NCBI RefSeq assembly: GCF_046119375.1
Contig: NW_027362767.1
Span: forward strand, 134,974,001 to 135,038,000
Length of the DNA stretch: 64,000 bases
From: Phyllobates terribilis
Taxonomy: Eukaryota
Direction: 5' to 3'
Part shown: piece by piece, positions 1 to 64,000 of the stretch
Layout: each line of letters opens with the position of its first letter
How positions within the stretch are numbered: position 1 is the stretch's first letter
The notes under the pieces: generated by a model
What the model was told of the DNA's origin: nothing
The model's database searches: none
Seen by the model: only the letters and a program-made list of their open reading frames with translations
Program-made: the position numbers and the translations under genes

Positions 1-3000
1 GACACGACTCAGAAACACGCACACAACTCAGAAACACGGACACACGACTCAGAAACACACACGACTCAGAAACACACACGACTCAGAAACACACACGACT
101 CAGAAACACACACGACTCAGAAACACGCACACACGGCTCAGAGACACAGATACACGGCTCAGAAACACGGACACAACTTAGAAACACGCAGACACGACTC
201 AGAAACACGCAGACACGACTCAGAAACACAGACACATTGCTCAAAAACACGGACACAACTCAGAAACACGCACACACGACTCAGAAACACGCACACACGA
301 CTCAGAAACACGCACACACGACTCAGAAACACGCACACACGACTCAGAAACACGCACACACGACTCAGAAACACGCACACACGACTCAGAAACACGCACA
401 CACGACTCAGAGACACAGATACATGGCTCAAAAAACACAGACACAACTCAGAAAAACGGACACACGACTCAGAAACACGGACACACGACTCAGAAACACG
501 CACACACGACTCAGAAACACGCACACACGACTCAGAAACACGCACACACGACTCAGAAACACGGACACACGACTCAGAAACACGGACACATGACTCAGAA
601 ACACGGACACACGACTCAGACACAGACACATGGCTCAAAAAGCACGGACACAACTCAGAAACACGCACACAACTCAGAAACACGGACACAACTCAGAAAC
701 ACGGACACACGACTCAGAAACACGCACACACGACTCAGAAACACAGACACATTGCTCAAAAACACGGACACAACTCAGAAACACGGACACACGACTCAAA
801 CACGGACACACGACTAAAACATGCACACACAACTCAGAAACACGGACACACGACTCAGAAACACACACGACTCAGAAACACACACGACTCAGAAACACAC
901 ACGACTCAGAAACACACACGACTCAGAAACACACACGACTCAGAAACACACACGACTCAGAAACACACACGACTCAGAAACACACACGACTCAGAAACAC
1001 ACACGACTCAGAAACACGCACACACGGCTCAGAGACACAGATACACGGCTCAGAAACACGGACACATTGCTCAAAAACACGGACACGACTCAGAAACACG
1101 CACACAACTCAGAAACACGGACACACGACTCAGAAACACACACGACTCAGAAACACACACGACTCAGAAACACACACGACTCAGAAACACACACGACTCA
1201 GAAACACACACGACTCAGAAACACGGAGACACGACTCAGAAACACGGACACACGACTCAGAAACACGGACACACGACTCAGAAACACGGACACACGACTC
1301 AGAAACACGGACACACGACTCAGAAACACGGACACACGACTCAGAGACACGGATACACGGCTCAGAAACACGCACACACGACTCAGACACAGACACATGG
1401 CTCAAAAAACACGGACACAACTCAGAAACACGCACACAACTCAGAAACACGCACACACGACTCAGAAACACGGACACATGACTCAGAAACATGGACACAA
1501 CTTAGAAACACGCACACAAGACTCAGAAACACGCAGACACGACTCAGAAACACGGACACAACTTAGAAACACGCACACAACTCAGAAACACGCACACAAC
1601 TCAGAAACACGCACACACGACTCAGAAACATGGACACACGACTCAGAGACACAGATACATGGCTCAAAAAACACGGACACAACTCAGAAAAACGCACACA
1701 CGACTCAGAAACACGGACACAACTCAGAAACACGGACACACGACTCAGAAACACGGACACACGACTCAGAAACACGGACACACGACTCAGAAACACGGAC
1801 ACACGACTCAGAGACACAGATACATGGCTCAAAAAACACGGACACAACTCAGAAAAACGGACACACGACTCAGAAACACGGACACACGACTCAGAAACAC
1901 GGAGACACGACTCAGAAACACGGAGACACGACTCAGAAACACGGAGACACGACTCAGAAACACGCACACACGACTCAGAAACATGGACACACGACTCAGA
2001 GACACAGATACATGGCTCAAAAAACACGGACACAACTCAGAAAAACGGACACACGACTCAGAAACACGGAGACACGACTCAGAAACACGGACACACGACT
2101 CAGAAACACGGACACACGACTCAGAAACACGGACACACGACTCAGAGACACGGATACACGGCTCAGAAACACGCACACACGACTCAGAAACACGTACACA
2201 CAACTCAGAAACACGGACACATGACTCAGAAACATGGACACAACTTAGAAACACGCACACAACTCAGAAACACGCACACACGACTCAGAAACACGGACAC
2301 ATGACTCAGAAACATGGACACAACTTAGAAACACGCACACAACTCAGAAACACGCACACAACTCAGAAACACGCACACACGACTCAGAGACACGGATACA
2401 CGGCTCAGAAACACGCACACACGACTCAGAGACACGGACACACGACTCAGAAACACGCACACATGACTCAGAGACACGGATACACGACTCAGAAACACGG
2501 ACACACGACTCAGAAACACGTACACACAACTCAGAAACACGCACACGACTCAGAAACACGTACACACAACTCAGAAACACGCACACGACTCAGAAACACG
2601 CACACGACTCAGAAACACACACGACTCAGAAACACACACGACTCAGAAACACACACGACTCAGAAACACACACGACTCAGAAACACACACGACTCAGAAA
2701 CACACACGACTCAGAAACACACACGACTCAGAAACACACACGACTCAGAAACACACACGACTCAGAAACACACACGACTCAGAAACACACACGACTCAGA
2801 AACACACACGACTCAGAAACACGCACACACGACTCAGAAACACAGACACATTGCTCAAAAACACGGACACAACTCAGAAACACGCACACACGACTCAGAA
2901 ACACGCACACACGACTCAGAAACACGCACACACGACTCAGAAACACGCACACACGACTCAGAAACACGGACACACGACTCAGAAACACGGACACACGACT

Positions 3001-6000
3001 CAGAAACACGGACACACGACTCAGACACAGATACATGGCTCAAAAAACACGGACACAACTCAGAAACACGGACACACGACTCAGAAACACGGACACACGA
3101 CTCAGAAACACGCACACACGACTCAGAAACACGCACACACGACTCAGAAACACGGACACACGACTCAGAAACACGGACACACGACTCAGAAACACGGACA
3201 CACGACTCAGACACAGACACATGGCTCAAAAAGCACGGACACAACTCAGAAACACGCACACAACTCAAACACGGACACAACTCAGAAACACGGACACACG
3301 ACTCAGAAACACGCACACACGACTCAGAAACAGACACATTGCTCAAAAACACGGACACAACTCAGAAACACGGACACACGACTCAAACACGGACACACGA
3401 CTAAAACATGCACACACAACTCAGAAACACGGACACATGACTCAGAAACATGGACACAACTTAGAAACACGCACACAAGACTCAGAAACACGCAGACACG
3501 ACTCAGAAACACGGACACAACTTAGAAACACGCACACAACTCAGAAACACGCACACAACTCAGAAACACGCACACAACTCAGAAACACGCACACAACTCA
3601 GAAACACGCACACAACTCAGAAACACGCACACAACTCAGAAACACGCACACACGACTCAGAGACACAGATACATGGCTCAAAAAACACGGACACAACTCA
3701 GAAAAACGCACACACGACTCAGAAACACGGACACAACTCAGAAACATGGACACAACTCAGAAACACGGACACACGACTCAGAAACACGGACACACGACTC
3801 AGAGACACAGATACATGGCTCAAAAAACACGGACACAACTCAGAAAAACGGACACACGACTCAGAAACACGGAGACACGACTCAGAAACACGGACACACG
3901 ACTCAGAAACACGGACACACGACTCAGAGACACGGATACACGGCTCAGAAACACGCACACACGACTCAGACACAGACACATGGCTCAAAAAACACGGACA
4001 CAACTCAGAAACACGCACACAACTCAGAAACACGCACACACGACTCAGAAACACGGACACATGACTCAGAAACATGGACACAACTTAGAAACACGCACAC
4101 AAGACTCAGAAACACGCAGACACGACTCAGAAACACGGACACAACTCAGAAACACGCACACACGACTCAGAAACATGGACACACGACTCAGAGACACAGA
4201 TACATGGCTCAAAAAACACGGACACAACTCAGAAAAACGCACACACGACTCAGAAACACGGACACAACTCAGAAACACGGAGACACGACTCAGAAACACG
4301 GACACACGACTCAGAAACACGTACACACGACTCAGAAACACGGACACACGACTCAGAAACACGGATACACGGCTCAGAAACATGCACACACGACTCAGAG
4401 ACACAGACACATGGCTCAAAAAACACGGACACAACTCAGAAACACGCACACAACTCAGAAACACGGACACAACTCAGAAACACGGACACACGACTCAAAC
4501 ACGGACACACGACTAAAACATGCACACACAACTCAGAAACATGGACACAACTTAGAAACACGCACACAAGACTCAGAAACACGCAGACACGACTCAGAAA
4601 CACGGACACAACTTAGAAACACGCACACAACTCAGAAACACGCACACAACTCAGAAACACGCACACAACTCAGAAACACGCACACAACTCAGAAACACGC
4701 ACACACGACTCAGAAACACGCACACACGACTCAGAAACATGGACACACGACTCAGAGACACAGATACATGGCTCAAAAAACACGGACACAACTCAGAAAA
4801 ACGGACACACGACTCAGAAACACGGAGACACGACTCAGAAACACGGAGACACGACTCAGAAACACGGACACACGACTCAGAGACACGGATACACGGCTCA
4901 GAAACACGCACACACGACTCAGACACAGACACATGGCTCAAAAAACACGGACACAACTCAGAAACACGCACACAACTCAGAAACACGCACACACGACTCA
5001 GAAACACGGACACATGACTCAGAAACATGGACACAACTTAGAAACACGCACACAACTCAGAAACACGCACACAACTCAGAAACACGCACACAACTCAGAA
5101 ACACGCACACAACTCAGAAACACGCACACAACTCAGAAACACGCACACACGACTCAGAAACACGGACACACGACTCAGAGACACAGATACATGGCTCAAA
5201 AAACACGGACACAACTCAGAAAAACGCACACACGACTCAGAAACACGGACACAACTCAGAAACATGGACACAACTCAGAAACACGGACACACGACTCAGA
5301 AACACGGACACACGACTCAGAGACACAGATACATGGCTCAAAAAACACGGACACAACTCAGAAAAACGGACACACGACTCAGAAACACGGACACAAGACT
5401 CAGAAACACGGAGACACGACTCAGAAACACGGACACACGACTCAGAAACACGGACACACGACTCAGAAACACGGACACACGACTCAGAAACACGGACACA
5501 CGACTCAGAAACACGGACACACTACTCAGAAACACGGACACACTACTCAGAAACACGGACACACGACTCAGAAACACGGACACACGACTCAGAGACACGG
5601 ATACACGGCTCAGAAACATGCACACACGAATCAGAGACACAGACACATGGCTCAAAAAACACGCACACAACTCAGAAACACGGACACGACTCAGAAACAC
5701 GCACACACGACTCAGAAACACGCACACAAGACTCAGAAACACGCAGACACGACTCAGAAACACGGACACAACTTAGAAACACGCACACAACTCAGAAACA
5801 CGCACACAACTCAGAAACACGCACACACGACTCAGAAACATGGACACACGACTCAGAGACACAGATACATGGCTCAAAAAACACGGACACAACTCAGAAA
5901 AACGCACACACGACTCAGAAACACGGACACAACTCAGAAACATGGACACAACTCAGAAACACGGACACACGACTCAGAAACACGGACACACGACTCAGAA

Positions 6001-9000
6001 ACACGGACACACGACTCAGAAACACGGACACACGACTCAAACACGGACACACGACTCAAACACGGACACACGACTCAAACACGGACACACGACTCAGAGA
6101 CACAGACACATGGCTCAAAAAACACGGACAACTCAGAAACACGCACACACGACTCAGAAACACGCACACACGACTCAGAAACACGCAGACAACTCAGAAA
6201 CACAGACACAACTCAGAAACACGGACACACGACTCAGAAACACGCACACAACTCAGAAACACAGACACACGACTAAAACATGCACACACGACTAAAACAT
6301 GCACACACGACTCAGAAACACACACGACTCAGAAACACGCACACACGACTCAGAAACACACACGACTCAGAAACACGCACACACGACTCAGAAACACACG
6401 ACTCAGAAACACACACGACTCAGAAACACACACGACTCAGAAACACACACGACTCAGAAACACACACGACTCAGAAACACGCACACACGGCTCAGAGACA
6501 CAGATACACGGCTCAGAAACACGGACACATTGCTCAAAAACACGGACACGACTCAGAAACACGCACACAACTCAGAAACACGGACACACGACTCAGAAAC
6601 ACACACGACTCAGAAACACACACGACTCAGAAACACACACGACTCAGAAACACACACGACTCAGAAACACGGAGACACGACTCAGAAACACGGACACACG
6701 ACTCAGAAACACGGACACACGACTCAGAAACACGGACACACGACTCAGAAACACGGACACACGACTCAGAAACACGGACACACGACTCAGAGACACGGAT
6801 ACACGGCTCAGAAACACGCACACACGACTCAGACACAGACACATGGCTCAAAAAACACGGACACAACTCAGAAACACGCACACAACTCAGAAACACGCAC
6901 ACACGACTCAGAAACACGGACACATGACTCAGAAACATGGACACAACTTAGAAACACGCACACAAGACTCAGAAACACGCAGACACGACTCAGAAACACG
7001 GACACAACTTAGAAACACGCACACAACTCAGAAACACGCACACAACTCAGAAACACGCACACAACTCAGAAACACGCACACAACTCAGAAACACGCACAC
7101 ACGACTCAGAAACATGGACACACGACTCAGAGACACAGATACATGGCTCAAAAAACACGGACACAACTCAGAAAAACGCACACACGACTCAGAAACACGG
7201 ACACAACTCAGAAACATGGACACAACTCAGAAACACGGACACACGACTCAGAAACACGGACACACGACTCAGAGACACAGATACATGGCTCAAAAAACAC
7301 GGACACAACTCAGAAAAACGGACACACGACTCAGAAACACGGACACACGACTCAGAAACACGGAGACACGACTCAGAAACACGGAGACACGACTCAGAAA
7401 CACGGAGACACGACTCAGAAACACGCACACACGACTCAGAAACATGGACACACGACTCAGAGACACAGATACATGGCTCAAAAAACACGGACACAACTCA
7501 GAAAAACGGACACACGACTCAGAAACACGGACACACGACTCAGAAACACGGACACACGACTCAGAGACACGGATACACGGCTCAGAAACACGCACACACG
7601 ACTCAGACACAGACACATGGCTCAAAAAACACGGACACAACTCAGAAACACGCACACAACTCAGAAACACGCACACACGACTCAGAAACACGGACACATG
7701 ACTCAGAAACATGGACACAACTTAGAAACACGCACACAACTCAGAAACACGCACACAACTCAGAAACACGCACACACGACTCAGAGACACGGATACACGG
7801 CTCAGAAACACGCACACACGACTCAGAGACACGGACACACGACTCAGAGACACGGACACACGACTCAGAAACACGCACACATGACTCAGAGACACGGATA
7901 CACGACTCAGAAACACGGACACACGACTCAGAAACACGTACACACGACTCAGAAACACGTACACACGACTCAGAAACACGCACACGACTCAAACACGCAC
8001 ACGACTCAGAAACACACACGACTCAGAAACACACACGACTCAGAAACACACACGACTCAGAAACACACACGACTCAGAAACACACACGACTCAGAAACAC
8101 ACACGACTCAGAAACACACACGACTCAGAAACACACACGACTCAGAAACACACACGACTCAGAAACACACACGACTCAGAAACACACACGACTCAGAAAC
8201 ACGCACACACGACTCAGAAACACAGACACATTGCTCAAAAACACGGACACAACTCAGAAACACGCACACACGACTCAGAAACACGCACACACGACTCAGA
8301 AACACGCACACACGACTCAGAAACACGCACACACGACTCAGAAACACGCACACACGACTCAAACACGGACACACGACTCAGAAACACGGACACACGACTC
8401 AGACACAGATACATGGCTCAAAAAACACGGACACAACTCAGAAACACGGACACACGACTCAGAAACACGGACACACGACTCAGAAACACGCACACACGAC
8501 TCAGAAACACGCACACACGACTCAGAAACACGCACACACGACTCAGAAACACGCACACACGACTCAGAAACACGCACACACGACTCAGAAACACGGACAC
8601 ACGACTCAGAAACACGGACACACGACTCAGAAACACGGACACACAACTCAGAAACACGGACACACGACTCAGACACAGACACATGGCTCAAAAAGCACGG
8701 ACACAACTCAGAAACACGCACACAACTCAAACACGGACACAACTCAGAAACACGGACACACGACTCAGAAACACGCACACACGACTCAGAAACAGACACA
8801 TTGCTCAAAAACACGGACACAACTCAGAAACACGGACACACGACTCAAACACGGACACACGACTAAAACATGCACACACAACTCAGAAACACGGACACAT
8901 GACTCAGAAACATGGACACAACTTAGAAACACGCACACAAGACTCAGAAACACGCAGACACGACTCAGAAACACGGACACAACTTAGAAACACGCACACA

Positions 9001-12000
9001 ACTCAGAAACACGCACACAACTCAGAAACACGCACACAACTCAGAAACACGCACACAACTCAGAAACACGCACACAACTCAGAAACACGCACACACGACT
9101 CAGAGACACAGATACATGGCTCAAAAAACACGGACACAACTCAGAAAAACGCACACACGACTCAGAAACACGGACACAACTCAGAAACATGGACACAACT
9201 CAGAAACACGGACACACGACTCAGAAACACGGACACACGACTCAGAGACACAGATACATGGCTCAAAAAACACGGACACAACTCAGAAAAACGGACACAC
9301 GACTCAGAAACACGGAGACACGACTCAGAAACACGGACACACGACTCAGAAACACGGACACACGACTCAGAAACACGGACACACGACTCAGAGACACGGA
9401 TACACGGCTCAGAAACACGCACACACGACTCAGACACAGATACATGGCTCAAAAAACACGGACACAACTCAGAAACACGCACACAACTCAGAAACACGCA
9501 CACACGACTCAGAAACACGGACACATGACTCAGAAACATGGACACAACTTAGAAACACGCACACAAGACTCAGAAACACGCAGACACGACTCAGAAACAC
9601 GCACACACGACTCAGAAACATGGACACACGACTCAGAGACACAGATACATGGCTCAAAAAACACGGACACAACTCAGAAAAACGCACACACGACTCAGAA
9701 ACACGGACACAACTCAGAAACACGGAGACACGACTCAGAAACACGGACACACGACTCAGAAACACGTACACACGACTCAGAAACACGGACACACGACTCA
9801 GAAACACGGATACACGGCTCAGAAACATGCACACACGACTCAGAGACACAGACACATGGCTCAAAAAACACGGACACAACTCAGAAACACGCACACAACT
9901 CAGAAACACGGACACAACTCAGAAACACGGACACACGACTCAAACACGGACACACGACTAAAACATGCACACACAACTCAGAAACATGGACACAACTTAG
10001 AAACACGCACACAAGACTCAGAAACACGCAGACACGACTCAGAAACACGGACACAACTTAGAAACACGCACACAACTCAGAAACACGCACACAACTCAGA
10101 AACACGCACACAACTCAGAAACACGCACACAACTCAGAAACACGCACACAACTCAGAAACACGCACACACGACTCAGAAACACGCACACACGACTCAGAA
10201 ACATGGACACACGACTCAGAGACACAGATACATGGCTCAAAAAACACGGACACAACTCAGAAAAACGGACACACGACTCAGAAACACGGAGACACGACTC
10301 AGAAACACGGACACACGACTCAGAAACACGGACACACGACTCAGAGACACGGATACACGGCTCAGAAACACGCACACACGACTCAGACACAGACACATGG
10401 CTCAAAAAACACGGACACAACTCAGAAACACGCACACAACTCAGAAACACGCACACACGACTCAGAAACACGGACACATGACTCAGAAACATGGACACAA
10501 CTTAGAAACACGCACACAACTCAGAAACACGCACACAACTCAGAAACACGCACACAACTCAGAAACACGCACACAACTCAGAAACACGCACACAACTCAG
10601 AAACACGCACACACGACTCAGAAACACGGACACACGACTCAGAGACACAGATACATGGCTCAAAAAACACGGACACAACTCAGAAAAACGCACACACGAC
10701 TCAGAAACACGGACACAACTCAGAAACATGGACACAACTCAGAAACACGGACACACGACTCAGAAACACGGACACACGACTCAGAGACACAGATACATGG
10801 CTCAAAAAACACGGACACAACTCAGAAAAACGGACACACGACTCAGAAACACGGACACAAGACTCAGAAACACGGAGACACGACTCAGAAACACGGAGAC
10901 ACGACTCAGAAACACGGACACACGACTCAGAAACACGGACACACGACTCAGAAACACGGACACACGACTCAGAAACACGGACACACGACTCAGAAACACG
11001 GACACACGACTCAGAAACACGGACACACTACTCAGAAACACGGACACACTACTCAGAAACACGGACACACGACTCAGAGACACGGATACACGGCTCAGAA
11101 ACATGCACACACGAATCAGAGACACAGACACATGGCTCAAAAAACACGCACACAACTCAGAAACACGGACACGACTCAGAAACACGCACACACGACTCAG
11201 AAACACGCACACACGACTCAGAAACACGCACACACGACTCAGAAACACAGACACATTGCTCAAAAACACGGACACAACTCAGAAACACGGACACACGACT
11301 AAAACATGCACACACAACTCAGAAACATCGACACAACTTAGAAACACGCACACAAGACTCAGAAACACGCAGACACGACTCAGAAACACGGACACAACTT
11401 AGAAACACGCACACAACTCAGAAACACGCACACAACTCAGAAACACGCACACACGACTCAGAAACATGGACACACGACTCAGAGACACAGATACATGGCT
11501 CAAAAAACACGGACACAACTCAGAAAAACGCACACACGACTCAGAAACACGGACACAACTCAGAAACATGGACACAACTCAGAAACACGGACACACGACT
11601 CAGAAACACGGACACACGACTCAGAAACACGGACACACGACTCAGAAACACGGACACACGACTCAGAAACACGGACACACGACTCAAACACGGACACACG
11701 ACTCAAACACGGACACACGACTCAGAGACACAGACACATGGCTCAAAAAACACGGACAACTCAGAAACACGCACACACGACTCAGAAACACGCACACACG
11801 ACTCAGAAACACGCAGACAACTCAGAAACACAGACACAACTCAGAAACACGGACACACGACTCAGAAACACGCACACAACTCAGAAACACAGACACACGA
11901 CTAAAACATGCACACACGACTAAAACATGCACACACGACTCAGAAACACACACGACTCAGAAACACGCACACACGACTCAGAAACACGCACACACGACTC

Positions 12001-12052
12001 AGAAACACGCACACACGACTCAGAAACACGCACACACGACTCAGAAACACGC
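1..12052. repeat. Satellite array of 17/19/21-bp related units (core GACTCAGAAACAC(GG/GC)ACACAC) with ~5.4-5.6 kb higher-order repeat; extends beyond window start
   Basis: Direct reading: units ACGACTCAGAAACACAC (17), AACTCAGAAACACGCACAC (19), GACTCAGAAACACGGACACAC (21). + strand is strongly A/C-rich. Variant blocks recur at ~5.4-5.6 kb (e.g. 1021/6481, 3673/9116, 4651/10115). All long ORFs here are repeat translations. Confidence 0.98.
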
Positions 12053-13172
12053 GTGACTCAGATGCATGAACACGACTCTGACACAAGCACACAGGCTGTC
12101 ATAAAACACATCATTAAGACATTCTACAGAGACTTCTCGGTGATCACAGCTGTTCGTTCTTGTGGTATTGAATGAAACACACACCACTCTGGAATCTCCT
12201 TGCACTGAAAGCTGAAGTGATACAACAGACCTCTGCCTGAATTTATGTCTCCTTTCCAGGCAAAAATCGGCTTTCTAGGCAAGCGGTGGCCTGCAAACTG
12301 GACTCTGAATTCAACTCACACTTACTACAGACACAGTCCTAGAGCGCCATGCTGTATCATTCAGCTGTACCCCATTGTTGCCTATGACCTCTTTCCAAAA
12401 AATATGAACATATAAGGGACATTCATTAATTGGAACCACGTAAATCATCTTTCCTGTCTTTTCAGAGTTTACCAATATTAGTTTTCAGGAGTTTCGTGTT
12501 GGTCTTGTGCAGTTTTCTCTTTAGTCGGGGTATTTGTTTTCTACAGCTTGTTGTCTGAGTTACGTACTTTGCTTCATAGTTATTAATAGTCTTTAGATGA
12601 CCTATGTCTTCTCCCCCCAAGGATGCGGAATTGGTATACTTGACTGTGGGAGGTCTGACGCTCAGACATATGGTCGGCTGATCTTTGCTCACCATTCACA
12701 TAAGCGTGCCGGAGGAAACCTCATCTTCTCTTTTCATATTTTCCTGGGTTCAACCCTCTCATGTCGCAGGTCGTCTCAAGCCACCAGCCAGGATACAACA
12801 AAATTAGCAGATTAAATATTAAGCAGGACGGGCGCTAAGATTTCACATTGATGCCATCAGAACCTCCGTTAACAAGAGGAACGCTGGGACTTTCTCTGCT
12901 GCTTCCGTGACACAAAAGGGATCGTTTGCCAGGAAGGATTGAGACAACCTATTAACCTTTGTTTGGCAAGTTAACAGCGCAAATTATAGAGATTGCAACA
13001 TATATGAAGTTATAAGGAACATAACCGGTAAGAATAGAAGCACATGCCCCCTCTGGTTTGATTGACATCCCTAATAATATAGATATTAATATTAGATATA
13101 GAGGAAACTGAACACCAACAGCAGAAGCAATAGGGGATACTTTAGGAAAAACTACTTACAGGATTCCCTTAA

Positions 13173-13530
13173 AGGGAATCTTCCATCAGGTTTTTGGGAA
13201 TAGCATAATATAGAGCAAAATAGCCTGATTTCAATGATGTATCACTTATTGGGCAGTGTGCAGTGTTTTATTAGCAGGAGATTATCACTGCAGGACTAGG
13301 TGTCATATGTCAGACAGTCCAGTCCTGTGTAGCCCCGCCTGCACTTCTGCTTGGAAGCTTGCTGATTGCACAACACAGGGGTGTGGGCGAAGTTATACAC
13401 AGCTCAGTGTGCCAACCACTGCTACAGCTACAGCAGAGAAAACAGGGATTGTATCAAAACTGCACCAAGCAGCCCAATAAGTGACATATCATGGGAATCA
13501 GGCTCTCTTGCCCTATATTATGCTGCTTTC
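13173..13530. mobile_element. T2-family (TTAA-target) MITE, right end degraded
   Basis: Begins TTAA|AGGGAATCTTCC at 13169-13184. Subterminal inverted pair TGATGTATCACTTATTGGGCAG...GCAG / CTGCACCAAGCAGCCCAATAAGTGACATATCA and GCATAATATAGAGCAA / TTGCCCTATATTATGC. Confidence 0.65.
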
Positions 13531-13623
13531 AGATTATAGAACATTTACATACTCCTAACATGACTTTTGTAGGCTTTGTTTAGTTTTAGGTAATGTAACG
13601 GATGTGAACCTGAACCTAACAAT

Positions 13624-13644
13624 GTGCTTTAATTAAACCCACAG
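13624..13644 (+). promoter_or_regulatory. Putative splice acceptor for the LINGO coding exon
   Basis: GTGCTTTAATTAAACCCACAG ends at 13644. LINGO genes characteristically have upstream exon(s) spliced to one large coding exon. Confidence 0.55.
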
Positions 13645-13722
13645 GTCAGGAGAAAAGCAGACGAGATCAGCCAGCAGGATGACCATCGCAGGATATACTC
13701 CTTTTCTCTCCTGCCTGTGAAG

Positions 13723-15579
13723 ATGGATATCGGGAGGTGCGCTCACGGTCTGCATCCACCCATCCTCCTCCTGTCACTTGGGATCCTACTTCGAGTTTTG
13801 TGCACATGTTGTCCTGCCCTTTGTGTCTGTCCTACGCATGACAACGCCACCTTGTGCAAACACAGGCTTCTGAGCCTAGTCCCGGTAGAAATCCCTCTGA
13901 CTTCCCATTTCCTGGATCTTAGTTATAACCGGATCCGGTCAGTACAACACGGAGCCTTTTCCCACTTGCAGTACCTACAGGAGCTAGACCTGAGCAACAA
14001 CCAGCTTTCACGCATGGAACCAGGAGCCTTCAGTGGTTTGCCAAACATCCGCATCCTACTAGTCCATCATAACCAGCTGAAGCTTCTGCCTCCCGGGGTC
14101 TTTACCGGCATGCCAGACCTGACCTGGCTGGATGTGAGAGCCAACCAACTGGTCATTCTGTTGGATCAGACGTTCCGTGGACTGAGGGAACTCCGACACC
14201 TGGAGGTCAGCGACAACCCCCTTCTCTTCATATCTCCGGGGGCTTTTTTGGGAATGCCAATGCTGCAGAGACTGGGGCTTGAGAAAACCAAACTAAGCAT
14301 GGTGCCGACGCATGCTCTCAGTACTCTCCCACGTCTATCAGAGCTCAGATTAGGAGGCGTCACAAGTACGATACTACACGATCTCTCGTTTTCAGGGATG
14401 CCACTCCTGAGAGTACTGGATATGGATCACTGGCCATCCCTAAAGAAACTTGGCACACTAAGTCTGTCTGGAATTAACCTTTCTTCCCTCTCGCTGACCC
14501 AGAGTGACCTAACCTCAGTACCGACAGAAGCACTGGTTTCTCAAATCCACCTTCGAAGACTCGATCTTTCTAACAATCCAATTGCTGTCCTTCAAGAGCG
14601 ATGCTTCAGTTCTCTTAAAAGTCTGGAGGAGCTCCGGCTTTCTGGGGGAAGACTGCACTCCGTACCTTCAGGTACTTTCCATGGTCTTGACCGTCTACGT
14701 CTTCTAGACCTTTCTCATAACCCACTTCATTGGGTAGCCAAAGATGCTCTTCCCCCTCCCGGAAACCTAGAAACTTTACTCCTCTCTGGTACAAACCTTT
14801 CCTGTGACTGTCGTCTTTGCTGGCTCTTGCATCAGAAAATTAATTTTGGGGGGAACCCACCTGTCTGTGCTGCTCCTGCATTATTACGAGGCACGATTAT
14901 TCCGGACCATTCGGAGACGCTATGCCCAGAACTTTTTTCCTGCCAGCCTCCTAAAATAGTGGAACAAGGCCTACGAGAGTTAAAAGTTAAAGAAGGCGAC
15001 CGACTGACCGTAACTTGCCAGAGCCATGGAGTGCCAGAGCCGTCCATGGACTGGGTGCTGCCCAAGATGGCAGATACGGGGTCTTCAGAGGTGGCTGTAA
15101 CCACAGAGCTTCCTCTTCACACATCTCCATCAGAAGAGGTGACCAGATCAGTATGGAGGGCAATAAACATGCCACTGATGAAGAAGCCTGTGGAGAACTC
15201 AGAGGGCAGGATATCTGTCCTACCAGGGGGCTCCCTGCAGTTTTTCCCAGTACTAGCACAGGACAATGGTGCCTACCTCTGTGTTGCTAGTAACGTAGCA
15301 GGTAATGACTCTGTCTGGATTCACCTGGAAGTGACACCTTTGAATGGCAGCACCCTCCTTCCCCCACTCTCCATGGTCCATACCCATCTGCTGGCTGTCA
15401 TTACTGCTGGGGGCATACTGCCCTTCATCAGTTCAGTAACGCTCTGCTTCATCTTCATCTTTCTATGGAGCCGAGGACGCGGGAATATCAAACACACGGC
15501 CAACATAGACTATATCCCCAGGACTTCCAGAGGACCTTCATCACCTGAAGACAACAAATTCACAATGAAACTTATCTAA
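13723..15579 (+). CDS. lingo4: LINGO-family LRR and Ig domain-containing transmembrane receptor, most likely LINGO4 (618 aa, single coding exon)
   Basis: Signal peptide; LRRNT CPALCVC..C; ~12 LxxLxLxxN repeats; LRRCT CDCRL..C; Ig domain (C..W..DNGAYLC); TM LLAVITAGGILPFISSVTLCFIFIFLW; LINGO-type tail WSRGRGNIKH..IDYIPR..KFTMKLI. First ATG is at 13723 (the ORF-track start 13717 is GTG). Paralog call rests on proximity to creb3l4 (both on human 1q21.3): family certain, paralog less so. Confidence 0.85.
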   Translation: MDIGRCAHGLHPPILLLSLGILLRVLCTCCPALCVCPTHDNATLCKHRLLSLVPVEIPLTSHFLDLSYNRIRSVQHGAFSHLQYLQELDLSNNQLSRMEPGAFSGLPNIRILLVHHNQLKLLPPGVFTGMPDLTWLDVRANQLVILLDQTFRGLRELRHLEVSDNPLLFISPGAFLGMPMLQRLGLEKTKLSMVPTHALSTLPRLSELRLGGVTSTILHDLSFSGMPLLRVLDMDHWPSLKKLGTLSLSGINLSSLSLTQSDLTSVPTEALVSQIHLRRLDLSNNPIAVLQERCFSSLKSLEELRLSGGRLHSVPSGTFHGLDRLRLLDLSHNPLHWVAKDALPPPGNLETLLLSGTNLSCDCRLCWLLHQKINFGGNPPVCAAPALLRGTIIPDHSETLCPELFSCQPPKIVEQGLRELKVKEGDRLTVTCQSHGVPEPSMDWVLPKMADTGSSEVAVTTELPLHTSPSEEVTRSVWRAINMPLMKKPVENSEGRISVLPGGSLQFFPVLAQDNGAYLCVASNVAGNDSVWIHLEVTPLNGSTLLPPLSMVHTHLLAVITAGGILPFISSVTLCFIFIFLWSRGRGNIKHTANIDYIPRTSRGPSSPEDNKFTMKLI

Positions 15580-16287
15580 GGGGGAGATATGACGCCGTGT
15601 TATCAAATCCGACAGTTTTTTTACACTTAATATAGAAGTTACGAGAAACTGGTCCTTTAACGAGTTGTATCGGCGGTATAGAAATGCTGCAATTGGGGTC
15701 TCAGGCTTCTTCTAGGACACTCAGCATCATTTATTCAACAATGTAAATTGCTTGGAGTCTGAGAATAATGTATTTATATATCTGTAGAGATGAGCAATCT
15801 GATCTTCCTTGGCACCTTTGACACTTACAAGGCCCTGTGATGACATGACATTAAACACGTAAGCCCCAGAGGTGCCAAGGAGGCCAGGCACAGAAGTGGC
15901 TCATCTCTACCTTGTATACCTCTATTTTTCAGCTACATGAAAAAGCACTAATAATGTATTATTTCCATCTTTTACAGCATAGCCATAAAGTATGTACTGA
16001 CCTCTGGCTCCCTCCAGTGGTGATGCTCGATAATGTAACCACAGACAAATATTTTCTAAAATCTTCCAACACAACCTTGTTGGTTTTATATAATCCCTGT
16101 ATGTAAATGACCAGAAAAAAAATTGTTAAGTTATGTCATAATCACAACCACTATTCATTAAAACTGCATTTCCATCTTGTAAAGTGATGGCATATCACTA
16201 GCCCAAAATGAAATTAGTCTATAAAATCGAATGAAATCGTATAAAGAGAAACTAATAAAGATTATAGACTCTTGACATCCAGTCATG

Positions 16288-18268
<1,981 letters not shown>

Positions 18269-20007
18269 TATATATAGCATATAAATATATATGCTTCTCC
18301 ATAAGTCACAGGAATTATTCCCAATATCTCGCATTATTTACAGATTAGCAGTAAAGCGGGTGCAGAGCTCTGGCTCCCTGTAATGGTGGAGGCTCAATCC
18401 TGTACACAAATAACATTTCCCATAGAATTAATTCTTACCTACAGTAGTTATTATCACTGCTTGCACAGAATCAAACGGGGCCACCGAGCTCTGATCTGTC
18501 ACCTTACCTCTGTAGCATGAACTGCACATTATGATTCACATGAAAGGGAATGATAATTATGGCCAACGTTTCTCCAGGTGAAGTAGAAAGAGGTTACTGA
18601 AATCATCAATATTGGCACTGATCTCCGACGCCCCGAGTTGGGGGTCGTTGCAGCTTTGTTCCTCACGTAGCTCCGCCGCTAACTGCAGAGAACACGAAGG
18701 AGTCTAAAAATCACTGGACCTTACAGATAATGGGGTCTGTTCTGAAACGAAAAGGTTAAAGAAAAAATTACATCAGTGATAGCAGTAGCAGCAAAGGGTT
18801 AATAACATAACATGGCTGATCAGAGGTGACAATGGGGGATATAGCCACCGAAAAATGGAAGACAGTGCTCAACAGGGCCACGGTTTGTCACTAAGAAGCT
18901 AAAATGGAGGATATGATCTGCCAGAAGACGCCTCATGGAGGGTATGGATCTGTCAGTAATGGGTTAATGGAGTGTAAGGCGATGGGACATGCTGCCCATA
19001 TTTCCCTCTTGAAGAAACAAGCTTGTTATTATGAAAAGTTATGTGATGCAATGTGAACTGTGATGTATAGTGTGACTTGTGATGTGTGTTAAAGGTATTA
19101 GCAATACTGATAGTATGTGTAGTTTGACAATAGTGATAATAAGTGTTAATGTTTGGGACTAGCCCTCAGTGGGAGTGGATGAGTTGCAGGGAAAGTGACA
19201 ATTTCCTGCCAGAGAGTCAGATAAGGAGCTCTTTCTATGCACTCCATACCCTAGGTTCCATGTGAGCAGTGTCACATTCTGGGGTGTCCCTAAGTGAGAG
19301 GAGACGAAAGTAAAGAGATAGCAAGATCCGTGGTAGAAGTGACTAAGAGACAGAGTGACCTTCCGGAGGCGGGTTCTGGGAGAGGACACCTAGCAGAAAG
19401 GCCTAGAGTTTACAGCTCTCAAGGTAAAGGGCCTGGACAAAACTGATTACGAGAGACAAATAGATTGTCCCGGGCGGGATTTCCAGAGTGTCTGGGAGTT
19501 TGAAGTTAAGTCCAGCCATACTAGCACCCTAAGGGGAAAGATGACACAGAACCACGGGGCGAGTAAAGGACTCTTACTAAGCAGGTCTGTAAAGTTAAAG
19601 CTGGGTTGGGGTGAAGTAGTGAGAAACAGTGGAAACAGAGGGTCAGTAGAAAGAGTAAAAGTGAGGCAAGAGGGCAAAAGAGGAAAGAAGGAAGAAACTG
19701 TGTGGAACATGCTTGGAGTTGCAAAGGAAACGTTTATAAGACTGTGTACCCGCTATCTCTGGTATATATTCCCTATCAGGTACCCGTTCAGTAAAATGTT
19801 TATTTTCGAATGGTGGTCTCCCTCACTGAACAGTAAAACATCTGGTCTGGCGAACCAGTAACATTGGTTACATGCGGCCTGCACGGGCAAAGCGCCCTCA
19901 CCACACAAGTCCACACTCCCAGCCAGAACCCCTACTTTCATGTAATGTGCCAATGTGCCACAGACGAGTGTCTCGCCCACGGCTACCGCCCCACGCCATG
20001 TTACACT

Positions 20008-20025
20008 TGGTGTAGTCGGCAGGAT
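20008..20025 (+). promoter_or_regulatory. Primer binding site complementary to the 3' end of tRNA-Ser
   Basis: TGGTGTAGTCGGCAGGAT matches 17/18 of the reverse complement of the vertebrate tRNA-Ser(AGA) 3' end (..ATCCTGCCGACTACGCCA), 2 nt after the LTR CA. Confidence 0.88.
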
Positions 20026-20878
20026 CGAGTCTTGCAGTTAGAAGAACAGAGTGATGCGGGGAAGACTCGAGTTATGTGGAAGACGAAGACCGTTATATGG
20101 CCTAAGATGGTGCCGAACATGAACTTTAAAATGGCGGTGAGTGGTACAGAACAGCAAAAAAGGCACCATACATTGTGGGCGTAGAAGGAAAGAAAGGGTG
20201 CGAAGCGGTGTCCAGCCCTTCAGAGGTTACACCTACAGGAGAGAGTGTCGGAACCGGGAGTGCCTGTCTACAGCGAGGAGTGGCCATTGCTGTAAAGAGA
20301 AGTGGAAGGATAAAGGCTTGCCCAGGAAAATGGGCGGAGAAGATCGAGAAACGGGATAGTGAGTCAGAGAAAACCACACCTAGTGAAAAGTGGAGTCATG
20401 ACGAGTCTCAAGAGATGGACGAGACGGTGCCATTTGTAGGTTGTGAGTTGGAGGAGCAACAGTGCAGAAATGCTGGGCAGAATGGCAGATGCTGATGGTG
20501 CGGAGCTAGGCCCATGAAGGAGTGGTTGGCTGGGAGCGATTGTGGCAGCTGATGGTGGCTGTGGTAGAGGAGGTGGGGCCCTGTGGCTTGATGGAGCCAT
20601 TGGTGATTAAGCAGGAGCCGGAACCATGGACATGGGCCTGGTTCACAGCCCACAGCAGGGCCAAACACTTAGAGGTTCTGCAGACTCAGATACTGTAGGT
20701 TTCCCCTCCGACTACGCAGGAGCCCCCACCAAGTCCGGAGGTAATCCTTAACCCTGGATACACATCTCTTACTCCTCGAGAGAAGTGAATTGCGAGGGTG
20801 GTCTAGGTGAAAAAAGAATGAGAACAGTGAGTTTGGACCCAGCTGGACAGCCTCAGTGGAGAGAAGCTCGCCCAGTTG

Positions 20879-21007
20879 ATGATGCAGGGGGTCGTCGTGT
20901 ACTATGACTGTGAAAGGGGCTTTGGCTTTCTAGTGGAGAATAACACCTTAGATAAAGTATACCTTAACCCAGTTCCATCCGTCACGGTCCCAGCCTCCGG
21001 TTCCTGA
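20879..21007 (+). pseudogene. Cold-shock-domain-like coding remnant inside the LTR element
   Basis: Reads MMQGVVVYYDCERGFGFLVENNTLDKVYLNPVPSVTVPASGS*. It aligns without gaps to the CSD N-terminal half (YBX1 [27 protein letters not shown]), including RNP1 (RGFGFL) and RNP2 (VYLN) equivalents. Confidence 0.7.
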
Positions 21008-21835
21008 AGGATGAGGCTGGTTTGCTATCGCGGTCTCCTGAATCCGGTAGGTGACAGCAGAAGTGCCTATAGCATTCCAGCCTCGTCAGGAGGTGTTAGC
21101 GCTTAGGGCAGTCACACCCCTGGGGCTAGAGAGAGGAAGAACTGTGGGGAGACCGCTTCGAGTGCCTGTGGACCCTCGGAAGAGGAAAATACTGAGGGAC
21201 TGTCAGCTGTAGCAGTCAACCCAGCCTTGGTGTATGTGGCCCCGGGTGCTCACTCAGCCATATACATGCGAAGAATAGAGGCTAAGGAGACCTGGGTCTA
21301 AGATCGCAAGTTGAGGAACCTTGTTAGAGAAATGTAGACAGGAGTTTGTTAGGCCAAGTTGTGCTGGTTGCACCCTCATGAAAGGACATGATTCCAGTGG
21401 GAAAATGATCCACCTCTCCGTGACCCCCCATGTTAATGGCCAAAGTACATGTTTCCCTTTACCTTTGTTTGTAGCACCTGTTGCGTATTCCTCTGCTGGA
21501 TTAATGAGACACTGCAGTCGCTGGAGGGTCCTACAGGGATTCTGGTTCAGTAGCATTAAGACTAACCAGATGGACTGGCACCAGGTTAGGAAAACAGTTA
21601 AATGTACTCGAATGGTCATAAGTTCTAGGGTCCTAACCGAGAGAATCAGCTCACACAGAACGGAAAGAGACGTTCACTAATTTAAGTAATGCGCAGGAGA
21701 GTGGTTTGGAAACTTTGGTGGTAACTGGTCTAAGTAAAGTGCAGGAGAGAGGTTTGACGTCCGTTATAAAGGTCTTGGTGACTTCAACTAATGATTCTTA
21801 GTTATGTGCAGAAAGACGTGTTGGTGTCGTAATGC

Positions 21836-22893
21836 TGTAACGTGGCGCGGGGCAGTAGCCACAGGAGAGGCACTCGTCTTCAGCGCCTTGGCACGTTGCA
21901 TGAAAGTGTGCATCCTGGCTGGGTGTGTGAACTTGTGCTGTGAGTGCCTTACGTCCGTGCAGGCTGAATGTAGCCGGTGTTGTTAAATGGCCAAGAACAG
22001 GTGTTTTACAGTTTAGTGAGAGAGACTTCTGTTCCGAAATAAACTCTTTACTGAACGGTAACTTGGTAAGGGTTATATACAAGGGATAGCGGGTACACAG
22101 TCTTATGGACGTTTCCTTTACAGTATGAAGCACTTTCCACATAGTATCCTTCCTCTGTAGTTTACTCCAGGGTTAGTGAGGATCAGAGTTTCTCCCTACT
22201 TCGCCACACCCAAGCTTTAACGCTACAGTCCTGATCAGCAAGTCTCCTCTCTCATCGGTTCCGCATCCTTTCTCTTCCACTACTGATGCCCTGGAACCCT
22301 TGTACCAGGGACCCTCTCTAGTCCCACGTACTTAATTCTGTTTAGATCCCTTACCTTCTGGGTTACAAGCTCTAGGGTTCGTGATTTGGCTTCCTCTCCA
22401 AAAACCCCTCTCTGGAAGGACACTGTCTCTTTCAGTCACTTTTTCTTCTGGATCTCACTATCCCTTCCCTTAATCTCCTCTCCCTGTGGATTACCCTTTC
22501 GGCTGTACTGCTCTCTCCGCACTCCAAAACTCTACTCTTCAACTAACAGGAAGCGCTCACTTGCTTTAACATTAACCCCCACATCTGTGGGCTAATCCCA
22601 AACATTACCTCTATCCTAACTTACCCTATCGTCACTACTTATGCTACAGTCAACTATCTATGTCCCTATATTACCGGTCCTATAACACTATACCTTACAT
22701 TATACATCCTATACTATACATTACTACACATTATGCATATTATACTTGCATATCACACTCTATACATTTCATATTGCCCATTACATCACAATATTCACAA
22801 AGACGCAGGACATTATTCACACTACAATACAACACATAATGTGATTGGGCTCTTCAGGGGTAGGAACGCAATAGCACAATCTACCCCCTTACA
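21836..22893 (-). mobile_element. Solo LTR of a related family, inserted antisense in the internal region
   Basis: TGTAACGTGGCGCGGGGCAGTAGCC at 21836 is the reverse complement of the host LTR 3' end; the other end CCCCCTTACA is at 22893; flanks ATGC/ATGA (3/4 TSD). Confidence 0.85.
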
Positions 22894-23327
22894 ATGATTC
22901 AGTGTATTACAGTTTCCGGAAGGCTGAGGGTGGCCATTCTTAAGAGAAAGGGAAATGTGAGGCGATGCACATGCTGTCCATGTTTCCCTCTTGAAGAAAC
23001 AAATTTGTTGTTATGAAAAGTTATGTGATGCAATGTGAACTGTGATGTATAGTGTGACTTTTGATGTGTGTTATAGGTGTTAGCAATACTGATAGGGTGT
23101 GCACTTTGACAATAGGGATAGTGCAAGATAATGTTTGGGACTAGCCCTGAGTGGGAGGGGCTGAGTTGCAGGGAAAGTAACAATTTTTTGTTAGAGAGTC
23201 AGATAGGACCTGGAGTGCATTGAAAGAGGGCTTAGGTTCCGTGTGAGCAGTGCCGCATTATGGGGTGTCCCTAAGTGAGAGGAGACTGAAGTAAAGAGGT
23301 AGCGAGATCCGGGGCAGAAGTGACTAA

Positions 23328-23715
23328 GGCTATGTGCCCACGTTGCATTTATGAAGCAGAAAATTTCTGCTTCATTTCTGCAAGTCCTCTCCCGGAAAAA
23401 CGCATGCGGAATTCCGCACGCGTTTATCGCGCATTTTTCGCGCGTTTATCACGCGTTTTTTACATGCGGAATTGCCTTGCGTTTTTTATGCATTGGACAA
23501 AGGCAATTCCGCTTGCGGAAACGCAAAATTAAATGACATGCTGCGGATTTTTGAACGCGGCATAAACGCTGCGGAAAAATTCGCAGCATGTGCATTGCCA
23601 TTGCGGAATGCCATTGGGGACCATGGGGTGCGGATATACATGCGTTTTTCAAGCGTTTACGCTGCGGAAATTCCGCAGCATATACGCTTGAAAAATGCTA
23701 CGTGGGCACACAGCC
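23328..23715. mobile_element. PIF/Harbinger-like MITE (short form) in the 3' LTR
   Basis: TIR GGCTATGTGCCCACG / CGTGGGCACACAGCC; 3-bp TSD TAA/TAT. The empty site GTGACTAAGAGAC is present in the 5' LTR. Confidence 0.9.
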
Positions 23716-24364
23716 TATGAGACAAAGTGACCTTCCAAAGATGCATCCTGGGAGAGGACGCCTAGCATAAACGCTAAAGAGTTTTCAGCTCGCAAGGTAA
23801 CGGGCCTGGACAGGACTGAATACGAAAGATGAATATATTGTCCCGGGCAGGAGTTCCTGAGGGTCAGCAGCTTGAAGCTGAGTCCGGCCATACTAGCACC
23901 CAAAAGGGAAAAAAGACGCAGAACCACGGGGCGAGTAAAGGACTATTGCTAATCAGGACGGTAAAGTTAAAGCTGGATTGTGGTGAAGTAGTGAGAAACT
24001 GGAAACAGAGTACGAGTAGAAAGAGTAAAACAGTAAAAGTGAAACTAGAGGGCAAAAGAAAAAAGAAGGAAGAAACTGTGCGAAAATGCTTCACGTTGTA
24101 AAGGAAGCATCCATAACACTGTGTACCCGCTATCTCTTTTATATATGGTCTACCAAGTTACTGTTCAGTAAAATGTTTATTTTCAAATGGTGGTCTCCCT
24201 CACTGAACAGTCCAACACCTGGTCCTGGCAAACCAGCAACATCAGTCACATGCAGCCTGCACAGCCCCTCACTCACACCCAGCCAAGACCCCTACTGTCA
24301 TGTAACGACCAGGGTGCAAGAGACTAGTACCTCGCCCACGGCTACTGCCCCGCACCACGTAACA

Positions 24365-25265
24365 GGAGGACATTTCCTGTCAGCAATGGGTTAACAGAGG
24401 ACATTTCCTGTCCGCAATGGGTTAACGGAGGACATTTCCTGTCCGCAATGGGTTAACGGAGGACATTTCCTGTCAGCAATGGGTTAACGGAGGACATTTC
24501 CTGTCAGCAATGGGTTAACGGAGGACATTTCCTGTCCGCAATGGGTTAACAGAGGACATTTCCTGTCCGCAATGGGTTAACAGAGGACATTTCCTGTCCG
24601 CAATGGGTTAACAGAGGACATTTCCTGTCCGCAATGGGTTAACAGAGGACATTTCCTGTCCGCAATGGGTTAACAGAGGACATTTCCTGTCCGCAATGGG
24701 TTAACAGAGGACATTTCCTGTCCGCAATGGGTTAACAGAGGACATTTCCTGTCCGCAATGGGTTAACAGAGGACATTTCCTGTCCGCAATGGGTTAACAG
24801 AGGACATTTCCTGTCCGCAATGGGTTAACAGAGGACATTTCCTGTCAGCAATGGGTTAACAGAGGACATTTCCTGTCAGCAATGGGTTAACAGAGGACAT
24901 TTCCTGTCAGCAATGGGTTAACAGAGGACATTTCCTGTCAGCAATGGGTTAACAGAGGACATTTCCTGTCAGCAATGGGTTAACGGAGGACATTTCCTGT
25001 CCGCAATGAGTTAACGGAGGACATTTCCTGTCCGCAATGGGTTAACAGAGGACATTTCCTGTCCGCAATGGGTTAACAGAGGACATTTCCTGTCAGCAAT
25101 GGGTTAACAGAGGACATTTCCTGTCAGCAATGGGTTAACGGAGGACATTTCCTGTCAGCAATGGGTTAACAGAGGACATTTCCTGTCAGCAATGGGTTAA
25201 CGGAGGACATTTCCTGTCAGTAATGGGTTAATGGAGGACATTTCATCAGTAATGGGTTAATGGAG
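24365..25265. repeat. 31-bp minisatellite GGACATTTCCTGTC(C/A)GCAATGGGTTAAC(A/G)GA, ~29 copies
   Basis: Direct reading; one degenerate unit (CTGTCAGTAATGGGTTAATGGAG) lies left of the LTR insertion at 18950-18972. Confidence 0.97.
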
Positions 25266-25455
25266 GCCATATGACCTTTTACTGACAGGCTACATCTTCA
25301 GTTATTGGAGGACATTTTGTCAGGTAACACTGAGGATTGTCAGTCACACAGTAATGGCTGTGTACCAGTGTCCTGTCACTACACGACGGACGCCATGTTC
25401 CTGTGGACACTGCAAGAACCCGACCTGTACACGACTGTCACCACTGCTGGGGATG

Positions 25456-28400
25456 GACAGTATCACACAGGACAGGATTAGATACACGGCTCAGCAGACA
25501 GTATCACACAGGACAGGATTAGATACACGGCTCAGCAGACAGTATCACACAGGACAGGATTAGATACACGGCTCAGCAGACAGTATCACACAGGAGAGGA
25601 TTAGATACACAGCTCAACAGACAGTATCACACAGGATAGGATTAGATACACAGCTCAGCAGACAGTATCACACATGATGGGATTAGATACACAGCTCAGC
25701 AGACAGTATCACACATGATGGGATTAGATACACAGCTCAGCAGACAGTATCACACAGGACAGGATTAGATACACGGCTCAGCAGACAGTATCACACAGGA
25801 CAGGATTAGATACACGGCTCAGCAGACAGTATCACACAGGACAGGATTAGATACACAGCTCAGCAGACAGTATCACACAGGATAGGATTAGATACACAGC
25901 TCAGCAGACAGTATCACACAGGATAGGCTTAGATACACAGCTCAGCAGACAGTATCACACAGGGTAGGATTAGATACATGGCTCAGCAGACAGTATCACA
26001 CAGGGTAGGATTAGATACACAGCTCAGCAGACAGTATCACACAGGATAGGATTAGATACACGGCTCAGCAGACAGTATTAAACAGGACAGGATTAGATAC
26101 ACAGCTCAGCAGACAGTATTAAACAGGACAGGATTAGATACACAGCTCAGCAGACAGTATCACACAGGACAGGATTAGATACACGGCTCAGCAGACAGTA
26201 TCACACAGGACTGGATTAGATACACAGCTCAGCAGACAGTATCACACAGGATAGGATTAGATACACTGCTCAGCAGACAGTATCACACAGGACGGGATTA
26301 AATACACTGCTCAGCAGACAGTATCACACAGGACAGGATTAGATACACTGCTCAGCAGACAGTATCACACAGGACGGGATTAAATACACTGCTCAGCAGA
26401 CAGTATCACACAGGACAGGATTAGATACACTGCTCAGCAGACAGTATCACACAGGACAGGATTAGATACACTGCTCAGCAGACAGTATCACACAGGACGG
26501 GATTAGATACACTGCTCAGCAGACAGTATCACACAGGACAGGATTAGATACACTGCTCAGCAGACAGTATCACACAGGACGGGATTAGATACACTGCTCA
26601 GCAGACAGTATCACACGGGACAGGATTAGATACACTGCTCAGCAGACAGTATCACACAGGACAGGATTAGATACACTGCTCAGCAGACAGTATCACACAG
26701 GACGGGATTAAATACACTGCTCAGCAGACAGTATCACACAGGATAGGATTAGATACACTGCTCAGCAGACAGTATCACACAGGACGGGATTAAATACACT
26801 GCTCAGCAGACAGTATCACACAGGACAGGATTAGATACACTGCTCAGCAGACAGTATCACACAGGACAGGATTAGATACACTGCTCAGCAGACAGTATCA
26901 CACAGGACAGGATTAGATACACTGCTCAGCAGACAGTATCACACAGGACAGGATTAGATACACTGCTCAGCAGACAGTATCACACAGGACGGGATTAGAT
27001 ACACTGCTCAGCAGACAGTATCACACGGGACAGGATTAGATACACTGCTCAGCAGACAGTATCACACAGGACAGGATTAGATACACAGCTCAGCAGACAG
27101 TATCACACGGGACAGGATTAGATACACTGCTCAGCAGACAGTATCACACAGGACAGGATTAGATACACAGCTCAGCAGACAGTATCACACGGGACAGGAT
27201 TAGATACACTGCTCAGCAGACAGTATCACACAGGACGGGATTAGATACACTGCTCAGCAGACAGTATCACACGGGACAGGATTAGATACACTGCTCAGCA
27301 GACAGTATCACACAGGATAGGATTAGATACACTGCTCAGCAGACAGTATCACACAGGACGGGATTAAATACACTGCTCAGCAGACAGTATCACACAGGAT
27401 AGGATTAGATACACTGCTCAGCAGACAGTATCACACAGGACGGGATTAAATACACTGCTCAGCAGACAGTATCACACAGGACAGGATTAGATACACTGCT
27501 CAGCAGACAGTATCACACAGGACAGGATTAGATACACTGCTCAGCAGACAGTATCACACAGGACAGGATTAGATACACTGCTCAGCAGACAGTATCACAC
27601 AGGACAGGATTAGATACACTGCTCAGCAGACAGTATCACACAGGACAGGATTAGATACACTGCTCAGCAGACAGTATCACACAGGACGGGATTAGATACA
27701 CTGCTCAGCAGACAGTATCACACGGGACAGGATTAGATACACTGCTCAGCAGACAGTATCACACAGGACAGGATTAGATACACTGCTCAGCAGACAGTAT
27801 CACACAGGACAGGATTAGATACACAGCTCAGCAGACAGTATCACACAGGACAGGATTAAATACACAGCTCAGCAGACAGTATCACACAGGATAGGATTAG
27901 ATACACATCTCAACAGACAGTATCACACAGGACAGGATTAGATACACAGCTCAGCAGACAGTATCACACAGGACAGGATTAGATACACAACTCAGCAGAC
28001 AGTATCACACAGGACAGGATTAGATACACAGCTCAGCAGACAGTATCACACAGGACAGGATTAAATACACAGCTCAGCAGACAGTATCACACAGGATAGG
28101 ATTAGATACACATCTCAACAGACAGTATCACACAGGACAGGATTAGATACACAGCTCAGCAGACAGTATCACACAGGACAGGATTAGATACACAGCTCAG
28201 CAGACAGTATCACACAGGACAGGATTAGATACACGGTTCAGCAGACAGTATCACACAGGATAGGATTAGATACACGGCTCAGCACACAGTATCACACAGC
28301 ATAGGATTAGATACACGGCTCAGCACACAGTATCACACAGCATAGGATTAGATACACAGCTCAGCAGACAGTATCACACAGGACAGGATTAGATACACAG

Positions 28401-29361
28401 TTCAGCAGACAGTATCACACAGGACAGGATTAGATACACAGCTCAGCAGACAGTATCACACAGGACAGGATTAGATACACAACTCAGCAGCCAGTATCAC
28501 AGGATAGGATTAGATACACAGCTCAGCAGACAGTATCACACAGGAAAGGATTAGATACACAACTCAGCAGACAGTATCACACAGGACAGGATTAGATACA
28601 CAACTCAGCAGACAGTATCACACAAGACAGGATTAGATTCACAACTCAGCAGACAGTATCACAGGATAGGATTAGATACACAGCTCAGCAGACACTATCA
28701 CACAGGATAGAATTAGATACACAACTCAGCAGCCAGTATCACAGGATAGGATTAGATACACAGCTCAGCAGACAGTATCACACAGGAGATGATTAGATAC
28801 ACAGCTCAGCAGACAGTATCACACAGGAGATGATTAGATACACAGCTCAGCAGACAGTATCACACAGGATAGGATTAGATACACGGCTCAGCAGACAGTA
28901 TCACATAGGAGATGATTAGATACACTGCTCAGCAGACAGTATCACACAGGAGATGATTAGATACACTGCTCAGCAGTCAGTATCACAGCACAGGATTAGA
29001 TACACAGCTCAGCAGACAGTATCACACGGGACAGGATTAGATACACAACTCAGCAGACAGTATCACACAAGACAGGATTAGATTCACAACTCAGCAGACA
29101 GTATCACACAGGAGAGGATTAGATACACAGCTCAGCAGACAGTATCACACAGGATAGGATTAGATACACAGCTCAGCAGACAGTATCACAGGATAGGATT
29201 AGATACACAGCTCAGCAGACACTATCACACAGGATAGGATTTGATACACAACTCAGCAGCCAGTATCACAGGATAGGATTAGATACACAGCTCAGCAGAC
29301 AGTATCACACAGGACAGGATTAGATACACAGCTCAGAAGTCAGTATCACACAGAATGGGAT
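25456..29361. repeat. 41-bp minisatellite ACAGGACAGGATTAGATACAC(A/G/T)GCTCAGCAGACAGTATCAC, ~95 copies; two further units at 31012-31090
   Basis: Direct reading (period 41, e.g. 25501 to 25542); array resumes after the Tc1 at 31012. Confidence 0.97.
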
Positions 29362-29363
29362 TA

Positions 29364-31011
29364 CAGTTCGGTCCATATATATTTGGACAGAGACAACATT
29401 TTTCTAGTTTTGGTTCTAGACATTACCACAATGAATTTTAAACAGAACAGTTCAGATGCAGTTGAAGTTCAGACTTTCAGCTTTCATTTGAGGGTATCCA
29501 CATTAAAATTGGATGAAGGGTTTAGGAGTTTCAGCTCCTTAACATGTGCCACCCTGTTTTTAAAGGGACCAAAAGTAATTGGACAATTGACTCCAAGGCT
29601 ATTTCATGGACAGGTGTGTGCAATCCCTTTGTTATGTCATTGTCAGTTAAGCAGATAAAAGGCCTGGAGTTGATTTGAGGTGTGGTGCTTGCATTTGGAA
29701 GGTTTTGCTGTGAAGTAAACATGCGGTCAAAGGAGCTCTCCATGCAGGTGAAACAAGCCATCCTTAAGCTGCAAAAACAGAAAAAACCCATCCGAGAAAT
29801 TGCTACAATATTAGGAGTGGCAAAATCTACAGTTTGGTACATCCTGAGAAAGAAAGAAGGCACTGGTGAACTCATCAATGCAAAAAGACCTGGGTGTCCA
29901 CGGAAGACAACCGTGGTGGATGATCGCGGAGTCATCTCCATGGTGAAGAGAAACCCCTTCACAACGGCCAACCAAGTGACCACCACTCTCCAGGAGGTAG
30001 GCGTATCAATATCCAAATCTACCATAAAGAGAAGACTGCATGAAAGTAAATACAGAGGGTTGACTGCACGGTGCAAGCCACTCATAAGCATCAAGAAGAA
30101 AAAGGCTAGACTGGACTTTGCTAAAAAAACATCTAAAAAAGCCAGCACAGTTCAGGAAGAACATTCTTTGGACAGATGAAACCAAGATCAACCTCTACCA
30201 GAATGATGGAAAGAGAAAAGTATGGCGAAGGCGTGGTACAGCTCATGATCCAAAGCATACCACATCATCTGTAAAACACGGCGGAGGCAGTGTGATGGCT
30301 TGGGCATGCATGGCTGCCAGGGTACTGGGTCACTAGTGTTTATTGATGATGTGACACAGGACAGAAGCAGCCGAATAAATTCTGATGTATTCAGAGCCAT
30401 ACTGTGTGCTCAGATCCAGCCAAATGCAGCCAAACTGATTGGTCGTCGTTTCATACTACAGATGGACAATGACCCAAAACATAAAGCCAAAGCAACCCAG
30501 GCGTTTATTAAAGCAAAGAAGTGGAATATTCTTGAATGGCCAAGTCAGTCACCTGATCTCAACCCAATTGAGCATGCATTTCACTTGTTAAAGACTAAAC
30601 TTCAGACAGAAAGGCCCACAAACAAACAGCAACTGAAAACCACCGCAGTGAAGGCCTGGCAGAGCATCAAAAAGGAGGAAACACAGCGTCTGGTGATGTC
30701 CATGAGTTCAAGACTTCAGGCAGTCATTGCCAACAAAGGGTTTTCAACCAAGTACTAGAAATGAACATTTTATTTACAATTATTTAATCTGTCCAATTAC
30801 TTTTGGTTCATTTAAAAACAGGGTGGCACATGTTAAGGAGCAGAAACTCCTAAACCCTTCATCCAATTTTAATGTGGATACCCTCAAATGAAAGCTGAAA
30901 GTCTGAACTTCAACTGCATCTGAATTGTTTTGTTTAAAATTCATTGTGGTAATGTCTAGAACCTAAATTAGAAAAATGTTGTCTCTGTCCAAATATATAT
31001 GGACCTAACTG
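29364..31011 (+). mobile_element. Full-length Tc1 (DD34E) transposon, 1648 bp, TA TSD; transposase 29721-30758 broken by two frameshifts
   Basis: TA|CAGTTCGGTCCATATATATTTGG ... CCAAATATATATGGACCTAACTG|TA with ~220-bp TIRs. WTDE, MDND and SPDLNPIE motifs with 34 aa D-E spacing. +1 A in the A7 run at 30123-30129 and a 1-nt deletion near 30320. Confidence 0.97.
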
Positions 31012-31271
31012 TAGATACACAGCTCAGCGGACAACATCACACAGGATAGGATTAGATACAGGGCTTAGCAGACAGTATTACACAGGACAGATATTGGGGC
31101 ATCAGAGCCGGCAATCTACGTCCACAGTAATGTGGCAGGTACATACAGAGGTGGTACTACCCCCATCAACCTCCTGCCCTCCCCTGTACCAGGCTCAGGT
31201 GTTTGTGCCTCCCATAGGATGGTGATAAAGCATCAGAGTGATGGGACAGTATATAGGTTCTCGCCATCATT

Positions 31272-31862
31272 TCCCTGTGGGGGGCGCTGCACTTGTAGTT
31301 TGGTCTTTTCCCTGTGGGGGCGCTGCGCTCGTGGTTTGGTCTTTTCCCTGTGGGAGCGCTGCGCTCGTGGTTTGGTCTTTTCCCTGTGGGGGCGCTGCGC
31401 TCGTGGTTTGGTCTTTTCCCTGTGGGGGCGCTGCGCTCGTGGTTTGGTCTTTTCCCTGTGGGGGCGCTGCGCTCGTGGTTTGGTCTTTTCCCTGTGGGGG
31501 CGCTGCGCTCGTGGTTTGGTCTTTTCCCTGTGGGGGCGCTGCGCTCGTGGTTTGGTCTTTTCCCTGTGGGGGCGCTGCGCTCGTGGTTTGGTCTTTTCTC
31601 TGTGGGGGCGCTGCGCTCGTGGTTTGGTCTTTTCCCTGTGGGGGCGCTGCGCTCGTGGTTTGGTCTTTTCCCTGTGGGGGCGCTGCGCTCGTGGTTTGGT
31701 CTTTTCCCTGTGGGGGCGCTGCGCTCGTGGTTTGGTCTTTTCCCTGTGGGGGCGCTGCGCTCGTGGTTTGGTCTTTTCTCTGTGGGGGCGCTGCGCTCGT
31801 GGTTTGGTCTTTTCCCTGTGGGGGCGCTGCGCTCGTGGTTTGGTAGTCTTTTGTCTGTGGGG
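31272..31862. repeat. 36-bp GC-rich VNTR GGTTTGGTCTTTTCCCTGTGGGGGCGCTGCGCTCGT, ~16 copies, upstream of creb3l4
   Basis: Direct reading; near-perfect copies; explains the ORFs at 31132-32192. Confidence 0.97.
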
Positions 31863-32553
31863 CGCTGCCCCTAGTGGCCACAACAACGTAAGAGATGGCC
31901 AAACAGGGAGTAGCTTTCGGTGGAGGTTCTGGAGCCTCAGCTGCAGTCTCAGGAGGACACTCCTGCTCCCTGTGGACAGTGGTGCGGCCGTTCCTCCCAC
32001 TGGTGGATGATTTGCAGGGGCGCGGGCCCTACAGAGCAGGCAGGGTCTTCCTGGCTGTGTACACCTCAGCACACTCCACCTGCAGACTGTGCTGCTCTTG
32101 CTGAGGGACACACCTGTGTAATCTCGGTCACCATTTCCAGCCTGTGCGACAGGTGCAAGGGGAGGCCCACACCCAGGAAACCTGCTGAACAACAGCTCCG
32201 GTCCCCTTTAAGGAGGAGGGTGCTACCTGGCCGCCCCATCCAGGATGTGCAGATCCTGGAAGCGTGCAGTCTGACCAGAGCAGGCTCAGGGTAAGCAGGT
32301 GGCCCCTGCTGGGGAGGGGGATGTGCGGGGTGGCTGGGGGGCTCAAACTGCAAAACTCAGTCCTATAGGGAGGATTGGGGTTGTTTTCAGACCACCAAAC
32401 CTCCATCCAGGTTCAGCCTCCTGCCAGCAGTGTTGGCTGATCCAGGCTGTACCCCTATAGTTGTGAATGTTGGGGGGGATACGTTACCTGACGTTACACC
32501 TATATTGACCGTGTCTTCATAGGAATAGTACTGCACCTCCCTTCCCTCATACG

Positions 32554-35500
32554 ATGGACTCTTCCAGACCGGACCTCTTACTTGGGTGCATATTCGAGCC
32601 GCAGGACAATCTATTCCCTTCCGAGGGGTTCCCAGGGACGGACGCAGTAACTTTCCCGCTACCCGAACCCCAGGGATTTCCAGGTGACAAGCTGTATGAA
32701 GAATGGCCGGTCAGTGGACGGGCGGTAAGTTCTGTTGTTTTTGCTGGTGTTGTTTCCACCAGGTGGCGCTGCGATCAGACGGACGTTAGTATATACAGAG
32801 GCTGGGGTATCCCGTCCCGCATTGCATGCACTTATTTATAGCGGGGCGGGTCATTGCTGACTATATTTGGGGGGGGTTACATAACTTTTCCAGATGAGTG
32901 GCTGCTGAGACTTGTACTTCCACAGCCGCTCACATCCTGTTAGCCGTTGGGATTACGGACCTTCAATCAGACATGATTACATGTTTGCTCTTAATGCCCT
33001 CAATCCATGGGCAAATATTTGCTTTGGACTAGAATCGCAGCCACGTGGGCGGACGGTCAGACTGATCGCGCGTGGCCGCTGCTTTAGGGTCCCGCTCCGG
33101 GATTTAATCTTAATCACCTCTGATTTTTAGGGTCTCAGCGACAGAGAAGATCCCGATGAATTTCTACAGATGATGATCAACCCCAACGATGTTTACAGCA
33201 CGGAGGCGGCAGCCAGCGAGTCCCCCGAGAGCGACAGCGGCTTCTCTGATGACCCCCGACCCGACACCCCTTCGACATGTGAGGGGGGCACCACACTGCC
33301 GCAGCCCACCCCAATCTATGAGCTGGTGTACAACATCGGGGCTGCGGGAGAGCAGAAAGCGGCCGGAGACATGAGCAGCGTCATATCTATACAGCTGGGT
33401 ACGTCAGGAGCGGTCATAGCACCCCCAAATAACCAACCCCCACAACACTGCTCTCCATGGATCGTGCAGCTGAGTGCACTCTAATGCTTCCTGTTATCAG
33501 CTGTTTTCTGGGAGTTTTAGTGGGATGAGTGCCTCTGGCTTCTAAGGGGTGAGACAGCCGGGATCGGAGCGATCTCCAGTCCTGGTCATTACTGCTCCTG
33601 TGTCGTGTATGGGGGAAGCGGGGAGTATGTGTCGCTCATAAAGTACATGAGTCTCATTATGGGCTTCATTCTGCGCTTCCCCTGGTGGATCCAAACTGTT
33701 CCTGCGGCCAAGTCTCCTGCCTGGCTTTATCCTGGACTATTGCCCTTGGATGCAGCAGGTATCTGCTGGGACCTGTGGTGCCCGCTTCTTATGCTATGGC
33801 CCTTTGTGTCTTCCAGCAGAGGACTGGCACACCCCTGTGCTCATACCTGACAGCTGTATAGTCAGCGAGCTCTCCGGCCTCCGCAAGCCTGTGACGTTTC
33901 CCGGCCGAGGCAGCACTCCAGACCTGCTCTCTATGGAGTCTCTGGTAAGAGGTCACTGCATTGTACCCATTCCTCTGCCATTATCTCTGGTACCCGCTGA
34001 TATGTCTGCGTCCGCAGTATCCGGAGCTTCACCTGACCGATGAGGAGAAAAGGCTGCTGTCACAGGAGGGCATTGCGCTGCCAAACAACCTGCCGCTCAC
34101 TAAGGTACACAGCACAGCACTGCCATTTATAGACTTAAGAACCACTGACGACCACAGGGTGGCACGCTATCATTATATGTCATCGCCGATCAGAACTGTA
34201 GTACCACTGATGACCACCAAGTGGCATGCTGTCCTTGCATGTGATTTATACCATTACCCCTATCCTAGCTGTAATACCACTGATGACCCACCAGGTGGTC
34301 CGCTGTCCTTGCATGTGATTTATACCATTACCCCTATCCTGGCTGTAATACCACTGATTACCACCAGATGGCATGCTGTCCCTGCATGTAATTTATACCA
34401 TTACCCCTATCCAGACTGTAATGCCATAGATGACCACCAGGTGGTCTGCTGTCCTTACATGTAATTAGTACATTACCCCTATGCAGCACCACTGATGACC
34501 ACATGGTGGCATGCTGTCCTCACATGTGATCAAGACTGAAGTGTCACTGATCACGACCAGATGGTACATTGTCATTACATGTAATCTCCGATCAGGACTG
34601 AATTACCACGGCTGGCCACGAGGTGGCACGCTGTCCTTGCATGTAATCCCCGATCATGCCTGTAGTACCGCTGATGACCACGCTGTCCTTACATATGACG
34701 GTAGTACCACTGATGACCACCAGGTGGCACGTTATCCTGCCCCCCTCTGGAGCAGTATATCTGGACTTTAGTGCAGGATTCATCGTGCTTCTTATTGTCT
34801 TTTCAGGCAGAGGAACGAATTCTTAAGAAAGTCCGGAGGAAGATCAGGAATAAGCAGTCGGCGCAGGACAGCAGGAGGCGCAAGAAGGAATATATTGATG
34901 GTCTGGAGAGCAGGTGGGAGCTGGATCCTCTAAGCTCACAGCGCCCCCTGCTGTGTGTGGTGGGTACTATAATGTAAGCGCTGTCTCTTTCATCAGAGTT
35001 ACTGCCTGTTCTGTACAGAATCAGGAGCTTCATAAAAAGGTTCTGGAGCTGGAAAAGCACAACATGTGAGTGCACCAGGGGCCAGTCAGAGGGGTGGAGC
35101 CAGTCAGGGGGCGGGGCCAGGATGACAGCAGGAAATCACTCCAATCATCTGATTTCTCCCAGATCACTGATCACACAGCTCCGCAAACTGCAGACTCTGA
35201 TCAAGCAGACGGCAAACAAAGCCGCCCAGACGGGCACCTGCGTCCTGGTAAGTCCTGGCCGAAGGGCAGCACTGGCATCCTGCCTGCGGCCCCCACGCAT
35301 CCCCCTGAGCTGACCCTCTCTTACAGATTCTCTTCTTCTCCCTGGGGTTACTGATCTACCCTAACTACCACCCGCTACGCGCCGGAGACCCCCCGAAGGA
35401 TGGGGCCACTTACATGCCGACTGGAGGTAAGGGAGGGGTGCACTTCCCCTTTAAGGTGCCCTGGTGGGTTTGTGGGGTTCCCCCTTACAGAGTGCTGACC

Positions 35501-35767
35501 GTGTTTTCTGCTGCAGTGATCTCTAGGAATATTCTGAATAAAGATGGATTTGTGGAGAGCACCGACACTGCGCTAGCAGAAGCCTCACCTGCCAATCTGC
35601 AGGACAAGAGGGCGGCGCCGGAGGTCAGGACTCTGGACCCTCCTGATCAGGAGCAGATGAGGTTGGAGGTCTCTTTGGACAGAATCCCTCCTGTCCCCTC
35701 CAAAGAGACTCAAGAGAGCGCTGCCGTGAGGGACGGTGCTAAGATGGGGAGGATGGATGAGATGTGA
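32554..35767 (+). CDS. creb3l4: CREB3-like protein 4 (ER-membrane bZIP transcription factor), ~420 aa, 9 coding exons
   Basis: Exons: 32554-32724, 33131-33398, 33820(or 33817)-33944, 34018-34104, 34807-34913, 34997-35065, 35163-35247, 35327-35426, 35517-35767; all GT-AG with consistent phases. Motifs: [30 protein letters not shown], b[55 protein letters not shown]1P site SRNIL, C-terminal DEM, as in human CREB3L4. A putative 5' UTR intron lies at 32291-32522. Confidence 0.93.
32756..32771 (+). promoter_or_regulatory. CTCF consensus site in creb3l4 coding intron 1
   Basis: CCACCAGGTGGCGCTG matches the CTCF core CCASYAGRKGGCRS exactly; binding not shown. Confidence 0.6.
34130..34745 (+). repeat. 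Degenerate intronic tandem repeat (ACCACTGATGACCACCAGGTGGCACGCTGTCCTTGCATGT...) in creb3l4 intron 4
   Basis: About 8-9 diverged 60-75-bp units visible by eye. Confidence 0.85.
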
Positions 35768-36139
35768 GCACTCTGCTGCCACACAGAATCCCACTAGTGA
35801 CAATCCCACTGACTGAGAGTGGAGACGTCACACGTAGACTGGTGCAAGGATAAGAGGGGGCTGCGAGCACCTCTGTAGACCCTATGTGGCAATGATCGGG
35901 GTGGTCCGGATCCAAAGAAGCCTCACAAGTGGCAAAACAAGGCAGAGATGGTACAGGACCTGAGACTGCATCCTTAGTGATGTCATCACCAGGGGGCGGA
36001 GCTGACCTCTCACACTATTTCCAGGCTGCTTGTCAGTATACGGTGTATGGTGCCACCCTCTATCCCCTCCCCCTCTCGCTGTACAATATGTATCTGTGTA
36101 TAATAACCTCCGGGGATTACCAGATTTGTAAAACATTAT

Positions 36140-36145
36140 AATAAA
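36140..36145 (+). terminator. Putative polyadenylation signal of creb3l4
   Basis: AATAAA ~370 nt after the stop codon, followed by a T/GT-rich stretch. Confidence 0.55.
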
Positions 36146-36423
36146 GTAATATTTAGTTTGTATGTTTCCGGCTGTGGGCGAGTACTCAAGGTGTCACCCC
36201 GTGGGGCGAGCTGTGTCATGTGACGCATGTATGGTTTTCACTGTGTCGACATAGGTGGTGGCGGAGCATACTACATATGAAGAGGGAAAGGTTCTGCTCC
36301 ACCTTCATCCATATAAGTCATGCCCACAATAAGGGCCCCTCCCACATGACTTATAGGACTCTAGTGACAGATGCCGCAGCAAGGTTTACTCTTCATGGCT
36401 ATCCTCCTGACGGTGGACTCATT

Positions 36424-36645
36424 ACTAGAGATGAGCGAACCGAACTGTAAAGTTCAGGGTTTGTATCAGACACCTAGTGTCCAGGGCTGAACTCCGCACA
36501 TGGACTTCTCCTGGAAATCCGTTTTACAGTCCGGGAGAGAGAGTGTGTGTGTGTGTTCAGGTATATTTTTGGTAACCGAATCGAACTTTAGACTAAAGTT
36601 CGGTCAGGTGCCAGAACCCGAACTTCCACGGGTCCGCTCACCCCG
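36424..36645. mobile_element. Degenerate MITE-like fragment with TAGAGATGAGCGAAC terminus
   Basis: TAGAGATGAGCGAACCGAAC at 36425 and degenerate inverse GGTCCGCTCACCCC near 36630; a similar terminus is at ~15785. Confidence 0.45.
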
Positions 36646-37197
36646 ACTCATTACCATTAGCTAATGTGAGAGCAGCCTTTAGTTGCTTGGAGGTGACCTT
36701 GAGTTCCTTTTGTGACATGAGATGATCCTTATTGGCCGACGGCTCCTGAATGTCCTACATGTGAGGACAATCACGCTGATGAGGGAGATAAAAATCCTTT
36801 AGAGAAAATTTTGTAAACTTTTCCACCATCAATAACTCTTCTGAGATTCAGAAACTTTTTCTGCCATGATACAGCACAAATGTTGAACTGTGATACATCT
36901 TGTTCTTTATATAAACAGGTCACTCACTCACCAAATTGTCCACCCATTGATAGAAAACTCCTCACTGTTCTGTCACCTTTAAATGATCTGCTCATCCTAA
37001 AGGTTCACATACTTTAGCATTCACAGACATCTGGATCATAGTAACAACCCCTCAGCACAATGCGGGGGCTTGTAAAAAAAAAAAAAAAAAAAAAAGAGGG
37101 TTGGATTTTTCATCTCTGTTCCTCTCGTCTCAGTCGCTGATCAGTATCAGAAATCAGAAGGGGCGAGCGTTTCTCTAGATTTGGGGGAGGGAGGACG

Positions 37198-37207
37198 TAT
37201 ATATAAG
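37198..37207 (+). promoter_or_regulatory. TATA box of CART paralog A
   Basis: TATATATAAG ~45 nt upstream of a strong-Kozak ATG (GCCATGG). Confidence 0.7.
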
Positions 37208-37249
37208 TCCTGAGCCACAGCCGTCACATTACACCCTGCACAGCCAGCC

Positions 37250-39970
37250 ATGGAGAGAGGGAGGCTCTGCCCCAGACTCACCGGGGGACCCCCAAAACAC
37301 TGCACCCTCCTGTTGGCCCTGTGCCTGTCTGCACTCATCCTGCCGGGGAGAAGCCAGGACCCACGACTGCAGATATCCCAGGAAGAGGTCCCCCTGCAGA
37401 GCAACAGCCTGGTGAGTAGCCCTACACCACTGAGCCCTCTGCAGAGCATCACTCCTTCACCCCATGATAGACAGTGATATATCCTGCAGATTATTACACC
37501 ACTGAGCTCTCTGCAGAGCATTGCTCCTTCACCCCATGATCGTGATATATCCTGAAGATTATTACACCACTGAGCTCTCTGCATAGCATCACTCCTTCAC
37601 CCCATGATAGACAGTGATATATCCTGCAGATTATTACACCACTGAGCTCTCTGCAGAGCATTGCTCCTTCACCCCATGATCGTGATATATCCTGAAGATT
37701 ATTACACCACTGAGCTCTCTGCATAGCATCACTCCTTCACCCCATGATAGACAGTGATATATCCTGCAGATTATCACACCACTGAGCTCTCTGCAGAGCA
37801 TTGCTCCTTCACCCCATGATCGTGATATATCCTGAAGATTTACACCACTGAGCTCTCTGCAGAGCATCACTCCTTCACCCCATGATAGACAGTGATATAT
37901 CCTGCAGATTATCACACCACTGAGCTCTCTGCAGAGCATTGCTCCTTCACCCCATGATCGTGATATATCCTGAAGATTATTACACCACTGAGCTCTCTGC
38001 AGAGCATCGCTCCTTCACCCCATGATAGACAGTGATATATGCTGCAGATTATTACTCCACTGAGCATTCTGCAGAGCATCGCTCTTTCACTCCATGATAG
38101 TGATATATCCTGCAGATTATTACACCACTGAGCTCTCTACAGAACATCGCTCCTCCACCACCTGATAGACACACACATACAGTTGTGCTCAAAAGTTTAC
38201 ATACCCTGACAGAATTTTTCCTTTCTGGGCCTTGTTCCAGAGAATAAGTGATAACAAGAAAACTTTTTCTCCACTCATGGTTATTGGTTGGGTGAAGCCA
38301 TTTATTGTCAAACTACTGTGTTTTCTCTTTTTAAATCTTAATGACAACCAAAAACATCCAAATGACCCTGATCAAAAGTTCACATACCCCAGTTCTTAAT
38401 ACCGTGTATTGCCCCCTCTAACATCAATGACAGCTTGAAGTCTTTTGTGGTAGTTGTGGACAAGGTTCTTTATTTTCTCAGATGGTAAAGCTGCCCATTC
38501 TTCTTGGCAAAAAGCCTCCAGTTCCTGTAAATTCCTGGGCTGTCTAGCATGAACTGTGCTGTAGGTGAGATACTTTGTGGCATTTGCACAGTAATGGCTT
38601 TCTTCTGGCGACTCGGCCATGAAGCCCATTTTTCTTCAAGTGCCTCCTTATTGTGCATCTTGAAACAGCCACACCGCTAGTTTTCAGAGAGTCCTGAATT
38701 TCACCTGATGTTATTTGTGGGTTTTTCTTTGCATCCCAAACAATTTTCCTGGCAGTTGTGGGCAAAATTTTTGTTTGTCTGCCTGACCGTGGTTTGGTTT
38801 TTACAGAGCCCCTGATTTTACATTTGTTAATCACAATTTGAACGCTGCTGACTGGCATTATCAATTCCTTGGATATCTTTGTATCCCTTTCCTGTGTTAT
38901 ACAGCTCAACTACCTTTTCCCGTAGATCCGTTGACAATTCTTTTGCTTTCCTCACAATCCAGAAATGTCAGTGGCGGGATGAAAAATGCAAGAGCCTGTC
39001 TGGATCCCAGAAACTCACTCAGCTTTTATACACACACACTGATTACAAGCAAACAGGTCACAGGTGAGGATGTTAGCTTTAGTAGCCATTCAAACCCATT
39101 TGTGTCAAATTCTGAGCATGTTATCAGGCCAAAATCACCAGGGTATGTGAACCTTTGATCAGGGTCATTTGGTTGTCATTAAGATTTAAAAAGAGAAAAC
39201 ACAGTAGTTTGACAATAAATGGCTTCACCCAACCAATAACCATGAGTGGAGAAAACAAAAAAACTTTATCATTCATATTCCCTGAAACAAGGCCAGGAAA
39301 GGAAAAATTCTGCCGGGGTATGTAAACTTTTGAGTACAACTTGTATATCCTGCAGATTATTACACCACTGACCTCTCTGCAGAACTTCGCTCCTCCACCT
39401 CCTCATAGATACAGGTGCATCTCACTAAGTTAGAATATCATCAAAAATTTAATTTATTTCAGTTCTTCACTTTTTGTATTGAAATACTGAATATTGAAAT
39501 AAATTAACTTTTTGATATTCTAATTTAGTGAGATACACCTGTACATAGTGATATATCCTGCAGATTATTACACCACTGACCTCTCTGCAGAATATCGCTC
39601 CTCCACCTCCTGACAGATACATAGTGATTATATATATTTTGCCAGCACAGGGGTGATGGTTTGCAGGGCCAGTGATTAACCCTCTGTGTCCTGTCCCCCA
39701 GGCGGTGGCTCTCGGAGAACTGCTGGAGTATAACCAGGATCGGGCCATGGCTGTGGAGAAGAAGGCCGTGCAGGTGCCGCGGGTGAGGACTGCGCCAGGA
39801 CCCCACATTGTGTAAGCTTAGGTTTTCTCGCCCAGTGAGCTGACCGTCTATTCTCTGCACAGTGTGACATGGGGGAGCGTTGCGCCATGAAGCACGGACC
39901 CCGGATTGGGAAGCTGTGTGACTGCCTGCGTGGAGCCTCCTGCAACTCCTTCATGCTGCGCTGCTACTAG
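37250..39970 (+). CDS. CART prepropeptide paralog A (cocaine- and amphetamine-regulated transcript-like, 116 aa; resembles the teleost cart4 type)
   Basis: Exons 37250-37411, 39702-39782, 39863-39970 (GT-AG, phase 0). Signal peptide CTLLLALCLSALILPG. Mature end EKKAVQVPR|CDMGERCAMKHGPRIGKLCDCLRGASCNSFMLRCY has the six CART cysteines. AATAAA at 40225-40230. Confidence 0.95.
38180..39343 (-). mobile_element. Internally deleted Tc1 transposon (1164 bp) with TA TSD
   Basis: TA|CAGTTGTGCTCAAAAGTTTACATACCC ... GGGTATGTAAACTTTTGAGTACAACTTG|TA. Minus-strand relics GSVKTKPRSGR..VSRCTIRRHLKKNGLHGRVARRKPLL and NLQELEAFCQEEW..RLQAVIDVRGGNTRY; the DDE core is deleted. Confidence 0.95.
39412..39541. mobile_element. 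130-bp Tc1/mariner-type MITE with TA TSD
   Basis: TA|CAGGTGCATCTCACTAAGTTAGAATATC ... GATATTCTAATTTAGTGAGATACACCTG|TA. Confidence 0.9.
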
Positions 39971-40719
39971 GCTCGGGGCCACACGTCTGCCCATTATACC
40001 TCTCCCTGTAGCCCCCTATATCTCCGTCTCCCCATGTTTTACTGTTCTGCCCGATACATGACCTCATAGAGGGGTCCCCACATCTGTGTCGCCCCTATGG
40101 GCTCTACAGACCCCAATACTCCACGTCTGATTGTGAGGGTCCAGAGGTGTCAGATACCAGAGAACAACAGCCCCCCTCCACCCGCTATCAGCCTGGATGT
40201 GTTTTATATGATGCTTTGTATGATAATAAAAGATTATTACCTCTGCAATCATCTGTGCTGCTGTGACAAATGTGCAGACACACAGGTTTTGTCTAATCTA
40301 TTCACGGGCACTAACTCCTTTTTCAAACAAACTATTAATATTTTCAAACCTGATAAATGAAAACTGGATAGGGAAGGGAAAAGGGAAAAGAAAGGAAAAA
40401 AACTCAAGTAGACTTCCTTCCTTGGTTTAATAGGGAACTACTGCACAGTACTACTCTGTGTCTTCCCGGACTGAGAGTCCGCAGTTCTCTGAGCCGGGTG
40501 TCAAGCTGACAGCCGACTCGGAGAAGCTGCAGCGCGCCGGCTCCCAGTGTTCAATTGTAGTCGCATCCTTCAGACACGAGTACAATTGAAGCTCTGACCG
40601 CCGGGTCAGAGAGTCGCTAGCAGCGTGATCAGGTCATGTGATCACACTGCTGACGTCACTCGCTGGCGCAGCAGACAGAGGCGCCAACGGTGGTAAGTGC
40701 TCTGTGCTCAAGACACTGA

Positions 40720-41720
40720 AGATGGGGGGGGGTATTTACTGCAGGGGGGTATAATTACTGCCTGGGAGTGTATTCTCTGCGAGGGGGTGTATTCACTGCA
40801 AGGGGAGTGTATTCACTGGAGGGGGTGTATAATTACTGCATGGGGGGGATAATTACTGTAGGGGGGTATAATTACTGCAGAGGGGTGTATTTACTGCAGG
40901 AGGTGTTTATTCACTGCAGGGGGCGTATAATTACTGCAGGGGGGTGTATTTACTACAGGAGGGGTATTTACTGCTTGGGGGTGTAGTTACTGCTTGTGTG
41001 TGGGGGGTATTTACTGCGTGTGTGTGAGGAGGTATTTACTGTGGTGGGGGAGATTTAGTGTAACGAGGGGGTAATATGAGGACACAAGTTTGGGGAGCAA
41101 AGAAGGGACAGGTGCAGACACAATATGGGGAGAGGGAGAAATTTGAAGACACAGTATGAGGAGCAAGGGGTGAGATGGGGGGCATTTATGGGGGGATTGG
41201 TGTAGACACAGTATGGTGAGTGGGGGGGATGGGTGGGGACACAGTATGAGGAGTGAGGGGAAAATGTATGTGAACACAATTTGGGGAGCGAGGCTGATGG
41301 GATGAGTGCGGACACAGTATGGGGAGTTGGGGGGATTTGTGAGAAGGCCGTATGGAAAGTGAGAGGCTAAATGTGTGAGAAGACTATTGAGGGGATTAGT
41401 GTGAGGAGACAGTATGGGGGAAGAAAAGTGTGAGTGGGCACAGAATAGAGACTGGGTAGTGTGGGGGATAGCATGGGGGAACAGTGTAAGGTCACAGCCA
41501 GGAGGGGACAGTATGCCAATTAGGGAGAGTGTGGTGAGGGGGCACAGTATAGAGACTGGGCCCTATTGGGGGGATCCAGTGTGAGAGGACAGTGTGAAGA
41601 GAGGCCAAATATAGAAAGGAGAGAGCAGTGTGAAGGGCATGTACCATAAGAGGGACAGTGTGTGGGTCATATTTTCTGCAGGGAATATAGTGAGGGGGGC
41701 AATTATTTATTCAGGGGCTC
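40720..41720. repeat. G-rich degenerate short repeats (TATTTACTGCAGGGGG; GACACAGTATGGGG), probably the interior of a non-autonomous DNA element
   Basis: Visible 15-20-bp degenerate repeats; termini not identified. Confidence 0.55.
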
Positions 41721-42050
41721 AGCGTAGGGCAGATATTTTTATTCAGGAGCATTATAATGACGCTGCTATTTTTAAGGGCATCATGTCGCGATGTGCTGCA
41801 GATGACTGGAGAAGATGGAAGTCTACTGAGACGGCTGTGGATGAGAAAAGTCATCATGGAGTATGGACAAGATGAAGAAGAAAAGAAAGAGAACGGCTCC
41901 AGAGACGTCATCTATCAGGTACCTGGATCTAAATATTTTTTGTGATACTATTTCTCTTGTTTTTAATCATGTTAGAAGCATTAAGGGGGTTGTCCAAGTT
42001 TATGTTGAGCCTGATGTCGTACTATGTGACTGCAGACTCCTGAGTTCTCA

Positions 42051-42414
42051 GGCTGTGTGCCCACTATGCGTTTTTCAAGCATTTTTGATGCAGAATTTCC
42101 GCTGCAGAAACGCTTTAAAAACGCTTCGTAATCCGTGCCCCATTGTCCCCAAGGAAAATCCGCATGTTCTGTGCCCATGCTGCGGAATTTTCCGCTGCGG
42201 ATTTTCTGTGTGGAAAAATCCGCAGCATGTCCATTATTTGTGCATTTCCGCATGCAGATTTGACTACTCAATGCATTTGAAAAACGCAAGTCAAATCTGC
42301 ATGTAAAAACGCTGCAAAAACGCTTACAAAACGCATGTAAAATCCGCAAGCGTTTTTACTGCCAAGGACATGCAGAAACGCTGCAGAAATTTTCTGCATC
42401 GTGGGCACATAGCC
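42051..42414. mobile_element. PIF/Harbinger-like MITE, short form
   Basis: TIR GGCTGTGTGCCCAC / GTGGGCACATAGCC; flanks TCA/TTA; same family as 23328-23715. Confidence 0.85.
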
Positions 42415-43326
42415 TTACAGTGCGCACGATGCAGAAATGCTGCAGATTTTTTCCGCATCTCCCTGGCAGGAAAAACGCATGCGGATTTTACATGCGGATT
42501 TTACATGCGTTTTTCCCGCCAGATAGAAGCGTTTGTCAAGCGTTTTTGCAGCATTTCTGCATGCGGGTTATCAAGCGCTTTTCCAAGCGATTTTAGCATC
42601 ACTTGGAAAGTGCTTGACAACTTGTTCACACTATATAAATCCATGCAACCGGCATGGATTTATAGTAGTGTGACCAAGTTAGTTAAAAAAAAAAAAAGAA
42701 TAAGAAAGGTAAAAAATAAAGCTAATACTCACCTTCCGATGTCCTCCCGGTGTTTTCTCCGCTCCGTCCGGTCTCTTGCATTGCTCGCGGTGGTGTGAAG
42801 GACCTGCGGTGACATCATTCAGTCATGTCTCAGGTCACATGACTCAATGACGTCATGGCAGGTCCTTCACAACACTGCGACCCATACAGCAGACCAGAGG
42901 GAGGGGAGAAAACACCGGGAGGACATCGGAAGGTAAGTATAATCTTTATTTTTTATTTTAAATTATTTTTTTAACATGTTCTATGGTTCGCGGATCTGGA
43001 GGAGAGTCTCATCCTCTCCAAACCCGGGTACCATCCGCAAATAGAAACGCATAATATCCGTGTGTACAAATGTGCTGACACGGATATTATGATTTTCAAT
43101 GCAAGTCAAGGGCGGCAATTACGCAGCGTGTCCGCAAAATTAATGGATATGCTGCGTATTTTTCCGCAATGATAATCCGCAGCGGAAATTTCCGCAGCAT
43201 GTGCACAGCACATGCGGATTATCATTGGGGACCATGGGGCACGTATTACCAAGAATTTTTTAAGCGTTTTCGCTGTGGAAATTCCGCGGCAAAAAAGCTT
43301 GAAAAACGCATAGTGGGCACGCAGCC
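42415..43326 (-). mobile_element. PIF/Harbinger-like non-autonomous element, long form (inverse of 61631-62488)
   Basis: Collinear inverse homology with 61631-62488; right TIR GTGGGCACGCAGCC; left TIR damaged. Confidence 0.8.
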
Positions 43327-43949
43327 TTGGGATTCTCTGGTGCCAAGTGATTTGCATTCATGCAGTCACATGCCGACTAGACATGCGTGGTCTCACTCAG
43401 TGAAAATTAATTGTGCGAGGCCGGAAACGTCTAGTCAGAATGTGCCCAGAAGTATACAATATACAAATTGCATACTTGTGCAAGGGAGCTTCCTAAAAGT
43501 GTGCAGTGCATGCGCTGTGAGAATTCAGAAGCCTGCAGTCACATAGACTGACTACAGACTTTCATCTCAAACCTGGCGAGCCCTTTAATTATAAAATGAA
43601 GCCCTGCAGCATGGCAATCCTAACAGTGTGTAATATCCTCACTGTCAGGATTCAGCTCTGCCTGCAGGTTCCATCAGTCATCACATAGCCACTTCACTCA
43701 TATACGATTTTCATACTTAGTCATGTGACAACGAGCTTCTCTTCTGCTTCTCTCACTTTTTAGGGGGAATTAGGGAGAGCAGCTGGTCGGCACGTGACTA
43801 AGTGTGCAAATCACGTATGTGCTTGGTGGGGGGGGGGCGCCAAACTGGATTCATGTTCATGCCCTGGGTGCCAGAAAGCCTAGATACACCTCGGGTATGC
43901 ATGACTTCTTTCATATGAATTATGCAAAGTAATCTTATCAATAATATCA

Positions 43950-45470
43950 TTAACAACAGGTACTGATTTTTCTTTCCAAAGTGCTGCTACGGCATTCTTG
44001 GTTACTAAAAAGTTGTGAATAATTATTGGTTTTTAGGTTGAATTAACGGATTCTAGATCTAAGGAGCGCAAAGCCATTTTAGGTGTTAGATTTATATTTA
44101 GCTGTGTTAGATTATTAATCAAAATAGATATGTCCTTCCAGAGAGGCCACAATTTAGGACATCCCCAAAACATATGTATTAAATCACCTTTAAGGCCGCA
44201 TCCTCTCCAGCAATCTGAAGATTGACTTGGAAAGGCTTTGGCTATCTTTGCAGGAGTGAAGTACCACCTTGACACTATCTTGAAAAAGGATTCGTGCAGT
44301 GACGCACAAATATTAGATGAGTATGTCGCTTTTAAGGACATCTGCCATTGCTCTAAGGGTAAAGGAACTGTTTAAGTCCTTTTACCAATTCATTAAAAAA
44401 GAGGATTTTTTTCCAATTCTGGAGTCTTGATTTAAAAAGCCATAAATATTCTTTGATTTCCAGTAAAGTTTGTTACTAGGATTACATAACTAAAGGCTGA
44501 TAGTCTCTGTGATTAAAGATCTATTTCTCAGAAGAAATAGCAATGAGTTCTTTATTCGGGCGAGGGAGGTAAATTCTTTTGTGTTGTTAGTTGTTGGTGC
44601 GAGATAACTTCATTACCATCATGAAGATCCTTCATTTTTGGAATGTTCTTGAGTTTCCAGGAGTCAGGTATTTTCTGGTCTGATATCAGTTCAAGAAATT
44701 TTAATAAGTTTGTTAATTTGGTCGTATCTGCTTTTCTCTTTTTTGTTGTTGTCCTGCTAAGTATCTCCATGCCTGTATATAGGTAAGTTGAGTAGGAGGG
44801 GACAGATAGGGGGACAACAAGTGATTCAAAATTAAATTCATTAGTGGGGTGTTGTTCTTTAAGAATTGCTCAATTTCAGCCCAGGCCAGAGGATTTTCGG
44901 TCTTGATCCAATTAAGCGACTAGTTAACTAAGTTAGCATTATAATAATGAATTAAATTGGGAAGAGCTAATCCTCCATTAAGTTTGCCTTTGAGCAAAGT
45001 TTTATTTGCTACTCTTTTTATTCCATATAAAATTAAGAAGAGTTTGAAGTCTTCTCAGAAACTTCAGTGGAATGGCCCTAAAAAGCGTATAATATTTTTG
45101 ATAAGGAAAATAATTTGAAGGTGATAATTCATAACCTGAAAAATAGTTTAGATCAATTTGTATAGATTTAGTGATATTCAGTCTTGAGATGATTCCTGGA
45201 TAGATATATAACTAGATATTGAATGGCATCTTTTTTTCCCATTCAAAAGAAGAACATATTTTAATCTCGTTAATCATAGAGTCGTTAATATTAAAGTCCA
45301 GTATTTTCGATTTGGATATGTTAATTTTATAGTAAGATAATTTCGAAAATTCTTCAATAGTTAAAAGAGTTTCTCTAATGGAAATTAAGGGATTAGAAAG
45401 ACTAAGTATAACGTCGTCCGCAAACAATCCTATCTTATAATGATTTTTATAGCAATATGGATGTACCGGA
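43950..45470 (-). mobile_element. 5'-truncated L1-clade LINE ORF2 remnant
   Basis: RT motif HYKIGLFADDVIL..YKINISKS; C-terminal CWRGCGLKGDLIHMFWGC zinc motif; stops and frameshifts present. Confidence 0.92.
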
Positions 45471-45840
45471 CAATACTGCTAATGAACGTGACAGAAAGTG
45501 TTGTCGTGAGGGGTAGAAGCAGATTTTGTCATCTTATAAACGTTCTCAGTGTGAAGCGCAAATGATGACAAAAGACGGACAGGAGGGGCCGCCGCCAAGA
45601 AAATCACATAGACTGTTATGTAATAATCTAAATGTGGCGTCACCTCAGAGATCACAGATAAGCACAGATTATGTCACATGTTATATAAGGAGATTACCCT
45701 CATCATCCACAGGTACACGACCGCCATAAACACCAACGTCACCGCGAGCATTACTGACAGGAAAACAAACACCGCGTCCTGGGACACTGTGTCTAATCCC
45801 ATCATGTGTGATACTGTCTGCTGAGCCACGTCTAATCCTG

Positions 45841-48800
45841 TACAGGATATACCTACTATAAGACCGCCCCTATGTACAAGAATATAACTACTATAATACT
45901 GCCCCTATGTACAAGAATATAACTACTATAATACAGCCCCCTATGTACAAGAATATAACTACTATAATACTGCCCCTATGTACAAGAATATAACTACTAT
46001 AAGACCGCCCCTATGTACAAGAATATAACTACTATAATACTGCCCCTATGTACAAGAATATAACTACTATAATACTGCCCCCTATGTACAAGAATATAAC
46101 TACTATAATACTGTCCCCTATGTACAAGAATATAGCTACTATAATGCTGCCCCTATGTACAAGAATATAACTACTATAATACTGCCCCTATGTACAAGAA
46201 TATAACTACTATAATACTGCCCCTATGTACAAGAATATAACTACTATAATACTGCCCCCTATGTACAAGAATATAACTACTATAATACTGCCCCTATGTA
46301 CAAGAATATAACTACTATAATACTGCCCCCTATGTACAAGAATATAACTACTATAATACTGCTCCTATGTACAAGAATATAACTACTATAATACTATCCC
46401 TATGTACAAGAATATAACTACTATAATACTGCCCCTATGTACAAGAATATAACTACTATAATACTGCCCCTATGTACAAGAATATAACTACTATAATACT
46501 GCCCCTATGTACAAGAATATAACTACTATAATACTGCTCCTATGTACAAGAATATAACTACTATAATACTGCTCCAATATACAAGAATATAACTACAATA
46601 ATACTGCCCCTATGTACAAGAATATAACTACTATAATACTGCCCCCTATGTACAAGAATATAACTACTATAATACTGCCCCTATGTACAAGAATATAACT
46701 ACTATAATACTGCCCCTATGTACAAGAATATAACTACTATAATACTGCCCCCTATGTACAAGAATATAACTACTATAATACTGCCCCCTATGTACAAGAA
46801 TATAACTACTATAATACTGCCCCTATGTACAAGAATATAACTACTATAATACTGCTCCTATGTACAAGAATATAACTACTATAATACTATCCCTATGTAC
46901 AAGAATATAACTACTATAATACTGCCCCCTATGTACAAGAATATAACTACTATAATACTGCCCCTATGTACAAGAATATAACTACTATAATACTGCTCCT
47001 ATGTACAAGAATATAACTACTATAATACTATCCCTATGTACAAGAATATAACTACTATAATACTGCCCCTATGTACAAGAATATAACTACTATAATACTG
47101 CCCCTATGTACAAGAATATAACTACTATAATACTGCCCCTATGTACAAGAATATAACTACTATAATACTGCTCCAATATACAAGAATATAACTACAATAA
47201 TACTGCCCCTATGTACAAGAATATAACTACTATAATACTGCCCCCTATGTACAAGAATATAACTACTATAATACTGCCCCTATGTACAAGAATATAACTA
47301 CTATAATACTGCCCCTATGTACAAGAATATAACTACTATAATACTGCCCCCTATGTACAAGAATATAACTACTATAATACTGCCCCCTATGTACAAGAAT
47401 ATAACTACTATAATACTGCCCCTATGTACAAGAATATAACTACTATAATACTGCTCCTATGTACAAGAATATAACTACTATAATACTATCCCTATGTACA
47501 AGAATATAACTACTATAATACTGCCCCTATGTACAAGAATATAACTACTATAATACTGCCCCTATGTACAAGAATATAACTACTATAATACTGCCCCTAT
47601 GTACAAGAATATAACTACTATAATACTGCTCCAATATACAAGAATATAACTACAATAATACTGCCCCTATGTACAAGAATATAACTACTATAATACTGCC
47701 CCCTATGTACAAGAATATAACTACTATAATACTGCTCCTATGTACAAGAATATAACTACTATAATACTGCCCCTATGTACAAGAATATAACTACTATAAT
47801 ACTGCTCCAATATACAAGAATATAACTACAATAATACTGCTCCAATATACAAGAATATAACTACAATAATACTGCCCCTATGTACAAGAATATAACTACT
47901 ATAATACTGCCCCCTATGTACAAGAATATAACTATTATAATACTGCTCCTATGTACAAGAATATAACTACTATAATACTGCCCCTATGTACAAGAATATA
48001 ACTACTATAATACTGCTCCCTATGTACAAGAATATAACTACTATAATACTGCTCCCTATGTACAAGAATATAACTACTATAATACTGCCCCTATGTACAA
48101 GAATATAACTACTATAATACTGCCCCTATGTACAAGAATATAACTACTATAATACTGCTCCTATGTACAAGAATATAACTACTATAATACTGCCCCTTAT
48201 GTACAAGAATATAACTACTATAATACTGCCCCTATGTACAAGAATATAACTACTATAATACTGCTCCTATATACAAGAATATAACTACTATAATACTACC
48301 CCTATGTACAAGAATATAACTACTATAATACTGCTCCCTATGTACAAGAATATAACTACTATAATCCTACCCCCTATGTACAAGAATATACCTACTATAA
48401 TACTGCCCCCTATGTACAAGAATATAACTACTATAATCCTACCCCCTATGTACAAGAATATACCTACTATAATACTGCCCCTATGTACAAGAATATAACT
48501 ACTATAATACAGCCCCCTATGTACAAGAATATAACTATTATAATACTACACCTATGTATAAGAATATAACTACTATAATACTGCTCCTATTCACAAGAAT
48601 ATAACTACTATAATACTGCCCCTTATGTACAAGAATATAACTACTATAATACTGCCCCCTATGTACAAGAATATAACTACTATAATACTGCTCCTATGTA
48701 CAAAAATATAACTACTATAATACTATCCTTTATGTACAAGAATATTACTACTATAATACTGCCCCTTATGTACAATAATATAACTACTATAATACTGCCC

Positions 48801-51220
48801 CTTATGTACAAGAATATAACTACTATAATACTGCCCCCTATATACAAGAATATAACTACTATAATACTGCCCCCTATATACAAGAATATAACTACTATAA
48901 TACTGCTCCTATGTACAAGAATATAACTACTATAATACTGCTCCTATGTACAAGAATATAGCTACTATAATACTGCCCCCTATGTACAAGAATATAACTA
49001 CTATAATACTGCCCCTTATGTACAAGACTATAACTACTATAATACTGCCCCCTATGTACAAGAATATAACTACTATAATACTGCTCCTATGTACAAGAAT
49101 ATAACTACTATAATACTATCCCTTATGTACAAGAATATTACTACTATAATACTGACCCTTATGTACAAGAATATAACTACTATAATACTGCCTCTATGTA
49201 CAAGAATATAACTACTATAATACTACCCCCTATGTACAAGAATATAACTACTATAATACTACCCCCTATGTACAAGAATATAACTACTATAATACTGCCC
49301 CTATGTACAAGAATATAACTACTATAATACTGCCCCTATGTACAAGAATATAACTACTATAATACTGCTCCTATGTACAAGAATATAACTACTATAATAC
49401 TACCCCTATGTACAAGAATATAACTACTATAATACTGCTCCCTATGTACAAGAATATAACTACTATAATCCTACCCCCTATGTACAAGAATATACCTACT
49501 ATAATACTGCCCCTATGTACAAGAATATAACTACTATAATACAGCCCCCTATGTACAAGAATATAACTACTATAATACTACACCCTATGTATAAGAATAT
49601 AACTACTATAATACTGCTCCTATTCACAAGAATATAACTACTATAATACTGCCCCTTATGTACAAGAATATAACTACTATAATACTGCCCCCTATGTACA
49701 AGAATATAACTACTATAATACTGCTCCTATGTACAAAAATATAACTACTATAATACTATCCTTTATGTACAAGAATATTACTACTATAATACTGCCCCTT
49801 ATGTACAATAATATAACTACTATAATACTGCCCCTTATGTACAAGAATATAACTACTATAATACTGCCCCCTATATACAAGAATATAACTACTATAATAC
49901 CGCTCCCTATGTACAAGAATATAACTACTATAATACTGCCCCTTATGTACAAGAATATAACTACTATAATACTGCTCCTATGTACAAGAATATAACTACT
50001 ATAATACTGCTCCTATGTACAAGAATATAGCTACTATAATACTGCCCCCTATGTACAAGAATATAACTACTATAATACTGCCCCTTATGTACAAGACTAT
50101 AACTACTATAATACTGCCCCCTATGTACAAGAATATAACTACTATAATACTGCTCCTATGTACAAGAATATAACTACTATAATACTATCCCTTATGTACA
50201 AGAATATTACTACTATAATACTGACCCTTATGTACAAGAATATAACTACTATAATACTGCCTCTATGTACAAGAATATAACTACTATAATACTACCCCCT
50301 ATGTACAAGAATATAACTACTATAATACTACCCCCTATGTACAAGAATATAACTACTATAATACTACCCCCTATGTACAAGAATATAACTACTATAATAC
50401 TGCCCCCTATGTACAAGAATATAACTACTATAATACTGCTCCTATGTACAAGAATATAACTACTATAATACTGCCCCTATGTACAAGAATATAACTACTA
50501 TAATACTGCTCCTATGTACAGGAATATAACTACTATAATACTGCTCCTATGTACAAGAATATAACTACTATAATACTGCTCCTATGTACAAGAATATAAC
50601 TACTATAATACTGCTCCTATGTACAAGAATATAACTACTATAATACTGCCCCCTATGTACAAGAATATAACTACTATAATACTGCCCCCTATGTACAAGA
50701 ATATAACTACTATAATACTGCCCCCTATGTACAAGAATATAACTACTATAATACTGCCCCTATGTACAAGAATATAACTACTATAATACTGCCCCTCTGT
50801 ACAAGAATATAACTACTATAATACTGCCCCCTATGTACAAGAATATAACTACTATAATACTGCCCCCTATGTACAAGAATATAACTACTATAATACTGCC
50901 CCTATGTACAAGAATATAACTACTATAATACTGCTCCTATGTACAAGAATATAACTACTATAATACTGCCCCTATGTACAAGAATATAACTACTATAATA
51001 CTGCCCCCTATGTACAAGAATATAACTACTATAATACTGCCCCCTATGTACAAGAATATAACTACTATAATACTGCCCCCTATGTACAAGAATATAACTA
51101 CTATAATACTGCCCCCTATGTACAAGAATATAACTACTATAATACTGCTCCTATGTACAAGAATATAACTAGTATAATACTGCCCCCTATGCACAAGAAT
51201 ATAACTACTATAATACTGCC
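45841..51220. repeat. 35/36-bp AT-rich minisatellite CCCCTATGTACAAGAATATAACTACTATAATACTG, ~150 copies; degenerate units resume at 53468-53572
   Basis: Direct reading; the MYKNITTIILPP ORFs are its translation. Confidence 0.98.
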
Positions 51221-53407
51221 TCCCTGGTCGTGTAAGCTCCCCAAGCAAGGCCCAGGCTTTCAGGCCTACACTGGGAAGAAACTCCGAAGTTCTTTCTAAT
51301 GTGGATGCAAATCCCAAAGTGACTTCTGAGGAAAAGAGAGCTCCGAATGGAAGTAACAGCCGCAACAAGAAAGATGAAGTTGTGAAAGTGAGTAAAGTAA
51401 AGGAAGAAGGAAAAGCCATGGTCGTATGTAAGAAGGTCTCAGTAAAGCAGCCGGCCAGCCAAGGCAAGCAGAGTGAAGTGCAATTAGGAAAGGTCCAGAA
51501 GGAATCTACTGCTGAGAAGCTGCATGGAGGAAAGCAGCTTGTTGGCCAGGAGGTGAGGCAGATCCCATCACCGGCCTCAGGTGTGCAGCTTACTCCAGGC
51601 AGGCAGAGGAGAACATCACTGGGGAGACAGACCCTCCAGGAGAACCTGCAGCAGAAGACACGTATGGCATGCTCTGGAGACACAGGGTCGCAGTCAGGAG
51701 GCAGCAGTAAAAGTGCTGTGGAGCCTGGAGCCACAAAACCAACGGTGGTAAAAACCAAGGAGAAAATTGAGTCCAAGCAGCCAGAGACATCGCTGAAGGC
51801 AAGACCTCAAAAGGAGACTCCATGTGTACCTGAGCTGCAGCTCGCAGAGGAAATCCCAGGACTGGTCAAGAAGTTTGGTGAGTTAGAACAGCAGAAACAC
51901 CTACTACAGGTTGAAATAGACAGTACAGTATATAAAAAGTAAAGGATGATGATCCCGGGGATCACATCATGTGTGACCAGAGGCTGAACTCAATGGGTGT
52001 AGTGCTGGCCAATGCGGTTAGGTACATGGACTGCATCCTAGAGAGGCTGGGACCCCTGGCAGAGACTTATAGGAAACAAGAACAGTTTATGTTGTACAAG
52101 CAGAACTCTGGTGATTCCAGGTCAGACATTGTCCCAGGTGGGCCCCAGAAGCAAGTACGGCCAGTGCTGCAACCCGCAAGCTTCTGCTTCCAAAAGGGGC
52201 AAATATTGCACCTGCAGCCGCAACAGCCTGCAGCAGATCCCAAAAAGGAGCATGGAGTGCAGAGTCCAATAGAGGTATCACAAGTCCCAGGATGCCCAGC
52301 ACAACAGCTGGGCAGTGAACTTGTGTCATTATTTTCTGATGGTGCCCCGCAGGGCTCTGATGCTGGGGATAACCGTACTGTATCTGAAGGGTCAGGGGCT
52401 GGAGGGACCACAGAATCTGTGGTGGACGTTGCACAGTCTGATAATAGCATTGATGTGGATGATAACAATGTGCATAATAATGTCTGTGATTTTCCCCCTT
52501 TCATTCCAAGCACACAAGGTGTGAAAGGTCCCCCTGAAGCAGACCTTCACCCCGTCAGCCAGCCCAGTGTGACCCAGCAAGTTTCCCACAGTAATGCCTG
52601 GAGCCGTGGTGCCCTGTCTTTTACCTTTGGCATCAATTATACTGGCCAGGCATTTAAACGGAGGAACGTGGTGCAATTCAGGCACAGAGGTGCCAAGGAG
52701 GAGCTGCTGGACAGGAGGTTTGTGGTCAGGGAGCTCCTGTGCCACCAGATTGGGTTTCTGCCAGTTAACATCTTGGCATTAATTAATTTACCAGACAGGC
52801 AGGGCTCTGATGTCGGCTTTAAGCTCATGTCTGATCTGGACAGATTCTGGGCCAATTTCCCCAAGTTTAGAGACGCTGAAGGCTGGAGTAAGCTCAGCTT
52901 TATTCCTATCTTAAAAGTCTGATACTGTGACTGTTAATTTCATCTTCTGGAATAAGTCTGTTCCCCCCCCGCAGGATATTGTGGTGTGGCTCCGAAGGCA
53001 TTGTGACCTTGTCTCTGACTTCACCAAAAGCAGAGACAACGATGGTATCTGGACGGGAGGGTGGAAGGTCCTGGTGAAGCTGCGCCAGTGTAATAACATC
53101 ACTGTTTACTTACCCAACTCCTTCATTGGGAGGGAAAAGGGTGTATATTTCTATCCTGGCCAGCCAAGAAAGTGCTTTGAATGTGGCAAGGCGGGTCACC
53201 TGGCGAATACCTGTACAGTGGTGAAGTGCAGCCTGTGCGGGGAAGTCGGCCATGTAGCTGCAGACTGCCTGAACATCAGATGCAACCTCTGTGGTAAGAT
53301 CGGCCACCCTCACCGGGACTGTCCAGATGCCTGGCACAACATCTGTAAGGACTTTCCTGATGAGAATTCGGTGGCGGGGGCAGAGATTCTGGAGGAATCC
53401 AACTGGA
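51221..53407 (+). mobile_element. Tx1-clade non-LTR retrotransposon ORF1 pseudogene (no ORF2 attached)
   Basis: Three frameshifted segments (51301-51942, 51969-52922, 52927-53430); RRNVVQFR..DRRFVVRELL; three CCHC knuckles CFECGKAGHLANTC, CSLCGEVGHVAADC, CNLCGKIGHPHRDC. Confidence 0.88.
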
Positions 53408-53574
53408 GTATTTTCTATTCACACCAATAAAGAAGAGTTGGATTTTCATGGCGCTGGATTTTTCTTTCTTTACTATAATAGTGCCCCTATGTACCAGAAT
53501 AAAACTACTATAATACTGATTATATGTACCAGAATATTTCCCCCCATATACAGGAATATAACTACTTGCCCCTA

Positions 53575-54720
53575 CAGTAGTGTTCAAAATAATAGCAGTC
53601 CAATATGACTAATTAGATTAATCAATGTTTTTGGTATAAATTCTATGACCACATGTCAAACAATTTACCAGTTGGTACAGTAGATTCTAAAAAAAACACC
53701 AGACTCCGCATTCATGATCTGCATTGTTTTTATGTTTTTGAGTCTGTGTATTCGAATAATTAATTGAAAGGGGGCAAGTTCAAAATAATAGCAATATGGA
53801 GTTCAATTAGTGAGGACAATCATTCTGTGATAAGGGTGAAGTCAGCACATGTTGTACTTGCATTTCTCCTTGAAAGCCTGAAAAATATGGGTCGTTTGAG
53901 ACATTGTTCAGAAGAACAGCGTACTTTGATTAAAAAGTTGATTGGAGAGGGCAAAACTTATATAGAAGTGCCGACAATGATAGGCTGTTCAGCTAAAATG
54001 ATGTCCAATGCTTTAAAATGGAAAGCAAAACCAGAGAGACGTGGAACAAAATGGAAGACTACCATTCAAATGGATCGAAGAATAGCCAGAATGGCTGAAG
54101 ACAGTGAAGCATGGTGGTGCAAGCATCATGATATGGGCATGTTTCTCTTACTATGGTGCCGGTCCTATTTACCACATACCAGGGATCATGGACCAGTTTG
54201 CATATATAAAAATACTTGAAGAGGTCATGTTGCCTTACGCTGAAGAGGATATGCCCTTGAAATGGGTGTTTCAACAAGACAACGACCCTAAACACACCAG
54301 TAAATAAGAAAAATCTAGCTTCCAGTCCAACAAAATGGAGGTTATGGAGTGTTCAGCCCAATCCCCGGACCTTAATCCAATAGAACACTTGTGGGGTGAC
54401 ATCAAAAATGCCGTTTCTGAGGCAAAGCCAACAAATGCCGAAAAATTGTGGGATGTAGTCAAAGCATCCTGGGCTGGAATAACAGGTGACAGGTGGCAGA
54501 AGTTGGTTGACTCTATGCAACATAGATGTGAAGCAGTTCTAAAAAAATGTGGATATACAACTAAATATTAGGTTAGTGATTCAAAGTGATTCTATATCCT
54601 CCAAAAAAAAGAGAGAGGACATATTGTGAGTTCTTAAAGACAAATGCAGACACTGCTATTTTTTAAGAACAGCCCAATGTTCATTTTTTGTTATTTTCTG
54701 TAAAGAAGTTATATACATAT
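53575..54720 (+). mobile_element. Internally deleted Tc1 remnant
   Basis: TA|CAGTAGTGTTCAAAATAATAGCAG left TIR; MGRLRHCSEEQRTLIKKL, TVKHGGASIMIWACF, FQQDNDPKHTS, SAQSPDLNPIEHLW; deletion near 54100, stop near 54304; right end degraded. Confidence 0.9.
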
Positions 54721-54964
54721 ATATCTTTACTCTGTTCTGTCATCATGGAGATAAGATATGAAGCTGACACAATGTGAAGAGTATAATCTGATAGGAGACG
54801 ACAATCACAGACAATTTCTCCAATGATGCAGGAGATGGGAGCAGCGGCGACACGACGGGTACAGGCGATAGTGATCACTGCCCCCAGGCAGCAGCAGAGA
54901 GGAGAGACAAAGAGGCAGAGACGTCATCATCTGCTGTATGTAAACAGATGAGCATAAATACACG

Positions 54965-55170
54965 CGAGAGGATTAGATACGGTAGGCAGTATCACACTTG
55001 ATAGGATTAGATACAGCAGGTAGTATCACACTCAATAGGATTAGATACAGCAGGCAGTATCGCACAGAATAGGATTAGATACAGCAGGCGGTATTACACA
55101 CAACAGGAATAGATACGGTAGGCAGTATCAAACTCGATAGGATTGGATACAGCAGACAATATTACACATT
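54965..55170. repeat. Short degenerate array related to the 41-bp family (GGATTAGATACAGCAGGCAGTATCACAC) upstream of CART-B
   Basis: About 6 units visible; an inverse fragment of the same family lies at 45780-45840. Confidence 0.8.
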
Positions 55171-55340
55171 CCCGGGTTGGATACGGTGTGGGTACATTTA
55201 TCCCAGGAGGTGGGCTGTGTAGAGAAGGAGACGTTTCTGGAGGATTATCCCCCGTGCTCGCTGTCATTATCACATTAAAGCACTGGTATAATCTCCACTG
55301 CTGGGCAGAGGACTGGTCAGTGTTTGCCCGGTGTCTAGGA

Positions 55341-58300
55341 ATGAGGCTGGTGATGGCTGACCGCTGCCCACTGCTCCCTCTCTCTTTGTGCCTTATCCTT
55401 GTCTTGACCATGTCACTGATGGAGGCGACATCTGCAGAGGCGGCAGACAGCAACAGAGACGTCCAGGGGGTGAACGAGAAGGAACTGGTGAGTCCCTGTC
55501 ACTCCAGATCTCATCTCCCCCCAACCACTGTAGATCAGAGCCTGTCCCAGCACCAGTCACAGAGCCTGAACAGTATCTGTCCTAGGTCTCATCCAAGTAC
55601 CACTCCTAGAACCTACCTAAGACCAGTCACAGAACTTGTCCCAGGTCCCATCCAAGAACCAGTTCCAGAGCTTTTCCCAACACCAGTCCAGCACCAGTTT
55701 CAGAGCTCGTCCCAGTAACAGAGCTCGTCCTAGCACCAGTCACAGAACTCGTCCCAGAGCTCGTCGCACCACTAGAGCACCAGTTTCAGAGCTTGTCCCA
55801 GCACCAGTCTCGGAGCTTGTCCTAGTAATAGAGCTCATCCCAGCACTAGAGCACTAGTCTCAGAGATTGTCCCAGCACCAGTTTCAGAGCTTGTCCTAGT
55901 AACAGAGCTCGTCCCAGCACCAGTCTCAGAGCTTGTCCCAGTAACAGAGCTCATCCCAGCACCAGTCTCGGAGCTTGTCCAAGTAACAGAGCTCGTCCCA
56001 GCACCAGTCTCGGAGCTTGTCCAAGTAACAGAGCTCGTCCCAGCACCAGTCTCGGAGCTCGTCCTAGTAACAGAGCTCGTCCCAGCACTAGAGCTCTCGT
56101 CTAAGAGATTGTCCCAGCACCAGTTTCAGAGCTTGTTCTAGTAACAGAGCTCATCCCAGCACCAGTCTCAGAGCTTGTCCTAGTAATAGAGCTCATCCCA
56201 GCATCAGTCTCAGAGCTTGTCCTAGTAATAGAGCTCATCCCAGCACTAGAGCACTAGTCTCAGAGATTGTCCCAGCACCAGTCTCGGAGCTTGTCCTAGT
56301 AACAGAGCTCATCCCAGCACTAGAGCACTAGTCTCAGAGATTGTCCCAGCACCAGTCTCGGAGCTTGTCCTAGTAACAGAGCTCGTCCCAGCACCAGTCT
56401 CACAGCTTGTCCCAGTAACAGAGCTCATCCCAGCACCAGTCTCAGAGCTTGTCCCAGTAACAGAGCTCATCCCAGCACCAGTCTCAGAGCTTGTCCCAGT
56501 AACAGAGCTCATCCCAGCACCAGTCTCAGAGCTTGTCCCAGTAACAGAGCTCATCCCAGCACCAGTTTCAGAGCTTGTCCTAGTAACAGAGCTCGTCCCA
56601 GCACCAGTCTCAGAGCTTGTCCTAGTAACAGAGTTCATCCCAGCACCAGTTTCAGAGCTTGTCCTAGTAACAGAGCTCGTCCCAGCACCAGTCTCAGAGC
56701 TTGTCCTAGTAACAGAGCTCGTCCCAGCACCAGTCTCAGAGCTTGTCCTAGTAACAGAGCTCATCCCAGCACCAGTTTCAGAGCTTGTCCTAGTAACAGA
56801 GCTCGTCCCAGCACTAGAGCTCTCGTCTAAGAGATTGTCCCAGCACCAGTTTCAGAGCTTGTTCTAGTAACAGAGCTCATCCCAGCACCAGTCTCAGAGC
56901 TTGTCCTAGTAATAGAGCTCATCCCAGCACCAGTCTCAGAGCTTGTCCTAGTAATAGAGCTCATCCCAGCACTAGAGCACTAGTCTCAGAGATTGTCCCA
57001 GCACCAGTCTCGGAGCTTGTCCTAGTAACAGAGCTCATCCCAGCACTAGAGCACTAGTCTCAGAGATTGTCCCAGCACCAGTCTCGGAGCTTGTCCTAGT
57101 AACAGAGCTCGTCCCAGCACCAGTCTCAGAGCTTGTCCCAGTAACAGAGCTCATCCCAGCACCAGTCTCAGAGCTTGTCCCAGTAACAGAGCTCATCCCA
57201 GCACCAGTCTCAGAGCTTGTCCCAGTAACAGAGCTCATCCCAGCACCAGTTTCAGAGCTTGTCCTAGTAACAGAGCTCGTCCCAGCACCAGTCTCAGAGC
57301 TTGTCCTAGTAACAGAGCTCATCCCAGCACCAGTTTCAGAGCTTGTCCTAGTAACAGAGCTCGTCCCAGCACCAGTCTCAGAGCTTGTCCTAGTAACAGA
57401 GCTCATCCCAGCACCAGTTTCAGAGCTTGTCCTAGTAACAGAGCTCATCCCAGCACCAGTTTCAGAGCTTGTCCTAGTAACAGAGCTCGTCCCAGCACCA
57501 GTCTCAGAGCTTGTCCTAGTAACAGAGCTCATCCCAGCACCAGTCTCGGAGCTTGTCCTAGTAACAGAGCTCATCCCAGCACTAGAGCACTAGTCTCAGA
57601 GATTGTCCCAGTAACAGAGCTCATCCCAGCACCAGTCTCAGAGCTTGTCCCAGTAACAGAGCTCATCCCAGCACCAGTCTCAGAGCTTGTCCCAGTAACA
57701 GAGCTCATCCCAGCACCAGTCTCAGAGCTTGTCCTAGTAACAGAGATCATCCCAGCACTAGAGCACTAGTCTCAGAGATTGTCCCAGCACCATAGCTCGT
57801 CCCAGCATGAGTCTCAGAGATCTGACCAGCAAAAGTCCCAGAACCTGTCCCAACACCAGTCCCAGAGCTTATCCCAGCACCCGAGCTTGTCCCAGCAGCA
57901 GTGCTTGTCCCAGTACCAGTCCCCAGCTTGCACAGCATCAGTCACAAACTGCACAGCACCAGTCCCAGACCTTGTCACAGCACCAATCTCATTGATTGTC
58001 CCAGTAACAGAGCTCATCCCAGCACCAGTCCCAGAAATTATTCCAGCGTGTCTCAGCACTTGTCGTAGCAACAGTCCCACAACCTGCCCAGCATCCGTAA
58101 CAGAAAGTGCACAGCACTAGTCCCAGGCCTTGTCCCAGCGCAAGTCCCAGAGCACGTTGTAGCACCAGTCCTAGAGCTTGTCCCAGCACCAGAGCTTGTT
58201 CCAGTCCTAATCTTAGAGCTTGCCCCAGCACCAGTCCCACAGCCTGCCCACCATCAGTCACAGAAACTGCACTGCACCAGTCTCAGAGTTCTTCCTAGCA

Positions 58301-59341
58301 CCAGTGCCAGAGCCTGCCCAGTCCCAGGTCTGATACAAGCACCAGTGACAGAGCCTGACCAACGCCAGTCCCATAGCCTGGCCAGGGCCAGTAACAGATC
58401 CTGCCCAGTGTAACAGAGCTTGTCCCAGCACGGGTCTCAGAGCTCGTCCCAGCACGGGTCTCAGAGCTCGTCCCAGCACGGGTCTCAGAGCTCGTCCCAG
58501 CACGGGTCTCAGAGCTCGTCCCAGCACGGGTCTCAGAGCTCGTCCCAGCACGGGTCTCAGAGCTCGTCCCAGCACGGGTCTCAGAGCTCGTCCCAGCACG
58601 GGTCTCAGAGCTCGTCCCAGCAAGGGTCTCAGAGCTCGTCCCAGCACGGGTCTCAGAGCTTGCCCAGTCCCAGGGCCGATCTAAGCACCAGTGACAGAGC
58701 CTGACCAACACTAGTCCCAGAGCCTGCCCAGTACCAGTAAGAGAGCCTGCCCATTACCAGTAACAGAGCCTGCCCAGTACCAGTAACAGTGGCTGCCCAT
58801 TACCAGTACCAATGCTCTTCACTGTACCAATCGCACAGCCCATCCCAGCAATCACCCAGCCTGTCCCCGCAGCAGTCCCTGCACTGCTCCAGCAGGGCTT
58901 TCCTATGATAATGTATTGGCTGCAAGGCTCTGTAGTAGTCATGGACATGTACGATGCACCTTGCTGACTGTTTCCACTGTTACAGCTTCTGGAGCTACAA
59001 GACGTTCTGTACAAACTGCAATCCAAGCGGAGTTCGTTCTGGGAGAGCAAATATATTCAGCTACCCAAGGTAAGCATCACCATACAAAGCGAGGAGGGGG
59101 GGTGTCATAGCAGCACTGAGTATTTTAGATTAGTGTGCTCATCTTATTATCTAATTGTATAGTGGCATGGGGCAGAATGCTAGAAGCACAAGAGTATTTA
59201 AGTGAACCTTTCTCTTATTATTTCATTTCTCAGTGCATTATGGGAGATGCCTGTGCGGTGAAGCGAGGAGCACGGATAGGAAAGCTGTGCGACTGCCCCC
59301 AGCGTAGCACCTGCAGCTACTTCTTCATGAGATGTCTCTGA
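55341..59341 (+). CDS. CART prepropeptide paralog B (112 aa)
   Basis: Exons 55341-55487, 58986-59069, 59234-59341 (GT-AG, phase 0). Signal peptide [83 protein letters not shown] parallels human [54 protein letters not shown]. Alternative start at 55353; TATAAT at 55287. Confidence 0.95.
55690..58800. repeat. 42-bp minisatellite CCAGCACCAGTCTCAGAGCTTGTCCTAGTAACAGAGCTCATC filling CART-B intron 1, with a homogeneous 24-bp sub-array at ~58422-58660
   Basis: Direct reading; 42 = 24 + 18 subunits; a ~720-bp block is duplicated (56075/56800). Confidence 0.95.
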
Positions 59342-59679
59342 GGCGCCCCCTCTGCTCACAGCAAGGACTCACGTCTTCCGAGAAGACTTGTGGAGAGCCG
59401 CGACCTGACGCCAAGGGCAGCGTTACCGCTTATCTCACGCCGCTCCGCTTATCCGCGGCTGCACTGACTATTTCTCATTACACAGAATGACCTACAGGTG
59501 ATTACGGTGCAATCATCTCTCCCCGGGACCTGTATATAATCCCCTGCCATGTACGAGATTATCCACAGACCCCCAACCCCAGCACCGAGGGAAGGAATAC
59601 AATATTTTATATATAATTATCTTGTGTCTGACTCCATCTTATCAGTCATCACAACATCCGAGGATCGGTCCCTGCTCCA

Positions 59680-61212
59680 GAGCTGCGCTCACTATTCTGC
59701 TGGCGTGTCACTGTGTACATACATTACATTACTGATCCTGTACTGATCCTGAGTTACATCCTGTAGTATACTCCAGAGCTGCACTCACTATTCTGCTGGC
59801 GTGTCTCTGTGTACATACATTACATTACTGATCCTGTACTGATCCTGAGTTACATCCTGTATTATACTCCAGAGCTGCACTCACTATTCTGCTGGTGCAG
59901 TCACTGTGTACATACATTACATTACTTATCCTGTACTGATCCTGAGTTACATCCTGTATTATACTACAGAGCTACATTCACTATTCTGCTGGTGCAGTCA
60001 CTGTATACATACATTACTATCCTGTACTGATCCTGAGTTACATCCTGCATTATACTACAGAGCTACATTCACTATTCTGCTGGTGCAGTCACTGTGTACA
60101 TACATTACTATCCTGTACTGATCCTGAGTTACATCATGTATTACACTCCAGAGCTGCACTCACTATTCTGCTGGTGCAGTCACTGTGTACATACATTACA
60201 TTACTGATCCTGAGTTACACCCTGTATTATACTACAGAGCTACATTCACTATTCTGCTGGTGCAGTCACTGTATACATACATTACTATCCTGTACTGATC
60301 CTGAGTTACATCCTGCATTATACTACAGAGCTACATTCACTATTCTGCTGGTGCAGTCACTGTGTACATACATTACTATCCTGTACTGATCCTGAGTTAC
60401 ATCATGTATTACACTCCAGAGCTGCACTCACTATTCTGCTGGTGCAGTCACTGTGTACATACATTACATTACTATCCTGTACTGATCCTGAGTTACATCC
60501 TGTATTATACTCCAGAGCTGCGCTCACTATTCTGCTGGTGCAGTCACTGTGTACATACATTACTTATCCTGTACTGATCCTGAGTTACATCCTGTATTAT
60601 ACTCCAGAGCTGCGCTCACTATTCTGCTGGTGCAGTCACTGTGTACATACATTACTATCCTGTACTGATCCTGAGTTACATCCTGTATTATACTACAGAG
60701 CTGAACTCACTATTCTGCTGGTGCAGTCACTATGTACAAACATTAGATGACTTAACCTGTATTATACTCCAGAGCAGCACTCATTATTCAGCTGGTGGAG
60801 TCACTGTGTACATACGGTACATCACTTATCCTGTATTATACCCCACAGCTGCCTTAATTACTTATCCCGCACTGATCCTGAGTTACATCCTGTATTATGT
60901 TCCAGAGCTGCACTCACTATTCTGCTGGTGGATTCACTGTGTGCATACATTACATTACTGATCCTGTACTGATCCTAAATTACATTCTGTATTATACTAC
61001 AGAGCTGCACTCGCTATTCATTCACTGTGTACATACATTACTGATCCTGTACTGATCCAGCGTTACATCCTGCATTATACTCCAGAGCTGCACTCACTAT
61101 TCTGCTGGTGCAGTCACTGTGTACATCATTAATTATCCTGTACTGATCCTGAGTTACATCCTGTATTATCCTCCAGTGCTACACTCGCTATTCTGCTTGT
61201 GCAGTCACTGTG
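59680..61212. repeat. 91-97-bp minisatellite (CTGATCCTGAGTTACATCCTGTATTATACTCCAGAGCTGCACTCACTATTCTGCTGGTGCAGTCACTGTGTACATACATTAC...), ~16 copies
   Basis: Direct reading; units start at 59881, 59978, 60069. Confidence 0.95.
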
Positions 61213-61630
61213 CGTCCATGTGTGATACCTAACCACTGTGCTAAGTAAAAATAAGATGCAGCGGTCCCGACCACCCAGGTCTCTGAATGCTCCATAGGCG
61301 CATTCCGCATAAAAGAATTCGGGCAATTGGAACAAGCCAATGGAGATGCCCACCCTGTTGTACACCTCTTGTTAAAGGGACAATGAAGCAGGAAGTGGTG
61401 CATGCTTTCCAGCACGGTACCACAATGCTCCCAAGAACAGTTCCTGTCCTCAGAGCGCCTACACTTCAGATTGTGCCTCACACAGTTTTTCATGGAAGCT
61501 GCGCCAAGCCAAGTCCCAAAACCTTCAGGAGATCCTAATAGAATTCAAAAGATGCAGACACACCCCAAGACTTGGGCAATCCCTGAGCACCAGCGGCTTC
61601 TGAAAATGGGTCAACAGAACCCTTTTGTGA

Positions 61631-62488
61631 GGCTATGTGCCCACGATGCGTTTTTTAAGCATTTCCGCAACAGCAAAAATGCTGCAGAAACGCTCAAAAA
61701 ACGCATGGTAGAAGGTCTGCCATTGTCCCCAATGATAATCCGCATGTGCTGTGCACATGCTTCAGAAATTTACGCTGCGGGTTATCATTGTGGAAAAAAA
61801 ACGCAGCACTACCAATTATTTTGCGGAAGCGCTGCGTTTTCGCCGCCATTAACTTGCATTGAAACACATGGATTCCGCATCACTGCATATGTAGATGCGC
61901 ATTCCATGCGTTTCAATGTGCAGATGGTACCCGGGTCTGGGAGGCCAGGAGACTCTCCTCCGGACCCGGGTATCATAGAACCTGTAAAAAAAAAGAATAA
62001 AATAAAAAATAAATCATTTTTACCTTCTGATGGCCCCAGCTGCGCTTGTCTTCCCTTGCCAGCAGCTCGCGATGGACTGAAGGACCTGCGCTGAAGTCAT
62101 AGTCACGTGACGGCCGGTCCTTCAGCGTACCGTGATCTGCCGGCAAGGGAGGACGGAGCGAAGCAAGACTCCGGGGGCCATCGGAAGGTAAGTATAGATT
62201 TATTTTTTTATTTTTATACATTCTTTAAGGTCACAGTATATAAATCCATGCAGTTTGCATGGATTTATATAGTGTGACCAAGTTGACAAGCACGTTCCAA
62301 GTGATGCTACAATCGTTTGGAAAGAGCTTGACAACCCGCATGCGGAAATGCAAGTGAAGACCGCTTCACATCCGCTTGTCCCTGGCAGGAAAAACGCATG
62401 TACAATCCGCATGCGTTTTTTCTGCCAGGGAGATGCAGAAACGCTCAGGAAAAAATCCTGAGCATTTCTGCATCATGGGCACATAGCC
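61631..62488 (+). mobile_element. PIF/Harbinger-like non-autonomous element, long form (858 bp), exact TGA TSD
   Basis: TGA|GGCTATGTGCCCACGATGC ... GCATCATGGGCACATAGCC|TGA. Confidence 0.92.
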
Positions 62489-62707
62489 TGAAGGAGTTTA
62501 CTTGGTAGAGTCCTGATCTCCCACATTCCTAGACCCCACCTACGAATTACCTTCAGAACCAGGGCAGTGTAAGCCGGAAGATATCCATGCAGTGTGCGAA
62601 GATCCTTCACTTGCCCTCCTGTCTCTCATTCCTGGAAGAAAGGTTTGAGCTATCCCCTGCAGGTGAATACCCACAGAGGAGCTCTCTCTTTCCAGAGGTT
62701 TGCAATA

Positions 62708-62892
62708 CTGTATCCTCACCCATCCCTTGTAGACTGTGAGCCCTTGTGGGCAGGGTCCTCGCTCCTCCTGTACCAGTCGCCGTCACGTTTTGTTAAAGAT
62801 CATTGTAATTGTTTTTGTATGTATACCCCTTTTTTCACATGTAAAGCACCATGAAATAAATGGCGCTCTAATAATATAGAATAATAATAATA
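62708..62892 (+). mobile_element. L2-clade LINE 3' tail
   Basis: CTTGTAGACTGTGAGCCCTTGTGGGCAGGG, TGTAAAGCACCATG..ATAAATGGCGCT and (AAT)n tail; inserted at AATA in Tx1 ORF2. Confidence 0.8.
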
Positions 62893-64000
62893 TTGATCTT
62901 AATGAAGGCATTCACAAGGAATACAAAGGGTTGACCACAACCAAACCTCCTAGTCTCCTCGTATGGTAAGTGACCAGGTTCAGCCTATTCTCAAATAACA
63001 GTTGGAAGAACAAACTGTAGACCCAAGTCCAGAAAGGCTCTGGCAAGATGCAGACACTGCCCAGATAGATCAGTAAAGGGAGCAGGTAAGTTTTGATCAG
63101 GTTTACCCTTTTGCTTAGGGTCAAAGAGCAACCCTTCCGTTGGTTCACCTTCTGAGTGGCGATCTCTCTAGCCTGCTGTCCTAATTTTGTTTAGGGTAAT
63201 CCCCCGGGTCAAATTCAATGGCAAGAACTTTTGGACTTTGGGTCCTGGACGGGTGTCCGGGAGATCAAAACCAGGATCTCCTCCCAGCCAGAGATTCACA
63301 CTTATCCCGGTTGATCATGAACCCGAATGCCTCCGAGTAGCGATTTACCTCTGACATCACCCGCTCTGCCTCCCATCAGAGGAAATAAAAACGGTGACAA
63401 TCAGCATACGCCACCACCCGGTCTATCCCGACCCCGGCCAACGGTCCACGCTCCTAAGAAGTGGGTCAATTGCAAACACGTACAGCAGCGGGCTCAAGGG
63501 ACAACACTGGCAAACACAAGACGCAACCTCAAAAGAGCTGCCAATCCAACCGTTCACAAGCAGGAAACTCTCCACCCCAGCGAACAAGGTCTTAAGCCAA
63601 TCAACAAAACTCCCCGACAGACCATACCTCAGAAGGACAGACCAGAGGTACTCATGATTAACCGGATCTAACCCTTTTGCCTGGTCCAGTGACAGCATGT
63701 ACTCCCCTCCAGTGGCCAGCCATACCCTGCTCCACTGCCTCTCGGACACAGAGCACAGCTCTAAATGTACTGCAGCCTAGAACAGAGCAATGCTGAGCCC
63801 CCCGAAAGGAGCCAGGGTGCAAATTTTACCAGCCGATTAAACAGCACCTTTGCCAAAACCTTCCTGTCTGCATTGAGAAGCGCTATGTGACACTAATTCA
63901 CAATGCAAGATGGGTCCTTACTCTTTGACAAGATGATCAGGGCAGACCTCCTCATTGACTTTGGCAGAGTGCCCGAGGAAAGACACTCATTGAATACCTC

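Follow-up and report, generated by a model that had tools for sequence, protein, structure and literature searches.

A broken LTR retroelement copy of Phyllobates terribilis, devoid of gag and pol matches, bears the remnant of a cold-shock domain that probably derives from a Y-box protein

A stretch of 64,000 nucleotides of the Phyllobates terribilis genome (the window, meaning here the whole stretch of DNA analysed) contains an old, broken copy of an LTR retroelement, whose internal region includes a broken copy of a genuine cold-shock domain (CSD). In the relatives of this element, the domain and a charged helix that precedes it are under purifying selection within a single open reading frame (ORF). 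Our best explanation, to which we give an even chance, is that the element in the window is a dead LTR retroelement without detectable gag or pol, whose CSD, probably Y-box-derived, would bind the element's own RNA, protect it and pass it on to the particles of a helper Gypsy element; the mobilization in trans, the Y-box origin, the RNA binding and the preference for own RNA are inferred.

The window element shows the usual marks of an LTR retrotransposon, namely paired TG...CA LTRs, a primer site, a polypurine tract and a target duplication, which are also present in its relatives (Table 1). Its LTR pair is 83.5% identical, its target duplication comprises 4 bp, and its length is ~3.9 kb once two inserts are subtracted. 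At a rate of 2.5e-9 per site per year, a value taken from a poison-frog genome preprint (bioRxiv 10.1101/2023.11.06.565769), the LTR divergence gives a rough date of ~37 million years. The LTR-like sequence that begins at 21836, just past the 20006-21835 interval given in the first-pass annotation, belongs to an inserted, inverted solo LTR and not to the element's own 3′ LTR, and its last ~310 bases are 72-76% identical to the LTRs of the host element. The whole 64-kb window gave no match to gag or pol, and ARAGORN detected no tRNA gene in it. The surroundings of the element include tandem arrays of 21-bp units with extreme strand skew (1-12100), of a 62-bp period that begins at the element's right end (24360-25270) and of 41-bp units (25333-29200). 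On the + strand there are also an open frame of 648 codons that encodes leucine-rich repeats together with an Ig domain (13633-15579), likely a host gene, which ends 3.4 kb upstream of the element, and a frame with a ZCCHC3-type RNA-binding domain (51936-52922; E 2e-18), which we take to be the likely ORF1 of a non-LTR element.

Table 1. Features of the CSD-bearing LTR element, in positions of the window
Feature	Position	Strand	Remarks
Left target-site duplication (GGAG)	18969..18972	.	Same 4 bases follow the 3′ LTR
5′ LTR (TG...CA)	18973..20005	+	Agrees with the 3′ LTR at 842 of 1008 aligned bases
Primer-binding site	20008..20025	+	Shared by the three CSD clades with the two Gypsy families considered as helpers
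Decayed low-complexity N-terminal part of the single ORF	20008..20785	+	Begins W-C-S-R-Q-D in the primer-site frame, like intact copies
Charged helix preceding the CSD	20786..20881	+	Three stops in the window copy
CSD remnant	20882..21044	+	First half in frame to 20968, RNP1 and RNP2 present
CSD remnant, second half	to ~21044	+	Interrupted by three gaps, two of which shift the frame
Inverted insert, a solo LTR from a related family	21836..22893	-	Target duplication matches at 3 of 4 bases
Polypurine tract	22942..22955	+	Of the CSD-bearing element
3′ LTR	22956..24364	+	MITE-like inverted-repeat element inside at ~23329-23715
Right target-site duplication (GGAG)	24365..24368	.	

The starting point was a CSD-like peptide noticed at 20888-20968 of the + strand, with 8 of 27 identities to a stretch of YBX1, which is present as described. 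Taken alone, this peptide reaches a non-significant 12.6 bits with the Pfam CSD model (PF00313; E 0.13, model positions 1-27 only), and a Pfam scan of the six whole frames of 20006-21835 gave no CSD match. Against a profile made of clade B copies (see below), the diverged locus L069 and one Anomaloglossus protein, with no row from the window's own clade, the stretch scores 15.3 bits; when the internal region was shuffled 1000 times, the best score was 6.3, and the match is not due to chance. A DNA search of the genome returned 8 matches, the window included; among these paralogues, L002 and L003 hold a full CSD (Pfam model 2-58, E about 1e-4), L004 shows a weaker match, L007 has a deletion inside the domain, and L005, L006 and L008 give no Pfam match. 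Stop-free relatives exceed the 27-bit Pfam cut-off (L051 with 32.5, L054 with 30.4 and a fragment of L042 with 31.4). Aligned with four paralogues, the window copy still shows the later half of its CSD up to ~21044, spread over other frames by gaps after 20968, 20995 and 21011. The copy is decayed, as had been proposed, but the stop at 21005-21007 cited for it sits in an already wrong frame, because the gaps shift the second half of the domain out of frame; three further stops lie in the upstream helix.

In this genome of 10.6 Gb, a protein search with the L002 region gave 8572 candidates (all of the 150 scored matched) and a search with the Pfam CSD model gave 33,380 (all of the 150 scored passed the cut-off), numbers that refer to candidates and are not copy numbers. 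Thirty loci fetched from the Pfam search comprised 20 of one element type, 8 exons or retrocopies of host CSDE1, one YBX-like pseudogene and the unassigned L069, the gene names being our reading of the sequences. Intronless CSDE1-like copies, partly tandem-duplicated, lie near 734.44 Mb (L059-L064, G000 C1). The 10-kb stretches around the loci revealed at least three clades of LTR elements of 3.9-5 kb: clade A, that of the window (~3.9 kb, with LTRs of ~0.8 kb that are 94-99% identical in young copies), clade B (~4.9 kb, LTRs of ~1.2 kb with identities of 79-100%, five loci reaching 99.8-100%) and clade D (~4.7 kb, LTRs of ~1.0 kb, 97-99.7% identical). The family has spread recently, with LTR pairs 95-100% identical in most young copies. 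Target duplications in the three clades mostly comprise 4 bp, and all three use one primer site, which in them and in the window element we take to be of the tRNA-Ser type. Each clade carries one long ORF made up of a low-complexity arm, the charged helix, the CSD and a tail, and no Pfam family other than the CSD came out below E 0.05 when such ORFs were scanned. Stop-free copies score 30-32 bits with the Pfam CSD model in clade A and 37-40 bits in clade B; the clade D copy L255 stays below the cut-off with 22.6 bits (E 1e-4).

Some further traits of these ORFs were observed. The reading frame of the CSD continues without a stop across the primer site and far into the 5′ LTR, over 99-167 codons at 11 of 13 sites of clade A (set L039-L049) and over 147-198 codons at 10 of 10 sites of clade D (set L252-L262), and the frame at the same position of autonomous elements is open for 7-69 codons at 11 sites, counts that include many near-identical copies and an LTR part that is weakly constrained (dN/dS about 0.7). 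The CSD protein may start inside the LTR. Young clade A copies show a PPxY motif directly before the helix (for example L042:3096-3107), presumably a possible WW-domain ligand or a late-domain-like motif. A protein database search with the clade A region yielded 0 of 246 candidates; the best ESM Atlas scores (0.86 and 0.83) both correspond to CSD clusters and are leads only, and contigs of 4 sequencing runs cover the family ORF, an observation that counts neither way, their RNA nature being a guess.

Among 49 fetched loci of the three clades, both LTRs were in view in 27 (11 of clade A, 10 of B and 6 of D), and the rest were truncated, tandem, interrupted or flanks of L069. Four Gypsy gag/pol queries matched inside none of these 27 paired-LTR elements (E 0.01), and with no match to gag or pol (PR-RT-RH-IN) in them or in the window, the status of autonomous Gypsy (Metaviridae) elements is rejected for the CSD elements. 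At twenty loci with the window's leader, gag/pol was found only in nested or adjoining elements, except at L163, a PNMA-type Gypsy with no CSD match. A search for a CSD fused to pol gave none among 5 matches (7999 candidates scored), which is weak evidence, and an apparent pol-CSD linkage at L107 turned out to be a nested insertion.

Candidates for the missing machinery are present in the same genome. An autonomous Gypsy adjoining L058 (L058+L125) carries, between LTRs that are 97% identical, a Gag frame of 347 aa (27.5 bits for PNMA, E 0.001 for the zinc knuckle) and a frame of 1376 aa that encodes RT and integrase, and has no CSD. It also shows the primer-site context and the polypurine tract of clade B, and over 514 nt of U5, primer site and leader it is 86% identical to the clade B copy L104 and 73-80% identical to three other clade B copies. 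A second PNMA-type family (L183-L202), with LTR ends TGTAAG...TTACA, the same primer site as clade A and no CSD in 20 loci, has no more than 26-36 bases in common with clade A, at the LTR end and the primer site; for clades A and D taken together, such sharing amounts to only 24-36 bases. Sequence comparison thus makes a PNMA-type Gypsy the likely helper of clade B and an only plausible one of clade A, the window's clade. In the 15 loci examined, Gypsy elements of the Gmr1 type (integrase before RT) use a different primer site and do not match clade A at the DNA level, and they were rejected as helpers. In the LTRs of clade B, as in those of its likely helper, U5 contains a second, partial copy of the primer site that lies 150-180 bases upstream of the LTR end (for example L102:1033 and L102:4783).

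It could be argued that the ORF encodes a Gag that has diverged to an extreme degree, with the CSD in place of the zinc-knuckle nucleocapsid, and that co-assembles into particles. The position of the ORF, at the place of gag after the primer site, and its nucleic-acid-binding domain near the C-terminus would agree with such an origin, as would the PPxY motif, which presumably resembles a retroviral late domain. Besides, pol-less LTR families with only gag are known (Bhikhari, PMC12067270; 1a11, PMC4585706). However, the ORFs scanned gave no capsid, PNMA or Retrotrans_gag match, blastp against two helper Gags was not significant (best E 0.65), a profile comparison of helix plus CSD with the helper Gag returned 0.03% probability, and the N-terminal parts of clades A and B have no mutual blastp match, with only helix plus CSD aligning, all of which makes us regard this origin as very improbable. 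As regards a replacement within a gag, the suggestion in the first-pass annotation that the CSD could take over the nucleocapsid function is not supported either, given the count of 0 of 27 for gag/pol and a likely helper whose Gag keeps its zinc knuckle.

Purifying selection on helix plus CSD is observed in clades A and B. The dN/dS of this region is 0.16-0.23 in 5 disjoint clade A pairs and 0.09-0.37 in 5 clade B pairs, some of them overlapping, and over 16 ORFs the median rises from about 0.2 in helix and CSD to 0.35-0.55 in the arms and about 0.7 in the part of the frame within the LTR, all these values coming from copies found by protein similarity, which biases dN down. Frame controls in 4 pairs gave 0.16-0.25 for the coding frame versus 1.05-2.99 for the +1/+2 frames, and the antisense frame that shares third positions shows a low dN/dS, as expected; transversions alone give a clear third-position excess in only 3 of 6 pairs. 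Even the in-frame stretch of the window has a pN/pS of 0.24 and 0.26 versus L002 and L003 (shifted frames 0.8-1.6), and five other old pairs have 0.30-0.54. The prediction that other copies would hold an intact CSD ORF with dN/dS below 1 is thus confirmed, with stop-free ORFs at about 0.2. The idea of a passenger without function, or of an accidental likeness to a CSD, can be regarded as refuted: it agrees with the E of 0.13 for the window stretch alone, but full domains above the Pfam cut-off, a CSD fold, retention in four frog genera and a dN/dS of about 0.2 with frame controls all contradict it.

On the other hand, selection could in principle act for the frog, with the protein being kept because it restrains the helpers or plays a developmental role like that of the Bhikhari Gag, and with the spread of the element as a side effect. 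L069, a diverged, intact, low-copy member with no detected LTRs, is what such a benefit might look like. However, it is between many dispersed, young and mobile lineages that selection is seen, a pattern in better agreement with selection acting on the element than with selection at a single locus of the host, and we consider a benefit to the frog decidedly unlikely. L069 itself (L069:1216-2112, - strand; G000 C4 near 791.52 Mb) is a diverged, stop-free helix-plus-CSD frame with a loop of YBX length. It has a single close copy, broken, at a distance of 17 kb, and neither a primer site nor a pair of LTRs was detected in the surroundings of L069; this sequence is a candidate domesticated gene or a candidate relic of an old clade. 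Another isolated CSD-like frame, with no LTR context found (L204:1447-1860, - strand), keeps the K-W-F-N motif.

Structure prediction agrees with the sequence matches. A model of helix plus CSD built from 14 natural copies (pLDDT 82.5) contains two helices and five strands, and in the model of an intact relative the charged region is predicted to form two helices, at 19-43 and 46-54. Modelling the full length from a single sequence gave no useful result (pLDDT 38.6). The best Foldseek match of the helix-plus-CSD model is CspA (E 1.3e-6, rmsd 1.6, TM 0.87 on target), followed by other Csp, Lin28A, YBX2, CRHSP-24 and YBX1, so that in these models the five-stranded OB-type barrel of the CSD is present in the family. 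The core Phe/Tyr/Trp residues of RNP1 and RNP2 are conserved, and among 92 distinct full-length domains the last position of RNP1 is F/Y in 90 and RNP2 has F/Y in 91. The β1 Trp and the RNP2 His, which we take to be the base-stacking residues of canonical CSDs, have a different fate: the Trp occurs once among 31 clade B domains and does not figure among the six commonest residues of the other 61, and the His (2 of 92) is mostly Asn, Thr or Ser. Because these two residues are mostly replaced, RNA binding by the family CSD may be weaker or changed.

As for its origin, the CSD looks to be of the Y-box type rather than of the Lin28 type. YBX1 is the top match of the long-loop members L069 (28.0 bits vs 23.3 for the best bacterial Csp) and P0041 (23.1 vs 20.2), in both cases with a gap-free alignment, and the short-loop copies of the window's type have a bacterial Csp as top match. 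A 16-row A2 profile scores 52.2 with YBX1, 52.0 with CspA, 25-26 with Lin28 and 19 with CSDE1. Lin28 joins its CSD to two CCHC zinc knuckles; the frog proteins have no such knuckle (0 of 5), and this, together with the 25-26 bits of Lin28 versus 52 of YBX1, disfavours the Lin28 mimicry that had been suggested. In a tree of 53 domains and 70 columns, which contains no Lin28 or CARHSP1 rows and in which L204 is a long branch, 26 element-type rows fall on one side of a branch (support 89/79, unstarred) and the sister group is not resolved; a grouping of the element CSDs with CSDE1 is not rejected (p-AU 0.14). Long-loop rows nest among short-loop rows, so that the loop may have changed in either direction. 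The CSD was probably taken from a host Y-box protein.

The domain is not restricted to this species. Most of the best 150 matches in a profile search of 1.84 billion proteins were multi-CSD proteins, and within those 150 only two single-domain matches also covered the helix, from Dendrobates tinctorius and Anomaloglossus baeobatrachus. The protein of A. baeobatrachus contains the translated primer site (WRSRQD), and a protein of Ranitomeya imitator is of the clade B type. Related proteins thus occur in four poison-frog genera, in the three besides Phyllobates as database proteins.

The most likely pathway would start with the translation of the CSD protein from the very RNA that is to be packaged, to which it would then bind through the CSD and its basic arm. 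Y-box proteins mask maternal mRNA, and the bound CSD protein could shield or mask the element RNA in a similar way. Its helix or arm would either oligomerize or dock on the helper Gag, and PNMA-type Gypsy helpers would package and copy the CSD elements in trans. Our best guess is that the protein works as a cis-acting RNA chaperone or adaptor; a cis preference is proposed because selection between non-autonomous copies would keep the ORF most easily if the protein favours its own RNA. A bolder generalization, which we put forward tentatively and at somewhat less than even chances, is that these elements form an undescribed group of LTR 'satellites', whose sole gene would be a captured and remodelled Y-box protein, with at least three clades depending on different Gypsy helpers; they would have persisted for tens of millions of years in poison frogs, masking their RNA like maternal mRNA, feeding it into helper particles and contributing to genome gigantism.

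Alternatively, the protein could act in trans as a Y-box mimic, competing with or redirecting the germline machinery of mRNA masking or silencing, so that the family and its helpers would be less repressed. The loop of Y-box length and the YBX-first ranking of the long-loop members are in line with such a role, the altered stacking residues would suit a decoy, and the PPxY before the clade A helix would presumably offer a WW-domain ligand, but this motif is absent from the clade B proteins P0003 and P0159 and from P0041. Gypsy RNA has been described as abundant in the ova of another poison frog (PMC6278860). However, a purely trans benefit would be shared with ORF-less freeloaders and would for this reason be harder to keep selected in three clades, and we consider this role rather unlikely in comparison with the cis-acting chaperone or adaptor.

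Non-autonomous LTR elements usually encode nothing or keep gag, and a young, high-copy family in which no gag or pol is seen and purifying selection maintains a single RNA-binding protein of host type implies a step in the LTR life cycle worth encoding a protein for, with RNA protection, translational masking and loading into helper particles as candidates. The family offers a defined protein and RNA to study the survival of retroelement RNA in oocytes, and bears on why LTR elements escaped control in the 6-10 Gb genomes of poison frogs. It also touches gene annotation, with some frog entries being element-derived or chimeric: the annotated P. terribilis proteins P0004 and P0005 combine a piece of a clade B CSD with R3HCC1 or with a part that resembles a transposase, and are probably chimeric gene models.

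The family represents a known kind of element, a non-autonomous LTR element with a captured host domain, and was itself not found in the literature searched. Kojima's Helenus/Ajax paper (PMC10886601), in its accessible parts, contains no frog or CSD element, two poison-frog genome papers (PMC6278860; bioRxiv 10.1101/2023.11.06.565769) do not mention a CSD in the available main text, and no published report of the frog family was found in a search whose scope did not extend to Repbase reports, subscription papers and bioRxiv supplements. A close precedent is that of bird endogenous retroviruses, which have captured CSDs repeatedly (46 ERVs; PMC12287698) and, like the frog elements, hold a host CSD within an LTR-bounded element. 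In the passages available from that paper, the bird CSDs lie at varying positions of retroviral genomes and no selection test is given, whereas the frog CSD occupies a fixed position as the core of the sole ORF, shows a dN/dS of about 0.2 and is found in thousands of candidate copies without gag and pol. The pol-less, single-ORF LTR families 1a11 of Xenopus (PMC4585706) and Bhikhari of zebrafish (PMC12067270) are likewise non-autonomous elements with one long ORF in a frog or fish genome; they encode Gag-like proteins, with a capsid fold predicted for Bik-1, whereas the frog ORF shows no capsid detectable by sequence or profile and a host-type CSD instead. The PNMA-type Gypsy elements of the same genome have in common with the CSD elements the primer site, the TG...CA LTRs and the 4-bp target duplication, and with clade B also U5, leader and polypurine tract, but they encode a zinc-knuckle Gag and PR-RT-RH-IN, and no CSD. 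Finally, YBX1 and YBX2 (FRGY2) share with the frog protein a single CSD with a long β3-β4 loop, which aligns without gaps to L069 and P0041, and in YBX proteins, in a layout like that of the frog ORF, an Ala/Pro-rich arm precedes the CSD. The frog protein differs from them in its low identity, in the replacement of most Trp and His stacking residues, in an added charged helix, in having no long alternating basic/acidic tail, and in a loop that is shortened in most of clade A.
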